From: a virus
Length of the DNA: 64,000 nt
Strand: one strand, 5' to 3'
IMG/VR virus record: IMGVR_UViG_3300023174_000064
Span: 82,038-146,037 of that record
A program made the position numbers and the translations under genes. Of this stretch, positions 1 through 64,000 are shown piece by piece. Below the pieces are notes generated by a model. That model was not told where the DNA came from, did not search any database, and was given only the letters and a program-made list of their open reading frames with translations. Position 1 is the stretch's first letter; each line of letters opens with the position of its first letter.

Positions 1-308
1 TCAGACAAATTTACTCGATCAAGATTTAACTTGATTGGTTTTCTGTCTTGATCTAAAACTATAGCTTCATTTACTATATCTTCAATAGCAGCATCCACTT
101 CTGGATACAATGCCATAGAACGATAATGTTGAATCATCTGGTTTTCGTCACGAACCGCACCAGAAAAATCAACAAATGTACCAAATACTCCACCAGTTTC
201 TAAAATATAAGAACCATCATAAGAATCTGGAGTGATAATATCACCAGTTTGTTTTGATGATTCTTGCTTTTTTTTACCTATAGAAAATCCAAATAATTCT
301 AATTCCAT
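1..308 (-). CDS. gp20: Portal vertex protein gp20, 5' part (truncated by window edge)
   Basis: Manual translation MELELFGFSIGKK...QMIQHYRSMALYPEVDAAIEDIVNEAIV, a T4-like portal N-terminal motif; follows gp19. Confidence 0.92.
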   Translation of the reverse strand, partial: MELELFGFSIGKKKQESSKQTGDIITPDSYDGSYILETGGVFGTFVDFSGAVRDENQMIQHYRSMALYPEVDAAIEDIVNEAIVLDQDRKPIKLNLDRVNLS

Positions 309-354
309 ATATTCACCATTTTGTTTTTAAATCACGCTATGATATGTAGTTGAT

Positions 355-894
355 TTATGCTATCTTGTTTACAACATAATGACTGTACACAATACCAACA
401 CTAAATGCACCGAGTTTGTTGTCTTGTGCCATATCTAATTGGAATTGACCGATACCTACAGGCCAACAATTATTAAGGGTAAATTGTTTTATAACCTTAG
501 CTCCGTTTGGATCATATTGTTGTATAGTCCAATCTGATGCAAAATTTGATTTAGGGCTTCCTGCGTTTGGACTGGTATTTAATTCATGATGATTCATTTG
601 GTTATGCCAGTCATGAAAAGCTTTATATAATGTTTTTGAGCCTACATCGTCTAAAATAGAAATTTCCCATGGTTTATATGTACGATCTCCCGGATAACTT
701 ACTGTTCTACCTCTCCAATTAACAGAAATACTTCCTACGATTGCTTCAGGTAAATTTGCAGATCGAACGTGAAATTCGGTAAATGGAGTTTTTGTCCCTT
801 TGCCTACCGGTCCTATCTGACCGGTTACGGTAAAACGATTTATTCTCGTTCCACCTTTAAATCCGCCAATAAAGTCTTCTATTTTGTGGCCCAT
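355..894 (-). CDS. gp19: Tail tube protein gp19
   Basis: WRGRTVSYPGDRTYKPWEISILDD and FTLNNCWP motifs; synteny. Confidence 0.92.
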   Translation of the reverse strand: MGHKIEDFIGGFKGGTRINRFTVTGQIGPVGKGTKTPFTEFHVRSANLPEAIVGSISVNWRGRTVSYPGDRTYKPWEISILDDVGSKTLYKAFHDWHNQMNHHELNTSPNAGSPKSNFASDWTIQQYDPNGAKVIKQFTLNNCWPVGIGQFQLDMAQDNKLGAFSVGIVYSHYVVNKIA

Positions 895-906
895 GTGTGT
901 TCCTTT

Positions 907-2037
907 TTAGCTAACCAAAACTTCTCCGGTAGCAGAATTAGTTACTCGTATTGTTATTGTCGATACTGGATACACTAAATCAACAACCACATCTAATATT
1001 AGATTGCCCGCAGCTCGAACAGCTTGAGTATTATTTGATTCATCACATATTAAACTATAACTAGCAATACCATTATTTGCTAAAATACCATTCATTATAG
1101 GAGTAGCAGAATTTACTACTTGTAGACGTGTGATTGCATCGTTTATCTCAAACAAATACTGTTTTAGTGTTGTTGTTAATTGTTTTTTGATGTATAAAGC
1201 CAACATCATAGAATTTATTATACTTTGTGATGTACCAGATACCGGATATGAGGTTATATTACTTAAGAAGAAAGTTCCTTGTCCTGGTATTGAGTTTATT
1301 GGATTTACTCCACCAGCTGTAAAATAAGAGATATCACTATCTGAGAATTTTTGTGTCAGATAAAGAACATTTAAAATTCTACCATTCGTATAACCTGCAG
1401 GACTTATCCAAATATTATTACTTTCTGCTGTTCTGGCAAAACAACCAGCAACATCCGGACTCATTCCACCATCATACACTGTAGCAACACCGGAATTAAG
1501 GTAAGTAAATTTTTTACGACCAGCAACGTAAGTGACGTATTTACTTAAAGTTTTTTGACCAAAATCTGCCGTAAATCCGTCATAATTACTACTCATTGAT
1601 AGAGTAGCAATATCTCTGTAATTACCAACAATAGCCATGCAGTCGGTTCTTGTTGTTGCTGCATTTATTGCAGCACTCGAAGAAAAAGTATTACCACCAT
1701 CAAAAATTACATCCAATTCTACTATATTTTTATTATGGAGAGGGCTGTTTGTTAATAAGTTCACGTTGTAAAACGATCCAGTGGATCCGGTTCCACCAAC
1801 AAAACAAGAACCACCGTATTGCAAATAATTCCAAACACCAAACCATTCTCCTTGCCAATCTCCAGTTGGTCCACTGGTGGCAAATGTAGAATTACTTAAT
1901 CTGCCTAGCCAGTCATTTAAAGAAGAAACTGTCATTAAACCAGTTTCTTTTTCCGAAATTCCATCAGAACCAGTTATACCAAATTTTGGTACAAGTCCTT
2001 TAAAAGAAACCATTCCAGCTTTTAGGTCTTGTGGCAT
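907..2037 (-). CDS. gp18: Tail sheath protein gp18 (short, 376 aa)
   Basis: NYLQYG, WISPAG, LFEIND..TR and ICDESNNT motifs. Confidence 0.88.
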   Translation of the reverse strand: MPQDLKAGMVSFKGLVPKFGITGSDGISEKETGLMTVSSLNDWLGRLSNSTFATSGPTGDWQGEWFGVWNYLQYGGSCFVGGTGSTGSFYNVNLLTNSPLHNKNIVELDVIFDGGNTFSSSAAINAATTRTDCMAIVGNYRDIATLSMSSNYDGFTADFGQKTLSKYVTYVAGRKKFTYLNSGVATVYDGGMSPDVAGCFARTAESNNIWISPAGYTNGRILNVLYLTQKFSDSDISYFTAGGVNPINSIPGQGTFFLSNITSYPVSGTSQSIINSMMLALYIKKQLTTTLKQYLFEINDAITRLQVVNSATPIMNGILANNGIASYSLICDESNNTQAVRAAGNLILDVVVDLVYPVSTITIRVTNSATGEVLVS

Positions 2038-2075
2038 TTATATAGTCCTTTATTCCGTTCCAATATTTATGTTTT

Positions 2076-3725
2076 TTAAAAATTCACTTGTCCTTCATCG
2101 TTATCATAGGAACTAATAAAACCAAAACTAAACCAATCGTCTTCTTCTATTTTTTTAATTTCTCCCTCAAACAGCTCTTTTCTGATATCAATATTAGTAA
2201 TTTCTTTAAAATACGGCTGTTTTGTAAGCCAAGAGAATAGCACCAAACACATAACTAGGTCGTCTGTATGACCATCATCTGCACTAAAACTATTCCATTT
2301 TGCTACAAACGATAGTAATTCTTTTATTATTTCTTCGTCTTCAATAATTAATTTGTCTTGTTCTACCAAACTCTTTAGGATAGAACAACCTAATTTTTTT
2401 ACTATAGCAGTCGTTCTTACTCCAAATAACGTTTCACCTTTACCAAATCCGCCGTTTAATACCATTCCAGCTCGGCCTTTATTCATGCTAGTTAGCAAGT
2501 TATCATATTCCAGATCGTAATGTAAAATATCAGCAACCTGTCCACCAATATCATTTACTTCTACTAACATGTAAGCATTATTGTATTTTTTACCTAAAGC
2601 AGCTAAAATGGTAGGATAGAGCATAGGTGAAATAATATTATTTCTATATTTTGCCACAATTTTGTATGGCGATTCTGTTATATCAAATACCACTGCAGCA
2701 CTGTAATCTTTTCCTTGTCCTCTGGAGGTATCCACAGTTATCACATATGCTCTGTTGGGCTTAGGTTCCTCGTATACCGAAAATCCTTCGGCTGATCTGG
2801 ATAACGGTCTTTTAGAAACCAACACATGTAGTTTAGAAGTAGAAATTAGTGTGTTAGACGAACCAATAAAGTCACAATCATATTCGCTTTTAAACTTCTG
2901 TTCACCACCAGAACCGCCACCTAATTGCTTAATAGTTCGTTGTTTCCATTTATCGTCTCGTAGCGGACCACCCGGATATAGAGGAACTTGGCTCCAATGT
3001 ACCTCTACTGGCACGTATTCGTTCTTGCCTTCTTCTCCGGCCTTCCTAGAGGCTCCCTGCCAAAGGTTGTAAAACATGTTTAAACCGTTTGGTGTCGATA
3101 CTATGATGACTTTAGTGGTTTGACCGGATGTAATAGTCGGATACACCGAGCTAAAAAACTCATCCGCAATATTAGCTGGAACGTGGGCAAACTCATCCAT
3201 AAAGATTACGTTATACGAACCACCGCGAACAGCAGAAGCAGAGGTGGCAGATGCCAAAACACGAGATCCATTTTCTAACTGAATAGAAGTCTTGTTCCAC
3301 TCAACCACACCGTGTTGAAGCCATTTTGGAAGATACTCGTAAGCTTCTTTTAAACGCTTCATAATTTCCATAGCAGTCTTCATCTTGTTGGCAAGAATGG
3401 CTATGTTTACGTTTTGATTAAATATTAAATAATGAACCATCCAAGCAACAGTGGTTGTAGTTTTACCGGTCTGTCGAGGTAGCTTGGCAATAACAAAACG
3501 ATTATCTTGGATTGTTCTAACAATATTTTCTTGATAATCATACAACCCAAAAGACTCAAGACCTTTATCTGTAGTTACAATCTTAATGTATTTTTTAATA
3601 AAATATACTGGATCGTTCGCACATTTAATGTACTCTTCAACTTGCTCTTTAGTAAATTCAATAGAAACCCCAATCTCTTTAAGATTAGGATTGCCAAGAT
3701 AACCTGATTTTTTTTTATATCCCAT
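2076..3725 (-). CDS. gp17: Terminase large subunit gp17
   Basis: YLGNPNLK, PRQTGKTT Walker A, MDEFAH Walker B, DDLVM nuclease motif. Confidence 0.97.
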   Translation of the reverse strand: MGYKKKSGYLGNPNLKEIGVSIEFTKEQVEEYIKCANDPVYFIKKYIKIVTTDKGLESFGLYDYQENIVRTIQDNRFVIAKLPRQTGKTTTTVAWMVHYLIFNQNVNIAILANKMKTAMEIMKRLKEAYEYLPKWLQHGVVEWNKTSIQLENGSRVLASATSASAVRGGSYNVIFMDEFAHVPANIADEFFSSVYPTITSGQTTKVIIVSTPNGLNMFYNLWQGASRKAGEEGKNEYVPVEVHWSQVPLYPGGPLRDDKWKQRTIKQLGGGSGGEQKFKSEYDCDFIGSSNTLISTSKLHVLVSKRPLSRSAEGFSVYEEPKPNRAYVITVDTSRGQGKDYSAAVVFDITESPYKIVAKYRNNIISPMLYPTILAALGKKYNNAYMLVEVNDIGGQVADILHYDLEYDNLLTSMNKGRAGMVLNGGFGKGETLFGVRTTAIVKKLGCSILKSLVEQDKLIIEDEEIIKELLSFVAKWNSFSADDGHTDDLVMCLVLFSWLTKQPYFKEITNIDIRKELFEGEIKKIEEDDWFSFGFISSYDNDEGQVNF

Positions 3726-4152
3726 CGTCTAAAAATTTCTGGCTGTCAAGAGCCTTGTTTCTGCTGCGATCTTTGTTTATTAGATCTTGTAATTCACTGG
3801 TAGAACCAACGTAAATTGAATTGTTAGTTGTATGATTAACTTTAATTTCTTCTTTCTTGATTGCTTTAGATTTTTGATATAAATCTATTAAATCTTTATT
3901 CATTTCTGAGACAGTTTTTAATAACTGTCCAAGAACTTCATAAGCTCTTGGTGAATCACCTGCTTTTGCAACTTTAAGAATTTCGTCTATTGCGCAAGAA
4001 CCATTATCAATCAATCCTTTAATGTTATCACGAACATAATTAAAATCTGCATCAAGACTAACACCTGTAGTGTTGTCTTTTTTTATGATAACTGGTTCCG
4101 ATCCTTTAAATTCTATACCTAAATTTTGAGAAATAATATCAGAAGAATCCAT
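3715..4152 (-). CDS. gp16: Terminase small subunit gp16
   Basis: SPRAYEVLGQL and TNNSIYVGSTSELQ motifs; overlaps gp17 start. Confidence 0.92.
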   Translation of the reverse strand: MDSSDIISQNLGIEFKGSEPVIIKKDNTTGVSLDADFNYVRDNIKGLIDNGSCAIDEILKVAKAGDSPRAYEVLGQLLKTVSEMNKDLIDLYQKSKAIKKEEIKVNHTTNNSIYVGSTSELQDLINKDRSRNKALDSQKFLDDGI

Positions 4153-4157
4153 ATAAT

Positions 4158-4826
4158 TTATACATTTCCATTTATAAGAGTTACTCCATCAATATCATAT
4201 ACATTAAAATTAACAGTTCGAATACTTGTACCAGTAGTAATTTTTCCATAAATGTACGATTTTGCAACAAACTGATAAGAACTAACAATAAATCTTCTGG
4301 TACTAAAATCACCTTCAAATTCTTGAGTTAAATTGCTGGTTGCTATACTAACAGGAACATCTATATTTTGGCTTAAACTATTCATATTTACTGATATTAA
4401 AAATTCAGGAGAAAAATAAGGAAGAATTTGTTCCATTATTTGTAAATTTTCTTCTAAATTTCTAGTAAAAATACTTAAATTAAACACAAAATTATAAGGA
4501 ACTTCGGCATAGGAATAACTGGCGGTTAGACCGTTATTGCTTATTTTTTTGTTTGTTTTATTTAATTTTCGTATAGGATCGTATATTATCTGAGACAATT
4601 CAAATGACATTCTAGGAAGAGAAATTTCTATACGTGTTTTATCGCTTATTGAACTGGGTTCAATTAAACGTTTTATAAATTTTTCTTTTGCAGTGTACAT
4701 CAAAGGAACAGTGAATATTCTTTCATCGCCATTTTCATCTGTCTGCTGTAGTTCAACGCCATTAAAAAGACTTCCAAAAGCAATAACGAGTTTTCTGATA
4801 GAATCATTTTTATAGTGTGAAAACAT
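4158..4826 (-). CDS. gp15: Tail sheath stabiliser/terminator gp15
   Basis: IRKLVIAFGSLFN, LPRMSFE and QIMEQILPYF motifs. Confidence 0.93.
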   Translation of the reverse strand: MFSHYKNDSIRKLVIAFGSLFNGVELQQTDENGDERIFTVPLMYTAKEKFIKRLIEPSSISDKTRIEISLPRMSFELSQIIYDPIRKLNKTNKKISNNGLTASYSYAEVPYNFVFNLSIFTRNLEENLQIMEQILPYFSPEFLISVNMNSLSQNIDVPVSIATSNLTQEFEGDFSTRRFIVSSYQFVAKSYIYGKITTGTSIRTVNFNVYDIDGVTLINGNV

Positions 4827-5755
4827 TAATAATTTCCTTCAGAGAATGGATCAGTTTCTGTGAAATTTATTATATCAGAATTTGTAGCTTCTTTTTCTAT
4901 GTCATCATTATCACCAGCTGGTGTTTTATCTTCACTAGAAACAAGCACGATATTTGTTGTTTCGCCCACAATAGAAGTAACGTAACACTCTATACCGCTG
5001 TCTACACCCTTTAGAGTTTGTGATGTTTCTATATTTCCTGTGACATTCACTAATTCTAGATAACCGTTTCCTGCAGGTTTAATTGCAACATAACCAACCC
5101 CAGTTGCATTTTGTTCCAGTGCGTCTTGTTCCCTGAATCCGTATACTTGATACACCTTTTCTCCCGGATAATAAGTGTGTAAAGTTATTCCAGCTATATC
5201 GTTGCCAATTGCATATTTTTGAGTATACTGGCGGCTTTCTTCTTGTAGTGCATCGATATCTGTGGTTCCTGTAGTTACGTTCTCTTGATCGTAAGTAAAC
5301 AGCTCGCATGTTAAACGATACGAATACAATTTTCCTTGTTGATAAAAGGGATTTTCGTGTTCCACAAAATTTATTTCAAACATAGATTTTGAGAGTGGAA
5401 AATAAATTAAATCTCCTTCTCTTGGTCGAGTAATTTCAGAAAATCTAGTTTGGACTTCTTGTATAAAGCGTTTTTTAGATAAAGTAAGAAATATATTATC
5501 TTTAATTTCAATTCCAAATTTACTGGCAATATCACCTTGGCCCCTAAATCCGGTAACAGAATCAATATACATTTCTAATGGTACAGAATCTTTGTAAGAT
5601 ACTTGATTTCCTTCACCAAAAATTTTATCAAATACTACCATATTTCTTGGAATGTAATACATTTCTCTGCCCATCGTTTTAATTATTTCAATGGTCAGAT
5701 CTTCTGTTACGTCTTGTTCACCAGAATAATCTTTAAAATATGGATTAGTGGGCAT
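4826..5755 (-). CDS. gp14: Neck protein gp14
   Basis: RPREGDLIYFP, FEINFVEHENPFYQ and CELF motifs. Confidence 0.93.
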   Translation of the reverse strand: MPTNPYFKDYSGEQDVTEDLTIEIIKTMGREMYYIPRNMVVFDKIFGEGNQVSYKDSVPLEMYIDSVTGFRGQGDIASKFGIEIKDNIFLTLSKKRFIQEVQTRFSEITRPREGDLIYFPLSKSMFEINFVEHENPFYQQGKLYSYRLTCELFTYDQENVTTGTTDIDALQEESRQYTQKYAIGNDIAGITLHTYYPGEKVYQVYGFREQDALEQNATGVGYVAIKPAGNGYLELVNVTGNIETSQTLKGVDSGIECYVTSIVGETTNIVLVSSEDKTPAGDNDDIEKEATNSDIINFTETDPFSEGNY

Positions 5756-5756
5756 A

Positions 5757-6557
5757 TTAACCTGTCATGAAATCAATTGGCAATTCGTAACTACGTAGGA
5801 CATCTGCTTCTATTTGTGCTATTTCTGAAGTTGCTTCTGCAAAAATTTGAGCACCGCGCATAGTGACACCACCGGGTAATTGCACTCCCTCAAACTTAGA
5901 CATGTTTGCTCCCCATTGACGCTTTATAAGAGCAGTCAAATATCTCTTCAAATAACGATCATTAAATATTTCAGTGTATTTTTCTGGATCTAAAGCAGCA
6001 TACGCCAAAATACAAATCCAATTTCCTGCTTTTGCTTCTTCGCTCCAATTCATGTCAAGATAAAGACGATTGGTTACTTTGCTGAACTCAATAGCCTTTT
6101 CTGGTTGAAACATGTCTTGAATTAATTGAATGTATCGTTTTGTGGAATCATAAGAAGCCAGACCCATAGAGTAAACACCACTTAAATTTCTATTAATACC
6201 AAAATAATCAGTTAGTGCTAATTGATAACGAACGTCAAACATGTTGATATTTGAAAACGCACCAAATTGCATAACTTTAACTACCGATACTATTTGTTTG
6301 CCAGTCGGGCCATCCGCTTCATTTGGTGATAAAATATTTTCTGTATTGATATAACGATTATCGATATCTTGTTGGGTTACTTGATATTTAAAAAATACTT
6401 TTTCTACACCATCAAAATGACGTTCTGTGAAGTATTGAAGAGCGTCGTCTAAACGGTCTTCGCACTGTTCCCAATCCACGTTGATTTCGACAACAGGAGC
6501 TCCTAATTGTCGCAAACTATATTGAATTAATGATTCTCTGGAATTTGGTGTTGCCAT
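5757..6557 (-). CDS. gp13: Neck protein gp13
   Basis: LRQLGAPVVEINV and QWGANMSKFEGVQLPGGV motifs. Confidence 0.94.
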   Translation of the reverse strand: MATPNSRESLIQYSLRQLGAPVVEINVDWEQCEDRLDDALQYFTERHFDGVEKVFFKYQVTQQDIDNRYINTENILSPNEADGPTGKQIVSVVKVMQFGAFSNINMFDVRYQLALTDYFGINRNLSGVYSMGLASYDSTKRYIQLIQDMFQPEKAIEFSKVTNRLYLDMNWSEEAKAGNWICILAYAALDPEKYTEIFNDRYLKRYLTALIKRQWGANMSKFEGVQLPGGVTMRGAQIFAEATSEIAQIEADVLRSYELPIDFMTG

Positions 6558-6603
6558 GGTTGTTAAATATATTTATGGCAAACAACAATTTACCAATTAG
6601 ATA

Positions 6604-7125
6604 TTATTCTAAATTTGTGCCTTCTGGTGGGGCGTGAACGTTTACAGGAATTTTCATAACTTCACTATAATCTATAGTTTCAATATAGTATTTTCTACTA
6701 ATAGGCTCTGTTTTTTCGTCTGAATTACTGGGTTCGTAATTTGAAAATCCGGGCATTTTAAGAGGACAATTTAATTTTGGGTAGTCTAGTTTGCTGTACT
6801 CTTCTGATGTTCCAGTCAACCAACTTCTTGGTTTATCACCACAACCACATCCACCACAGTAAAATTTGCCTGCAGTTTCGCTGGTTTTGAGATGTTGACA
6901 TGGTGGCAATTCACCACCATTTGATTGATTACCAAAACATCCCAAAACTCTGAGTTGTTTTGTTGGCGTATCAATCTTATTATCAGCAAATCCTCTAGAC
7001 ACAATTGCCTGAGCAAAACTTTGTATCAACCCTAGTTTTGTTGATAAGATATTTTTTACTTGTTGCTCTGGTGGTTCTTCTCTAAACTGTTCATTTTGTT
7101 TGTTTTTATTGCATCCACAACCCAT
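6604..7125 (-). CDS. Cys-rich hypothetical protein (MGCGC...CGGCGC...CPL)
   Basis: ORF in operon; Cys pattern shared with 24754..25287. Confidence 0.7.
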   Translation of the reverse strand: MGCGCNKNKQNEQFREEPPEQQVKNILSTKLGLIQSFAQAIVSRGFADNKIDTPTKQLRVLGCFGNQSNGGELPPCQHLKTSETAGKFYCGGCGCGDKPRSWLTGTSEEYSKLDYPKLNCPLKMPGFSNYEPSNSDEKTEPISRKYYIETIDYSEVMKIPVNVHAPPEGTNLE

Positions 7126-7153
7126 AATATAATCCTTTCACTTACTATACTAT

Positions 7154-10100
7154 TTATCCGGTCAAACCTACTGGTGTCAAAGTATAATAACCAGTGAATA
7201 TTGCTGTTTGTCTTGTTTGTGGTAAAAGATACAAAATAGCATCATTTCCGTTAATATTACAACCAAGGTCCCAAGTAAGACGGCTAGGATGTGCTGTAAG
7301 ATTTATTGCTACTACGTAAGTTTGTCTATCAGTTCCGTCACTAGAAACTCCATCGTGAACAATAAGATCTTTTCTACCAATATAGTATCCAGTTGGAATT
7401 GGTGCGCCCACAGGCTCCACCCCAATTCCACTTGGCCAAACACCTTGAGAGGTATTTTGATCAATGATGTTTACTGTTGAAGTAACATCTATCATATTAT
7501 ATTGATTTTTATTAAATCTGGCTACTTCGGCACTTAAACCTGTTTTAGACACAATTTTAAATGCATTCATTATTACTCTATTGTTTTCGGTAATACCCAT
7601 TACTCGACCAAAACTAAAAGTGCCTCCAGAAACAACAGATCCTGTAAATGTAGCACCGGATGCACTTAAACCGGCAGCAAAAATTTGTTGAGCAGTAAAT
7701 GTGTTTGTTACATTTGTTGCTGCACCGCTTGTTGATATGGTAACTGCGCCAGTTAAGCCGTTAACAGAAGACACCAGATTTGTAAATGACTGTCCGTTTA
7801 GACTCATCGTTCCACTTAACGTGGCACCGGATGCACTTAAACCATTTGGAAGTTGTAATTGCCCGTAAATAGTGGCAGATTGTTGTAGTGTGGTACCTAA
7901 TACCGCAGTATTAGAACCTAAACCAATAGCATTAGTACCAATTACTATTTCGTTAATTTGGCTATTTGCAGAAGCACGAGTATTATAACCTATGAAAACA
8001 CCACCTGTTACTGATGTTAATGAAGTTCCTGATCCGAAGTACCTACCAGCATCATATCCTATACCAGTATTATTACTGCCTGTTATATTTGATCTAAGTG
8101 CCTGCGTACCAATTGCCACGTTACTGCTGCCTGATGTGTTTGATGTTAGAGTATTGAAACCAACAGCGGTATTGTCTTGACCACCAACATTACTGCTCAA
8201 AGCACCACTACCAAAAGCAGAATTTTCAGTACCAGAAATGTTTGCTGTCAGTGCATTAAAACCAACACCAGTATTATCAGCACCGTTAGTGTTGACCAAT
8301 AAAGATCCAGAACCAACAGCAACATTATGAGTTCCTGTGGTGTTTGCGTTTAAAGCCCCAGAACCAAGAGCCGCATTTGAAGTAAGATTTCCAGCACCAA
8401 TACCAACACTAGCACTATTAACAGTAATATCTTTAGTGAAAGCTACACCAGTAATGCCACTGGGAACCGACAGTAAACCACGTAGTGTGGTGGATGTTGT
8501 ATCGGTATTACCTATAACTGTAGTGTTTGATCCGTTACCAATAGCATCATAACCTATTACTATTTCATTTGTTTGATCATTTGCCCCAGGAGAACAGTCT
8601 GCACCTATAAAAATAGAAGCAGTACAGCCAGTATGGTCATCACCATCTGGTAAAAATGCTCCAGCAGCATATCCTACAGAAACATAACTGTAACCGTCCA
8701 GATAATATCCGGAGAAAGCTCCTATACTGGTATTCCATTTTTTATTGTTATTGGCTCCAACGCTAGTGCCTATGAAAACGTTGTCTTCTTGGCCCAATCC
8801 GGTGTTTAAACCAATTCCAATTGATTGTAACGGTCTCGATATTAAACCAGAACCACCGCTTTGAAATCCAATACCAACACAAGATTCTGGATATAATGCA
8901 TCTGTGCCTGCTCTACAGCCTATAAAAGTACAATTCTGTGCCCCTGCGGCTTGGCGGCCTTGACCGTATTGCGGGCCGTTTCCTCCCGCGTTATATCCTA
9001 TAAAAACATTTTCTTCGCGAATAGCAGTACATCCGTTGAGTACCTCGTGACCTATTAATACGTTTCTAAATGGTTGGCCACCAGTAACATATTGAGAAGA
9101 AAATAATGGATCTAATATGTTGTCACCAATAACAATAGTATTCGATACGCCGTTTCCTGCAGTACTACCATTATCCGCAAAAATACGAGATCCAATACCA
9201 ATATTATTCCCGTAAGTATACCTGTAAAACTGAGTCGTTCCTGAGACAACCTCTCTGGTTACACCAAATCGTGCAATTGTTGTATACTGAGCAGTAAGCC
9301 CTACATGTTGGGCACCTAGTATTGGAAGATCAGGTTGTGTTGATGGTATACCAGCAATATTCGGATAAAACTGGTGATATAATTTTATATTTCCCGCATT
9401 TGTTATTCCACCATAACCTATACTACTGATAAGTGTTTCACCTCTAATTACTGTGGAATATATAAACCATCCACATACTCCAAGTACAGCCTGGTAACCA
9501 GAATACGTAATTCCTTTTTCTGTTGTATAATTACCAAAAATTTGTAATTTTGTTGTTAAAGTTGTACCAATCACCGCAGTATTGGAACCTAAACCTACCG
9601 CATCAGCACCAATTACAATTTCATTGTTTGATAATGAACCAGTATTTACTCGGGTATTATAACCTAATAGTACGGATTTGCTTGTGGTTGAGGAATTTTT
9701 TCCTGCCTCTGTACCAACAGCAGTATTGTAATTACCGCTTACCATATTGGTCAATGCTTGATAACCAACACCCAGATTTCCTGTTGCTGTATTAGCTGCC
9801 AGCGCAGCAGAACCCACTGCAGTATTGTAATTACCTGATGAGTTTGTTGATAAGCTGTTATAACCTACTGCAGTATTATCATTTCCGTTATTGTTTTGTA
9901 GTAAAGAGGAAGCACCAATTCCAGTGTTGTCTTCACCATTTCCATTACTGACTAATGCATTAGAACCTAATGCAGTATTGAAATTACCTGATGTGTTGTT
10001 AAATAAGCTGTTATAACCTACTGCAGTATTATCGTTTCCGTCTGTATTACTGCTTAATACATCGACGCCAACAGCTGTGGATTGATTTGGATTTTTACCA

Positions 10101-11008
10101 CGACCAACAGTAATAGTATTAACACGTATATCTGCACCAAACGTGGCACCAGCCGCACTTATACCAGCATTAAATGTTTGTACTGGAGTAAACACATTCG
10201 CCACTGATGTAGTAACACCAGTAACAGCACCAGTTAATCCGTTAAATGTAGCCACACCAGTTAAATTACCGGTTAATCCGTTTAAACTACTCACAACATT
10301 AGTTACTGTTGGTATACTTGCAGTTAAAGATCCAGTAATGGTAACATTTCCGTTAAAAACAGAAGCAGCATTAACTGTTAAATTACCGTTTAATGTAGCA
10401 TTTCCATTTAATGTGGCACCAGCCGCACTTATACCAGCATTAAATGTTTGTACTGGAGTAAACACATTCGCCACTGATGTAGTAACACCAGTAACAGCAC
10501 CAGTTAATCCGTTGAATGAAGCCACACCACTAACACTATTTGGATTAAATCCTGGAGCAATTAAATTTCCAGTTATTACGACATTACCATTAAATGTGGC
10601 ACCACTAGCAGAAATACCTGCTGTGTATTCTTGTAGCGTGGTAAAAATCTGTGTGGTGTCTAATCTTGCAATATTTTCTATTGCTCCAAACGATCCGTTT
10701 ACCGACAAAACGCCAGCATTTGTTATTATGGGATTAGTAGTACCAGTGATGGTTATACCAGAATTACCGGATCTAATTCCTGTGACACCAGAAACAGCAC
10801 CAGTTAAACCATTAAAAGAACTTACGTAATTACTAAAAGTAACAACTCCAGTTAATCCATTAAATGCCGCAACATAATCTCCACTAATACCAGTTGAGAG
10901 AGACCCACCACATATTCCAGCATTAACAGCTGCAATTAAACTGTTTGTTGTATTGAATAGTGTTTGAAAAGTATCGTTGCCAGTTAATGAAGTTATTGGT
11001 GTTGACAT
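7154..11008 (-). CDS. Tail fibre/adhesin-like repeat protein
   Basis: N-terminal DTF.T...TN virion-anchor-like motif, SFNGLTGAV and GISA.GAT repeats, 14-aa NTAVG beta-helix repeats. Confidence 0.75.
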   Translation of the reverse strand: MSTPITSLTGNDTFQTLFNTTNSLIAAVNAGICGGSLSTGISGDYVAAFNGLTGVVTFSNYVSSFNGLTGAVSGVTGIRSGNSGITITGTTNPIITNAGVLSVNGSFGAIENIARLDTTQIFTTLQEYTAGISASGATFNGNVVITGNLIAPGFNPNSVSGVASFNGLTGAVTGVTTSVANVFTPVQTFNAGISAAGATLNGNATLNGNLTVNAASVFNGNVTITGSLTASIPTVTNVVSSLNGLTGNLTGVATFNGLTGAVTGVTTSVANVFTPVQTFNAGISAAGATFGADIRVNTITVGRGKNPNQSTAVGVDVLSSNTDGNDNTAVGYNSLFNNTSGNFNTALGSNALVSNGNGEDNTGIGASSLLQNNNGNDNTAVGYNSLSTNSSGNYNTAVGSAALAANTATGNLGVGYQALTNMVSGNYNTAVGTEAGKNSSTTSKSVLLGYNTRVNTGSLSNNEIVIGADAVGLGSNTAVIGTTLTTKLQIFGNYTTEKGITYSGYQAVLGVCGWFIYSTVIRGETLISSIGYGGITNAGNIKLYHQFYPNIAGIPSTQPDLPILGAQHVGLTAQYTTIARFGVTREVVSGTTQFYRYTYGNNIGIGSRIFADNGSTAGNGVSNTIVIGDNILDPLFSSQYVTGGQPFRNVLIGHEVLNGCTAIREENVFIGYNAGGNGPQYGQGRQAAGAQNCTFIGCRAGTDALYPESCVGIGFQSGGSGLISRPLQSIGIGLNTGLGQEDNVFIGTSVGANNNKKWNTSIGAFSGYYLDGYSYVSVGYAAGAFLPDGDDHTGCTASIFIGADCSPGANDQTNEIVIGYDAIGNGSNTTVIGNTDTTSTTLRGLLSVPSGITGVAFTKDITVNSASVGIGAGNLTSNAALGSGALNANTTGTHNVAVGSGSLLVNTNGADNTGVGFNALTANISGTENSAFGSGALSSNVGGQDNTAVGFNTLTSNTSGSSNVAIGTQALRSNITGSNNTGIGYDAGRYFGSGTSLTSVTGGVFIGYNTRASANSQINEIVIGTNAIGLGSNTAVLGTTLQQSATIYGQLQLPNGLSASGATLSGTMSLNGQSFTNLVSSVNGLTGAVTISTSGAATNVTNTFTAQQIFAAGLSASGATFTGSVVSGGTFSFGRVMGITENNRVIMNAFKIVSKTGLSAEVARFNKNQYNMIDVTSTVNIIDQNTSQGVWPSGIGVEPVGAPIPTGYYIGRKDLIVHDGVSSDGTDRQTYVVAINLTAHPSRLTWDLGCNINGNDAILYLLPQTRQTAIFTGYYTLTPVGLTG
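10143..10513. repeat. Exact 101-bp direct repeat inside the fibre gene (10143-10243 and 10413-10513)
   Basis: Identical sequence read directly; encodes NGLTGAVTGVTTSVANVFTPVQTFNAGISAAGAT. Confidence 0.9.
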
Positions 11009-11026
11009 TGTAAGTTAAACTTTCCT

Positions 11027-11716
11027 TTAAATAATACTTCTGATTGTTAATCCGTTTCGGAAACCAATATAACCAGTCGTTCCCGTTCTGACTGCAGTAA
11101 ATATAGGAACCATGTATTCTCCAGTTCCTGCAGTTCTACCAAAACCACTGATTTGTAATTTTAATCTGTCTGCACCACAAGGTCCGTTTACAAAATTCAT
11201 ATTATGGGAATCTTGTAGTGTTCTGTCTTGTGTTGTGCCTGCTGTATCGTTTGTTGTGCAACTAATAGTTACTGGTTTGATCACCATACCGTAATCTCCA
11301 GTACTTCCTGTTGCTCCAGTAAATCCACTCATAATAGTTCTTGCAGTATTATTATAAACCCAAACACCAAGACCGCCATTAGTGTTATTGTGTTTGATGA
11401 GATACCATCCAGCACTTCCTGTTGCAGTAATAGAAGTAGAACCACTAGAAGAAATCAGAGAAGAAGTATAAGGCGTACATCCATCCCAAGGAACGGTTCC
11501 AGCTGTCCATCCCTGACTTTGTAAACCACTATTTAATGTATTTTGTACATAAAATATTTCTTGAATTTCATTTAATTCAGATGCTTGTAGTGGATATCCT
11601 GCTTTAAATGCAACAGCATAATAATTTTTTGAAGCGTTTATTTGAGATTCTACTCTGCTTCTAAAAGGATTTTGGTTGAACGGAAATCCGCCTGTAAATG
11701 GTGTTGGTATTGGCAT
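11027..11716 (-). CDS. Virion structural protein with DUF4815-like N-terminus
   Basis: NYYAVAFKAGYPLQASELNEIQ motif. Confidence 0.65.
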   Translation of the reverse strand: MPIPTPFTGGFPFNQNPFRSRVESQINASKNYYAVAFKAGYPLQASELNEIQEIFYVQNTLNSGLQSQGWTAGTVPWDGCTPYTSSLISSSGSTSITATGSAGWYLIKHNNTNGGLGVWVYNNTARTIMSGFTGATGSTGDYGMVIKPVTISCTTNDTAGTTQDRTLQDSHNMNFVNGPCGADRLKLQISGFGRTAGTGEYMVPIFTAVRTGTTGYIGFRNGLTIRSII

Positions 11717-11740
11717 AATTCTATTTTATTTAGTATAAAT

Positions 11741-12838
11741 TTATGTATCGCATGTAAATAATTCGTTTGGAAACGTATAACCGCTATTTGGTAGTAATTG
11801 TGCAAAATCTGATAATTTTATTACACCAAAACTAACACCAACAGGATATTGTGAAATTTCTACATCCCAAGTTGGAAAAATATAAGTTGGAGCAGCCAAA
11901 CCGGAGATACAACCAAAAGTATAACCTATACTTTGTTTGGAACCTAAAGTATAACCAGTATAATTTTTTATTTTTGGTATTTCGTATACGGTTATTAGTG
12001 ATTGTGCATTGTATTCATTATTAAATATATCCGATCTGTAATTAAATAAATCACGTAATCCTGCTGGATGCATGATTGGTCTGACAACGCCAGTGTACTC
12101 TTGATCACTTAAATTTGCACAATTAATAACGTAAGAGTATTCTTGCCATACATCACCGTCTCCCATAACCGACCAATTTAATCTGCTTCCTGACAATTGA
12201 ACATAGCTGGAAGAAACTTCAGCAGAATAATTGCCTAAAGGATTTAAATTATCTTGCATCCAATCAAAATTACCACCATTTAATCTAAAAAGGTATCTTT
12301 TAGGATAAGAAATAGAAATATTTTCTACTGGAATATTAAAAACTGTGTTTATTAACAGTTTAATACTTTCCTCTGATCCTTTCTTTGAGTATATGTTAGA
12401 TTTTATATTTTTTATTAAATCAATAAGTCCAGTTTCACTGATAATTCCATTAGTTATGGATTGTTCCGGAATAGCATTCACATAAGAATTTGCAACATTT
12501 GTTAATAAACTGGTTGGTATATTTTCTAAATTTGTTAAATCTTCTAGACTGAAAAAATTAATGCCTGTAATATCATTACATTCGCAAGACAACCATTTAT
12601 AATATTGTTCCGTTAAAGATATTAAAACAGAATTTGAATTGTTATTAGATATTCTTAACCAATACGGAAATAAATTTGCAATGTTTTGCGGATAATGACA
12701 AGTAACTCCAGCAGTTTGTGTTTTTACAAAAAATGAAGAAAGATTAGTGGAAGACGCATCAAATTCACCACCACTCAAACCTAAAGTTGTTGGGTTTGTA
12801 TTTAATTCGTAATTATTATTTTTAAAAATTAAAATCAT
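11741..12838 (-). CDS. Baseplate wedge protein (gp7-like)
   Basis: IKSNIYSKKGSEESIKLL, QEYSYVI and MHPAG motifs; follows gp6. Confidence 0.7.
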   Translation of the reverse strand: MILIFKNNNYELNTNPTTLGLSGGEFDASSTNLSSFFVKTQTAGVTCHYPQNIANLFPYWLRISNNNSNSVLISLTEQYYKWLSCECNDITGINFFSLEDLTNLENIPTSLLTNVANSYVNAIPEQSITNGIISETGLIDLIKNIKSNIYSKKGSEESIKLLINTVFNIPVENISISYPKRYLFRLNGGNFDWMQDNLNPLGNYSAEVSSSYVQLSGSRLNWSVMGDGDVWQEYSYVINCANLSDQEYTGVVRPIMHPAGLRDLFNYRSDIFNNEYNAQSLITVYEIPKIKNYTGYTLGSKQSIGYTFGCISGLAAPTYIFPTWDVEISQYPVGVSFGVIKLSDFAQLLPNSGYTFPNELFTCDT

Positions 12839-12842
12839 TTAA

Positions 12843-14564
12843 TTATGTGGATTGTGTTATATTTGTATTAAATGATGCAGTCAATAAAAATTCATCCTTT
12901 ATTACGGTAGAGTCTGGATATCGTGGATATGCTGTCATGTCTATAGATTTATTTTTTGCTAACACGTTTTCGCTTATTACAGCATATCCATCAGAATAAT
13001 TTACATACCCTAAATAACCAAAACCACCAATTAAAGATGAATTTGCATCCACAGAAACAAGTTTTCCTTCTGTTGCTGTTCCGGTAGAATCAAATGTAAT
13101 AGGTGTATCTGCCAAATAAATTGTTTGACTGCTATACGATAATCCTGTTGTTTTTATTGCATTTCCGTATGCTGCTGTGCTTCCAGGTCTTAATTGATTT
13201 TTAAAGTTTACTAATTTTTGGCCATCGGAACCACATACTCCTAAAACAAAATTTAAAGAATTTATTCCTATACTTTTTATATTTGTAAAATTTGCGTCCG
13301 CCACAGTTTTCATATCTGCCACTCTAATATTATTATTAAATATTCTAGGACTATTATAATAATTTTGTAATATACCAGCCAAACCAGTCACCGATGTTGA
13401 ATTAGTTGTTACTACATCTAACGTAATGTTAGCTGTTATTGGTTGTGCCTGAACATATTCAGGTAAAGTTCCTATTATTGATTTTGCCTTTAAGAATGCT
13501 ATAGAATTTTTAACTTGTAAAGATCCTGCAGTAATTCCTGTGTTTGCAAAAGAAACAAATATTCTACCATATGCTGGAGGTGTTGCCGTATCTCCTCCCC
13601 ATATATTTAATTGTTCTTTTTGGGTTATAGACGAAGGTAGTAAATTTGAAGATAACAAAAAGCTGTAATAATCTTCTTGTGTTACTGCTCTTTGATTAGC
13701 TGCAAACGATTTGGGAGCAGAATAACGAATTGCGTCTAGATTGGGAGAATCTGTTCCACCAGAAGTAGAAGTAGAACTTTTTATTGTTATACTTGCATTT
13801 TTTATAGAAGTAATACTGTTTGCTGCAGTTCCAGAAGAAACCAAATAAGAAACCTGAACAATGTCGGATTCGTTTATTGTCTTTCCTTCAGAAGTTGAAT
13901 AACTACTCGCATTTGTTTTTCCAAATACTAGTTGAAATCCATCTACAATTCTTTCAACATAGAATATTTCACTATCAGAATTTGGTATTTGTGAACCATC
14001 ATATCGGGTCCATAGTGTTCCGTTAACTTTAACACTAACAGTAACTGGATCTATAGTTCCTAAGAAAGCAGTTTGTTTATTTAAATCTACGGATATTGTT
14101 AAATCCTTAACAACGCTGTTTGCTTCGTATACTGTAAATTCAGTATTTGTTGATACATTTACATCACTTATTGTATAAAATTTATAGGTAGAACCAGAAA
14201 TATTATTTCCAGTAAATGTTGTAGAATATCTTAATACTTTAAATGGGCTTGATGGATTCAAAGAATCTGCTATAATTTGTGATGTTGCACAACTTTTGCT
14301 AGGAACAGATACGCCTAACATATTGGCAAGGCGAACCACATTATTTTCTATTTGAGCAGTATCTAAAAATGTTTCATTTGCTATCATATTTGTATAATAG
14401 CCGTAGAACATGGTGTTATACGCAAGAACATCTAATAAAAGATTTAAAGTACTTCCACTAAAATCATATCCAGAAAATTCTGGTTTAGAACTAAGGTATG
14501 ATTTTAATGATGCTTTTACTCCATCAAAATCTAAAGACGAAATGTTTATTGGTGTGTTTGCCAT
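12843..14564 (-). CDS. gp6: Baseplate wedge gp6
   Basis: LDFD..K.SLK, YDFSGS..LLDVLAYNT, ANETFLDTA and NQRAVTQEDY motifs. Confidence 0.93.
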   Translation of the reverse strand: MANTPINISSLDFDGVKASLKSYLSSKPEFSGYDFSGSTLNLLLDVLAYNTMFYGYYTNMIANETFLDTAQIENNVVRLANMLGVSVPSKSCATSQIIADSLNPSSPFKVLRYSTTFTGNNISGSTYKFYTISDVNVSTNTEFTVYEANSVVKDLTISVDLNKQTAFLGTIDPVTVSVKVNGTLWTRYDGSQIPNSDSEIFYVERIVDGFQLVFGKTNASSYSTSEGKTINESDIVQVSYLVSSGTAANSITSIKNASITIKSSTSTSGGTDSPNLDAIRYSAPKSFAANQRAVTQEDYYSFLLSSNLLPSSITQKEQLNIWGGDTATPPAYGRIFVSFANTGITAGSLQVKNSIAFLKAKSIIGTLPEYVQAQPITANITLDVVTTNSTSVTGLAGILQNYYNSPRIFNNNIRVADMKTVADANFTNIKSIGINSLNFVLGVCGSDGQKLVNFKNQLRPGSTAAYGNAIKTTGLSYSSQTIYLADTPITFDSTGTATEGKLVSVDANSSLIGGFGYLGYVNYSDGYAVISENVLAKNKSIDMTAYPRYPDSTVIKDEFLLTASFNTNITQST

Positions 14565-14570
14565 TTGAAA

Positions 14571-14942
14571 TTATGTTTGTATTGTTACTGTTTTTGATAT
14601 ATTTTTATCGTACACTGGAGTAAAGGCTATATCTATTATCCAGCTATTAAATCCGGTATTTTTAATATCTATATTTTGAATAATAGCTCTAGGTTCCTGT
14701 AACTGCAATTCACCAAATATTAACATTTTTGCATCATCTAATTGAAACGGCAATAAAGAACTAAAATCTAACAAATTTGCATTAGTACCAAATTTTAAAT
14801 TAAATAATTTTTCATTTTTATTTGTTAATATAATAGTTTTTATCGATTGTGATATAGCATTCAAATCATATTTTACTCCAATATCATCAGATATGACGTT
14901 TTTTGTTAAATTAGAATCGATATCAAAGTAAATTTTTTTCAT
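14571..14942 (-). CDS. gp25: Baseplate wedge gp25
   Basis: AISQSIKTIILTNKNEKLFNLKFG...EPRA motif. Confidence 0.85.
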   Translation of the reverse strand: MKKIYFDIDSNLTKNVISDDIGVKYDLNAISQSIKTIILTNKNEKLFNLKFGTNANLLDFSSLLPFQLDDAKMLIFGELQLQEPRAIIQNIDIKNTGFNSWIIDIAFTPVYDKNISKTVTIQT

Positions 14943-14953
14943 GATTGTTATCT

Positions 14954-15964
14954 TTATTTATCTGTTTTATCAATAAAAATTTCACTAGTTCTGTTTGGAT
15001 CTACGGTTGGATAATCTCTCATCAGATAAAGATACATTGAGTGCTTTCCTGGTTTAATTATTCTTTCTGCTTTATAAACCATCCAGTAACCATCTAATCT
15101 AGATCTTAGCACATCTGCGTTTCTATTGTCTGTAGGTCTACTGATATAAACTAAAGAACCTGGTTTTACAGTAAAATCACCATTTACTAAAATTTTAATT
15201 CTTAGGTATCTTAATAAAGCAACCTGTGCTTTTCTATACAAAGGAGTATGCTCGGGAGTATTCCAAAAAGTAGCATTAGTTTTAGAGTACTCTAAATAGT
15301 ACGGAAAATTTGAACCAATTAAAGTTGGATAAATTGCTTGATTTGCTGCAGACTTATCTTCGATATTATCCAATACGCTATTGGTGTCTTTTACATCCCA
15401 TGCACTATTTTCAGAATCATCAGTACTAAATGTCTTTCTAATAGCATAAGGAAAATACCCTCCACCAATCGATGATCCTAATCCTTCTTTTTGTGATAAA
15501 TCTTTTGTTGTTTGTAATGGTCCCGGTTCACCAATTTCAAATAAAGAATCTTGCCACTGAAATCTTCCATATTCTTTGGATCCCATACAATTGTATGTAC
15601 TGTCTTTATTTGAATAGTCAATACCACCCCATTTTACATATTCTGCCGACTTAAATCCATTTTTAACACCAAATTCTCTTCTTATAAAATAACATTCTTG
15701 AGATTGGTTTCTGGCTCTTTCCAGTTCTGATATTGAGGGTTCAGGATCTGCCGGTCTCAATTCAATTAGTGCATTAGGGCAGTTGCAGTCTGGGTATTCT
15801 TTTGGGCAATTTAAATTGCTAACAGGACCCCATATACTGATACAGTCCATATCACTACTCATGTTACTGGTTGTATTAAACTTTGAAGGAAATACCGTTA
15901 AAGAATCGCTATTTAAACGATCTTCATACGAAATATTCAAAGCTGTGATATGGTTATTTAACAT
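14954..15964 (-). CDS. Baseplate hub-like protein (C-terminal hub barrel)
   Basis: C-terminal IKILVNGDFTVKPGSLV...LDGYWMVYKAERII resembles gp27/hub C-termini. Confidence 0.5.
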   Translation of the reverse strand: MLNNHITALNISYEDRLNSDSLTVFPSKFNTTSNMSSDMDCISIWGPVSNLNCPKEYPDCNCPNALIELRPADPEPSISELERARNQSQECYFIRREFGVKNGFKSAEYVKWGGIDYSNKDSTYNCMGSKEYGRFQWQDSLFEIGEPGPLQTTKDLSQKEGLGSSIGGGYFPYAIRKTFSTDDSENSAWDVKDTNSVLDNIEDKSAANQAIYPTLIGSNFPYYLEYSKTNATFWNTPEHTPLYRKAQVALLRYLRIKILVNGDFTVKPGSLVYISRPTDNRNADVLRSRLDGYWMVYKAERIIKPGKHSMYLYLMRDYPTVDPNRTSEIFIDKTDK

Positions 15965-15986
15965 TTTTAAATATTTATCTTATTTT

Positions 15987-18368
15987 TTAACCACCAGTAC
16001 AATCAGCGCAGAATCCATCATGTGCATTTTCTGTATCAAACAAGAACAAATAATCTCTTTCTACTCTGTACGGTTCGTCAACATCATCTTTTGTTTGTGC
16101 CACAAATCCCGTAGACGCCATATCATTTACACCAGGTAAAATTATACTTTGAATGGTTTCTTTAGGTATAGCAGACATTTGGACTACTCTTCCAGCATAG
16201 TAAAATCCTTTTTCATTTCCATCTGGTGTTTTGCCATCGTGTAAGAAATCTGGGCAATTAGCAGAAATAACCCGAAATTTACCTACAGGTAACATTTGTG
16301 ATTTTTTTGGATAAGCAGTTTTTTCAGCATCATAATCTCCTAATATTGTTGATATTCCAGGATTCATTATCACACTTTTAATAGATCCGTCTGTTTCAAA
16401 TGCATCGGGAATTCTTGAATTTAAAATTTCATTCAAATTATAAGCTCTATTGTCTTTTGTGTTTATTGTTACTTCTTTTATTTCATTTCCAGATGCAGTA
16501 TCTGTTGTTCCGGTTTGTTTGATTACGTTTATTTTTTTCTCTTCTGATATTTTACCTTGCAGGGCCCATGGTGACTGTACAAATATAAATGGAAAATCTG
16601 ATGAATCTGCTCCTTCTGTTTCAAATTCAATAATTTGTTTTCCTGCATCTAACATTTTAGTTATTTTGTTGATTCCGCCCTCTCCCTTTTCTTGAGGCCA
16701 TAATTCAACTTCCACCCAAGAATATGCCCATATTCCAGAAGAATCCTCTTTAGGAAATGCAGTAGAACCAGTAGAACCATAAATTTTTTCTGCACCCGTT
16801 ATTATTGCAAAAAAATTACTAGGAACAGGACGTTCACAACACATTTTTTTTCTGTAAACATCCCAAATAGTTTTTTTATTTTTTAAATTGATGTATTCTT
16901 CACCGTAAATTTTTGCGCTATTTTTAATATCATTTACTACAGACAATATAGAACCTGGTAATTCACAAAAATCAAATTGTGATTGCCAATATTCTTTTTC
17001 TGTTGTGTGATTAAATGATTTTATTTGCCAAGATGAAATTTGTTTTGCATTATATGGAGCAGAATAAAAACCAAAAACATTATCGGTTAGAGCATTAAAT
17101 GTGTAATTATTAAAAGCTAATAATTTATCACCAGTATATCCATGTGGTGTTTCTGTTCCATAACCACCAATGCTAGTAGGATCTATAATAATTTCATTAT
17201 TTTCGTTTGTTGTGTATCGTGGTATTCCTGTTGCGTCTTGAATAAAATCTATTCTGTCAACAAATATACTAGTTTTATCATCTGCTTTCTTTCCAGAAAT
17301 ATCATACCATTTTCTAAAATCTAAAGTATAATTATAATTTATAGTTTTAACAGTAAAACTTTTCATAACATCAACAAATCCTCTATAAGGATCTTTCCAA
17401 GCTGGTTTTACTCTATCATAAGTAGAAAATGCTGCACCACTATCTAAAATATAATTAGTATCAATATCATTTATAATTTCCATAGAAAATAAAGCGTCTT
17501 CTGCAAATTCATTTAAATGCGGTCGATATGTTTTTATATTTTCTGAATTAGGATCCATCAAATCTTCTTGTGCATCCTCCATCAGTCCTTCTATGCATTT
17601 AAAATTCCATTTATCAAGATCTTCCCAAAAGAAAAAATTTGCAGCATTTTTATTTTTTTTATAACAAGCATACTCACAAATATAATTCATTAGCTGTGAA
17701 ATTCTTAAATTATTTGCATCTTTTAAATACGGATAAAATGTAAACGCATTTTTTATCCATATATCATTAAAAGTCTCGTGAGCTTCTAGAGGTTTTTTTG
17801 TTTTATTACTAGCTTGGCTCATAATAAATTGAACAAATCCTCTTTCCTTATCTAATATCTCTGTTGGTACATTTATATCTTCTAAATATTCATTTAATAC
17901 AGGATCAACAGTAGATTCTGATCCTTCTACTTTTGATATTTTTCCTATAAAATCATCAACTATTATTTGAAAATTTTTCCAAAGAAATTCATCGGAAACA
18001 AAACTTATTGTTGTTTTTATAGGAGAACCAGAAGGTCCGTGTATAGTTTTTTGAGCAAGATTGCTTTGTGTTTTTATTTCTGATATTTTAAAATCATGTA
18101 CTTTTCCATCAAGTATTAAACGGATCCAAGAAGAATCACTACTAAGATTCCACTGATCCAATATATTGGAAGAGTCCACAAAAGACAAATATCCAAATAC
18201 TGTTGGAGAAAACATGTCTTCGTTTATTATAATTTCTTCCAGTGAGAAATATTCTCCTCCTTCATCGTTTCTTGGATATAACTCAAAAGGAGATAAAGTT
18301 CCTTGTGTTTCTTTATAGAGATATACTCTTATTGCTACGTTTGGAGAAAGTACTGCCATATAATTCAC
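15987..18368 (-). CDS. Baseplate hub-like protein (N-terminal part)
   Basis: IINEDMFSPTVFGYLSFVDSSNIL and NFFFWEDLDKWNFKCIE motifs of T4-like hub proteins. Confidence 0.55.
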   Translation of the reverse strand: MNYMAVLSPNVAIRVYLYKETQGTLSPFELYPRNDEGGEYFSLEEIIINEDMFSPTVFGYLSFVDSSNILDQWNLSSDSSWIRLILDGKVHDFKISEIKTQSNLAQKTIHGPSGSPIKTTISFVSDEFLWKNFQIIVDDFIGKISKVEGSESTVDPVLNEYLEDINVPTEILDKERGFVQFIMSQASNKTKKPLEAHETFNDIWIKNAFTFYPYLKDANNLRISQLMNYICEYACYKKNKNAANFFFWEDLDKWNFKCIEGLMEDAQEDLMDPNSENIKTYRPHLNEFAEDALFSMEIINDIDTNYILDSGAAFSTYDRVKPAWKDPYRGFVDVMKSFTVKTINYNYTLDFRKWYDISGKKADDKTSIFVDRIDFIQDATGIPRYTTNENNEIIIDPTSIGGYGTETPHGYTGDKLLAFNNYTFNALTDNVFGFYSAPYNAKQISSWQIKSFNHTTEKEYWQSQFDFCELPGSILSVVNDIKNSAKIYGEEYINLKNKKTIWDVYRKKMCCERPVPSNFFAIITGAEKIYGSTGSTAFPKEDSSGIWAYSWVEVELWPQEKGEGGINKITKMLDAGKQIIEFETEGADSSDFPFIFVQSPWALQGKISEEKKINVIKQTGTTDTASGNEIKEVTINTKDNRAYNLNEILNSRIPDAFETDGSIKSVIMNPGISTILGDYDAEKTAYPKKSQMLPVGKFRVISANCPDFLHDGKTPDGNEKGFYYAGRVVQMSAIPKETIQSIILPGVNDMASTGFVAQTKDDVDEPYRVERDYLFLFDTENAHDGFCADCTGG

Positions 18369-20209
18369 TTAATATTAATTTTTATCTCACTTTTTGTTTT
18401 TAAGTCTACACTTAATTGATTTTTTATAGTTTGGATGTTTGTTTCTGATATTGTGTTTAATTGCAATTGATCGTATGTTTTTTGTTCAACTGCATCTTTT
18501 TTTACCGTAATAAATTCATTATTTTCTGCGTCTTTATATCCTGTCAAATAAACATCTTTCCAATTATTACCAACAGACGGTTGTAATTCGTTTCCACCTT
18601 GTATTATTTTAGTGGTGGAATCCAAATGTCTTTGTACAGAAAGTAATTGATGCTGAATAATATAACTTTCATAAACATCACCATTACTGTCATGGTCTCT
18701 TATAGAAACTGAAATAGAAGCAGGATCAGTATTTGCCGTATTGCCATTCAATAATTCTGGTATTACGTCTGGATACACATAAGATTTTACCACTATTCTC
18801 TTAAAATCAGTATCAACCGAATCAATTACTCCAGAATATTTTTTATTTGTGCCTGTTTCTTTCGCAATAATGTGCTCATCGCCTGAATTTATTTCAGAGA
18901 AAGTTCCAGGTAATGCAGACGGTATAACCTTTTGTAAAGATATTGGTGGAGAAAAATTATTATACATTGTTGCAATTTTACCCCATATCACCATTTTTCC
19001 TTCTGTTGTGAGAGCTGCAGAATGATATCTACCAGCAGAAATTTTGGAATATACTCCGGATGGAATGTCTAACTGTCCATCTAACGTGTTGCCACCACCG
19101 TAAATTGTTCCGTTATCCTTTAATGCCAAAAAATGATTGTATCCTAAAGCAACCGCAGTAATTCCCGTGATGCCTTGATTAAAACCTATGAATAAATTAT
19201 TTTTATTGGGTCCCCATCCAGTTACGCCATAATTGCTTTTTGTATTTATACCGATACAATCAGTTCTGTTACAATCAGCATCAAACAAAGAAATACCAGA
19301 AGGAGTAGAAGCAAATCCGTAATAAGTAGGATTGCCATTTTGCTTTAAAGCAACACCACTAGTAAGTCCTTCGGTCCAAGAAGTTTTTACGTAACCAGTA
19401 TCTCCACCATATAACGAAATAAATGTGGTACACGAACCAAAACAAGTAATACCACCATCAGATTTTATTGCTAATATACCGGAATTTGTAGAATTTATAT
19501 AAGAACAACCAGGTAAATTTTTAAAAAAATAATTTCCACCGTACATATCACTGGTACCGCTACTAAACGGGAAAGGATTCCCACCCCAATAATAAATATT
19601 ATTGTTATCAGTTAAAACTGCACTGTTAAATGAACCACAAGAAATTTGTTTTATTCCAGTAACTCCATTTATAACAGGAATCACGCATTGTCTATGGTGT
19701 GGTTGACCGGAGACAGAATCTATTGGTATTTGACCGGCTCCCAAAGCTCTCAAACTATAATTTCCATTACCAATTTCAAAAATAATTAATTGGCCACGTT
19801 TTAATCGTTCCATGTCTCGGTTTATGTCGGTTCCACTATAAGGATTATATTTACCATCAATGTAAGTGGGAGTGTTAAATGTTGGATTGTATTTTGATAC
19901 GTTTCCAAATTGATAAACCAATCCAGGATAGGTATTTTGTAGTTCTGTGTCTGTTTTTGGATCTGTTTCTGGATCTGTAATTAACCATTCTTGTAATGGA
20001 TTTCGTATATTATTTGTTAAAAATAATACCCAGTAGTGATCTGGTGTTTGATATATTCTATTAGAAAATTGATCTGGTCGCTCATCATCTATTCGGGTTT
20101 GTTCGGGAGTAGTGTTTGGTATAGTTATTTCTACATTTTTAAAAATGTTTAAAGCAGTGAAAGTTCCTCCACTAAATCCGTAATTGATTTTAGAAAAATA
20201 CTGTAACAT
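18365..20209 (-). CDS. gp53: Baseplate wedge gp53 with inserted RCC1-like repeats
   Basis: YFSKINY, ERPDQFSNRIY...WVLFLTNNIRNPLQEW; repeats ISCGSFNS, VALGYNHFLAL, ISAGRYHSAAL. Confidence 0.8.
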   Translation of the reverse strand: MLQYFSKINYGFSGGTFTALNIFKNVEITIPNTTPEQTRIDDERPDQFSNRIYQTPDHYWVLFLTNNIRNPLQEWLITDPETDPKTDTELQNTYPGLVYQFGNVSKYNPTFNTPTYIDGKYNPYSGTDINRDMERLKRGQLIIFEIGNGNYSLRALGAGQIPIDSVSGQPHHRQCVIPVINGVTGIKQISCGSFNSAVLTDNNNIYYWGGNPFPFSSGTSDMYGGNYFFKNLPGCSYINSTNSGILAIKSDGGITCFGSCTTFISLYGGDTGYVKTSWTEGLTSGVALKQNGNPTYYGFASTPSGISLFDADCNRTDCIGINTKSNYGVTGWGPNKNNLFIGFNQGITGITAVALGYNHFLALKDNGTIYGGGNTLDGQLDIPSGVYSKISAGRYHSAALTTEGKMVIWGKIATMYNNFSPPISLQKVIPSALPGTFSEINSGDEHIIAKETGTNKKYSGVIDSVDTDFKRIVVKSYVYPDVIPELLNGNTANTDPASISVSIRDHDSNGDVYESYIIQHQLLSVQRHLDSTTKIIQGGNELQPSVGNNWKDVYLTGYKDAENNEFITVKKDAVEQKTYDQLQLNTISETNIQTIKNQLSVDLKTKSEIKINIK

Positions 20210-20215
20210 TTGTTT

Positions 20216-20947
20216 TTATAGAAAATTAAATCGTTCGGATCTGCTCAATAAACCTAGTGTACCATCGCCCAATTGCATTGCTGGTTCTAATTCTATGAAT
20301 TGTAATTTTATATTAATTGCCAGCGGTTTGTAATCTGTAGTCATAAATGGCGTATTAGAAATGGGAGAATGGTTGATGTCTACACTTTCTAGTACAGAAA
20401 CTAAAGGATTTCCATCCCAATACCATTTAACCGGACTTATATTGGTACCACTGGCATAAAAATACCAAAGAGGAGGATGTGTCATATTTAAAATAGACTC
20501 AGTAAATGTTCCAGGATACATGTAAGTTTGAAAGGCCAGACCTATTTTACTGATTGCTTCTGCATGAGCTGCTGTTTTTGCCACCAAATTCATATCAAAA
20601 ACATGCGTTCTTCTTGCTCCAGGAGTTAAAACGGTCTCTACGTGATCATAAGAAAAGATTCCAAGACCTTCCGCAAACGCATTATCCGTTTCGCTTTCTT
20701 TTAAATCGTATTCGGTTTTATCAAATAAACCTTCACTATCTCCGTATTTACCGGTCATGTATCTTTGAGAATTCCTTGTAGAAAACCTAAAGGGATATGG
20801 AACAGAGATAGAAACTGCCGCATTGCTCAGTACGTGACCTCTGGTACGTTCTGCAACAAAACTACTGTATCTAGCAGCTTTAAATGTCATCCAAACCGGT
20901 ATTTCAGAAGCAGCTGAATCGTTTGGAAAATAATATTCTATAGCCAT
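20216..20947 (-). CDS. Baseplate tail tube cap gp48-like
   Basis: RTHVFDMNLVAK and INIKLQFIELE motifs; divergent from gp4 as in T4-like synteny. Confidence 0.7.
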   Translation of the reverse strand: MAIEYYFPNDSAASEIPVWMTFKAARYSSFVAERTRGHVLSNAAVSISVPYPFRFSTRNSQRYMTGKYGDSEGLFDKTEYDLKESETDNAFAEGLGIFSYDHVETVLTPGARRTHVFDMNLVAKTAAHAEAISKIGLAFQTYMYPGTFTESILNMTHPPLWYFYASGTNISPVKWYWDGNPLVSVLESVDINHSPISNTPFMTTDYKPLAINIKLQFIELEPAMQLGDGTLGLLSRSERFNFL

Positions 20948-20969
20948 TTATAAATATATATTGAAAATT

Positions 20970-21443
20970 ATGGCGTATAAAACTAAATACCAACCCAAAA
21001 ATCCAAATAAATATGTTGGCAACCCATCCAACATTATTTGTAGATCTAATTGGGAACGAAAATTTTGTAAATACTTGGACGAAAATCAAAATATACTAAC
21101 CTGGTCCAGTGAAGAGTTAAAAATACCATATTTATCCACAATAGACAAACAAATACACAATTATTATCCTGATTTTGTATTTGAAGCAAAAATCAACCAA
21201 GCTGAGATAGAAACCTTTATTGTAGAAATAAAACCAAAAAAACAAACAATAGAACCTACTCCTAAAAAAAATAAAAGAGCGTATTTAAATGAATGTATAA
21301 CTTATGAAACTAATAGATGTAAATGGACGGCTGCTGCTTTATTTTGTGAAGATAAAAAATGGAAATTTAAAATATTAACCGAAGATGATTTGTTCAAAAC
21401 TAATACCAAAAAGGAATCACCCATAAATGTCTTCAAAATTTAA
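20970..21443 (+). CDS. gp4: Head completion nuclease gp4
   Basis: PKNPNKYVG, RSNWERKFC, WSSEE, YYPDF and VEIKP motifs. Confidence 0.93.
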   Translation: MAYKTKYQPKNPNKYVGNPSNIICRSNWERKFCKYLDENQNILTWSSEELKIPYLSTIDKQIHNYYPDFVFEAKINQAEIETFIVEIKPKKQTIEPTPKKNKRAYLNECITYETNRCKWTAAALFCEDKKWKFKILTEDDLFKTNTKKESPINVFKI

Positions 21444-21975
21444 TTCAGTTAACGATCTAATTTATACCTTTGAAAGGATGCAAGGATTTCAAAGAGGTAA
21501 TCGTTTTGAAATCTCAATTACACCTCCTATAGGATTACTTTCTCCAAAAACTCCATTTTTTGCTTCCAGTATACAAATACCAACACACGTTACACAGTTT
21601 TATAGAGATACTATGGCTCCTTCTGCTGGTACCATAAGTGTTCCTATAAAACGTCAATACGATGAATTATTTAAAATAGATTTTATAGTTGATTCTAATT
21701 GGGAAGTTAGAAAGTTTTTTGAAGACTGGACAGATTTAATATTTCCAAGAAATTATATAACTGGAAAAAATGCACTCATGGTAAATTATTGGAATGATAT
21801 ATGTGGAACATTTAACATATTGGCATTAGATGAAAATGCTAATACAATGAGAACCATTACTCTAAATCAAGCATGGCCATCCACCATTCTTCCCAGCGGA
21901 TTCAATAACGATATGCCAAACAATTACTTAGTTCTATCAGTTGATATAGACTATCGAAATTACACAATTTCATAA
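21427..21975 (+). CDS. Tail-tube-like baseplate protein (gp54/gp19 fold)
   Basis: NRFEI, VRKFFEDW and LNQAWP motifs. Confidence 0.7.
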   Translation: MSSKFNSVNDLIYTFERMQGFQRGNRFEISITPPIGLLSPKTPFFASSIQIPTHVTQFYRDTMAPSAGTISVPIKRQYDELFKIDFIVDSNWEVRKFFEDWTDLIFPRNYITGKNALMVNYWNDICGTFNILALDENANTMRTITLNQAWPSTILPSGFNNDMPNNYLVLSVDIDYRNYTIS

Positions 21976-21994
21976 ACCCATATAAATATTTAAA

Positions 21995-22891
21995 ATGGCA
22001 TTAAAAGATTTATTAACATCATCATTACCTAATTATTGTGTTACTTTATTGTCTGGAAGAAATATATGTTTCAGACCAATGATGGTCTCAGAAGAAAAAT
22101 CATTATTATTGGCAAAACAACACGAACAAAAACAAACAATAATAAAAAATTTAATAAATGTATTATCAAATTGTTGTTCTGAAGAAAATTTAAAAAAAAT
22201 AAAAGAAGTAACAATAGCAGAATTTGAAAATATATTCTTATTAGTAAGAGCCAAATCAATCGGTGAAACTGAATCGTTTTTAATAAAATGCCCAGAAACT
22301 AAAGAGCAAGTTCGTATTAGTGTTAATTTAGAAACTGATGTAAAATTAACACAAAACAAACCAAATAACATTATTAAAATAAATGACAATTTAGTTATTT
22401 TAATGAAAGAACCTTCTGTTTTTTCTTTATTTCAATACCCAGAATACGATAAAAACCCAGATCAAATGTTTGGGTTTATAGGATCTTGTATTAAAGAAAT
22501 ACAAACTCCCAAAGAAATTATAAATTGTGAAGATATATCAGAACAAGAATTAATTGATTTTATTAAAAATTTAACAAAAAAACAATTTAATGAAATATCA
22601 AATTATTTAAACAAAATATCAAAAACTTATATCTTAGCGGATTATACGACATCAGACGGTAAATCCAGACAAATAAAAATAAATGGCATCTTCAACTACT
22701 TTAATTTTTTTTTTGATCACCTAAATCTTAAATTGTTTTATAAACAAAATTTTTTATTAAAAAATTATCATAATTACAGTTTATACGAAATAGAAAATAT
22801 GATACCTTGGGAAAGAACAATTTATATTGAACAAATAAGAAGTTATTTAAAAGAAAAAGAACAAGCAAAAAAAGGATTTGAATTTCTATGA
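21995..22891 (+). CDS. Baseplate hub gp26 fused in frame to a gp51-like assembly catalyst
   Basis: FRPMMVSEEK and VRAKSIGE (gp26); YSLYEIENMIPWERTIY (gp51); T10 run at junction. Confidence 0.82.
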   Translation: MALKDLLTSSLPNYCVTLLSGRNICFRPMMVSEEKSLLLAKQHEQKQTIIKNLINVLSNCCSEENLKKIKEVTIAEFENIFLLVRAKSIGETESFLIKCPETKEQVRISVNLETDVKLTQNKPNNIIKINDNLVILMKEPSVFSLFQYPEYDKNPDQMFGFIGSCIKEIQTPKEIINCEDISEQELIDFIKNLTKKQFNEISNYLNKISKTYILADYTTSDGKSRQIKINGIFNYFNFFFDHLNLKLFYKQNFLLKNYHNYSLYEIENMIPWERTIYIEQIRSYLKEKEQAKKGFEFL

Positions 22892-23526
22892 TTGAAGAAG
22901 ATAAAGAAGAACCAGTAAATCAACCAGCTCCAGACACATTTTTTGATGCACTGGTAGATTCTGGTTTTTTCCCCGAATCATTAGAATTTGTAAAAGATAA
23001 AATAAATCCTGGAAATACTGAAGAAGAAACAGATAAAAGTCCAGATATAACAGAAACGCAACAAGAATCTAATATTGCTATAGAAGACATAAAGCCTATA
23101 GAACAATCAGAAGAAACAGAACAAGAACAGGCAATCTCTCTTTCTGATTTAAAAATCGAACAAACTTCTGATACAAACAATGAATCTAATATTGCAACAC
23201 AAGAATTAGAACAACAATCAGAAGAGCAAGAAAAAAGTGAATCAGAATTAAAGTCGGAACCCATATCTGAACCAGAGTCTTCTGAAAGTTCCGATAAAAT
23301 TAATGAAAGTTTAAAAGATCTAATACAAAAAAGCAAAGCAAATCAAGCACAGTCGTTTGCAAACGAAGAGCCTGAAGAACCAAACCAAGAATCAGAAGAT
23401 ATAAAAGGTATTGATATTACTAATGAATCAAGCACAACAAATGTAATGCCTTTAGAGCCTGATCATTTTAAAATAGTAAAAGACAAATATAAACAAATTC
23501 CTAATTGGAGAACATTAATTGGGTAA
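22888..23526 (+). CDS. Acidic low-complexity hypothetical protein
   Basis: ATGA overlap with upstream gene; very E/S rich. Confidence 0.7.
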   Translation: MIEEDKEEPVNQPAPDTFFDALVDSGFFPESLEFVKDKINPGNTEEETDKSPDITETQQESNIAIEDIKPIEQSEETEQEQAISLSDLKIEQTSDTNNESNIATQELEQQSEEQEKSESELKSEPISEPESSESSDKINESLKDLIQKSKANQAQSFANEEPEEPNQESEDIKGIDITNESSTTNVMPLEPDHFKIVKDKYKQIPNWRTLIG

Positions 23527-23530
23527 AAGA

Positions 23531-23555
23531 AAAGGCCCCTTTCGGGGCCTTTTTT
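23531..23555. terminator. Bidirectional intrinsic terminator between convergent genes
   Basis: AAAGGCCCC-TTTC-GGGGCCTTTTTT. Confidence 0.85.
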
Positions 23556-24426
23556 ATTCGTCTCCTAGAGACTTCAGGTAACTTTCAACATCTACATCTT
23601 CATCCACTTCCGTCTTTGGGGACGGCTTTCGTGAAGGCCGAGCAGGTGCTTCATTCTCAATAGTGTCCTCTTCGGTGGCTTCACCGCGAACATCGCCTCC
23701 TAGAGCGTCTACGAGCTTCACCTTGAGTTCTGCGTAACTCTTGAACTCCTTGGGATTCACAAACTCCTTGAGGGCGTATTGCTTCTTCCACAGAGCCTCA
23801 AGTTTGGCGTCATCACCGTCAAGCAGTTCTGAAGCCGCACTAAACTCAGACTTATCGTAGTTGACATAACCTTCAACCTTACGAATCTTTAGCTTGAAGT
23901 TGGCACCCTTCCAGAAGTCAAACGGATTTACTGCATTCTCGTCTTCAAACTCTGGGTTCATTTGCTCTTGAATCTTCTCAAAAATCTTCTTGCCGTACTT
24001 AAACAGGAACACCTTACCCTTGTTTTGAGGAGCAGCAGGATCTTCCACAACAAGAATATTAGACACGTAATTAAGCTTACGCTTACGATCACGAGCAATA
24101 CGCTTATCGCTTTCAGTACCACTATTCCATAGCTCACTGTTTGCTTCACAAACCGGGCACTTTTCGCCAAGGGTAGTGGGGCAGTTGTGAATAAACCAAC
24201 CACTCTTTCCCTTAAACGCGTGAGAGTACAGCTTAACCCATGGAATATCCTCGTTCTCCACTGCTGGAAGAAATCGAATTACAGCATATCCATTACTAGC
24301 AGAGTCCAGAGTTGGTCGCCAAAATCGATCATCCTTGTAGTCGTTGTTCTTGTTACTCTTCTCAAGTTCCTCTTGGAGCTTGCTGGCCATTGTCGTTGAA
24401 TTCTTCTTTAGATCTTTAAATCCCAT
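23554..24426 (-). CDS. gp32: Single-stranded DNA-binding protein gp32
   Basis: DDRFW, GYAVIRFLP, CPTTLGEKCPVC and NPFDFWKGANFKLK motifs; acidic tail. Confidence 0.97.
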   Translation of the reverse strand: MGFKDLKKNSTTMASKLQEELEKSNKNNDYKDDRFWRPTLDSASNGYAVIRFLPAVENEDIPWVKLYSHAFKGKSGWFIHNCPTTLGEKCPVCEANSELWNSGTESDKRIARDRKRKLNYVSNILVVEDPAAPQNKGKVFLFKYGKKIFEKIQEQMNPEFEDENAVNPFDFWKGANFKLKIRKVEGYVNYDKSEFSAASELLDGDDAKLEALWKKQYALKEFVNPKEFKSYAELKVKLVDALGGDVRGEATEEDTIENEAPARPSRKPSPKTEVDEDVDVESYLKSLGDE

Positions 24427-24477
24427 TATAAATCTCCTTTAATATAAAAGTATACACCGGATAAACTGTAAGTCAAA

Positions 24478-24708
24478 TCAAATTGGTAATTTTGATGATT
24501 TTGGAAGGTAATTTAATCGCTGTCCTTCTTGCTCTATTTTTTCAATAATAGGCTTTGAAAGTATTTTTGCAACACTTTCTGGAAGTACATCTTTACTTTC
24601 ACAAATAGTAACAACAGCATCCATATAAGACACTTTCCATTGTTCTACATATTTTTCTACTTGTCGGCAGAAATCGTTTTGTGATTCTTCATCAAAAAAT
24701 ATCACCAT
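24478..24708 (-). CDS. gp33: Late transcription coactivator gp33
   Basis: SYMDAVVTICE...KIEQEGQRLNYL..SKLPI; adjacent to gp32. Confidence 0.85.
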   Translation of the reverse strand: MVIFFDEESQNDFCRQVEKYVEQWKVSYMDAVVTICESKDVLPESVAKILSKPIIEKIEQEGQRLNYLPKSSKLPI

Positions 24709-24753
24709 AAGTACAAATATTTATAGGGCATTACTATTAAAATCCAAATATTA

Positions 24754-25287
24754 TTAAATCTTTATACGATCAATTATTGAATATAAAACACCCTTAATTG
24801 CATCCTTGGTGTGTTTCCATTTCTTTTCTTCTCCTTTTACTGGAGAAAATTTACTGAGAGGACATGTAGTACCTGCCAAAGTTAGTTTAACAGAAAGTGC
24901 TGCGCGTCTGCTTGCACCACAACCACATAGTGAACAAAATCCAATACCACCTGGATCTGTTTTGTCTTCTAAACTATCAACCCTACCTGGGCATCCCTTG
25001 CACAAGTCTAATCTCTTTTTTATTTCTTTTTGAGGAGCAGGTCCTTGAGTTGCATGTTTTACCTCAACCTTTAAATATTGTTTGGCTTTAATTAAAAATA
25101 ATCTAAAATCTTTAATTTTTTTATTCCAAAAAATATAAAATAAACTAGTTTTTAAAGGATCTGTGCCATTACTGCACTTTTTTAAATCCTGAATAACTTC
25201 AGAGGTCATTTTTGCTGTTTTTCTTTTTTGTAATTTTGCGTGATGTTCAATTACTTTTTGTTTACATTTTATAAAAAAATCATCCAT
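24754..25287 (-). CDS. Cys-rich hypothetical protein (RL..CKGC...CSLCGC...CPL)
   Basis: ORF directly downstream of the large Cys-rich gene. Confidence 0.7.
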   Translation of the reverse strand: MDDFFIKCKQKVIEHHAKLQKRKTAKMTSEVIQDLKKCSNGTDPLKTSLFYIFWNKKIKDFRLFLIKAKQYLKVEVKHATQGPAPQKEIKKRLDLCKGCPGRVDSLEDKTDPGGIGFCSLCGCGASRRAALSVKLTLAGTTCPLSKFSPVKGEEKKWKHTKDAIKGVLYSIIDRIKI

Positions 25288-25292
25288 AAAAA

Positions 25293-28200
25293 TTAATCTC
25301 CATTAAATCCAGTACAACCTGTTGTTCCGCTTGGCCAACTAATTTCACCACTAATACAACCGGATGCAGTACAACCAAGAGTGTATCCCCATGCTGTATA
25401 ATTCCATTCGTAATCATCCAAACAAGATGTCCAAGATCCTGTAACTCCAGACCATTGACCCTTTTGAGCAAGTTTCTTTGTGTTGGTTGATGGAACGGGA
25501 ACCCATGAAGGATAATGACCAAATGTTGCTCCAGTAACTCCTACATTTATTGGCCACGGTGGACACGGATCTTCTAGTGTTCCACTAACCCATAACTTTA
25601 GTCCCTTTGTGGTATCTGATGTAGAATTACTGTAACCTTTAGGCATCAACTTATTATAATATCTTCTGTTTTCATTGCAAGAAGAAGACCAAACAAATTC
25701 ACCAGAAAGTCCTCTAGACCAAGGGGTTGCTCTGATGTGAACACCAAAACTTCTTCCTGTTGCGTAACTTATTACAGGATTATTAAAACACCAACGATTA
25801 ATTGAATCACTTAATCCGGCATCACACATAAATCCGGTTTGTCCGGATAGCGACCAAGGACCATTTGGATCTTGAGCAGGATATCCTGGAAGTTTATCTT
25901 CTCCTCCCGCATCAACAGCAAATGCTGTACTGCTTTCACAAGACAAACTTATACCATCACACTTCCACAAAAATCGTACACCACGAGGATTACAAGCACA
26001 CGGATTATTTGTAATTTGTGGTGTGGTATAACAATCTATACCTCCAACAGTCGCAGTTTGAGAAAATGGTGGTTGATCTGGATCGCAACCTGTTCCTATT
26101 GCACTTATTGGGAAATAGTACTGCATGGAATTTGGCCAGTCGTTTCCATATACTGTTCTTGGAAAAAATGTTGCTGGTCTTTGGTCTTGTTTATAACAAT
26201 TATTCATAAACCAAGTAGGCATTCCTGGACCCAATCTACTACCACTATTCCACGGTAAATTTTCTAGTGGCATATCAGTACCACCACCGTTTCTGTAAGT
26301 AACATACACTCCAGTTTTATTGTATTTTCTGGCACATACAGCAAGATCCACGTAATTAGGAACAGCAAATCCCACATCAGTTTCTATATTCCAAGGTCCC
26401 CAAGGTCTTGTTGGGAACATGTGAGCACTCAAAGGTAGGGCAGGACCTATGCTACATTCTGTTGCAAACGGATCAGTGTAAAATGGATTGTTTACTCCAT
26501 TACTGTCACCGTTACCACTTGGAGGTTCTGTATTACTATCACTTGGAATGTAAATACCAGCGTATGTTGTATTTCCTACTTCAACCGAATGTTCTGATGC
26601 ATTTCCACCAACGTAACCACATTCTGCACACGGATCAGGTACGTAAATACTTCCGCCATTTCCGCCGTAATCGGTATCCCATGAATTCTGACCCTGATTG
26701 TTTGTAACTGGATTACCACTAGTTCTATTCAGACCTTTATCATCCATTAAATGATATTTTTCGCATTTAGAGTAAGCAGATGTAGTAATCAAATTTGCAG
26801 CTAATCCTTCACCCAATTCTTGGCCAGTAAGAACTCGTGTGGAAGAAACCCAAGCAACCGTGTTTGTACCAGCAACACATGTAAGAGACCGTGCCATATG
26901 AGACGGGTATCTAAAGATTCCAGGAACTCCTTTTACGCCCATTGCACCAGAAAAATTACCGTCAGACGGACAGAAAGACTCACATGGATGGTCTGCACCA
27001 AAGTTCATAGTACATCTGTTAGCAAGTTCTCCATCGTTTGCACATCTTGAAGGAATACCAGGAAGATTTCTAGAAGATGGTCTACTTCTACTTGGTGCTG
27101 CAACTTTTGTGCTCCAACCGTAAGAAGCATTGACTCTATTCCAACTAGGATATAATCCTCCCGTGAATCCAGCAGGTCTTACTTGCTGCCCTGCTGTCCA
27201 TAAATTAGTTGTTGTGATTGCCCAATTAGGATCATAACCGGATTCTCCATAGTCACAATTAAAACATCCAATTCCTTCTCCTCTTGGTGGTAAAGAAGGA
27301 GTACAACTATAAAAACTATTACTACTAAAATCCCAATTATCGTAGGCTGGACAGTCGTATTGTTGTTTTGAACAAGGAGTAATATAACCTCGATCAGTCA
27401 TATAAAATTTACAATCTATAGGATCGCTGGGAACACAACCAGGACATACTCCACCAACCGGTGGTTGATCGTTGCAACAAGTTAATGTATTATTGTAGTT
27501 GTAACCACGGTCTTTAGGTGTTACTGTTCCTTGGTATGGTACATAATTACTGTCAAACGAACAGTCTCTGCTGTACAGTCTGGTTGGTCCGTCTGGAGCG
27601 TAAGCAGTGTCTGCTGCATTTGATTTTCGTGTAGTAACAATCTGTCCGGATCTTCTCATGCCTACAGCAAAATCTTTATAGATGGTTAGACCAGCGCAGT
27701 CTTCACACCAAACTTTAGGATCAAACCAACTCTTATCAGTTGCTCCATCGATTGGATCTGATATATTTCCTGTATATAACCAATTTACAGGATATATTGG
27801 ATCCACATGAACTCCCAGATCAAAGTGCGGGAATCCGGGAGTTCCTTTTCTCCAGTACGCAAACCAGTCAGTGTTTGCATTATATGTTGGATTATCGTAT
27901 TTGTTACTGGGATATTGTGGTGAAATGGGATCCGGATAACCAATACTGCCAGGACCCATGCACGCAGATCCTTCTCCTGCTTGTCCGTTGTGGCGTTTGA
28001 TTGGAGAAATTTTAATGTCTGTCCAATTGTTTACCGCACACGCCACATCAGGATCACCCCAACAAAGAGCTGTGCCGTCATTAAACAGCACTGCACTGGT
28101 ACTAAATCCTGCATGTATACTGACAATTTTATTGATCTTGGGGTGGCGTCCTAGTGTTATTCCGGCTTTTAGTGATTCTGGAACATTGCATTGTCCCATG

Positions 28201-29321
28201 GAATTTAATCCCCAACACATAATAGTATTGTCTTCTAGACGAATTATGTTGTGATAAGCACCACACTCAATGTCTATAACTTTTAATTTTGTTGATCCTG
28301 CACCTTTTGTTGGTAGAGTTGGAACACACAAAGGATGGCCAACAGGAGCAGGAATTACTGCTGGTTTGTAATACTCGTAAACGGTTATACCAGTTAAAAA
28401 GGTTACACCATTTGGTCCAGTTACTGAGTACAGATAATTACTAAAAGTGACCGAATTTAAATCACCAAAAGTACCGTACTTTTTTGTTATCAGATATTTC
28501 CAACGTTCACTGGTTACTCCACCAATTCCAAAAGTATTACCAGTATTTAATTTATACGGCCTTTCTACTCTTGATCCTTCACCATCAAATTCAATGTATC
28601 CGTGAGGCCAATTGTATGTAAAATGATTTGCAGGATCACCTTCATTGCCTGGTCCGTCGTATGTGGTTATTCTGTTTCTTGTGTACCAACATCCTCTGCC
28701 TATCGGGCCGGTTTCCCCGGATGATATGTCATTGTTTATGCCGGTACAACCAGAACAACCAGTGCATCCAATTCCAGTGATGTACACACAAGTTCCAGTA
28801 CAACCAGTACATCCTTGATATAAACTTAATTCTAAACTTTCACTGGATCTGCATATACCAGTAAACACGTTAAACAAACTTTTAACGATAGGGTACTTGC
28901 TGGTTTCTGAACAATTATAATTTGTTAGTTGAGAACCCACTCCTTCTCTGGCAGGAGAAGTTACAGATTCTGCAGGAGAGTGAATCATTATATCAACATC
29001 TTGATCTGAATTAGTCCAATTTGTTCTGTTTGGACTTCCATTTGGATTGAATGTTGTGATGTAACGATTAGCTCCGTCAGAAAAATATGGAGACTCGTGC
29101 ACACGCATCCAATCGTAATCAAAAACACCCCAAGCACGAGTGTCTTGATTACCTATTTGGCCGTACGTTACACCTTTTGCGCCTTCTAATCCAGAACCAA
29201 TAAAACAATTAATTCTGCCGTCTAATGTCATCACTAAAAAGTGATACCATCCGGCTCGAACTAAAACCATATCTCCGGTTAAACCTATAGGTGAACAACA
29301 ACAAGGATTCCATCTAGACAT
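25293..29321 (-). CDS. Large Cys/Gly/Pro-rich protein with RCC1-like repeats, possible virion appendage
   Basis: MSRWNPCCC start; IECGAYHN..CWGLNSMGQC RCC1 repeats; GCTGCTG motifs. Confidence 0.6.
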   Translation of the reverse strand: MSRWNPCCCSPIGLTGDMVLVRAGWYHFLVMTLDGRINCFIGSGLEGAKGVTYGQIGNQDTRAWGVFDYDWMRVHESPYFSDGANRYITTFNPNGSPNRTNWTNSDQDVDIMIHSPAESVTSPAREGVGSQLTNYNCSETSKYPIVKSLFNVFTGICRSSESLELSLYQGCTGCTGTCVYITGIGCTGCSGCTGINNDISSGETGPIGRGCWYTRNRITTYDGPGNEGDPANHFTYNWPHGYIEFDGEGSRVERPYKLNTGNTFGIGGVTSERWKYLITKKYGTFGDLNSVTFSNYLYSVTGPNGVTFLTGITVYEYYKPAVIPAPVGHPLCVPTLPTKGAGSTKLKVIDIECGAYHNIIRLEDNTIMCWGLNSMGQCNVPESLKAGITLGRHPKINKIVSIHAGFSTSAVLFNDGTALCWGDPDVACAVNNWTDIKISPIKRHNGQAGEGSACMGPGSIGYPDPISPQYPSNKYDNPTYNANTDWFAYWRKGTPGFPHFDLGVHVDPIYPVNWLYTGNISDPIDGATDKSWFDPKVWCEDCAGLTIYKDFAVGMRRSGQIVTTRKSNAADTAYAPDGPTRLYSRDCSFDSNYVPYQGTVTPKDRGYNYNNTLTCCNDQPPVGGVCPGCVPSDPIDCKFYMTDRGYITPCSKQQYDCPAYDNWDFSSNSFYSCTPSLPPRGEGIGCFNCDYGESGYDPNWAITTTNLWTAGQQVRPAGFTGGLYPSWNRVNASYGWSTKVAAPSRSRPSSRNLPGIPSRCANDGELANRCTMNFGADHPCESFCPSDGNFSGAMGVKGVPGIFRYPSHMARSLTCVAGTNTVAWVSSTRVLTGQELGEGLAANLITTSAYSKCEKYHLMDDKGLNRTSGNPVTNNQGQNSWDTDYGGNGGSIYVPDPCAECGYVGGNASEHSVEVGNTTYAGIYIPSDSNTEPPSGNGDSNGVNNPFYTDPFATECSIGPALPLSAHMFPTRPWGPWNIETDVGFAVPNYVDLAVCARKYNKTGVYVTYRNGGGTDMPLENLPWNSGSRLGPGMPTWFMNNCYKQDQRPATFFPRTVYGNDWPNSMQYYFPISAIGTGCDPDQPPFSQTATVGGIDCYTTPQITNNPCACNPRGVRFLWKCDGISLSCESSTAFAVDAGGEDKLPGYPAQDPNGPWSLSGQTGFMCDAGLSDSINRWCFNNPVISYATGRSFGVHIRATPWSRGLSGEFVWSSSCNENRRYYNKLMPKGYSNSTSDTTKGLKLWVSGTLEDPCPPWPINVGVTGATFGHYPSWVPVPSTNTKKLAQKGQWSGVTGSWTSCLDDYEWNYTAWGYTLGCTASGCISGEISWPSGTTGCTGFNGD

Positions 29322-29348
29322 ACTGTAAAGCGACTTTCTGACCTGAAA

Positions 29349-29696
29349 TTATTTCAGGGTCAGTAGATATTTAGTTTGATTTACCAAACCAAGCATTTCG
29401 TCACGGATATTGGAAAGATCAGTGTTTCCGGACAGTTCTTTTTCTATTTCAACCGAAAAAAAGTGTACTGCTTGATCTAACAGTTTCATTGGGCTTCCTA
29501 GAGTGTACGGACGGAGATCTAATTTAATAGGTGGTAGATTCTTACCATGGCTTCCCATGTATGTTTCCACAAACGTGTCTATCAGTTCATCTAAACCTTC
29601 GTAAGCCTTGCCTAAAGCTTTATGTTCAGCATAAGAGCTTGTACCCCAGTGAAGCATACGAAGTTGGTTTTGAAGTCCTAATAGTTTATCTACCAT
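29349..29696 (-). CDS. Ferritin/Dps-like four-helix protein (DUF5856-like)
   Basis: HWGTSSYAEHKAL..YE..D.FVE...IRDEML...YLLTL. Confidence 0.75.
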   Translation of the reverse strand: MVDKLLGLQNQLRMLHWGTSSYAEHKALGKAYEGLDELIDTFVETYMGSHGKNLPPIKLDLRPYTLGSPMKLLDQAVHFFSVEIEKELSGNTDLSNIRDEMLGLVNQTKYLLTLK

Positions 29697-29796
29697 ATGT
29701 GTTCTCCTATAGTATATAATGCACCCGGGTGGGGATGCAAAGTATCTATAGAAATTCCATTTTCAATAAATACCCGTAGAAGGAAGGTGATTTCTA

Positions 29797-29904
29797 ATGC
29801 AAATAATCAATTGGCTAAAAGCTCAATTAAACACCGTTCTAGTTAAATTAAATCTAAAACCACAACCCAAGAAGTGTTCAAAGAAGCAGTGCTGCAAAAA
29901 GTAA
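29797..29904 (+). CDS. Small basic Cys-tailed peptide (35 aa)
   Basis: MQIINWLKAQLNTVLVKLNLKPQPKKCSKKQCCKK with purine-rich RBS and downstream hairpin. Confidence 0.45.
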   Translation: MQIINWLKAQLNTVLVKLNLKPQPKKCSKKQCCKK

Positions 29905-29927
29905 AGAGTATTCAATAATGGAATAAC

Positions 29928-29965
29928 GGGCTCCCACCTGTGACGGCGGGAGCCCTTATTCTTTT
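29928..29965 (+). terminator. Intrinsic terminator-like hairpin
   Basis: GGGCTCCC...GGGAGCCC followed by a T-rich tract. Confidence 0.65.
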
Positions 29966-30513
29966 TACACTATTACCTTTTTACAGTAGTCGTACATGGC
30001 AATGCCACTTGCCGTACCTACATTCAGGCTACGCACAGAACCGTACTGAGTGATGTATACGGTGTCCTGAGCCATCTGGAGCAGCTCTGGAGGCACTCCA
30101 ACCTGTTCTTGGCCCAGAATGATTACTGCGTGCTTATTGATGGGCCATTGGTAAGATTCCAAATTAATGGAATTTTCCACATTATCCATGGCAACCAGAT
30201 GTAGTGGTCCTACTTGTTCCGCCAGCGTGTCAAGTCCTTGCACCAACCGATCCAACGTTCCACAGTGTACAGAACGAACATAGTGGTGAGTACCAACAGT
30301 ACCACGACGATCATACTGCTTAGACCCATAGATAAAAACTCGTTTAGCCAAGAATGCGTTAGCGTTCCGGATGCAAGTAGCAATATTAAAGTCATTGTAT
30401 AGGTTGCTGCAAATAATAGAGAAGTTGTTTGCTCGTGAGTCAAGATCCGCAATAATTGCTTCATGATTCCAGTAATGGTAATGGTCAATGATGTTACGAG
30501 ATTCACTCGCCAT
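29965..30513 (-). CDS. SpoU/TrmH-family RNA 2'-O-methyltransferase
   Basis: N.A..IRNANAF, ILGQEQVGV, ITQYGSVRSLNV.TASGIAMY SPOUT motifs; start uncertain. Confidence 0.88.
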   Translation of the reverse strand: MASESRNIIDHYHYWNHEAIIADLDSRANNFSIICSNLYNDFNIATCIRNANAFLAKRVFIYGSKQYDRRGTVGTHHYVRSVHCGTLDRLVQGLDTLAEQVGPLHLVAMDNVENSINLESYQWPINKHAVIILGQEQVGVPPELLQMAQDTVYITQYGSVRSLNVGTASGIAMYDYCKKVIV

Positions 30514-30838
30514 CCCAGTTCTTGAAGAATTGATTGAAGTCAGGTCCGTCATTGTCTCGCTTTCGCTTCTTGTTTTTGTTTCCCAGATAAAAATTCTTGT
30601 AGTAATACTTAAAGTCGGTAAAACCTGGCCATCCAGCAGCATTTAATGCTTTAGTTTCTAACTTGATGCCATGCTTAACAAACCAAGCACCTAAATTGTA
30701 TCGTAACTGTTTTACTGAGCCAGGATAACATTCTTTGGATGGATTCCAATCACGAGCATCCATCTTTAAAAGAATACCAAATCCTAGATTAATGAGCTTC
30801 TTACCAAACCAAATTTTAAATGTATTAAATGTTTTCAT
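30503..30838 (-). CDS. Hypothetical protein
   Basis: ORF beginning MKTFNTF just downstream of tRNA-Gly. Confidence 0.55.
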   Translation of the reverse strand: MKTFNTFKIWFGKKLINLGFGILLKMDARDWNPSKECYPGSVKQLRYNLGAWFVKHGIKLETKALNAAGWPGFTDFKYYYKNFYLGNKNKKRKRDNDGPDFNQFFKNWDGE

Positions 30839-30840
30839 AA

Positions 30841-30911
30841 TGCGGGTAAAGGGAATCGAACCCTTGTCTACTGCTTGGAAGGCAGTCGTGCTACCATTAT
30901 ACCACACCCGC
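30841..30911 (-). tRNA. tRNA-Gly(TCC)
   Basis: Cloverleaf; anticodon arm ACTGC-CTTCCAA-GCAGT; GGTTCGATTCC. Confidence 0.93.
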
Positions 30912-31823
30912 GTATTCTGTCAAATACTTTTTGAGAGCAAGATCCTTTGCCTTGGTTTCCAGCATGACGTCGTACATGCGATTCGTATTAAATTCTGGAA
31001 GAGGACCTTCAATATAATCTGAATGTGCTTGTGGACGCTTACCGGGAGCAGATTCTGAATAATGAATCTTGGGAACCTGATCATCCGGCCAAGTGGAAAA
31101 CATCATGTCTACTGCTTCGTCTACCGTTTCGTTGGAACAAAAACGGTGATGGTGATAATCGTAAACTAGGCGAATTCCACACTTAGAGTAAATCATATCG
31201 TACAATTCCTTGGGTGACCACATAGATTGCTTGTCATCATTCTCCAAAGTTAGTTGCATTTTTAATGCAGGATTCAACCGCTTAAAATTTTCACAAAAAC
31301 GTTCTGCGGTAGTCTGCTTGTCTTCGTAAACACCGCCAACATGAATATTGATATTGAAATCGTGATCTTGACCAAGCAGGCTACCAATCAGTTGATGCAT
31401 TTCTAGTGATCGCACAGACTTCACCACGATCGCGCTATTAGGGCTTGCAAGGCACGTATACGGCCCAGGATGGCACGACAGGCGAATACCCGCCTGACGA
31501 GCAATAGAGCCTGCTTCAACCAACTCAGACACAATATCAGTATGGTGCTCTCGTGACAAGTCTCCCAGAGTATATCCTAGTTCAGAGTGATCCATAAATG
31601 GAAAAATTTCACTGCTGACACGGAACATTTGAATTCCGTTATCACGGTTCCATTCCATGATCTTAACCAGATCCTTGCTATTTTGAAGTGCCAGTTGACC
31701 TACACGATCCAAACTAAAACCAGACATACGCAGAGTACGACTGGCAGTAATCTGATCCTTCTTCTTAACGCCTTCGTTAAGAGTAAGATTCATACAAGCA
31801 TAACCAATTTTACGAACTGGCAT
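30897..31823 (-). CDS. uvsE: UV damage endonuclease
   Basis: IGYACMN, FRVSSEIFP, RLSCHPG, LTLENDD, DYHHH, HYSES and AHSDYI motifs. Confidence 0.93.
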   Translation of the reverse strand: MPVRKIGYACMNLTLNEGVKKKDQITASRTLRMSGFSLDRVGQLALQNSKDLVKIMEWNRDNGIQMFRVSSEIFPFMDHSELGYTLGDLSREHHTDIVSELVEAGSIARQAGIRLSCHPGPYTCLASPNSAIVVKSVRSLEMHQLIGSLLGQDHDFNINIHVGGVYEDKQTTAERFCENFKRLNPALKMQLTLENDDKQSMWSPKELYDMIYSKCGIRLVYDYHHHRFCSNETVDEAVDMMFSTWPDDQVPKIHYSESAPGKRPQAHSDYIEGPLPEFNTNRMYDVMLETKAKDLALKKYLTEYAGVV

Positions 31824-31971
31824 TTGTTTTATTCTCTAGTTCTTTGATACGAGTTTGGAGACGCTTAATTTCTTCGTGTGCCATCAGCATGATGTCTTGC
31901 ATTTCACGCCAACCAGAGTACACTTGAGTATACGCTAGTTTAAATAGTTTATTTAAATCATCATCTGTCAT
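31810..31971 (-). CDS. Small hypothetical protein (53 aa)
   Basis: MTDDDLNKLFKLAY...; fills the gap between tRNA-Glu and uvsE. Confidence 0.5.
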   Translation of the reverse strand: MTDDDLNKLFKLAYTQVYSGWREMQDIMLMAHEEIKRLQTRIKELENKTNASS

Positions 31972-31978
31972 AATGAAG

Positions 31979-32052
31979 TGACCCCAGCGGGACTCGAACC
32001 CGCAGTCATCGCCTTGAAAGGGCGAGGATTTGGCCAGTTAATCTATGGGGCC
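31979..32052 (-). tRNA. tRNA-Glu(TTC)
   Basis: Anticodon arm TCGCC-CTTTCAA-GGCGA; GGTTCGAGTCC. Confidence 0.92.
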
Positions 32053-32246
32053 TTTTTGTTCTTTGTTTTGTTTGGAATTGGATCAGTCTGCTTAGGAAAA
32101 CTTCCACGCATACTCTTACTAATAATCATATGGATGTTGTTTATGTCTTTTTGAGTGAACAACATGCCGCTGGCTGTCATGTACTTTAATACATTACGAG
32201 TAACCGTGTCCGCAAGAGTTTGTTGTTTTGATTTTCGCATAAACAT
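32043..32246 (-). CDS. Hypothetical protein
   Basis: ORF between tRNAs. Confidence 0.5.
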   Translation of the reverse strand: MFMRKSKQQTLADTVTRNVLKYMTASGMLFTQKDINNIHMIISKSMRGSFPKQTDPIPNKTKNKKAP

Positions 32247-32252
32247 ATTTAG

Positions 32253-32324
32253 TAGGATACCAGAGACTCGAACTCTGCAATAGATCGTTATAAGCGATCC
32301 TGTCCCACCCGAGACTTGTATCCC
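32253..32324 (-). tRNA. tRNA-Ile(TAT)
   Basis: Acceptor GGGATAC/GTATCCT; anticodon arm GATCG-CTTATAA-CGATC; atypical D arm. Confidence 0.8.
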
Positions 32325-32330
32325 ATGCGC

Positions 32331-32585
32331 TTATTCTACCTCAGATTCAGCAGAAAGCAAGTTAATTCGTGACTTTTTATTAGCAATATGTCCGTTTTCA
32401 TTACGAATCATGTAGTTGGACTTTTGACGGTCGTGGTCATTACCAAGACGGTAATTGATATCAGTAATGCCCATACCAATTAATTCTTCCTTATGGGCAT
32501 CAAGGAAAGCAATAAACTTATTGCAAGCATCCATTGAATCTGATTCAGGTGTTGTCAGTGGAAAGTCCATGTGCAGTCGAAACAT
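32331..32585 (-). CDS. Hypothetical protein
   Basis: ORF; start uncertain. Confidence 0.55.
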   Translation of the reverse strand: MFRLHMDFPLTTPESDSMDACNKFIAFLDAHKEELIGMGITDINYRLGNDHDRQKSNYMIRNENGHIANKKSRINLLSAESEVE

Positions 32586-32739
32586 CGATTGGCTCCTGTT
32601 CTTGTGTGATGTACTGTCTAATCTGATCTCGTAGCTGTACCATACGGCCACGAATTACTGTGAGTTGTGCACTCATCTGATCTAGTTCTGCTTGTAGCAC
32701 ATCTAACGCTTGTAGATCACTAGGTTTAGGTTGTCTCAT
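32545..32739 (-). CDS. Hypothetical coiled-coil protein
   Basis: ATGA overlap with deaminase-like gene. Confidence 0.55.
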   Translation of the reverse strand: MRQPKPSDLQALDVLQAELDQMSAQLTVIRGRMVQLRDQIRQYITQEQEPIDVSTAHGLSTDNT

Positions 32740-33107
32740 AGAGTAATAATTCCTTGATCTGTAGTGTAATGAATTTCATGAAAGATTTCTTGACACCACG
32801 GAAGGCAAAGTTCACACGGCCTTGCAATACGAAGTTCCCCAAATCGATTAAAACGAACATTAAGGAGAGTTAGCTTCTTGTCACGAAGATTTCTAGGAAC
32901 CTTACGATAAGCGTCCAGTTCGGAGTGCATTTCATCAAATGCGTATCCAATAACCTTGGCCTTTGGGTGTGTTTTAAAAAAGTTACGACCGGTTGCTACA
33001 ATTCGATTCTTATGTAGAATAAAAGAAAGATGCTTCTTTTGGCGAGGCAATTCCATACAAAGAGGAAAAGCCTGCTCCAAATACTCATCAATAAGAGTGT
33101 TGGTCAT
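32736..33107 (-). CDS. Zinc-dependent (cytidine/dCMP-type) deaminase-like protein
   Basis: ATGRN...HSE...ARPCELC motif. Confidence 0.75.
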   Translation of the reverse strand: MTNTLIDEYLEQAFPLCMELPRQKKHLSFILHKNRIVATGRNFFKTHPKAKVIGYAFDEMHSELDAYRKVPRNLRDKKLTLLNVRFNRFGELRIARPCELCLPWCQEIFHEIHYTTDQGIITL

Positions 33108-33122
33108 AATAACTAATATACA

Positions 33123-33260
33123 TCACTTCTGCTTAGAGTCAATTTTTTTCGCAGACTTTTTCTTCTTTTTATTAAAGATATCGTCCCAGTTTTTGGAATA
33201 CTGTTCCCAGTTTACTGGTCGATATTGATCACCTTTTCCTGCTGCGTGCTTGCCGCCCAT
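33123..33260 (-). CDS. Small basic hypothetical protein (45 aa)
   Basis: MGGKHAAGKGDQYRPVNWEQYSKNWDDIF..; abuts upstream gene. Confidence 0.6.
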   Translation of the reverse strand: MGGKHAAGKGDQYRPVNWEQYSKNWDDIFNKKKKKSAKKIDSKQK

Positions 33261-33875
33261 TTATTGTTCCTTTAAATCATAATAATAATTATCGTCGTCT
33301 CCGTCTATAATCCATCTATCGCTAGATCCTTCACAACGAAATATTTTATTATCTACTTTAAAATCTGGTTTGGTTGGAAACGGTTTAGTGACAAAAGACA
33401 TATGTTTCCAATAAATTCTATTATTTGGCTGTAAAGTATAACAACCATTATCCAGTTTAATCATATGCAAACATTTATATTGTGTTGGTTCGTCACTATA
33501 CGGGTTATCATACCAATCAAACGTCATGGTGTAATCTCCCCAATGTTCAGAACCATCTTTCAGTATTACTTTTGCTCTGGAATTTTTTAGGTAATCGTAC
33601 ACAATATTTGTACAATTAATAGAAAAACAATCCCACAATTGTAGATGATCTAGTGGAATACTGGGAGCAGATTCTTTATGACACAGCATGTGTATTGGTA
33701 TTCTGCTTCTAACTAAACCATCATCAGTTAATACAGTAAATAATAAAGCAGTATCTGAATTTGATTGAGCACCAAAAACAGTAACTTTAACAAATTCACC
33801 AACATGATCTTTATGCTGGTACATTTGTTCTTTTCTCATATAACAATAGAAATGAGGAATATTAACATTTAACAT
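33261..33875 (-). CDS. Conserved phage hypothetical protein
   Basis: LQLWDCFS...LDNG...QPNNRI.W motif recurrent in aquatic phages. Confidence 0.75.
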   Translation of the reverse strand: MLNVNIPHFYCYMRKEQMYQHKDHVGEFVKVTVFGAQSNSDTALLFTVLTDDGLVRSRIPIHMLCHKESAPSIPLDHLQLWDCFSINCTNIVYDYLKNSRAKVILKDGSEHWGDYTMTFDWYDNPYSDEPTQYKCLHMIKLDNGCYTLQPNNRIYWKHMSFVTKPFPTKPDFKVDNKIFRCEGSSDRWIIDGDDDNYYYDLKEQ

Positions 33876-33885
33876 AATATTTAAA

Positions 33886-33958
33886 CTCTCGAAACTGGAC
33901 TCGAACCAGTGACCCGTGAGTTAACAGCTCACTGCTCTACCAACTGAGCTATTCGAGA
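33886..33958 (-). tRNA. tRNA-Asn(GTT)
   Basis: TAGCTCAGTTGGTAGAGC D arm; GTGAG-CTGTTAA-CTCAC. Confidence 0.93.
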
Positions 33959-33964
33959 AATTTT

Positions 33965-34240
33965 TTAATCCTTAAATCGTGTAAACTTAGGATTATTTTT
34001 GTTGTACTCTAAAACAGTTTCCTTTACGTCCATATCCGTAAGTGCTTCACTAATAGTGTTACGAATACAAAGAAGTTCATCGTAAGAGTATCCGTCAATC
34101 ATTTCATCACAGTCAGTTGCTTGAAAACAAGCAAGAAATTTGCCAGGGTTCAGAGGATCTGGAAATACTGTGATCATTGGCTTACGAACATCATCAAGAC
34201 GATTCACACCAGTTGCAACAAATACGTTTTGTTTATGCAT
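33965..34240 (-). CDS. Hypothetical protein
   Basis: ORF in operon. Confidence 0.6.
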   Translation of the reverse strand: MHKQNVFVATGVNRLDDVRKPMITVFPDPLNPGKFLACFQATDCDEMIDGYSYDELLCIRNTISEALTDMDVKETVLEYNKNNPKFTRFKD

Positions 34241-34242
34241 AA

Positions 34243-34473
34243 TTAATCCTGTAAAAATTCACGTTGATTAGAATTTTCTGTTAGACGATTACGAGAATTT
34301 TCATAATCACGACGAACATTCTCTAGAATAGTACGGTTGGCATCAAACCAACCTGCACGATACTCATCCCAATACACACCAATTTCACTAGTTGAAGGCA
34401 TCTCTCTGCCTTCCATTCGGGCATCATACCCGCTTCGATACGCTTGACCGGGAACGTACTTTGGTTGACTCAT
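34243..34473 (-). CDS. Hypothetical protein with weak RMF-like motif
   Basis: AGGAG RBS; AYRSGYDA..EG...YRAGW. Confidence 0.6.
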   Translation of the reverse strand: MSQPKYVPGQAYRSGYDARMEGREMPSTSEIGVYWDEYRAGWFDANRTILENVRRDYENSRNRLTENSNQREFLQD

Positions 34474-34595
34474 TTGATGACTCCTTTGATTGAGAAATAT
34501 TCATTCCAAATTGTATGCCTAACAAAAATATTTGAACGCAGCACAAAAAAATTAAAGTGTAAAACCAGTATTCCATACAATCCTTTCTATAAAAA

Positions 34596-34670
34596 CACAC
34601 CCGGCTGGGTTCGAACCAGCGACCTTAGCATTAGAAGTGCCACGCTCTAATCCAACTGAGCTACGGGTGT
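34596..34670 (-). tRNA. tRNA-Arg(TCT)
   Basis: TGGCA-CTTCTAA-TGCTA anticodon arm; GGTTCGAACCC. Confidence 0.92.
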
Positions 34671-34681
34671 ATGCTGATTGT

Positions 34682-35014
34682 TTAGTCAGCCCCGACTAGC
34701 TTCATGCCACCGCCTGGTGTAACAAGCTTCTTTGAAGGAGCAGAGATACCAGTCTTAAATGACATGTATTGAGTTTCAATTTCCTTCTCGGCCTTTAGAG
34801 TTAGCCACACAAAGTCAGCAGGAATATTCACGCCGTCCTTGGTGTCAGCAAAAGGCATCCAACCAATAAATGCAAGACGACCATCTGGAGTGGGAACAAG
34901 GGCCATAGGATCCTTGAGGTTCCAACCAGTGTTCGTCTTGGTTGCACGGCAAAGAACGTCTTCACCTGTCTTCATACGCATAATTAGAGTTTCAGTGTTT
35001 TCCATAGTGTTCAT
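34682..35014 (-). CDS. Conserved T4-like phage protein, possible Sm-like fold
   Basis: RMKTGEDV...LKDP...WMPF motif. Confidence 0.65.
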   Translation of the reverse strand: MNTMENTETLIMRMKTGEDVLCRATKTNTGWNLKDPMALVPTPDGRLAFIGWMPFADTKDGVNIPADFVWLTLKAEKEIETQYMSFKTGISAPSKKLVTPGGGMKLVGAD

Positions 35015-35068
35015 ATTATATCTCCTAAATTAAAAAATGCAAACACAATCACAAATTTATTTATAAAA

Positions 35069-35099
35069 AAAATCTGTCCTTTTTAAAGGGACAGATTTT
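35069..35099 (-). terminator. Intrinsic terminator
   Basis: AAATCTGTCC...GGACAGATTT hairpin with U-run on the minus strand. Confidence 0.7.
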
Positions 35100-35126
35100 C
35101 ATCGAAAAACTCAATCAAAATTTAAC

Positions 35127-35399
35127 TCAGCGAGTCTTGTAACGAGTACCGTCTGCACGGAACTTGAACACACGACGACCCGGATGAGTGTCCTTCATGA
35201 AGTATTGGGTACGACCGGTTGAACTCATACGAGTCTCAACGCTCCAGTTACCGAACTCTTCAACGATCTCGCGGATGTCGCTGATGGTTGCACGGAGGTT
35301 CTGCACGCCGAAACGAGCACGAGCCTCAGCAGCAGTCAGAGTACGGCCACGCTTGCTCAGATAGTTAATCACCTTGTTTTGCTTAGTAATAGTACGCAT
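35127..35399 (-). CDS. Winged helix-turn-helix nucleic-acid-binding protein
   Basis: VINYL..G..LTAAEARARFGVQNLRATISDIR. Confidence 0.75.
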   Translation of the reverse strand: MRTITKQNKVINYLSKRGRTLTAAEARARFGVQNLRATISDIREIVEEFGNWSVETRMSSTGRTQYFMKDTHPGRRVFKFRADGTRYKTR

Positions 35400-35512
35400 A
35401 ATAAAACCTTTCTAGAAATTTTAGGACATTCAGTTATTACCATTCACTGTCCTGTGATGAATGGCTTACGTTTAGTAAATATACACCCAAAATAACGAGT
35501 GTCAAGAAATAA

Positions 35513-35797
35513 TTAAATCTTTTCTGCGATTTCTCGCACCTTCATCCACTCTGGACGACGGTAATCATCCATGGGAGGAAATTGTGACTTCTTGAGAACT
35601 GGATGATTGAATGCTTGCTTCATGTCTGCCATGATCAAGTTAAGATCTTCAATATTAGCACCGAATACACTGGACTGACTCACAGTATGATCAATGGGTT
35701 CATCATCAATGTAATACACTTCATGAATACCATACCATGGAGTTTCATTAGTATCATCCACAATAATACGGTAATTCCAAGTTAATTTTCCACTCAT
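35513..35797 (-). CDS. Hypothetical protein
   Basis: TWNYRII...YGIHEVYY motif common in phages. Confidence 0.7.
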   Translation of the reverse strand: MSGKLTWNYRIIVDDTNETPWYGIHEVYYIDDEPIDHTVSQSSVFGANIEDLNLIMADMKQAFNHPVLKKSQFPPMDDYRRPEWMKVREIAEKI

Positions 35798-36036
35798 TGC
35801 TTGTATTCCTTTCGTTCCTGATCACGCTTCTCGCAAATCAGTTGCCATTCCTTATCATCGTTTGGAAGATAAGTGGTGGCAGCAACATCAACTTCCACCA
35901 CAGTGGCTCGCCAACCGTCTGGAAGAACCACAACACTGCCGTGTTTCATTTCTTCGTTCATTCGTGTAACTTCTTGATTTAAAGAACGATTAGAAATTGT
36001 ATGATTTGGTCGAACTAGTAAAATCTTACGTGTCAT
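35794..36036 (-). CDS. Hypothetical protein
   Basis: Overlapping start/stop with neighbours. Confidence 0.6.
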   Translation of the reverse strand: MTRKILLVRPNHTISNRSLNQEVTRMNEEMKHGSVVVLPDGWRATVVEVDVAATTYLPNDDKEWQLICEKRDQERKEYKQ

Positions 36037-36473
36037 TACTTTTTCCTTTTTCTAAACAGAGCCGCAATTCCTGCTGCCACAATTAATGTGAGTGAAGCAG
36101 GAGCAGGTACAGCCGCTGTTGTAGTGCCTTCAGAAGGAGTTAGTGGTACGCCCAAACAAAATCCTTCTACCTGATCAAACGCAACTGAAATACAAAACTG
36201 TTGATCAGACATCTGGTATGTTCCAACCAACTCGCCGTTTAGGTACAACTTATAGACCCAAAGACCAACAGCTTCTCCGGTAAACATGGTATCGCTGTAT
36301 GTTGCCAGCGGAACTGTATTACCGGAAATAGAACCACCAAATTCGGTGGCCATTGACAGGGCTGGCTTAAACTGAGGAGGCTGTGTATACGCTTGTGTGG
36401 TATACATTGATCCTTCGTATGCAGCCCTATGTGAGAACTGTCCTTGTCCGTAAAATGTAGATGTAAAACCCAT
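36036..36473 (-). CDS. PEP-CTERM-like (VPAP) sorting-domain protein
   Basis: C-terminus VPAPASLTLIVAAGIAALFRKRKK: motif, TM helix, basic tail. Confidence 0.75.
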   Translation of the reverse strand: MGFTSTFYGQGQFSHRAAYEGSMYTTQAYTQPPQFKPALSMATEFGGSISGNTVPLATYSDTMFTGEAVGLWVYKLYLNGELVGTYQMSDQQFCISVAFDQVEGFCLGVPLTPSEGTTTAAVPAPASLTLIVAAGIAALFRKRKK

Positions 36474-36483
36474 AGTATTTAAG

Positions 36484-36566
36484 TAGGAGCGACAGGACTC
36501 GAACCTGCATGATCTTGCGACCAGAACGTTTTAAGCGTTCCGTGTATGCCATTCCACCACGCTCCC
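36484..36566 (-). tRNA. tRNA-Leu(TAA)
   Basis: GAACG-CTTAAAA-CGTTC; long variable arm. Confidence 0.92.
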
Positions 36567-36571
36567 AAAAG

Positions 36572-36644
36572 TGCCCCCTGTAGGAATTGAACCTACGACC
36601 TATAGATTAAAAGTCTACTGCTCTACCAACTGAGCTAAGAGGGC
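36572..36644 (-). tRNA. tRNA-Lys(TTT)
   Basis: GTAGA-CTTTTAA-TCTAT; canonical D and T arms. Confidence 0.93.
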
Positions 36645-36695
36645 TATTCACTTGTAACTCACATAATATAGCTCAGGATTTACGGGAGTCAAGAA

Positions 36696-37859
36696 TTATT
36701 TGTTATATGCTTGCGGATAGTAAGTGGGAAACCATTCTCCCCTTTTTTGTCTTTCACGAACAGCTTTGAATCCTGCTGGATCACCTTCTAATTCGCCTTC
36801 TGGTGTAATATTAAAAGCAAGACCAGCATCACTTTGAAACATTTTTTCCATTTGTTGCCTAGTTCTATTATCTGGTGGATGTAATAAACCAACCATACTA
36901 TCTATTGCGGCGGGAGCTGCAGCTGCCATACCACCTACAACCGCACTGCCTACGCCAGACATTAAAGCTAAAGTATCAGCAGAAATTGCACCCCGTCTTG
37001 CACCACTTGGAGGTGTTTGTGGTTTCGTGGGTGTGGATGCGGAAGCTGGTGTTTGTGTTGTAGTTGGGGTTACTGGTTTTGAAACTTCTATTGTGCCTGC
37101 TCTTAATGGTCCACTAGAATAACCTTCTATTGTGCCTGCTCTTAATGGTCCACTAGAATAACCTTCTATTGTGCCTGCTCTTAATGGTCCAGAAGAAATA
37201 TTTGCTGTTGCTTTTGTTGTCTGGGGGGCTAACACATGAGGAGAAAGTATAATTTTTTTGGGATCTCTTACATTAATTATTTCATGCGGGACAACTTCTC
37301 CAATTTTTTTATCATATGCTTTTATAGCGTCTATTCCTCTTTCATCTAAAGCACTTTGTATTCGTGCTAAATAGTCAGGGTTTTTTCTATCTTTAAAATT
37401 ATCTGGAATAGATATTCCCAATCGTTCGCCCACTGTTGGTATATTTTCTCCATAACCCATTTCTATTGGATTTTCTATATTAGCATACGCAGTAATAATT
37501 CTACTACCTGGTGCGTATGAATGTGTAGTTTTACTTGTTGGTGGTTTGAAAGGACGAAGATACCATGGTTGTTTTATTTCTATACTATTTGGTATTGTTG
37601 TCAGATAACGTTCAGCATAAGTTGGACTTGAAGTCCAATATTGTCCGGGACCCCATGTATTAGTACCAAGATTATTACTTATTCTTCCTGTTTCTGCAAA
37701 ATCAAAATTTGGTGTAGCAGACGTTCCACGATATAGTGGTTGAGGTAATCCGGTTTTAGGGTCTATAGCCTTTGTTCCTTTTAAACGGGTTAAAAGATCA
37801 TTTACATAATTATTAAATGAATTATCAGATTCTGATAAAAATTGAATAAAGCTTTTCAT
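36696..37859 (-). CDS. CTS-like-tagged protein with ADP-ribosyltransferase-like domain
   Basis: MKSFIQFLSES start after TATAAATA; LYRGT...GPGQYWTSSP.YAERY ART-like motifs. Confidence 0.6.
   Translation of the reverse strand: MKSFIQFLSESDNSFNNYVNDLLTRLKGTKAIDPKTGLPQPLYRGTSATPNFDFAETGRISNNLGTNTWGPGQYWTSSPTYAERYLTTIPNSIEIKQPWYLRPFKPPTSKTTHSYAPGSRIITAYANIENPIEMGYGENIPTVGERLGISIPDNFKDRKNPDYLARIQSALDERGIDAIKAYDKKIGEVVPHEIINVRDPKKIILSPHVLAPQTTKATANISSGPLRAGTIEGYSSGPLRAGTIEGYSSGPLRAGTIEVSKPVTPTTTQTPASASTPTKPQTPPSGARRGAISADTLALMSGVGSAVVGGMAAAAPAAIDSMVGLLHPPDNRTRQQMEKMFQSDAGLAFNITPEGELEGDPAGFKAVRERQKRGEWFPTYYPQAYNK
37085..37191. repeat. 39-bp tandem repeat, about 2.7 copies (SSGPLRAGTIEGY)
   Basis: Unit cttctattgtgcctgctcttaatggtccactagaataac read directly. 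Confidence 0.9.
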
Positions 37860-37874
37860 ACTAATATTTATAAT

Positions 37875-37904
37875 AAAAAACCTCACTTTTACGTGAGGTT
37901 TTTT
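37875..37904. terminator. Bidirectional terminator
   Basis: AAAAAACCTCAC-TTTTAC-GTGAGGTTTTTT. Confidence 0.8.
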
Positions 37905-38000
37905 AAGAGTTATTTGTACGATTCTGTTAGACTCTAATCACAGACAACGCTGAAGTTGTAGCACCTTCAGAAAGCTTTTATAATATAAAATAAAGTGTCT

Positions 38001-38162
38001 TTAATAATTCTTAGCAATACTAGGAAGACGACCAAGCCGTTCTAGGGCTTCGCGGGTCTTCTTCTTGGCATTTTCAGCAATAGCAAGTTGACGATCTCGC
38101 GTAGCATTACGCTTACGCTTACGGTGCTTCATGAAAACTTTACGAGTAGGTGTGTTAGCCAT
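38001..38162 (-). CDS. Small highly basic protein (53 aa)
   Basis: MANTPTRKVFMKHRKRKRNATRDRQ...; own promoter 7 nt upstream. Confidence 0.65.
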   Translation of the reverse strand: MANTPTRKVFMKHRKRKRNATRDRQLAIAENAKKKTREALERLGRLPSIAKNY

Positions 38163-38177
38163 AATGTTTATTATATA

Positions 38178-38429
38178 CTACGGTTTAAACAAGTCAAATA
38201 ATTTATCCCAAAATCTTTTAATAAAATTTGGAAATCCTAGAGGTCCTCGTTGTAGGCTGTACTGCCAACCAGACAGATCTGTGGCTCTCATAAACTCTTC
38301 GGCACTCATTCTGGAGGACTGAGTGGAAATGCTTCTCCACAGCTTAACTTCATTAGACAACACCTTGATCTGCTTTAACAGCAGTTCTTGGTATTGTGTA
38401 TGAAGGTCTCGGCAGTTTTTATCACACAT
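38178..38429 (-). CDS. Hypothetical protein
   Basis: TAATG coupling to guaC. Confidence 0.55.
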   Translation of the reverse strand: MCDKNCRDLHTQYQELLLKQIKVLSNEVKLWRSISTQSSRMSAEEFMRATDLSGWQYSLQRGPLGFPNFIKRFWDKLFDLFKP

Positions 38430-39487
38430 TATGAAAAGATCGTATTAATTTGTCGGTTCACTCGTATAAACGTAGTACACTTTGGAAGATCCTTGAGACG
38501 AGCCGCACCAACGTATGTGCAAGCAGAACGAACACCACCAAGAATTTGTTGCATCACACCAGCCACAGGGCCTGCTGGTTCAACAAACACTCGCTTTCCT
38601 TCTGCTGCACGATATGTTGCCACTCCTCCAGAACGCTTCTCCATTGCTGCTGCTGAGGACATCCCGTAGAACTCCTTGCCCTCGTCTGTCAGCTCGCCTG
38701 CTGATTCGTCTGTACCAGCAAACATTCCACCAATCATAACAAAATCTGCACCCGCTCCAAATGCCTTGGCTACATCACCAGGACAGGTACAACCACCGTC
38801 CGATATCACGTAACCACCCAATCCGTGTGCGGCATCAGCACACTCCATGATGCACGACAGTTGCGGATAGCCAACACCAGCAACCTTGCGAGTCGTGCAG
38901 ACTGATCCAGGACCAATACCAATCTTTACAATATTTGCTCCTGCAAGAATCAGTGCTTCAGTCATTTCTCGTGTCACAACATTTCCAGCAATCAGAATAT
39001 GATCCGGAAACAATCCACGAATAGTACGAACATAATTCACAAACTTTTCAGTGTACCCGTTTGCCACATCAATACAAATAAATTTGATGGACTTATGCTT
39101 GTTTAGAATTCGTTCAGCCTTTTGAATTTCTTCCATGCTGGAATTCATGTCACCCATGCCCATGGTGTACACCACATTAGGTGGCCAGTTCACATGATCC
39201 GTGATCCAACCGTACATAAAGTTGTCCCATTCGGCTTCTGTGTAATATTTGTGAATACCACACAGTGCATTATATTCTGCTAGGCTGTCAGCCATTTGAA
39301 ACGTACCAACTGTGTCCATGTTGGCAGCAACAATCGGCACACCAGTCCATTCTTGTTCCATATTGTCTGGAAGTTTAAACGTAAACTTGCGTGCCACATC
39401 AACTTTACTGCGACTGTCAAGATTACTGCGCTTTGGGCGAATCAGAACGTCGGCAAAATCCAGCTTGATATCATCTTCAATCTTCAT
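38429..39487 (-). CDS. guaC: GMP reductase
   Basis: [41 protein letters not shown] and FYGMSS motifs. Confidence 0.95.
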
Positions 39488-39532
39488 AATAACAATTTAC
39501 TCCAAAAAAGTCACACAGTCAAGTAAAAAACA

Positions 39533-39772
39533 TTATTTTCCGCCAGCAGCGTAGTAACCAGAGATGGCAGAACGCAGTTTAGTCATGATTTTTGCCAAAT
39601 TACGCCAATCTTTTTGATCAAGCAGATACTCTTCGTACATACCAAGCACTTCAGCAGCAGTTTCGGCCAATTTTTGTGAAGTTTTTTCGAGAAGTTCTGA
39701 TTTTTTCTCTTCAGGCATTGGTAGATCCCCTTGTGGTTCTGGTTTTTTCTTATTGGATGTCAGTTTTTTCAT
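39533..39772 (-). CDS. Hypothetical protein
   Basis: ORF in operon. Confidence 0.55.
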   Translation of the reverse strand: MKKLTSNKKKPEPQGDLPMPEEKKSELLEKTSQKLAETAAEVLGMYEEYLLDQKDWRNLAKIMTKLRSAISGYYAAGGK

Positions 39773-40187
39773 TTCTGATCAATTTAAAAACGCGATTTGG
39801 GTAAAAACTTCTCCACTCACTAGCATCTAAGTCCCAAACTGCCATAACTCCTTGTCTATTGTATTTAGTTGCAACCGGATCTTTATCTTGCAGAGTACAT
39901 CTCATGCGTCTCATGGTTCCGTCAGTGATTTTATAAAAGAAAAGAGTGCAAACTCCTTCATTTAATTGTTCATCAATTTCGGTTGGTGAAGGATTTATTA
40001 TTTCAACAGGAGTTTTATCTTTTCTTTCCTGAATTTCTGCTAAAGATTGATCAACAAACTTTAATTCACCAATAGTTCGTAAAATTTTATTTTCACTTTT
40101 GGCAAATTTACCACTAGCATCTCGCGGTTGGAGTGCTTTTGACCACATTCCAGAAAAATCTAATGGATTTTTTTTAAATTTTGCCAT
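39750..40187 (-). CDS. WYL-like/SH3 (DUF2693-type) protein
   Basis: F.K.TDGTMRRMRCTL...VWDLDASEWRSF. Confidence 0.7.
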   Translation of the reverse strand: MAKFKKNPLDFSGMWSKALQPRDASGKFAKSENKILRTIGELKFVDQSLAEIQERKDKTPVEIINPSPTEIDEQLNEGVCTLFFYKITDGTMRRMRCTLQDKDPVATKYNRQGVMAVWDLDASEWRSFYPNRVFKLIRNEKTDIQ

Positions 40188-40188
40188 T

Positions 40189-40560
40189 TTATTCGTAAAA
40201 ATCCGGATTTTTCTTTCCGTATAGCCGAATAATTTGACCTGCAGTTGCGTTTGCTTCGTTTTCGCAGTCAGAACCTGTGTCGCCATTCAGTTCTTCACCG
40301 TTCACGTTTTGTTTGTGGTGTACAAGTTCGTGTGCAAGTGATCTGGCAACATCAAAAAGTGCTCGACCTTTGGCGTAAACTTTGATATTTTTAGTGTTTG
40401 GGCAATAATTTGCCGTTGTCATGTTGCCGTCTCGTACTTGCACCAATTCAATTTTTGGTGTATCTTGTAATTTCAGATGATCACAAGCAAATTGAACAAA
40501 ATCGTCCAATTTTTCTTCCAACAACATGGTGGTTTTTAGATATTCGTTGAATCCTAACAT
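40189..40560 (-). CDS. Small zincin-like metallopeptidase (HEXXH)
   Basis: RSLAHELVHHKQ...ENEANA; TATAAATA upstream. Confidence 0.75.
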   Translation of the reverse strand: MLGFNEYLKTTMLLEEKLDDFVQFACDHLKLQDTPKIELVQVRDGNMTTANYCPNTKNIKVYAKGRALFDVARSLAHELVHHKQNVNGEELNGDTGSDCENEANATAGQIIRLYGKKNPDFYE

Positions 40561-40593
40561 GACTCTAGTATTTATAGAAAGCTAAATATTGGT

Positions 40594-41214
40594 ATGAAAT
40601 CATTTTTACAACACCTTCAAGAACGTTCTTTATTGGCTCCCATGATGTTGTCTGCTGCAATTGGTGCAGGAACTCCTCCAGAAGAACCACCACCAACAAC
40701 CACTACCACTACGACAACAAAACCCACAGAACCAAAAAAACCAAAAACAGTTACTACACAACAGTACGCAACAGATAATGCAGCAAAAAATGGTATTTTG
40801 CAATCTGAAGATTTAACTCTTGTTGGAAATTTACAAAATCCAACACCATGGAATGATAAATTTGGAGAAAAGCCGTGGTATTTTGGTAAAGCTTATTTAA
40901 ATCCACAAGCAGCAAGTGCATTTAAAAGAATGGATGACGATTACTATAAAGAAACCGGAAAACGTATAGGCATTAATAGTGCTTATAGAAGCCGACAACA
41001 GCAAGCAATGTTTGGTGGAAAATATGATGTTGCTGCTCAACCTGGGAAGTCTAGACACGGGCTAGGATTAGCGTTAGATGTTCAACCAGGAACTCCAGAA
41101 TTTAATTGGATGAAATCACGAGGTGGCAATTACGGTTGGAAATGGATGAATATTAAGAATGATGCTTGCCACTTTGGATACTGTGGAAACATGGAAGTTC
41201 CAGATAAAGATTAA
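40594..41214 (+). CDS. CTS-like-tagged M15B D-Ala-D-Ala carboxypeptidase-like protein
   Basis: MKSFLQHLQE; INSAYRS..QQ, AQPGKSRHGLGLALD, YGW...H. Confidence 0.8.
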   Translation: MKSFLQHLQERSLLAPMMLSAAIGAGTPPEEPPPTTTTTTTTKPTEPKKPKTVTTQQYATDNAAKNGILQSEDLTLVGNLQNPTPWNDKFGEKPWYFGKAYLNPQAASAFKRMDDDYYKETGKRIGINSAYRSRQQQAMFGGKYDVAAQPGKSRHGLGLALDVQPGTPEFNWMKSRGGNYGWKWMNIKNDACHFGYCGNMEVPDKD

Positions 41215-41295
41215 TTAAATTAAATAATAATTCCACGTTGACGTAATTTAAATTTCATCCAATCGTTGGCATTTTCAAAAACGGTTTTAACTGGT

Positions 41296-42144
41296 TCATA
41301 ACTTACTTTTGCTGGTTTTTTTTACTTCTTTTCTAGCTTTTATAATTTCTTTCATGCTCATTCCTGGTATTGCAGAGTGAACAAGTTTAGAGAGCAGGGC
41401 GTCTTCTTTGGCTTGAAATTTTATATCCCCTTTTTGTTTTTTCTCTCCCTCATCATAAACACCAGATAAAGCTCGTATTGTTGCTTCCTGATCTTTAGTT
41501 TGTATTCCTAACTGTGTTAAATGTTTTCCTATGTAATATTTGCTTGTTGGTACTGTGGAAAATCTTTTAACTCTATCTCCGTGAACTAATGTGATAACAT
41601 CAATTCCTTCTCTTCTATGATGAGCCGCCAATCCCATTTTTGCTCTTTGAGTATCTTCTTTTCCTAGTGGAGTTCTAGAAGAAACTTTTCCTTCTTTTGG
41701 GGGAACAGGCTTAACTCCTTGTTGTTGTAATTCTTTAGAAAGCCGTGTGGATGAAACAAGAGCGGGTCTAGGTCCACGTGAAAGAACTCCCCCTTTTATT
41801 TCCTCTCCAGTACGTCTAAATGTGGTTGGTGAAGATCTGTCCGTTTTAGATCCAACTTCTTCAAAAGAAACGTCCAATTCTCCTTTAGCCCCAGGTCTAC
41901 TAACTTTAACTACCCAACTACCAGATCCATTTTTATGTGGTATTGTGTGAGTATAATCGTGCTCATGACGATCAACATAAAAGTGCTTGTGTATATCTTT
42001 AAAAAATGCGTCTTTATTTTGTTGTGTAATTTTGTGACCTTCGTAAGAATATAATTCACCTATTGTATCCGCAGCACCGACCATCTGTGCTTCATCACCC
42101 GATTCTCTAGAGGATAAAATAGGTTGTCTAGTTATTTTGCTCAT
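41296..42144 (-). CDS. Basic hypothetical protein
   Basis: 282-aa ORF. Confidence 0.65.
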   Translation of the reverse strand: MSKITRQPILSSRESGDEAQMVGAADTIGELYSYEGHKITQQNKDAFFKDIHKHFYVDRHEHDYTHTIPHKNGSGSWVVKVSRPGAKGELDVSFEEVGSKTDRSSPTTFRRTGEEIKGGVLSRGPRPALVSSTRLSKELQQQGVKPVPPKEGKVSSRTPLGKEDTQRAKMGLAAHHRREGIDVITLVHGDRVKRFSTVPTSKYYIGKHLTQLGIQTKDQEATIRALSGVYDEGEKKQKGDIKFQAKEDALLSKLVHSAIPGMSMKEIIKARKEVKKTSKSKL

Positions 42145-42189
42145 TTGGGTTGATTAAATACTGTTATTATAAACTGAATAAAAGCATTT

Positions 42190-43380
42190 TTATTTTTGTT
42201 GATTTGCTGGATGATCTTTACCAACAACAACTGGAGAACCAGGTTCGCTTGTTGGTCGTACAGCAAAGTTTCCTGCTTTTGCTAGATTCTTCTTACCACC
42301 TTTAATACGAAGACCAGCAATAACACCTTCATTCTCACCAATACCGTTTAGTTGTTTATCCAAATAACGGTGATCGTGAGCGTCTGCATCAACAACTCGC
42401 CACTTCTTACCGGTAGCTTCGTCTACCACATGTGAAGGTAGAACACCACCGGGTTTTTCGCCTCTGCCAGCGTGAACAGCAAACACCATGGCAACAACTC
42501 CACCATTATTTAAATGTTGACGTGCGTGATGCCAATTGCTGTCTGGGCCTTGAATACCTGTAGAAGAAAATGTGAGATGGTAATTATCAGGAAGTTTTTT
42601 AGGAGTACCGTCTGTATTCATTACTCTGCTGGCTATCTTGGTGTAATCGTAAAATTGAGTGTTTTTGTGTTCGCTAAAAATTTCAGGATGTACGGTTTCC
42701 CAAGGAATATCAGAAACAACATTTAGACGAGCAACAGCTTTCTTACCTTGTTTGGCCATGGCCCGTTCGTGTGCGTCTAATTCATTGTGTAGTATTATAC
42801 CAGCACTTTTTGCTTTAGTTACTACTCTTTCTAATTTTCTTCCCCGTGCTTCTTGACTCATGGCTCCACGGCCAGTCATGTTTAAACAAGCTTTAGCACA
42901 CTCTCCGGTTGCACACGGACAAGTATTAATTAAACCGGATTGTTTTTCTGGAAGCAAAGTTAATCCTATTGTTCCTCTGTCTGGAATTGTGGATTCTTCT
43001 TTTGCTAGTTTGGGATTTCCACCTTGTGCAGTAAATAATTTAGTTCCAGGTCTAATTCCTAAATCTGCTCTTGCTGCTTTTTTTGCTTTTTTATCTCTCC
43101 AGAGTTTATGTGATTCACCCATGTCTGCTTTCATTGTTGCAAACGAATATTTTTTAGCTTCAGGTTGAGGAGCAGTGGACGCAAGAACTGGTAATGAGAT
43201 TTGTTCGCTTAAAAATTCAATATAAGTTTCAAAAGTAATGTCTTCAAATAGTTCATCAAATACTGATTCGGTTATTAAACGATCAGCAGTAGTTTCATAA
43301 TTTTCTACTATTACATCACTAATGGTTCTGAATTGTTTTCCAATAAAACGCTCTATTAATTTTTTGCTGAATGGATTCAT
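42190..43380 (-). CDS. GP88-family protein
   Basis: CPCAT.EC...CL..TGRG, RLNVVSDIPWE, QFYDYTK and YHLTFS motifs. Confidence 0.75.
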   Translation of the reverse strand: MNPFSKKLIERFIGKQFRTISDVIVENYETTADRLITESVFDELFEDITFETYIEFLSEQISLPVLASTAPQPEAKKYSFATMKADMGESHKLWRDKKAKKAARADLGIRPGTKLFTAQGGNPKLAKEESTIPDRGTIGLTLLPEKQSGLINTCPCATGECAKACLNMTGRGAMSQEARGRKLERVVTKAKSAGIILHNELDAHERAMAKQGKKAVARLNVVSDIPWETVHPEIFSEHKNTQFYDYTKIASRVMNTDGTPKKLPDNYHLTFSSTGIQGPDSNWHHARQHLNNGGVVAMVFAVHAGRGEKPGGVLPSHVVDEATGKKWRVVDADAHDHRYLDKQLNGIGENEGVIAGLRIKGGKKNLAKAGNFAVRPTSEPGSPVVVGKDHPANQQK

Positions 43381-43392
43381 TTTACTTTCCTG

Positions 43393-44112
43393 TTATAAAC
43401 TGAGTCGTTGATCTTGTTTGGATCTGAGATATTCTGTAACTTTATCTAGGTATCCTAGATTGCGTAACTCTTTGAACACCAAGTTCTCCACCGAGAACTC
43501 GCCACCTTGTTTCAGTGCAGCTGCACGCATCTCACGGAATTTAGTTTTTAATGCTTCAAACGCTTCATCTTCCGCACTGGTACTGATTAGCGTATCAATC
43601 TTTTCCACGTACTGTTCAACTTTACGTTTGATGCCCGGATCTTTCAGATTGACTTCTTTCTTTACCGGTTGAACCAACCACTTATCATTCTTGACACTGT
43701 ACACGCCTTGATCTTTGGTGTACGCGGTATCTTTGTCTTGAGCGTACAGTTCAACGTCGTGTCCGTAAATTTTAATATCGTGGACGAGCCCCCATAGTTG
43801 TTTCTTGCCACGCAGGTACTCGTCAAGTAGTCCTTCGCATTCTGGAATCTTATCCATGTCAACCACAACGTGCAGATCAATGTCTGAATACGGTGTGTAG
43901 TTGTAATTGGCGTTACCACCAACTAAAATAATGTCAGTGATTGCCGCAGGAGGAATCTTGGCGAATCCTGCCCAGGTTCTGGCAATCATCATCAGCTTGG
44001 CACGAACTTCAGACTTCAATTTGGTGTCATCCCAAATTTTGAGATTTAACTCGTCATGATACTGCAGTGTTAACTCTACTGCTTCTCGTAAAATGTTCCG
44101 GAAAGATTTCAT
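43393..44112 (-). CDS. CTS-like-tagged Pol-beta-type nucleotidyltransferase
   Basis: MKSFRNILREA; GGNANYNYTPYSDIDLHVV; GEFSVENLVFKELR. Confidence 0.8.
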   Translation of the reverse strand: MKSFRNILREAVELTLQYHDELNLKIWDDTKLKSEVRAKLMMIARTWAGFAKIPPAAITDIILVGGNANYNYTPYSDIDLHVVVDMDKIPECEGLLDEYLRGKKQLWGLVHDIKIYGHDVELYAQDKDTAYTKDQGVYSVKNDKWLVQPVKKEVNLKDPGIKRKVEQYVEKIDTLISTSAEDEAFEALKTKFREMRAAALKQGGEFSVENLVFKELRNLGYLDKVTEYLRSKQDQRLSL

Positions 44113-44942
44113 TAGTCAATCTTGTCTGGATTGCCGTTCATGTAGTCGTGTACTGAACTAATGTAGTCTTTAGCCTTGGTGATTTTGGATTGTACCCAAG
44201 CTTCTAGTTGGGTGTCGTCCTTCATCATGCTTGCAAGCTCTTGAGCCTTTTGTGCAAGAACTTTTAGTTCACCGATAGCCATTTGACCTTCGGTGTCTCG
44301 TTCCTCGTATATTTTTGGCATACTTGGAAGTGAGCCGGTTACCGAATTGTACATCTTCTTGTTAGCGTTTAGAACACTGTTTAACAAACCGCTGCCGGTT
44401 GTTGCAGGTACTGTAGATTGTGGTGCAGGTGTGCGTATTGGGATGCTGGGTATCTTATCTTGATAGACTGGATATTTTCCACGTATATTATCGTTTGGGT
44501 TCTCTTTATCCGGAAGAATACGGTCGTATCCAGATGTTGGTTTTGGAGTTGGAGTAGTATTATCTTCTACTCCAATAAGGTTTCCGTCTGGACCGTAAAT
44601 TGGTTTTCCTGGTTGTGCACCACCCCATGCGCCGGTTCCGGGTTTTGGTTTGCTGCCACCCCAACTGCCGTCTCCAGGAGTTGGTGTTGGCTTGGGTTTT
44701 GGAAACCATGAAGGAAGTGGACGTTCCGGAGCGTCCTTTTTTCTTATCCATCGGTTTCGTGGTTTATAATTAAGACCTACTAATTTGCGATCATATAGTA
44801 TCTCCCAACCACCGTCGTCGGTTGGTGGTTTTGACATATCACTCATTGGATCATAAAATGGGGTATATGGGGTATATGTAATTTTATCTTCACTAACAAT
44901 TTTTTTCCAGGTTTCGTGTAATGCTTTGGTGATGGGATCCAT
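44112..44942 (-). CDS. Pro-rich protein with C-terminal LEAWVQSKIT module
   Basis: Start MDPITKALHE after TATAAATA (44960-44967); C-terminal module recurrent in T4-like phages. Confidence 0.65.
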   Translation of the reverse strand: MDPITKALHETWKKIVSEDKITYTPYTPFYDPMSDMSKPPTDDGGWEILYDRKLVGLNYKPRNRWIRKKDAPERPLPSWFPKPKPTPTPGDGSWGGSKPKPGTGAWGGAQPGKPIYGPDGNLIGVEDNTTPTPKPTSGYDRILPDKENPNDNIRGKYPVYQDKIPSIPIRTPAPQSTVPATTGSGLLNSVLNANKKMYNSVTGSLPSMPKIYEERDTEGQMAIGELKVLAQKAQELASMMKDDTQLEAWVQSKITKAKDYISSVHDYMNGNPDKID

Positions 44943-44974
44943 ATAATTTCCTTTTTTAGTATTTATACAAAATG

Positions 44975-45003
44975 AAAACCCCCGGATTTCTCCGAGGGTT
45001 TCC
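44975..45003 (-). terminator. Intrinsic terminator
   Basis: AAACCCTCGGA-GAAA-TCCGGGGGTTTT on the minus strand. Confidence 0.75.
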
Positions 45004-45025
45004 AAAGACCTAAGAGATTACAGGA

Positions 45026-45184
45026 TCACTTGGCGGCGCAAGCACTCACAGCAGCAACCCCAGACCACACCCAAGCAATGGTCTTTACAGCGTAGGGAAG
45101 CACAGCAAGAAACAGCGCAACTTGAAGAGGATTCTTCCAGCAGAATCCACCGCTAACCGGACATGACTTATTATTAGTACTCAT
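45026..45184 (-). CDS. Small membrane protein (52 aa)
   Basis: AAAGGAGA RBS; MSTNNKSCPVSGGFCWKNPLQVALFLAVLPYAV.. Confidence 0.65.
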   Translation of the reverse strand: MSTNNKSCPVSGGFCWKNPLQVALFLAVLPYAVKTIAWVWSGVAAVSACAAK

Positions 45185-45267
45185 TAGTGTCTCCTTTATA
45201 AAATGCCTTCCCGAAAGAAGGTAAGATATCTAGCAGGATTCCACTAATTTTTCCGTTTTAGGAAAAC

Positions 45268-45813
45268 TTAAAAAACCTCGTTTATAGCGTGAATAACGCC
45301 TTTTTGAATGCCAGCATTTGGAAAAACTGCATGAACTGTCTTTAAGTACGATTCTAGGTTCTGGTTACGCTGCCACGAATCTTTCTTGGTTTGTTTTCCT
45401 ACACCACTTTTATCACCAGGATATACGGATATAAACAATCTGCCACCCGGCTTCAAGTGCGATTGTGCGGCTTTCAGTACGTCAAGATGAACTTCTGGTT
45501 CTTTGATTGTGTTCAGCACGTTGAATAAAGTCACAGTGTCTGCGCCTCCGCGAGCCTTCACGGTTTCCGCCACTTTTTTATTGTGTTCTTCTGAACGATT
45601 GAACGGATCCAGCACGTGACTTTCCACTCCGTGTTTGGCTAAAAAGTTCACACCGTGATCGTACTTGCCACCACCCAGATCCACATTAAGTGTGTCCGGC
45701 TTCCATCCAATATGTTTGGCAACAGTACTAAACCCTTTGGCCACTTGCGATTGTGAGGTTCCGGCAGATGAAAACTCTTGAGCTTCTTGTAAGTGTTGTT
45801 TAAATGTTTTCAC
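45268..45813 (-). CDS. CTS-like-tagged class I SAM methyltransferase
   Basis: MKTFKQHLQEA; VDLGGG, DTVTLFNVLN and LKPGG motifs. Confidence 0.8.
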   Translation of the reverse strand: MKTFKQHLQEAQEFSSAGTSQSQVAKGFSTVAKHIGWKPDTLNVDLGGGKYDHGVNFLAKHGVESHVLDPFNRSEEHNKKVAETVKARGGADTVTLFNVLNTIKEPEVHLDVLKAAQSHLKPGGRLFISVYPGDKSGVGKQTKKDSWQRNQNLESYLKTVHAVFPNAGIQKGVIHAINEVF

Positions 45814-47513
45814 GAAGGATCTCCTGGCGATTTTATTGTTCCTGCTTCTCGTAGTCGTTGCCTAATTTCAGGAGTAACTCGGTTTGAAAATGCCTGAAGT
45901 CTGCGAACCGTATTAGAATCTCCACCGTTTCTGTATAAATCTATAAATCCACGTTTATCAACTGTATTAGTTTTTCCTGTTTCCCAATCAGTTTCTTGTT
46001 CTGTATACTTTGGTTTAGAGTGGTGTAGTATTTGAAACAGGTGTTCGTCTGATAATGTATGCGGATGATGTTCTGCAATATACATTCGTAATGGTTCAGA
46101 TCCTGTTGTTACAGCTTTAGTTAACAGGTGATCTATATTCATGTCTTCTTTTTTTCGTGCGGCCCATCGTTTTCTTTCTGGACTGCCCATAGAATCCAGA
46201 GCCCATCTCATGGCAGATATTTGCACTGCGTGATTTGGGTGTTCCAGTGCAGTTTCTGCGTGTTCGGGATGCATAGCCGCCATTCGTTGGCCTGCTTGTG
46301 GAACAGCCCACTGAGCAACAAGAGGATCAGGATCGCGTAGTGCACGGTGCATTTGTTCTCGGTCGTATACGTTTCGTGCTCCGTGACTACGAACTATAGG
46401 ATCTTCACTGTCTAATAGCTTACCGACAATATCAGGAGTGATGAGTTGTTTTCTTTCAGAGGAACTCATATCATCCACATGCATCATTGCTTGTTTAACA
46501 GTTTCGCGTCCTCCTTTGGTGAGTGCATCGCGTAATTGTTTGTGTGAAACTGGGTGAGTGTATTTTGCTGAAGCCAAATGTGCTGCTTTCATTCGGTCTG
46601 CTTGTGTGTCTGATTTGGTAGGAACATCTAAAATTTTACTTAGATGTTCTTGTTTATCAGTGTGATTGTCTGTGTGAATATTTTGGTAGTGCATGTAGTC
46701 ACGCATACCATGAATAGCACCACGGGCTTCTGAATCTTTTATTTCTGGAAGAGGTCTGTGTGGATCAGACAGGACTTGCATTTGTTCTGGATTTTTGTCA
46801 TTGGTCCATACCGGAAGATCTTTTTCATTCATAAATTGAATCTGATCGTCTTCGCTTCTATCTTTTACAGGCACATTAATCTGGTACCGTTCTCCCTTGT
46901 ATTTGGGAGCTTTAGGTATCAGCGCGTACAGTGGAGCTTTTTCATTGTAATGCTGAAACCTGTTGCCTTCGCCAGTGGGAGCGGTACACCAGTTGGTACC
47001 ACGACCCACAGCACACGCTGCGGTTTTGGTACGGGGTTGCACGATTGACCAGTGTTCGTTTTCACCGTGAACAGTGTATTCGTCTGGAGACAATCCACCC
47101 AACGATTCATCTGAAACTGGATACACTTTTGCAAGATGGGCGTGTAGTGCACCGGCTCCTTGAATTCTGGCTAAACTGGCATCACTCTTGCCTTCTGCTC
47201 GGGCTTGACGTAAACGTTTCAGATTGGGTATAACTGTGCTATGTACGTCTTCTTCTCGCTGAATTCCTCCACCATGAAAATGTTTCAGAACCCATCGGCC
47301 TTCTTCAGTTGTTAGATCATGTAAACCTAAAGAGTGTGAAATAATATTAGTTTTTGATTCGGGTGTTTGTGCTCCACGATTAGTGTTGTTACGATAATGT
47401 GTGAGTTGTCCTAGTTTATCCAAAATAGCATCACCATGCTGACCAATAAACTGATGCCATGCTTTATTTTCAAGCAGGAACGCTTCTTCCAGATATTGAC
47501 GGAACGATAACAT
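45810..47513 (-). CDS. CTS-like-tagged protein with GTNWCT motif and HEAT-like repeats
   Basis: MLSFRQYLEEA; GRGTNWCTA...FQHY; LLDSEDPIVR/LRDPDPLVA repeats. Confidence 0.6.
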   Translation of the reverse strand: MLSFRQYLEEAFLLENKAWHQFIGQHGDAILDKLGQLTHYRNNTNRGAQTPESKTNIISHSLGLHDLTTEEGRWVLKHFHGGGIQREEDVHSTVIPNLKRLRQARAEGKSDASLARIQGAGALHAHLAKVYPVSDESLGGLSPDEYTVHGENEHWSIVQPRTKTAACAVGRGTNWCTAPTGEGNRFQHYNEKAPLYALIPKAPKYKGERYQINVPVKDRSEDDQIQFMNEKDLPVWTNDKNPEQMQVLSDPHRPLPEIKDSEARGAIHGMRDYMHYQNIHTDNHTDKQEHLSKILDVPTKSDTQADRMKAAHLASAKYTHPVSHKQLRDALTKGGRETVKQAMMHVDDMSSSERKQLITPDIVGKLLDSEDPIVRSHGARNVYDREQMHRALRDPDPLVAQWAVPQAGQRMAAMHPEHAETALEHPNHAVQISAMRWALDSMGSPERKRWAARKKEDMNIDHLLTKAVTTGSEPLRMYIAEHHPHTLSDEHLFQILHHSKPKYTEQETDWETGKTNTVDKRGFIDLYRNGGDSNTVRRLQAFSNRVTPEIRQRLREAGTIKSPGDPS

Positions 47514-47728
47514 CAGTCTGGTCCACCAATCATTTTTGCGATCTCAGGATTTTCCAGTTCTTTCGACGGTTTTTTTTGCAGAATAGATTTGCGCTGATTT
47601 TTCAACCAGCTTTGGTAGTACAACTCCATTTCAGGTTGTGTCATACCACCGTGCTCGGGTGCGCCTTCGTAGTCCGCGTCTTGGGGTTGTTCGTCGGCTT
47701 CCGAGATGTACTGTAAAAATGATTTCAT
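47513..47728 (-). CDS. CTS-like-tagged small protein
   Basis: MKSFLQYISEA. Confidence 0.65.
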   Translation of the reverse strand: MKSFLQYISEADEQPQDADYEGAPEHGGMTQPEMELYYQSWLKNQRKSILQKKPSKELENPEIAKMIGGPD

Positions 47729-48030
47729 TCGCAGTTCCACTTTCTCAGAGCTTTATTGATGCGTGAGTCTGGATCACGTGCTGTTTTGGCAGACGTTAAC
47801 TTTCGCTTCATGCCTTTCATTCGGCGACAAAATGAAAGTCTGCGCTTGGCTTTCTTGGAGCCCTTTTTTAATTTTTTTGGATCGGTGGTGACAGCAGTTT
47901 GCAGCTTGCTGCCCGGGTTTTCGCGTCGATAAGACTCAACGCCTTTTTTATTCAAACCACCTTCTGGATCTTTACCGGCTTTCCGGGTCCACGCGGCAGA
48001 TTCTTGCAGATGTTGGAGAAATGATTTCAT
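47725..48030 (-). CDS. CTS-like-tagged basic protein (DUF6321-like)
   Basis: MKSFLQHLQE; GKDPEGGLN..G...SFC.RM.G...DPDSRINKALRKWNC. Confidence 0.75.
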   Translation of the reverse strand: MKSFLQHLQESAAWTRKAGKDPEGGLNKKGVESYRRENPGSKLQTAVTTDPKKLKKGSKKAKRRLSFCRRMKGMKRKLTSAKTARDPDSRINKALRKWNCE

Positions 48031-48038
48031 GTAATTGT

Positions 48039-48416
48039 TTACGCGTAGGGGTAGTGTGGATTGGTGGTGTCGTCTAAATCGCGTTGTTGTTTTTCTAAAT
48101 TTTGTAAATGTTTAAATTCTGAATCACTGGCTTTTCGTATAGGATTATCTGTTCCATATTTAAAAGCAGCGTCTTGAACCCATTGTTTAATTGCGTTATC
48201 TGCTTTTTGCGTATCAATTTCTAGTTCGGTGGGTTCACGAAATGGTTCTAGTCTTTCCAGATCTTTGTCTGGTCTGGCTAACTCTCGTGCTCTTTGTCGT
48301 GCTTGTTCGTCTTCTAATTGTTTGACTGCTCGATGAGTGTTCACAGCATCATCCATCGGCTGTTCTTGTTCTGGAGTTAATCCAGCTTCTTGCAGATAAT
48401 GTAGAAACGATTTCAT
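48039..48416 (-). CDS. CTS-like-tagged hypothetical protein
   Basis: MKSFLHYLQEA. Confidence 0.7.
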   Translation of the reverse strand: MKSFLHYLQEAGLTPEQEQPMDDAVNTHRAVKQLEDEQARQRARELARPDKDLERLEPFREPTELEIDTQKADNAIKQWVQDAAFKYGTDNPIRKASDSEFKHLQNLEKQQRDLDDTTNPHYPYA

Positions 48417-48808
48417 CTGTTTGCGTCGCGTTCTTGCTTTTCTTTTGCTAGTTGAGCCAGTCGTTCTGGAGTGTATCCAGCTTTGGCTGCTTGTTGTTTT
48501 CCAGAATCAGTGAGATCGTTTCCAATTTTAGGTGTTGGAAGATCAGTACCAGGCACAGGACCTGGGCCTAAACCTAAACCGGTGGATTGTGTTGCGTATG
48601 AATCACCTTGTTTCCAATTGTCTAACATTTTTTCACTACTGTTTTGACGCCAAGTGTCACCAAACGGTACCCCACTTTTCTTATCTTGTACGTCTTGTGC
48701 TGCCGCGTGTAGTGGACGAACTTGTGGGTGTACTGGTGGTTTGGTTGTGTCTGTATTTTCTAAAATTTTATTTACGGTTTCTATTAATCGGCGGGTAATT
48801 GGATCCAT
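48413..48808 (-). CDS. Hypothetical protein with MDPIT-type N-terminus
   Basis: MDPITRRLIETVNKILE; TATAAATA at 48827-48834. Confidence 0.7.
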   Translation of the reverse strand: MDPITRRLIETVNKILENTDTTKPPVHPQVRPLHAAAQDVQDKKSGVPFGDTWRQNSSEKMLDNWKQGDSYATQSTGLGLGPGPVPGTDLPTPKIGNDLTDSGKQQAAKAGYTPERLAQLAKEKQERDANR

Positions 48809-48836
48809 TTGAAATTCCTTTTTTATTATTTATATG

Positions 48837-49409
48837 TTAACGAATTTTTTTTTGCCACGCGGCAGACTCTGTGATATTTACAGGAGTCATGGCTGCGGGT
48901 CCTGCCGATCCACTACTTTTATCTTTTGGTTTTGGTTTACCAGAACCGGTTGAAACAAAAGTAGCGTTAGCGTCTGGATCTATAGGTCTAAACATTAGTG
49001 TATCAATCACGTTTTGGCGAAACGTTTGAGTTAATTCGTCGTGAGTTCTTTGTTTAAAATTATATCCAGTTCCTGCTGCGTCTCGTTTGGCAACAGCTCG
49101 AAACCCTGCAGGATTTCCGTATAATTCTCCGGTCATTCGGTCTTGATCAAAAGCGGTTCCCACATCTGTTCTCCACGCTTTTTCTTTGTCCATATTCATT
49201 TCTCTGTTCATAGCGTTTGCATATGCGGCAGATATTATCCAACCGGATTCGTTTCCTCCAGCCGGACTATATGCTGTAGCAAATAAAGCTTTTTGTTTGT
49301 CGTATTCTTCTCGTTGCTTTTTTGCTTCTTCTCCTGCGTCTGCAGGTAATGCGGATCTGGGGGCGTAAAATTGTTGCTGTTCTGTGATGTATTGGAGAAA
49401 TGATTTCAT
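48837..49409 (-). CDS. CTS-like-tagged hypothetical protein
   Basis: MKSFLQYITEQ. Confidence 0.7.
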   Translation of the reverse strand: MKSFLQYITEQQQFYAPRSALPADAGEEAKKQREEYDKQKALFATAYSPAGGNESGWIISAAYANAMNREMNMDKEKAWRTDVGTAFDQDRMTGELYGNPAGFRAVAKRDAAGTGYNFKQRTHDELTQTFRQNVIDTLMFRPIDPDANATFVSTGSGKPKPKDKSSGSAGPAAMTPVNITESAAWQKKIR

Positions 49410-49943
49410 TTAAAATCCTTCTGCAGAGTAATTAAGACCCGACGAATCCATAGTTTCTTTGTGGCGGGCAAGATTTGAAACAAACTTTACAGCGTAATGT
49501 TTACTTATTTCTTCTAGCGGATTTTCTATAACACGCTGAGACACAGGGCTGGGTGCGCGTTCACCCGGAGCAAAATACTCTGCTCCTACGGTTTGTTGGA
49601 ATCCTTGACGAACATTGTATTGGGATAATACGGGGCGATGGCTTTGTATTGCTTCACGGTCTGCTTCATCAAAGTACACTGTGGGTTTACTGTTCTTTGT
49701 GCGTGCTCCGGTGGTTATCCAACGAGTGGCACGAGGAACTGCATATGTTAGAACGTGGTGCAACTTGCCGGTAAACAATCCTGTGCGACGTGACCAGTCT
49801 GCGGGAGGATTCCATCCGGCCACGTTTCCTGATTCTGAACCGTCTGGAGAAATGGCGTACTCGTGTGCTTCAGGAGTTACCTGTTGATCATCAAATCTGT
49901 ACAGTTTTCCGGATTCTGTGATGTGCTGGAGAAACGATTTCAT
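49410..49943 (-). CDS. CTS-like-tagged hypothetical protein
   Basis: MKSFLQHITES; late promoter upstream. Confidence 0.7.
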   Translation of the reverse strand: MKSFLQHITESGKLYRFDDQQVTPEAHEYAISPDGSESGNVAGWNPPADWSRRTGLFTGKLHHVLTYAVPRATRWITTGARTKNSKPTVYFDEADREAIQSHRPVLSQYNVRQGFQQTVGAEYFAPGERAPSPVSQRVIENPLEEISKHYAVKFVSNLARHKETMDSSGLNYSAEGF

Positions 49944-49949
49944 TTTAAA

Positions 49950-49957
49950 TATTTATA
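49950..49957 (-). promoter_or_regulatory. T4-type late promoter TATAAATA (others at 20949+, 21981+, 24718-, 37865-, 40569-, 44960-, 48827-)
   Basis: Exact gp55 consensus just upstream of late ORFs; gp33 present. Confidence 0.75.
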
Positions 49958-49963
49958 AGAACT

Positions 49964-50081
49964 GGGGGATCCATGGGGAAATCAGAAGGGGGGTATGGGG
50001 GTACCCTCTCGTATTTAAAAATTTAGAAACTGGGTGCAACCGGGGGATCCATGGGGAAATCGATAGGGGGGTATGGGGGGG
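49964..50081. repeat. G-rich direct repeat, 2 copies (GGGGGATCCATGGGGAAATC...AGGGGGGTATGGGGG)
   Basis: Copies start at 49964 and 50042. Confidence 0.85.
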
Positions 50082-50389
50082 TCTGCGTTATTAGAGGGAT
50101 GGATGGTGTCTCGACCGGGTAGACTTGCTAGCCCCGGATCCTTCCAGATGGGACCCGCTCCGTGCAACTGTCCGGACAGGACCCCCCTCCCCACGCTGTA
50201 TGCTTCCACCGCCCCCGGTGTCAACCGAAATGTTCTACAATCTTAATCTTAATAATTCAAAAAACTTTGTTAAGATTGTGTTAAGAAAAAAATCTGCATC
50301 TACTTCGCATCTACCCTATTGACTCGACTTGGCGACTTTGATATAGTGCACACATACCCATTGGGCCACAGGCCCGGAAAGACACTACC

Positions 50390-50833
50390 ATGCAGATCAA
50401 GCACCTCGTCTCGTCCGTCTTCACCGCCCTGAACCGCAGCATCACGGGCTACCGCCCGTTCTCGGCTCGTGACTGCCGGGTGGTGGAGACCAGCCGTTAC
50501 TCGCACGCGACCGACCGGGCCACGGGCAGCCGGGTGTACATGAGCAAGCCCGCGTCGGTGTTCTCGGGCACCACCGTCACCACGGGTGAGGTGCAGCGTG
50601 GCGACTCGGGCATCAGCCTGACCGTGTGCGAGAATGGCCGTGTGGTGTGGCGGGGCTGGGTCAAGGTGGAGGACGGCAAGGCGATCGCAGCCACCGTGAA
50701 CTCGGCCTGCATGAAGGCACAGCCTCGCACGGGCCGCGAGATGGCCAACACGGAGTGGGCCGACTTGGTTCGTGTGGCCGACCATGTGAAGGCCGACGCC
50801 CAGTACACCGCCTCGCTGTTCGACAACATCTAA
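50390..50833 (+). CDS. Early hypothetical protein
   Basis: Promoter, leader hairpin, GC3-rich codons, terminator follows. Confidence 0.75.
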   Translation: MQIKHLVSSVFTALNRSITGYRPFSARDCRVVETSRYSHATDRATGSRVYMSKPASVFSGTTVTTGEVQRGDSGISLTVCENGRVVWRGWVKVEDGKAIAATVNSACMKAQPRTGREMANTEWADLVRVADHVKADAQYTASLFDNI

Positions 50834-50843
50834 TGGTGGTGCG

Positions 50844-50876
50844 GGGAGGGGGGATGTTCCCCCCTCCCTCTTTCTT
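50844..50876 (+). terminator. Intrinsic terminator-like hairpin
   Basis: GGGAGGGGGGA-TGT-TCCCCCCTCCC then TCTTTCTT. Confidence 0.7.
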
Positions 50877-51037
50877 CCAACCCAACCAACGCGCCCGCCC
50901 CCGCTCTTCCTGCCTGTGTGAGTTCACCACAGCGAGGAGCCGGGGTGGCCCGCGTTGATAGTATTTGGTTATCAGTCTCGCAAATAAACTTGGAAATAGG
51001 GGTTGACACAGCACTCCCAACTTGTTAGAATGAACGC

Positions 51038-51334
51038 ATGACCACCAACAACAACAACCTTCCGCCCGTCGTTCAGATCGTGCTGCCCGTCACCACCGTC
51101 CGCAACCTGCTGACCCTGCTGGAAGAGTGCAGCAGCACCTGGTCGGTTGACACTGAAACTGTGACCGCCATCCGCCGCGAGTACACCAGCGAGATGATCC
51201 GCCACGGCATCATCCGCCCGAGCGAGGTGAGCGTGATGACCCCGGACGAGGATCACTCGCACGAGGACGCCACGCAGAACGAGTACGATGCGGACAACGC
51301 GTGGCTGCGCTCGGCAGGCTGGGGGGAAATGTGA
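51038..51334 (+). CDS. Leaderless early protein
   Basis: ATG 6 nt after TAGAAT. Confidence 0.75.
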   Translation: MTTNNNNLPPVVQIVLPVTTVRNLLTLLEECSSTWSVDTETVTAIRREYTSEMIRHGIIRPSEVSVMTPDEDHSHEDATQNEYDADNAWLRSAGWGEM

Positions 51335-51429
51335 TGATGTTCCTGCTCGGCCTGATCTTGTCCGTGGTGTTTGTTATGGGCATCGTGGCCCTAGATCACC
51401 TCACCTCCGAGTGGGGAAGTGGAGGCTGA
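51334..51429 (+). CDS. Small membrane peptide (31 aa)
   Basis: TGATG coupling; MMFLLGLILSVVFVMGIVALD. Confidence 0.5.
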   Translation: MMFLLGLILSVVFVMGIVALDHLTSEWGSGG

Positions 51430-51627
51430 TCTCACAAGCCGAACCGGGATTCGTCCCCTGCCACCCTTCGGGGTGGCTAGGCTTGTTGATAGTACAAGCT
51501 GGGTGTTCCGCTTGCTATTGTACCACGGGGGACTGGGCGTGTCAAGAGGGAAAATACCAAAAAAGAAAAAAAAGATTCCCCGTTCCACCCCCTTGACAAG
51601 CCACCCCCGATCCTGTATACTACCCGC

Positions 51628-51819
51628 ATGAACACCACCAACCCCATCTACGACAATGGCGACGACTCCTTCGACTGGCACGAGGAGGAGGAGGCCATGA
51701 CTCCCGAGCGGATCGCGGAGTTGGAGGAGTGTGTACGCCTCCACAATGCCGAGCAAAACGGCGAGTTTGTGGACCCGTACGGGTTCCACGAGGATCCCAA
51801 CCAAATGTACGACGAATAA
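51628..51819 (+). CDS. Leaderless acidic early protein
   Basis: ATG 6 nt after TATACT. Confidence 0.75.
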   Translation: MNTTNPIYDNGDDSFDWHEEEEAMTPERIAELEECVRLHNAEQNGEFVDPYGFHEDPNQMYDE

Positions 51820-51892
51820 GGCTTGACAAGCCTGTTCGGATCGTGTACACTACTTGAAACCCAACCGGGCCACAGGCCCAAAGGAAACCACC

Positions 51893-52201
51893 ATGTTTGA
51901 CGCTGCCACCATCGACCTGCACAACCTGCCCCCGGAACTGGATCGCATGGTTCAGACCCTGCTGATCGTGTCCCGCGAGGGCTGCACCGATGTCGGAGAA
52001 CTGATGCGACGCCTGTACGGAAATGTCTCCGACTACACCCCGAAGCAGCAGGACGAGTGCTGCACCCAGTACGCTCACATCCTGATGAAGATGTACGCGT
52101 GCAAGTGGATCACGGCTGCGGATGCCGAGTTCGTGGCCTTGACCGCCGCAGGCGTTGAAGCCGCCGACACCATGCGGGAGTTCTACCGGAACAACCCGTA
52201 A
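51893..52201 (+). CDS. Early protein, winged-helix-like
   Basis: AAGGA RBS; C-terminal LTAAG wing motif. Confidence 0.7.
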   Translation: MFDAATIDLHNLPPELDRMVQTLLIVSREGCTDVGELMRRLYGNVSDYTPKQQDECCTQYAHILMKMYACKWITAADAEFVALTAAGVEAADTMREFYRNNP

Positions 52202-52347
52202 CCGAAACACTGTGGTGGTGTCCAAGTCCCCTGATCAGAGGAGGGTCTGGTCAGGGGCAACCACCCCCAAACATCCCAGTCAAACGAACCCAGGCTTCGC
52301 AGGAGCCACCCCGGCCTAAACCACCGGGGCGGGTTTGTTGATAGTAT

Positions 52348-52420
52348 TGTTAAGATTGCGTTAAATTAATTTTGTGTTAAGATTTGGTTAAATTAATTTT
52401 GTGTTAAGATTTAATAAAAT
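52348..52420. repeat. AT-rich GTTAAGATT/GTTAAATTAA iterations (related blocks at 50269-50286 and 55115-55197)
   Basis: About 27-bp tandem unit; 33 bp identical between 52337 and 55104. Confidence 0.85.
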
Positions 52421-52552
52421 ATTTTAGGAGTCCACTTACTATTGTACCTCCTGGTTTATTGTGTGTCAATCCGGAAAATGCCCGGAATTTAAAAATAAAA
52501 ATCTGTGCCTGACCCCCTTGACAGGCGGGGCCGGATCCGGTATACTACCCGC

Positions 52553-52783
52553 ATGTGCAACACCACCACCACCATCTCCCCCGCCGCCTCCAACCTCGTT
52601 ATCACCTGCGTGGAACCCGAAATTTTTTGTGCGGAGTGTGGCTGTGAAATCTCGCCAGAAAACTGGCACTGTGCGCCCCAGTTTTGGGTGTATCGTTTCG
52701 GGGGTGGTCGCCACGAATGCTTGGAGTGCGGGAACGGCATTGAACCCGACGATCACGAACCGGGATTCGACCCTCAAGATTGA
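52553..52783 (+). CDS. Leaderless zinc-finger-like early protein
   Basis: ATG 6 nt after TATACT; CAEC..CLEC. Confidence 0.7.
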   Translation: MCNTTTTISPAASNLVITCVEPEIFCAECGCEISPENWHCAPQFWVYRFGGGRHECLECGNGIEPDDHEPGFDPQD

Positions 52784-52876
52784 GGGTTTTCTTTTTGTTG
52801 ATAGTACGGGCCGATAACCAGAACCCCCTCCACCGGGACTGGTTCCCAATGGAGGGGGCTGCGTTTGTTACCGGAC

Positions 52877-53029
52877 TTACCACTCGGTGTGGTCGATCCA
52901 CGGTTCCCAGTCATCGTGGCCGGGGTCGGTTGGCTCCTCGTTGTATTCCGGCCAGTTCTCTTGGAGGAACAGATCCTCGTTGTAGTCCGGGTGCTCCATG
53001 TCGTCGTCGGGGGTGGTGGGGTTCGTCAT
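52877..53029 (-). CDS. Leaderless very acidic peptide (50 aa)
   Basis: Minus promoter 53064-53036; MTNPTTPDDDMEHPDYNEDLFLQENWPEYNEE.. Confidence 0.7.
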   Translation of the reverse strand: MTNPTTPDDDMEHPDYNEDLFLQENWPEYNEEPTDPGHDDWEPWIDHTEW

Positions 53030-53136
53030 GCCCGGATTGTAACCGAAACTCCCGGCCCTGTCAAGAGGGAAACCAAATAAATTATTTCTGTGGCTACCCT
53101 ATTGACACAAGCCGGTCAGGTTGATATACTGCCTGC

Positions 53137-53301
53137 ATGAACCTCACCACCCAACTGATCAAGTATGAAGACGGCGAACTCACGCACGAAGAAACCGTGT
53201 GCCTGTTTCAGGAACTGCTCGACACAGGCATGATCGACCACCTGCAAGGCTCGTACGCTCGCGTGGCTCTGCACCTGTACAACAACGGCGAAATCGCCTG
53301 A
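53137..53301 (+). CDS. Leaderless early protein (54 aa)
   Basis: IKYEDGEL..EETVCLFQELLDTG...LQGSY.R, a recurrent phage family motif. Confidence 0.75.
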   Translation: MNLTTQLIKYEDGELTHEETVCLFQELLDTGMIDHLQGSYARVALHLYNNGEIA

Positions 53302-53313
53302 AAGGAACCCCCC

Positions 53314-53520
53314 ATGATCGTGAACATCTGCATCCATGTGCCTGACCTCGACCCCAACACCCCGTTGGCGTGGAACACCACCGACCGGATCGAACAGGAA
53401 CTGACCCCCGCCCTGCAACGGCTGACCGGATTCGGTCGGTACGGCAATTGGAACTGGTGGATCAATGTGGAGAACGGCGAAACCCGGTATATGCCGGAAA
53501 ATGTTTCGGAACTGTCTTGA
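53314..53520 (+). CDS. Early hypothetical protein
   Basis: AAAGGA RBS; stop lies within the next TTGACA. Confidence 0.65.
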   Translation: MIVNICIHVPDLDPNTPLAWNTTDRIEQELTPALQRLTGFGRYGNWNWWINVENGETRYMPENVSELS

Positions 53521-53551
53521 CACCGCACCCCGAACCGGATAGAATCCAACC

Positions 53552-53692
53552 ATGACCACCTGCCCCCGTTGCAACCACCCGGAAACCCCTGACCACCTGT
53601 CCGCATGGGAAGGTCTGTGCCAAAACTGTTGGGGGCAACTGGCCGAAGCCACCATGACCGACGAAGATCGGGAGTGGTTGGAAAAAAACTGA
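53552..53692 (+). CDS. Leaderless zinc-finger-like peptide (46 aa)
   Basis: ATG 6 nt after TAGAAT; CPRC..CQNC. Confidence 0.65.
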   Translation: MTTCPRCNHPETPDHLSAWEGLCQNCWGQLAEATMTDEDREWLEKN

Positions 53693-53744
53693 AATGTTTC
53701 AGAAACCGCTTGACATCGCACCCCAAACCGGATAGAATACACCC

Positions 53745-53999
53745 ATGACCACCAAGACCTACAACGGATACCGCAATGCAGCCACCTACCGCACCGCCCT
53801 GTGGCTCACCAACGAGGAGCCTCTGTACCGCACCATGGTTGAACACTTCCGCGAGGAGGAGATCACCACGGCGAACGCCCGGTTCTTCTGCAACCTGCTG
53901 TGGCCGTGTGCGGAGAACCCGGACGGCGACGAACTCGCTGATGTGTACTGGCCGGACATCGTTCGCGTCATCCAAGACTGCACCGACATCGAAAACTGA
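53745..53999 (+). CDS. Leaderless early protein (YNG..N..T...LW..N family)
   Basis: ATG 6 nt after TAGAAT; recurrent phage motif. Confidence 0.75.
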   Translation: MTTKTYNGYRNAATYRTALWLTNEEPLYRTMVEHFREEEITTANARFFCNLLWPCAENPDGDELADVYWPDIVRVIQDCTDIEN

Positions 54000-54041
54000 A
54001 CTTTTTTACTAACCCCAAACCCCAAGGAAGGGAACCTCACT

Positions 54042-54284
54042 ATGCCACGAGTCACCGCCAATCTGAAGTCTTTCACTCCCCGTCACGGCAAGATCCGGAT
54101 CACTTTCGCCCTGATGTTTATGAAGGGCAAGGGCTACGAGTACTCGGGTCGCGGCAAGATTGCCTCCTCCCGTAACAAGTGGCGGCCCGAGCGTGCCTAC
54201 TTCTTCACGAACCGTGCCACCGGACAGCGGCTGACCCTGACCACCTCTGATCTGCGTCAGGCGTTTGCCACCGGAACCGTCTAA
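54042..54284 (+). CDS. Basic early protein
   Basis: AAGGAAGG RBS. Confidence 0.65.
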   Translation: MPRVTANLKSFTPRHGKIRITFALMFMKGKGYEYSGRGKIASSRNKWRPERAYFFTNRATGQRLTLTTSDLRQAFATGTV

Positions 54285-54591
54285 CAAAGCCTGTGCCACG
54301 GGCTAAAGTGGCCGGGTTGGCCGTTTGCCTGCACCAAAAACGGCCCAGTCGCCCGTCTTGAATACTGGTAAAGGTTTGGAATCACCTACTTGAGGACTTC
54401 CCGCTTTTCCCCTTGAGTGTTATCAAGGGGTTTTTTCATTTCCGGAAAGTTGATAGTATTTAATTTAACCCAGACACTGTATTATATCACAGATTCCGGA
54501 ACCTGTCAAGTGGAAAACCGCCCGGAATAAAAAGATTTATTTCTGCGGTATAGGGCTTGACAAACCAACCCGGATGGTGTAGAATGACCAC

Positions 54592-54912
54592 ATGGAAACC
54601 ACCAACACCATCCCGGCCTGTCCGAACCCCAACCTGTACGAGTTCATCATCCGCGTGCGTGACCGTCGTCGCAAGACGGGCTATCGGGTTGTGGTGACCG
54701 AACAGCGAGAGTTCCCGGATGCCGACACCGCAAAGATTTACGCAGAGAAGATGGAAGGCACAGACGGTCGCTACATTGTGGAGTTTCATCAGTTTTGGGT
54801 GCTGAAGCAGAACTTCATGGCCTCACAGCCCGGGTTCCCGGCGTACTTTTGGGAGGCGTACAACACCCCGTACTGCTGCTCTCCTGCATCCGAACTGTAC
54901 TGGACGATGTGA
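54592..54912 (+). CDS. Leaderless early protein
   Basis: ATG 6 nt after TAGAAT; C-terminal NTPYCCSPASELYW motif. Confidence 0.75.
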   Translation: METTNTIPACPNPNLYEFIIRVRDRRRKTGYRVVVTEQREFPDADTAKIYAEKMEGTDGRYIVEFHQFWVLKQNFMASQPGFPAYFWEAYNTPYCCSPASELYWTM

Positions 54913-55647
54913 ACCAAGGGTGGCCGTACTCCCGGATTCCGGAATCCTAACGGCCTGCGTTGTACTGTGTAAGAGTCAACAGTACCGGGTGTGGAACCAC
55001 CTGTCCCAAGGTTCTAGGGAATGGGAACGCCCTATCGGAATCTCCCCGCCTTCTATTGGGTTCTTGAGCGTATCAAGAACCCTTTTTTATTATCGGACCA
55101 GGAGTTGATAGTATTGTTAAGATTGCGTTAAATTAAGATTGTGTTAAGTTTCGGTTAAGATTGGATTAATTTAAGTTTGTGTTAAGATTTGATTAACCGG
55201 AAAGTGGTCAGCCCGCCCTCCCAGCCCGATCTAGGGTAACACAGCAGGCGGAACCTGTCAACCCTGAAACCTCCCAGATTCTCAAAATTAATTTATTGGG
55301 ATTGCAGAATACTATCAACCCGCCCAGATCATCCCCGTACCTGTAGTGTACCACACTCTGCCTCCTCTGTCAACCCCCAAAATACCCGGAATGTAACAAA
55401 TAATTCTCGAGAAAATTTCAGATATTGGAGGATTCTGCTTGACTGGAAGAATCCGGGGTATGGGACGGCTGGGATGTGTGTGTTTGCGAGATAACCCGGA
55501 CATTCTCAAATATATTTCAGAATCTTACCCCACTTCCCCCCATTTCAACCCACTTTGAAATCGCCGATCAGCGTCGAGCATTATCAGACTCAAAAAATCC
55601 GCATTTCACCCCTTGACACCACGCCCCGGATCGGTTAGACTACCCCC

Positions 55648-55929
55648 ATGACCACCTTCACCTCATCCCGTTGGCGAAACCACCCGACCTACCTGTGTGC
55701 GTTGGAGGTGGAGATGGCGACCATCCCCGGCCCTGCGTTCGGTGCGTTCTTGGACTCCAATCCCGACCACCGCGACCACCATGAGGACACGGGCGAGTAC
55801 ACCATCTCGCCTGCGGCAGTCCGTGAGTGGTTCACCCTGAACCGTGCCGACCTGTTTGGCCCCGGTGACACCGATCTTGTGGACTGGACTGCCGTTGCCG
55901 CCTACATGGACACTTGGAACTGGTTCTGA
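55648..55929 (+). CDS. Leaderless early protein
   Basis: ATG 6 nt after TAGACT. Confidence 0.72.
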   Translation: MTTFTSSRWRNHPTYLCALEVEMATIPGPAFGAFLDSNPDHRDHHEDTGEYTISPAAVREWFTLNRADLFGPGDTDLVDWTAVAAYMDTWNWF

Positions 55930-55985
55930 AAAAAATCTGTTTCTTCCTCTTGACAAACACCCCAACACCTGATAGGATACACCCC

Positions 55986-56375
55986 ATGACCACCGTGACC
56001 TCCACCGCGCTCACCGCTCGCACCTCTGACCACCGATGGGATGATGACCTTCAAGCCGCCTACGCCGCAGGGAATGCCGCAGCGAACGCGATTGAGGTGG
56101 TTCCCATGACCGTGGTGGGCCGTGACCGCACCTACTGGGTGGAAGGCGGCGTGTGCGGGTTCGCTCGCGTCGAGGTTCGGCCTCGCACTTCTGCATGGGC
56201 CAAGTGGCTGCTGGCCACCGGGTGGCGTTCATCGGACTACTTCAAGTGCGTCACGCTGAACATTGACGGCTTCGGCCAGTCCATGCAGCGGAAGGAAGCG
56301 TTCGCCCAAGCGTTTGTTGACCACCTGACCCGGTTGGGCTACCCCGGCGTGTCGTACACCGCCACCATCGACTGA
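55986..56375 (+). CDS. Leaderless early protein
   Basis: ATG 7 nt after TAGGAT; GVCGFA.V...QSMQRKEAFA.AF motif. Confidence 0.75.
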   Translation: MTTVTSTALTARTSDHRWDDDLQAAYAAGNAAANAIEVVPMTVVGRDRTYWVEGGVCGFARVEVRPRTSAWAKWLLATGWRSSDYFKCVTLNIDGFGQSMQRKEAFAQAFVDHLTRLGYPGVSYTATID

Positions 56376-56427
56376 AAAAATCCAAAAAGTTCTTGACCAC
56401 CCCACCCCTGAAAGGTACAATCCTCCC

Positions 56428-56727
56428 ATGAGAATCACCGCCAACCGATTGGAAACCCGTCTTGCGTTCATCAACCGTATGCTGGGCCGTCCTGCCACCC
56501 CGTACACCTACACCGCCAAGACTGTGGCCAATGTCGGCTGCTGGTACTTGAGTGCCAGCGAGTACGGGTACGAGGTGCTGGAGATTGTGACGGAGTCGGG
56601 TGGTGTCCAAGTGGTGTACCCGGCCATGCGTCCCAGCATCCTGTACGCCGTGCTGGGCGGGTTCTTGGACGGCATCAAGGCTCGTGGAACGGTGGATGAA
56701 GCCTACGCCACCACCTGTTCCATCTGA
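56428..56727 (+). CDS. Leaderless early protein
   Basis: ATG 6 nt after TACAAT. Confidence 0.75.
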   Translation: MRITANRLETRLAFINRMLGRPATPYTYTAKTVANVGCWYLSASEYGYEVLEIVTESGGVQVVYPAMRPSILYAVLGGFLDGIKARGTVDEAYATTCSI

Positions 56728-56781
56728 AATAAATCCATTTTCCCTCTTGACACCACGCCCAACCCCGGATACAATCCATCC

Positions 56782-57045
56782 ATGACCTTGACCACCACCA
56801 TCCAGTACTTGCGAAACAACGAAATCATCACTTCGGAAACCCGCAGTTTCCGGGGCAGGTGGATCGGAAACATTGAACGCAAGGCGATGCACCACGCCCA
56901 AGGTGACAGGCTGTTTGTGTACTGCAACCGGATCAACATCCTGTGTGAACTGCCGCACGGTGGCGTGAGCAACACCACATGGATTCTGACCCACCCGGTT
57001 CGACCGCTTGCAGAACTTGAATCAAAGTGTTTGGAAACTGCTTGA
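56782..57045 (+). CDS. Leaderless early protein
   Basis: ATG 6 nt after TACAAT; stop in next TTGACA. Confidence 0.7.
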   Translation: MTLTTTIQYLRNNEIITSETRSFRGRWIGNIERKAMHHAQGDRLFVYCNRINILCELPHGGVSNTTWILTHPVRPLAELESKCLETA

Positions 57046-57076
57046 CACCCCAACCCCTGAAAGGTAAACTACACCC

Positions 57077-57403
57077 ATGAAATGCCCCACCAACCTGCTG
57101 CCTGAAAACCTGCCGCAAGACTTCGTGCAAGCGGCTGCCGTTTGCATCACCATCCAAGCGTTCGACAACATCCCGTGCCATGTGCAAGCGATCTACGACG
57201 GCCTGTACGGGGATGCGGTTGACCCGGATGCCGCCAAGCGGGAGTTGAGCCGGATGCTGGCCCGGATGGTTCGTGTGGGCCTGATCACCATGCCCAGCCA
57301 GTCCGGTACGGTGATCCTGACCGATAAGGGCGACGAAGCCGCCACCACATTCCGCGAGTTGTGGGTGGGTTCCGGCATCCTCGATCTGTCCGACCTGTGC
57401 TGA
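57077..57403 (+). CDS. Leaderless winged-helix-like early protein
   Basis: ATG 6 nt after TAAACT; GLI...ILTDKG. Confidence 0.7.
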   Translation: MKCPTNLLPENLPQDFVQAAAVCITIQAFDNIPCHVQAIYDGLYGDAVDPDAAKRELSRMLARMVRVGLITMPSQSGTVILTDKGDEAATTFRELWVGSGILDLSDLC

Positions 57404-57523
57404 AAAAATCTGAAAAAGGGACTTGACATGATCGACTTTCTGTGTTACACTACCGCTGTGATGATTGCCACTCCGTTGGTGGCAACCTTCGTGACCTACT
57501 ACAGCCATGAGGACTTCTGACCC

Positions 57524-57730
57524 ATGACCACTCACACCATCATCGTGTTTCCCGACGGGGAAACTTGGAACACGGCAGATGGCTCTGCCATCATGGTCAT
57601 CACCGACCAGCAGTTCCGTGATCTGATTGAAGGCCGCATCAACGCAGGAGACATTCCGGCGATTGCGTCCATCTCGCTGGCAGACTTCACACCCGGCCCC
57701 CGCAACGGCTCACAGGAGAACACCAAGTGA
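57524..57730 (+). CDS. Early hypothetical protein
   Basis: GAGGA RBS. Confidence 0.65.
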   Translation: MTTHTIIVFPDGETWNTADGSAIMVITDQQFRDLIEGRINAGDIPAIASISLADFTPGPRNGSQENTK

Positions 57731-58005
57731 ACCACACACGGCCACCCATCCTGCCCGCAGCACGCAGTCGGATACTGCCTGTGCGGTGGTGCATGGAAGT
57801 GCTGTGGTGGGCTGGCTGGATTCACGAACGCACCATGACCATTGGTGGTTATCGGACTTACATCTGCCTCGACCCGGCAGGCCGGGTGAACTACCTGACC
57901 ACCTACGGGCTGCGACAGGCTGCATACGAGAACTACAGCAAGTACTGGCAAGAAAATCACTACCTCTTGACAACACCTCCAACACAAGGTACAATCCACA
58001 CATGA
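57727..58005 (+). CDS. Early hypothetical protein
   Basis: GTGA coupling. Confidence 0.5.
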   Translation: MNHTRPPILPAARSRILPVRWCMEVLWWAGWIHERTMTIGGYRTYICLDPAGRVNYLTTYGLRQAAYENYSKYWQENHYLLTTPPTQGTIHT

Positions 58006-58154
58006 TGAATCCGCAAGGCAAATGGTGCATCTACGATCCGCGACTCGACGGCTTTATTGCCGAATACTCCACCATGCTGGAGGCCCGGTCGTGGCTCGAC
58101 ATGACGCAGCCACCTGATACTGAACTGACTGTTGTGTTCGTGCCCGGTAACTAA
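58002..58154 (+). CDS. Leaderless early peptide (50 aa)
   Basis: ATG 6 nt after TACAAT. Confidence 0.65.
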   Translation: MMNPQGKWCIYDPRLDGFIAEYSTMLEARSWLDMTQPPDTELTVVFVPGN

Positions 58155-58175
58155 CCCCAAACAGAAAGAACCCCG

Positions 58176-58457
58176 ATGCTGCCTGAAGAACCTGACATGA
58201 CCATGAGCGAACTTCACGAGATGCTGGCCCAAGAACTGCCGCCTGCCAAGATTGAGAGGGCGGTGGAGGACTTGATTGCCAAAGGCATGGTGGAAACGCT
58301 GTGGGATGCTGACGGCAATGTGTCCTACCGCCTGACTGCCATCGGTCGTGTGGTGGGCAAGGCGATCAACGACCAGTACCAGTACGACACCGAACAGCAC
58401 GACGGCTGGCTGGGTGACGGCTGGGATGACGAGGGCTGGGATGACGGAGAAATCTGA
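58176..58457 (+). CDS. Winged-helix-like protein with acidic tail
   Basis: LIAKGMVE...YRLTAIG. Confidence 0.65.
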   Translation: MLPEEPDMTMSELHEMLAQELPPAKIERAVEDLIAKGMVETLWDADGNVSYRLTAIGRVVGKAINDQYQYDTEQHDGWLGDGWDDEGWDDGEI

Positions 58458-58512
58458 AATAGTTTCAGATTCACTATTGACACACGCTGCAACACCGGAT
58501 ACAATCCACACC

Positions 58513-58785
58513 ATGAAGAACCCCCAATTCAACGACGAGTTCGATCACACCAACGATGACGGGTACTACCAGTTTCAAGACTCGCAGGACATCCGCGACG
58601 AGTGGCTGCGTGAGGAGGAAGAGTACTGGAGCGAGGGCACACTCGACCCGGCAGACTCCGGCGAGTACGACCCGGTGGACGAGTCCGATAACTCTGAAGC
58701 CACCGATGAGTGGAGTGACGAGGACATGGACGAGACTCCCATCGGCCTTGAGTACGACGGGTACAACGATCCCGATAACTTCTGA
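58513..58785 (+). CDS. Leaderless extremely acidic protein
   Basis: ATG 7 nt after TACAAT; D/E dominated. Confidence 0.72.
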   Translation: MKNPQFNDEFDHTNDDGYYQFQDSQDIRDEWLREEEEYWSEGTLDPADSGEYDPVDESDNSEATDEWSDEDMDETPIGLEYDGYNDPDNF

Positions 58786-58902
58786 ACATTGCGGCTCTCA
58801 CTTGCAGGACTACGCTCTCCTTCGGGAAGCCTGCTTGAGAGTTGTGAAAAAAAGTTTGGTTTCCCTCTTGACACCACACACCCAATCGGGTACAATACAC
58901 AC

Positions 58903-59076
58903 ATGAACAAGCCTGTCACCATCACCCTGACCAACAAGCAAGCACACCTGATGCTGGACTACTTGAGCGATCTTCACTTCGATGGAGAAGCCCAAGTGTA
59001 CAACGAGGATGTGCCTGACCTGCGAACCATTGTGGACACCTTGGCTGACACCATCGAACAAACGGAGAACGCATGA
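58903..59076 (+). CDS. Leaderless early protein
   Basis: ATG 6 nt after TACAAT. Confidence 0.7.
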   Translation: MNKPVTITLTNKQAHLMLDYLSDLHFDGEAQVYNEDVPDLRTIVDTLADTIEQTENA

Positions 59077-59291
59077 CAGACGAAGCAGACAACGACGAAG
59101 GCAACCCCAGCACCGCGAAGCGAGCCACCTACCATATCATCATCGAAGCCAGCGATGTGGAGGACACCGAGTTTCAGGTGGAGGAAGTGAACGACCTGAC
59201 CGAACAACTGGGCCGGATGCTTTCATTCAACGGCACGGTGTGGCTGGACGAGGTGGAGTACGACGAGGACACCAACGAGGAGGAAGTCTGA
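59073..59291 (+). CDS. Acidic early protein
   Basis: ATGA coupling. Confidence 0.65.
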   Translation: MTDEADNDEGNPSTAKRATYHIIIEASDVEDTEFQVEEVNDLTEQLGRMLSFNGTVWLDEVEYDEDTNEEEV

Positions 59292-59560
59292 TGGCAACGC
59301 TGCGAGCCTGTTACTTGAACGATCCCAACGCGATCCGTGACTTCATGGTGCGCCATGTGGTGTTCCGTGTGAAGTTCCGCAAGAAGGATGGCACGATCCG
59401 TAGCCTGCTGGGCACGGTGGAGCCGGGGTTTCTTGGTGTGAACACACCAAACGGCACAGGCAATCCGAACTATGACGAAGCCATCCCTGTCTACGACATG
59501 GAGAGGCAAGCATGGCGTGCGTTCAAGCCGGACAATGTGTTGGAACTTCACTCTGTCTGA
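59291..59560 (+). CDS. WYL-like/SH3 (DUF2693-type) protein
   Basis: VKFRKKDGTIRSLLGT...VYDMERQAWRAFK. Confidence 0.78.
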   Translation: MATLRACYLNDPNAIRDFMVRHVVFRVKFRKKDGTIRSLLGTVEPGFLGVNTPNGTGNPNYDEAIPVYDMERQAWRAFKPDNVLELHSV

Positions 59561-59630
59561 AATAATTTCAGAAATCACTTGACACTCACCCCAAACTGTG
59601 GTACAATCCACACAACGAAAGGACACACAC

Positions 59631-59957
59631 ATGACGAACGACCAATGGAAACTGTGGGAAGACAGCATGGCACTTGCACCTGAAATCACGACGGCAATGT
59701 TCAATGCCCGCGTGAAGGAGATGACGCAGGCCGAAGTGATTGACCTGTCTCGTTGCCTGCTGACCGTGACTCGCTGCATTGAGAGTCTCGCTGCTGGCCG
59801 CATCACGGAGAAGCGTGATGTGGAGGACTTGGCTGACCTCACCATGAGCATGATGAGCGGAATGTACGGCAGGCTGATGGGGTTGGCAAGGGCGTATGAC
59901 ACGCTCATCACCAAGCAGGTGATGCTGGAGGCTGAACTGGCCTCGACGGGGAAGTGA
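59631..59957 (+). CDS. Early hypothetical protein
   Basis: Promoter plus AAAGGA RBS. Confidence 0.7.
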   Translation: MTNDQWKLWEDSMALAPEITTAMFNARVKEMTQAEVIDLSRCLLTVTRCIESLAAGRITEKRDVEDLADLTMSMMSGMYGRLMGLARAYDTLITKQVMLEAELASTGK

Positions 59958-60026
59958 TACTGGTTTGGGGTTGCCTGCCGCCGGATGAAACACTCCGGCG
60001 GTAGGTTTATGGAGGAAGCACACTCA

Positions 60027-60230
60027 ATGTACATCGTTCTCGCTGTGGCAATCCTTGCCACCATCATCGTTCTTGGCATCCAGTTTGTTCTGTTCGTGAT
60101 CGACCACGAACGCCGCGAACAACTCCGCGACCTGTACGAAGCCAAGCAGGACAAGTTCCTGAATGTGTACACCAAGTCCGATAACAACAGCAAGTACCGC
60201 AAGACCAAGCAGACCAAGCGAAAGAAATAA
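60027..60230 (+). CDS. Small single-TM protein
   Basis: GGAGG RBS; N-terminal hydrophobic helix. Confidence 0.6.
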   Translation: MYIVLAVAILATIIVLGIQFVLFVIDHERREQLRDLYEAKQDKFLNVYTKSDNNSKYRKTKQTKRKK

Positions 60231-60293
60231 TTTCAGAAGTGGGCTTGACACACACCACACCTTGTGGTACAATCCCAGCACGAAGGAAACACC

Positions 60294-60890
60294 ATGACAA
60301 CCCCCAAGTTCAACATCGTCCAAGTGTACGCCAGTCTGAACGCCAAGCCCGGAGGCTCGCAGCACACTCGTCTGCTGTGTGTGGAGATGGGCATTGTGTT
60401 TGTGACTGTCACCTCGCCTGCCACAGACGGTGGTTGGACTTCACAGTACCTGTGGTGCTGGCCCCGTGTGAACGGTCTGTCTCAAACATGGCTGCTGGGT
60501 GACAACATCGGCGGCAAGGACGGCAAGCCGTGGACACGCAACGATCCCAACACAGCGGTGGACGGCATGGGCATTCCATACGCTCACACCGATGCGGTGG
60601 CACACATCACCGCGCTGGCAGCAGCCGGGTATGTGGATTGGAGCAAGGCTGCCTACAGCGGCAGACCGATTCCCAATCTGTTCAGCGATGCCACCCTGAT
60701 GCCACAGTCTTACGCCAAGGTGACTCCACCCGGCAAGCCCACGCAACGACAGGCTTCCAACGATCCGCTGCAAGTGCAGGGACAAAGCCCGGTTCACGAA
60801 ATCGCTGATCTCATCAACTCGTTGGGGATTCAGACTGTGTTTCCCACCACCGAAGATATGAACGCCATCAGCAAGATGAACCCGCTATGA
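60294..60890 (+). CDS. Early hypothetical protein
   Basis: Promoter plus AAGGA RBS. Confidence 0.72.
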   Translation: MTTPKFNIVQVYASLNAKPGGSQHTRLLCVEMGIVFVTVTSPATDGGWTSQYLWCWPRVNGLSQTWLLGDNIGGKDGKPWTRNDPNTAVDGMGIPYAHTDAVAHITALAAAGYVDWSKAAYSGRPIPNLFSDATLMPQSYAKVTPPGKPTQRQASNDPLQVQGQSPVHEIADLINSLGIQTVFPTTEDMNAISKMNPL

Positions 60891-61222
60891 AGAATCCAAA
60901 CATGACATCACAGGAATACATGGAACGGTTGCGTGAGGAAGGTGCAGCAGGCATCGGGTGGTTCAACCACCGTGGCGTGCGGTACACTCTGAAAACCAGC
61001 AGGCGAAATACCATCCCGGTGCAGACCGCACTTCACATTCTGTTGCTGGAAGGATGGACGGATGTGGAGTACTACACCGCACTTCGGGTGTACCGTGCCC
61101 GGAACCCGGATGGTGAATGGGTCGATATGTCGGTGGACACCGTGCGGTGGACTGCACTTCACATTGTGTACTGTGGAATGAAAAAGACGAAAAGTTCATT
61201 TGACAACCCGCAACCTGTGTGA
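60887..61222 (+). CDS. Early hypothetical protein
   Basis: ATGA coupling. Confidence 0.6.
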   Translation: MKNPNMTSQEYMERLREEGAAGIGWFNHRGVRYTLKTSRRNTIPVQTALHILLLEGWTDVEYYTALRVYRARNPDGEWVDMSVDTVRWTALHIVYCGMKKTKSSFDNPQPV

Positions 61223-61234
61223 TACAATACCACC

Positions 61235-61435
61235 ATGCCAAAGCGACACATCGACCAATTCGACATTGAAGCAGAGCGTGAAGGTGCAGCCGTGCGTCTG
61301 TCCGGCCAGCAGGTGTGCAAGCCGTTTGGCTATGGCCGTGGTATCACCAAGCAGCGTCGAATGCAGAAGGACGGCGCAGCCAAGGTGGAGTGCCGTACCA
61401 TCAAGCAATCGTTCGGAAAGTTTTCCTATGCGTAA
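61235..61435 (+). CDS. Leaderless basic early protein
   Basis: ATG 6 nt after TACAAT. Confidence 0.65.
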   Translation: MPKRHIDQFDIEAEREGAAVRLSGQQVCKPFGYGRGITKQRRMQKDGAAKVECRTIKQSFGKFSYA

Positions 61436-61640
61436 GTGCATGAAGTGTGACTGCGAGATTCCTGCTGTTCGGTTGGAAGCCCTGCCGTACACCACGACCT
61501 GTGTGAAGTGCAGCACCACCAAGGCATATGTGGGGTTCATGTCATTTGCCCACAAGACCGCCCCCGACATTGTGATGGTCAACCCTGATGACAGGGAGAA
61601 CTTGCGTCGGGCTGTGGCGATCCATGAAAGGCGACGATAA
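61428..61640 (+). CDS. TraR/DksA C4-type zinc finger protein
   Basis: CMKCDCEIPAVRLEALPYTTTCVKC. Confidence 0.8.
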   Translation: MRKCMKCDCEIPAVRLEALPYTTTCVKCSTTKAYVGFMSFAHKTAPDIVMVNPDDRENLRRAVAIHERRR

Positions 61641-61930
61641 TGTGCAACACATGGCGTGAACGATACGGCCCAGCAGTAGACTCCGATCAGACTGTGGAGT
61701 GTGTGATGTGTGGTTACACACTACATGGCGATGATCCACCAATCGGCGTGGTGTGTCTTGATTGCTGGAATGGTGGTCAGATTCTCCGTGACCGCGTGGT
61801 GTGCAACGGCTGTGCGTCCGATAACGGATGGCACGGCGACAAGACCACCACCGATACACACCCTGATGGATTCACCTGCGATGAGTGTGGCGAAACTTTC
61901 CCTTGCGAAAATCTTTCGGAAAACACTTGA
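61640..61930 (+). CDS. Cys-rich early protein
   Basis: TAATG coupling; four CxxC motifs. Confidence 0.6.
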   Translation: MCNTWRERYGPAVDSDQTVECVMCGYTLHGDDPPIGVVCLDCWNGGQILRDRVVCNGCASDNGWHGDKTTTDTHPDGFTCDECGETFPCENLSENT

Positions 61931-61961
61931 CACCCACCACTCCCTGTGGTACAATACACAC

Positions 61962-62171
61962 ATGAGCAACGACGATCTCGACCACCTGTGCAAGATGCTG
62001 CAAAACTCCCACGACACCGCCTCCAAGGTGACTGGCATGGATGACACCATGTTCTTGCAGGCGTTGGATGGCATCAAGTGGCTGCGTGCCAAGTTGAAGC
62101 AGTACCAGCGAGCAGAGGCAGCAGCCGCAATGGATCGGCTGTCACAGTTTGACGAGGAGAACGGCCTGTGA
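61962..62171 (+). CDS. Leaderless early protein
   Basis: ATG 6 nt after TACAAT. Confidence 0.7.
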   Translation: MSNDDLDHLCKMLQNSHDTASKVTGMDDTMFLQALDGIKWLRAKLKQYQRAEAAAAMDRLSQFDEENGL

Positions 62172-62419
62172 ACAACCCATACAACGAACTACCACACCCG
62201 GTGTTCCTGCGATATGTGGCACAGAACGACTACATGATCGACGGGTACTACCTGCCGGAAGGTGTGCGACTGAACGCAGCGGCGGATGAACTGGAGTCTC
62301 TACAGATTCGGTACGACGAACTGTGGAAGGCACACCAGCGGCTGGCACAGACCTGCAAGGAAGCAGAGGAGCGTGTTGACACTCTCCTAGAGCGTGTGAA
62401 AGAACGAGTACGCCCATGA
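62168..62419 (+). CDS. Early coiled-coil protein
   Basis: GTGA coupling. Confidence 0.6.
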   Translation: MNNPYNELPHPVFLRYVAQNDYMIDGYYLPEGVRLNAAADELESLQIRYDELWKAHQRLAQTCKEAEERVDTLLERVKERVRP

Positions 62420-62748
62420 GTGACTACAAGCAGGCTGAACACTATGCAGGCATGAGCATCGAACGATGGGAAAGCCTGATGAAGAAGGTGGACGCAAACA
62501 CCGCAAGTGATGCAGACTTGACACCGGGCGAGCGTGGTGCTGGCTGGCACTTCTGCTCGCTGGGCTGGGATGGTCTGCTGATCTCTCCCATCGACTTGGA
62601 GTACAAGCATTGCGGATGCCCGGACAAGCAGCACCACAAGCGGGAGGCTTCATACTATGAACGGCTGCTGAAGGTAAAGCAATGGATCAAAGCAGAACCA
62701 CGAGACTACCCCCAAGACTTTCAAGAAAAGTTTGGAAATAAGGATTGA
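62416..62748 (+). CDS. Early hypothetical protein
   Basis: ATGA coupling; GWHFC..WDGLLI motif. Confidence 0.65.
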   Translation: MSDYKQAEHYAGMSIERWESLMKKVDANTASDADLTPGERGAGWHFCSLGWDGLLISPIDLEYKHCGCPDKQHHKREASYYERLLKVKQWIKAEPRDYPQDFQEKFGNKD

Positions 62749-62779
62749 CAACATCCACAACCTGTGGTACAATACACAC

Positions 62780-63124
62780 ATGACCAAGACCAAAGCCAAG
62801 ATCGTTTCGCACAAGCCGAAGTTCCTGCCACTCAACCGTCCTGTCAAGGGCACGGTGGGCCTGCAAGTTCACTTCGACGGCTACGCTCTGCCCAACTTTG
62901 GCGAGAGCGACACGGAGGTAGAAGTTCTCCGTGACATCCGTGAGGAGTTGGGCAAGCCGTTCAACAAGCGGATTGTGTACGCAGGCGATGGTGGTTCGAT
63001 GGACTACTTCTACATGGAGTGGGAAGGCAAGCCCAAGGACATGGCTCGTCTTGCCAAGTGGTTCCGTGAGGGCGACCAGTATCCTTTGCTCGCCATTCAC
63101 ACCGTGGAAATCTTCAAGATTTGA
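62780..63124 (+). CDS. Leaderless early protein
   Basis: ATG 6 nt after TACAAT. Confidence 0.72.
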   Translation: MTKTKAKIVSHKPKFLPLNRPVKGTVGLQVHFDGYALPNFGESDTEVEVLRDIREELGKPFNKRIVYAGDGGSMDYFYMEWEGKPKDMARLAKWFREGDQYPLLAIHTVEIFKI

Positions 63125-63161
63125 TCTTGACACACACCCAAACATCAGGTACAATACACAC

Positions 63162-63593
63162 ATGACCAAGACCAACAACAACCGTGTGCGAGCCAAGGCC
63201 CGCAAGTCCCCGAAGTCTCTCCGTGATCTGAACACGGCCAAGATGAATGCCGTGATGTACAAGTTCATCCCGGCTGTCTACGATCTCCATGTGGAGTTCA
63301 CACTCACGGGCGATCAGGACTTGAATGATCCGGTGGACTTCCTGCCACGCAACCTGTCTCGACTGGAGATGGGTAGCGGTTACTGCATGATGACGGGAAT
63401 GCGTGACTTTCACTTCCGTGGCACAGAGCAGGAGATGAAGAACATCATGCGCCAGTTCTGTTCCAGCCCGTTCAAGGTGTACAAGTTCTATGTGTACCCG
63501 GACGGAGATCACTTCAACGAGTTCAACGACAGCGTGCGGCAGAAGGCGTTTGCCCGTGCAGAGCGTCGGGCCAAGACCAAGAGGAGCAAGTGA
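63162..63593 (+). CDS. Leaderless early protein
   Basis: ATG 6 nt after TACAAT. Confidence 0.72.
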   Translation: MTKTNNNRVRAKARKSPKSLRDLNTAKMNAVMYKFIPAVYDLHVEFTLTGDQDLNDPVDFLPRNLSRLEMGSGYCMMTGMRDFHFRGTEQEMKNIMRQFCSSPFKVYKFYVYPDGDHFNEFNDSVRQKAFARAERRAKTKRSK

Positions 63594-63892
63594 TGGACGG
63601 CATCATCAGCACATTCAAGTCTCGCTACGGCGACACACGCACCGTGACCCAACTGGACGAGGAGACTCTGATCCTTGAAGGCACAACCATGTACACCCGT
63701 GGAAGTGATGGTGATGACGGGCAACTCATGGTGGACTTTGAGGGTGGCCCGTTCCTGACCAAAGGCATGGACATCCGGGTACACTTGGGATGCCCGATGG
63801 ATGGTGTCATCAAGACCATGCGGTTCCTGCCCAGCGACCGACCCAACCACGCCAAGGTTGAGGTGAAGATCAAGCCCGGTCAGCAGCGTTGA
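63593..63892 (+). CDS. Early hypothetical protein
   Basis: TGATG coupling; SRYGD.R...VDFEGGPFL motif. Confidence 0.7.
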   Translation: MDGIISTFKSRYGDTRTVTQLDEETLILEGTTMYTRGSDGDDGQLMVDFEGGPFLTKGMDIRVHLGCPMDGVIKTMRFLPSDRPNHAKVEVKIKPGQQR

Positions 63893-63958
63893 AACTGCCC
63901 CGGCCACTTTGACGGCTGTGTGCGTACAACCGTTCGTGTTGACTTATTCATCGGCCTT

Positions 63959-63991
63959 GCCCCCTCCGTTATGGGGGCTTTTTTGTTTTTT
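63959..63991 (+). terminator. Intrinsic terminator
   Basis: GCCCCC...GGGGGC followed by TTTTTTG. Confidence 0.75.
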
Positions 63992-64000
63992 GTTGATAGT

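Follow-up and report, generated by a model that had tools for sequence, protein, structure and literature searches.

Promoter-early stem-loops (PeSLs) are mobile regulatory cassettes of T4-type phages (Arbiol et al. 2010, PMC2839356; Comeau et al. 2014, PMC4122927). Their parts are a promoter of sigma-70 consensus type, preceded by an AT-rich tract, and a stem-loop terminator, and they are associated with ORFan genes and with indels between relatives (PMC2839356). The replication origins of T4 are also relevant here. In oriF and oriG a promoter is combined with an AT-rich unwinding element about 100 bp long, and in oriE an early promoter with evenly spaced iterons; these origins sit near transcription-strand switches (PMC3016281).

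The window analysed here (64,000 nt) is the terminal part of a 146-kb contig from a T4-like freshwater phage. Together, the last 14 kb and the first 4 kb of this contig are a GC-rich early region made up of leaderless micro-genes, in which promoters, terminator hairpins and an invariant 10-mer, GTTGATAGTA, recur as modules. The region was compared with about nine related freshwater metagenome contigs, including L090, L096, L098-L102 and L120. As in PeSLs, a terminator stem-loop is coupled to an early promoter that matches the sigma-70 consensus and has an AT-rich tract upstream; both systems occupy the spaces between ORFan genes in a hyperplastic early region, and both are sites where related phages gain, lose and replace genes. 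The PeSL features described in PMC2839356 were all seen here, which favours a boundary model. The unit differs from PeSLs in being two-way with a rigid geometry, in having a strictly invariant 10-mer as its left seam instead of the promoter-hairpin itself, in serving leaderless genes where PeSLs carry a Shine-Dalgarno site, and in lying in GC-rich DNA inside an AT-rich genome. Classical PeSLs run in one direction only and have a Shine-Dalgarno site at their end, which counts against the model.

Leftward Promoters of the Early Region

The whole window contains 31 strict consensus promoter matches, against 3.8 expected. Six of them fall on the minus strand between 50,000 and 56,500, where 0.012 were expected and 5000 Markov simulations never gave more than one. 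A first-pass annotation had reported five minus-strand TTGACA-N17-TAnnnT promoters, from 51545-51517 to 55373-55345. All five were found there and the promoter observation as a whole was confirmed, while its interpretation received partial support. The sixth match, at 53064-53036, was absent from that list.

51517..51545, minus strand: leftward promoter L1, TTGACA-N17-TACAAT, gene-less, its -10 lying 22 nt from the 10-mer at 51485
52441..52469, minus strand: leftward promoter L2, -10 TACAAT, gene-less
53036..53064, minus strand: leftward promoter L3, an internal control that drives a leaderless 50-aa gene
54481..54509, minus strand: leftward promoter L4, consensus 12/12 with a TG-extended -10, gene-less, its -10 lying 22 nt from the 10-mer at 54449
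55233..55261, minus strand: leftward promoter L5, TTGACA-N17-TACCCT, mostly TG-extended, followed by an invariant G-rich transcript start
55345..55373, minus strand: leftward promoter L6, -10 TACACT, reading on through L5 after the inverted 10-mer
55290..55318, minus strand: weaker, putative promoter-like site, TTGATA-N17-TAAATT, its -35 being part of the inverted 10-mer

In five orthologue groups from independent assemblies, 3 of 60 hexamer columns were variable as against 45 of 85 spacer columns (p = 2e-10). The module orthologous to L1 in L098 and L099 keeps its hexamers, with 10 of 17 spacer columns changed. Eight orthologues of L4 vary at one of 12 hexamer columns and at 10 of 17 in the spacer. 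In nine contigs, L5 has an invariant -10 and a -35 of TTGACA or TTGACG, and its spacer varies at 16 of 17 columns. The weaker site at 55290 likewise keeps its hexamers around a variable spacer in five relatives. L3 is conserved in L090, L096, L099, L102 and L120. L2 is present in L102 and L120 and missing in L090 and L096, though both retain the adjoining repeat array; L6 is lost in L100 and L101, where the -35 of L5 occupies its place. Judged from these comparisons, the leftward promoters are genuine, selected and conserved as promoters. The five originally reported carry no protein cargo.

Divergent Modules and Gene Cargo

The promoters at 51545, 52469 and 54509 had been described as back-to-back with a gene promoter, which is correct, and the one at 53064 is arranged likewise.

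51593, 52518 and 53102, plus strand: rightward partners of L1, L2 and L3, consensus promoter matches
54557..54585, plus strand: rightward partner of L4, driving a leaderless 106-aa gene

The paired -35 hexamers are 47 bp (51545), 48 bp (52469), 47 bp (54509) and 37 bp (53064) apart. Among the gene-less modules the distance is 47 bp in 14 of 16, and 46 and 48 bp in the remaining two; in the gene-bearing pair it is 37-38 bp. The stretch between the paired -35s shares a consensus with an A-tract and CCCGGAAT. On the other side, 19-23 nt separate the leftward -10 from the 10-mer in 12 distinct modules. These span about five sequence families, judged unrelated by reading their flanks, and the sequence between -10 and 10-mer is unrelated among the families. 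The divergent promoter unit thus has a fixed geometry.

Its leftward arm is usually without a gene. After L3, an ATG 6 nt on opens a 50-aa ORF (53029-52877, minus strand) with a GC3 of 0.86. This gene is real and leaderless and has an identical promoter in front of it, which supports the view that the leftward sites are real promoters. An ATG stands at the standard position behind 20 of 26 plus-strand promoters and behind none of the five gene-less leftward ones, for which the first-pass annotation had rightly seen no credible ORF. The only start-type codons nearby are a GTG 5 nt past the -10 at 52441 and in its L102 orthologue, and an ATG in one copy in L096; no conserved ORF begins at either. 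Antisense ORFs behind the gene-less promoters have a GC3 of about 0.5, compared with 0.75-0.88 in real genes, and the short ORFs found there are not conserved in relatives.

The 10-mer at Module Junctions

The 146-kb record holds nine exact copies of the 10-mer, of which the plus strand carries eight and the minus strand one. All lie in the GC-rich early region, confined to module junctions, and they mark both of its outer edges.

51485..51494, plus strand: exact 10-mer
50954, 52337, 52797, 54449 and 55104, plus strand: further exact copies
55310-55319, minus strand: inverted copy, the only one on this strand
G000:C1:3646 and 4152, plus strand: exact copies at the contig start
54409..54430, plus strand: intrinsic terminator ahead of the 10-mer
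51460-51477, 52309-52329, 52769-52788 and 55058-55082, plus strand: equivalent terminator hairpins, each upstream of a 10-mer

Four of the five predicted leftward transcripts do, as had been proposed, cross the reverse of the 10-mer and enter the back of a plus-strand hairpin; the fifth, from 55373, reaches the single inverted copy 25 nt past its -10. The relatives contain 42 distinct exact copies, nearly all directly after a plus-strand terminator (hairpin or T-run). One upstream flank can be joined to two or three different downstream modules, and vice versa, and identity stops exactly at the 10-mer. These joins show a DNA-level seam at which relatives recombine modules.

Repeat Arrays and a Candidate Replication Origin

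52350..52414: TTAA-N7-TTAA array of the 8-mer TTAAGATT in 11-bp phase, directly after a 10-mer
55117..55196: second, longer TTAA-N7-TTAA array, between the 10-mer at 55104 and L5
55212..55227, minus strand: G-quadruplex motif of four G3 runs with loops of 2, 1 and 1 nt
55085..55650: conserved non-coding hub within the 735-bp gap 54913-55647

The predicted transcripts from 52469 and 55261 cross AT-rich repeats, as was annotated, and so does that from 55373, which starts behind 55261. An origin-like reading is reasonable for the hub at 55.1-55.65 kb, and perhaps also for the 52469 unit. The hub would then be a transcription-activated replication origin of the oriF, oriG or oriE kind, in which a G-rich RNA start forms a hybrid or quadruplex, opens the AT-rich repeats, and primes or activates replication. 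As a whole this reading is tentative and rather unlikely; several features fit it. No other non-coding gap of the early region is as large, and every relative that covers the hub shows blockwise conservation there. Within the hub lie TTATCGGAC, the 10-mer, repeats, the G-quadruplex motif, L5 and L6, together with other invariant blocks that reach as far as the following gene promoter. In an alignment of five relatives no conserved ORF was found, a 39-aa frame being broken by an indel. The G-quadruplex motif begins about 6 nt and ends about 21 nt past the L5 -10, at the predicted transcript start. The early region has no second strict motif of this type, and the whole 146 kb has just two such loci; its G runs are, like L5, invariant in nine contigs, with one loop base different in L100 and L101. 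G-richness at the 5' end is confined to the transcripts predicted from L5 and L6 (skew +0.27 and +0.62; gene transcripts have -0.27), and AT-rich DNA follows. The repeats, phased at 11 bp, are iteron-like in that the TTAA positions are kept between relatives, while the inner 7-mers change and the second array varies in copy number and orientation. L2 points into 100 nt of TTAA repeats (about 80% A+T), with the 10-mer at 52337 beyond.

The likeness to T4 is one of form: L2 and L5 fire into AT-rich DNA, as at oriF and oriG; an early-type promoter adjoins evenly spaced short repeats, as at oriE; and the site lies a few kb from a transcription-strand switch. The promoters here are of early type and not MotA-dependent, and nothing in T4 corresponds to the G-quadruplex motif at the start of the RNA. 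The second array is partly inverted in L096 and L099 and absent in L100 and L101, and thus not essential there; this distinguishes the site from T4 origins and weighs against the candidate. An R-loop origin cluster had been suggested for all five promoters. As a set of five it is not supported, since L1 (40-50% A+T downstream) and L4 (about 30 nt of AT-rich DNA) have no unwinding element; there may still be a single origin. Also against the candidate, no initiator gene was recognised among the phage genes, the cumulative GC skew tracks gene orientation with its minimum about 4 kb away, and T4-like phages replicate mostly via recombination. Response regulators of the OmpR/PhoB/CtrA type bind arrays with TTAA half-sites one helical turn apart, and the TTAA-N7-TTAA units, conserved only at their TTAA positions, offer a lead in this direction; the phage genes encode no such regulator.

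Less Likely Readings: Stalled Polymerase, Small RNAs and Promoter Remnants

At lambdoid late promoters, sigma-dependent promoter-proximal pausing at -10-like elements is an established phenomenon. Read leftward, the 10-mer opens with TACTAT, a hexamer fitting the phage's own -10 family. As at the lambdoid pause sites, a -10-like hexamer on the non-template strand comes a fixed short distance after a strong promoter. RNA polymerase might be held just past the start, by sigma on TACTAT (about +17 to +22) or by a blocking protein on the 10-mer, and the stalled enzyme would be the functional product, either a barrier by the terminator or a site where a modifying factor loads. The constrained 19-23 nt spacing across unrelated intervening sequences agrees with such a device, which nevertheless seems improbable. 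The element lies at about +17 instead of +1 to +15, and all ten bases are invariant, beyond what sigma needs. By a reading of the table by eye, only 12 of the 42 distinct copies have a leftward -10 at 19-23 nt; many others have no promoter or lie 67-119 nt from one, behind repeats. No Q-like factor, antiterminator-like gene or binding site was found in this phage, and the -35/-10 spacers vary, with no conserved site.

A family of small RNAs sharing the 10-nt motif had also been put forward; in the form weighed here, they would act in trans on host or phage targets through a 10-nt seed or as a protein sponge of AAUCUUAAC units. Every gene-less leftward promoter in all relatives does have a 10-mer downstream, in short modules at a fixed distance from the predicted 5' end, and the L4 and L1 RNAs of the window fold better than shuffles (z = -2.8 and -3.8). 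This proposal was not upheld and is quite improbable, because most copies of the 10-mer have no leftward promoter directly ahead, the 10-mer comes after plus-strand terminators and is the exact recombination seam between modules, and in the phage its complement occurs only at the same loci. Rfam gave no match. Covariation was confined to the plus-strand terminator hairpin, whose stem is kept in relatives by compensatory changes, and folding across relatives revealed neither a consistent minus-strand preference nor a conserved minus-strand structure. The minus side of these hairpins has no T-run, and no minus-strand terminator was found that would define a 3' end for the leftward RNAs. A sponge is unlikely given the inverted or missing repeat units of some relatives. 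That the RNA-level searches gave nothing RNA-specific accords with a boundary unit.

It is very unlikely that the promoters are functionless remnants of divergent pairs such as 53064/53102: one pair still has its leftward gene and shuffling at the 10-mer could delete such cargo, but in many lineages the hexamers persist while their spacers have diverged, the distances to the 10-mer and to the partner promoter are rigid, and the gene-bearing pair has a different gap.

A Proposed Two-Way Cassette Boundary

The best explanation, which we hold with about even confidence, is that the divergent promoter unit of about 120 bp, the terminator and GTTGATAGTA together form an exchangeable boundary of early micro-gene cassettes, comparable to PeSLs, in which the leftward promoters would be authentic early promoters of the host sigma-70 type. 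The leftward arm would make a short-lived, untranslated RNA that runs into the 10-mer at about +17 to +26 and next reaches the back of the preceding terminator, and it would act locally and not in trans. It could counter read-through from the upstream cassette, although insulation is a weak need because the downstream genes are leaderless and read-through RNA is probably untranslated. The RNA could also pair with the 3' end of the upstream message as duplex RNA, or the leftward promoter could be a topological partner of the rightward gene promoter, with which it shares the A/T-rich upstream tract.

The fixed spacing between -10 and 10-mer suggests that RNA polymerase and a reader of the 10-mer work together. 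This reader could be a bound roadblock protein, or sigma re-binding TACTAT; the early proteins show no recognisable DNA-binding domain. The strongly conserved L5 transcript start shows that one leftward unit or more must serve a sequence-specific function outside the boundary model. The 10-mer itself is, on the sequence evidence, best read as a PeSL-like cassette boundary at the DNA level and not as an sRNA seed, and since ten identical bases are few for homologous exchange, a dedicated enzyme may act at these seams.

Leftward promoters and leaderless genes

Five minus-strand promoters of the form TTGACA-N17-TAnnnT had been proposed in the first-pass annotation, and all five were found where it had placed them. 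A sixth match drives a gene.

51545-51517, minus strand: promoter L1, gene-less
52469-52441, minus strand: promoter L2, gene-less
53064-53036, minus strand: promoter L3, the sixth match, in front of a 50-aa gene
54509-54481, minus strand: promoter L4, gene-less
55261-55233, minus strand: promoter L5, gene-less
55373-55345, minus strand: promoter L6, gene-less

Six strict matches on the minus strand between 50,000 and 56,500 compare with 0.012 expected. The gene-less five all carry the consensus -35 TTGACA with a 17-nt spacing, the mark of the early type; none is a middle-mode (MotA-box) promoter of the kind used by T4 oriF and oriG. In related contigs the hexamers have been kept while the 17-nt spacers have diverged (variable columns 3/60 versus 45/85; Fisher p = 2e-10), the signature expected of working sigma-70 promoters.

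About 26 plus-strand promoters of the same form were counted in the GC-rich block of the genome. An ATG lies 6-7 nt past the -10 in 20 of the 26, and the messages are therefore leaderless. The micro-genes, of 46-198 aa, show no match to any family of known function. At L3 the ATG lies 6 nt past the -10 and opens the 50-aa ORF, whose GC3 of 0.86 resembles that of other early genes. The remaining leftward promoters do lack a credible ORF, as had been claimed: no ATG occupies the position used by gene promoters, and ORF GC3 is near 0.5. The sole nearby GTG opens no conserved ORF, and small ORFs behind these promoters were ruled out by GC3 and by lack of conservation in relatives. Likewise correct are the predicted transcript paths previously drawn, which cross the 10-mer, hairpins and AT-rich repeats.

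Two further local features were noted. The L4 spacer (54487-54503) contains the palindrome TTCCGGAA, and ATTCCGG is found in its upstream tract (54520-54528); together they bracket the L4 -35 and could form an operator, in an arrangement that is only partly conserved. At 51301-51429, a hydrophobic ORF of 42 aa runs across the stop codon of the gene before it; the relative G001 lacks this ORF, which is therefore an inserted micro-gene.

Geometry of the two-way module

Twelve distinct short modules place the leftward -10 at 19-23 nt, mostly 22, from the 10-mer, and the stretches in between show no sequence relationship to one another. Measured from the leftward to the rightward -35 hexamer, the gap of gene-less modules is nearly constant: 47 bp in 14 of the 16, and 46 and 48 bp in the remaining two; in the pair with a leftward gene it is 37-38 bp. 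A spacer consensus is also shared, comprising an A-tract at the expected UP element of the rightward promoter and a conserved CCCGGAAT. The fixed gap and the shared consensus identify the leftward promoter as one arm of a rigid divergent unit. Its role is most likely local, within a two-way boundary cassette. A -10-like TACTAT occurs on the non-template strand of 12 modules at about +17 to +22, counted from the inferred start site, and resembles the sigma-dependent pause element, which is likewise a -10-like hexamer in the early transcribed region.

The 10-mer as a seam for module exchange

The 10-mer GTTGATAGTA has nine copies in the record, all in the GC-rich block, and 42 distinct exact copies were collected from relatives. 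Nearly all lie 0-25 nt past a plus-strand terminator hairpin or T-run. Four classes of following sequence were read by eye from the table of copies.

Sequence following the 10-mer
Class 1: TTATCGGAC-like element, then a gene promoter 39 nt on
Class 2: leftward promoter
Class 3: TTAA repeat array
Class 4: convergent terminator

When the 25-nt flanks were clustered, one upstream flank was found joined to two or three different downstream modules, and vice versa. Similarity between modules stops exactly at the 10-mer edges; the 10-mer forms the left exchange seam and the promoter the right one. Copies also mark where the early block as a whole is bounded on its left and right. The swapping of flanks at these edges and the copies bounding the block indicate a DNA-level boundary mark and recombination seam; the 10-mer is therefore not specifically a component of the leftward RNAs.

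Literature searches for the 10-mer returned unrelated primers only. As a general plus-strand promoter element it was rejected, since T or C follows it directly and only repeat-type copies have a matching -10. Read by eye, the sequence does not fit other site types (integron-like core site, IHF, DnaA box, NtcA and Fur-type sites). At 55105-55134 and 52338-52367, rightward, the TTGATA of the 10-mer stands 18 nt before TAAATT; these two hexamers could therefore make up a weak rightward promoter that fires across the repeats towards L5 or L2.

A second repeat, the 9-mer TTATCGGAC, has 8 copies in the early block and none elsewhere, and often flanks the 10-mer. Four copies are inside genes, three of them encoding Ser-Asp-Asn. 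The three copies at G000:C1:3630-3691 (G000:C1 being the whole record) could pair as alternative hairpins around the 10-mer.

Copies of TTATCGGAC
Window: 55090, 57849, 58683, 60176, 61816
Record: G000:C1:3630, 3661, 3683

At the right edge of the early block (G000:C1:4152-4270), the 10-mer is followed by two GTTATAGGAC repeats and a T4-type late promoter box, TATAAATA, which precedes the first AT-rich gene.

The hub as an origin candidate

The annotation had offered two readings of the leftward promoters, a cluster of R-loop replication origins or a family of small RNAs. The former survives in part. A set of multiple origins is not upheld, as L1 and L4 are without the full AT-rich element; a single candidate is retained at the hub, the non-coding stretch at 55.1-55.65 kb that includes L5, L6, a G-quadruplex motif and TTAA repeats.

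54913-55647: 735-bp gap enclosing the hub, longer than any other non-coding stretch in the early region, conserved in blocks
55117-55196: TTAA repeats of the hub
52350-52414: TTAA repeats near L2

The -10 of L5 is TACCCT, invariant in nine contigs and usually TG-extended, with a -35 of TTGACA or TTGACG and a spacer that is free to vary. The 23 nt directly past this -10 are invariant save one change in a loop. They contain four G3 runs separated by loops of 2, 1 and 1 nt, which give the predicted transcript a G-rich start; no other strict quadruplex motif occurs in the early region, and a G-rich 5' end is predicted for the L5 and L6 RNAs only. The record has one further quadruplex-type locus, at G000:C1:79003-79050 outside the window, where G3 blocks stand in tandem on the plus strand. 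Past the G-rich start of L5, TTAA-N7-TTAA units follow in an 11-bp phase, with the TTAA positions kept and the inner bases varying.

At T4 oriF and oriG, an A+T-rich unwinding element lies just past the promoter, and a persistent R-loop starts DNA synthesis. Here, downstream A+T differs among the promoters. It is 79-80% over 100 nt after L2, and the sequence after L5 is AT-rich beyond the 25-nt G-rich start; the AT-rich tract after L4 extends about 30 nt only, and L1 is followed by 40-50%. Evenly spaced short repeats adjoin an early promoter, the oriE arrangement, at L2 and L5, not at L1 and L4, and are absent in the freshwater metagenome contigs L100 and L101. In its succession of promoter, G-cluster and phased AT-rich repeats, the hub is similar to transcription-primed origins and also to T4 oriE, oriF and oriG, which have been reviewed (PMC3016281). 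It is the best origin candidate here, with repeats that are dispensable in two relatives. Cumulative GC skew follows gene orientation and was set aside as an uninformative indicator of the origin.

TTAA-N7-TTAA is the spacing of CtrA and other OmpR-family response regulators. No OmpR-type DNA-binding domain is encoded in the phage, so the repeats at 52350-52414 and 55117-55196 may be bound by a host regulator or an early protein. To the right of L6, invariant non-coding blocks at 55380-55610 include a -35-like TTGACT and, after it, one run rich in G and one rich in C; no conserved ORF or covariation was detected in them.

A bolder proposal combines a hub that is an origin of a type not described for T4-like phages with a 10-mer that is the core site of a dedicated cassette-exchange enzyme; taken jointly, we consider these improbable. 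At the hub, a conserved early promoter would write an RNA beginning with the G-quadruplex motif, which would lock an RNA-DNA hybrid next to the repeats with their helical phasing and prime replication as the mitochondrial CSB II or ColE1 primers do. With an exchange enzyme, this lytic phage would have an early region that captures genes like an integron array. Integron cassette arrays carry a site-specific recombinase gene, whereas no tyrosine or serine recombinase domain was found in the 146-kb record, which is 80% complete. Domain searches of the phage found no recombinase, response-regulator DNA-binding domain or psbA.

The unsupported reading of leftward transcripts as a small-RNA family

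The second reading of the annotation, small RNAs sharing the 10-mer, is not supported, given the absence of an Rfam family and of minus-strand covariation or terminators, and a 10-mer that is a DNA boundary. Rfam searches returned only tRNAs and one chance-level match, with no other RNA family and no ribozyme, and no minus-strand intrinsic terminator follows the leftward promoters. The predicted L1 and L4 RNAs of the window do fold better than shuffles and than the plus strand, and the minus-strand L4 hairpin was attractive but is not conserved in relatives; across relatives the strand difference in folding energy has no consistent sign. Covariation is confined to the plus-strand terminator hairpin, whose stems are kept by compensatory changes; hairpins of this kind, with their T-runs, stand ahead of the 10-mer. 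When the hub was folded by consensus, neither strand gave informative covariation. The repeat units are partly inverted in contigs L096 and L099 and missing from the hub in L100 and L101, which speaks for DNA recognition and against an RNA sponge.

Comparison with PeSL cassettes

Promoter-early stem-loops (PeSLs) of T4-type phages join a sigma-70 early promoter, with its AT-rich upstream tract, to a terminator stem-loop; situated ahead of ORFans in hyperplastic regions, they bring about gene shuffling (PMC2839356; PMC4122927). The formation of encapsidated mini-circles is a further trait of PeSLs. The modules described here share sigma-70 consensus early promoters with an AT-rich tract upstream of the -35, a stable terminator stem-loop within the composite, and a position before ORFan genes in a hyperplastic region, and they are the breakpoints of indels and replacements among related phages. 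However, PeSLs are one-directional, and their 3' end carries a Shine-Dalgarno site and a start codon, whereas these modules are divergent, 20 of 26 genes start 6-7 nt past the -10, and an invariant 10-mer seam and a compositional island are added. We therefore regard them as a variant of the PeSL type.

Genome composition and relatives

The record comprises 146,037 bp, is about 80% complete and contributes its bases 82,038-146,037 to the window. T4-like structural genes are present, including the large terminase, 55% identical to that of the T4-like cyanophage S-PM2, and gp6-like and gp53-like baseplate proteins. GC content is split: most of the genome has 27-45%, and window positions 50,000-64,000 with the first 4.2 kb of the record have 50-59%. 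The AT-rich part contains late and structural genes, the GC-rich block early genes. An assembly chimera was ruled out because three other independent assemblies show the identical switch. Seven tRNA genes for AT-rich codons are located at 30,841-36,644. The split and the tRNAs suggest a high-GC host and early genes tuned to its machinery; we infer that the phage, itself AT-rich, infects such a host and that its early genes follow host composition.

Nucleotide and protein searches of a phage database, with the early region and with a tail protein, found no cultured phage closely related in either. Homologues of a 106-aa early protein led to metagenome contigs from several freshwater samples, and a DNA-pattern scan of metagenomes with a hub anchor gave 16 matches, 2 of them true relatives, both added to the comparison set. 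The terminase led to many related viral contigs; the early region is found in only one of them, which was also included. The more distant relative G003 has leaderless promoters and lacks the 10-mer system.

Biological significance

The early regions of large lytic phages show the fastest turnover of host-takeover and counter-defence genes. Here that turnover has a compact grammar, in which a terminator is followed by an invariant 10-mer, a two-way promoter and a leaderless gene, and several independent metagenomes show, to the single base, where the interchangeable parts are joined. The module offers a defined synthetic unit for studying the joint action of divergent promoters, a boundary element and leaderless starts. 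Early genes built for the unmodified machinery of a high-GC host would be a possible explanation of the genome composition. The hub provides a 570-bp origin candidate for a phage group which, to our knowledge, has neither a cultured member nor a known origin.
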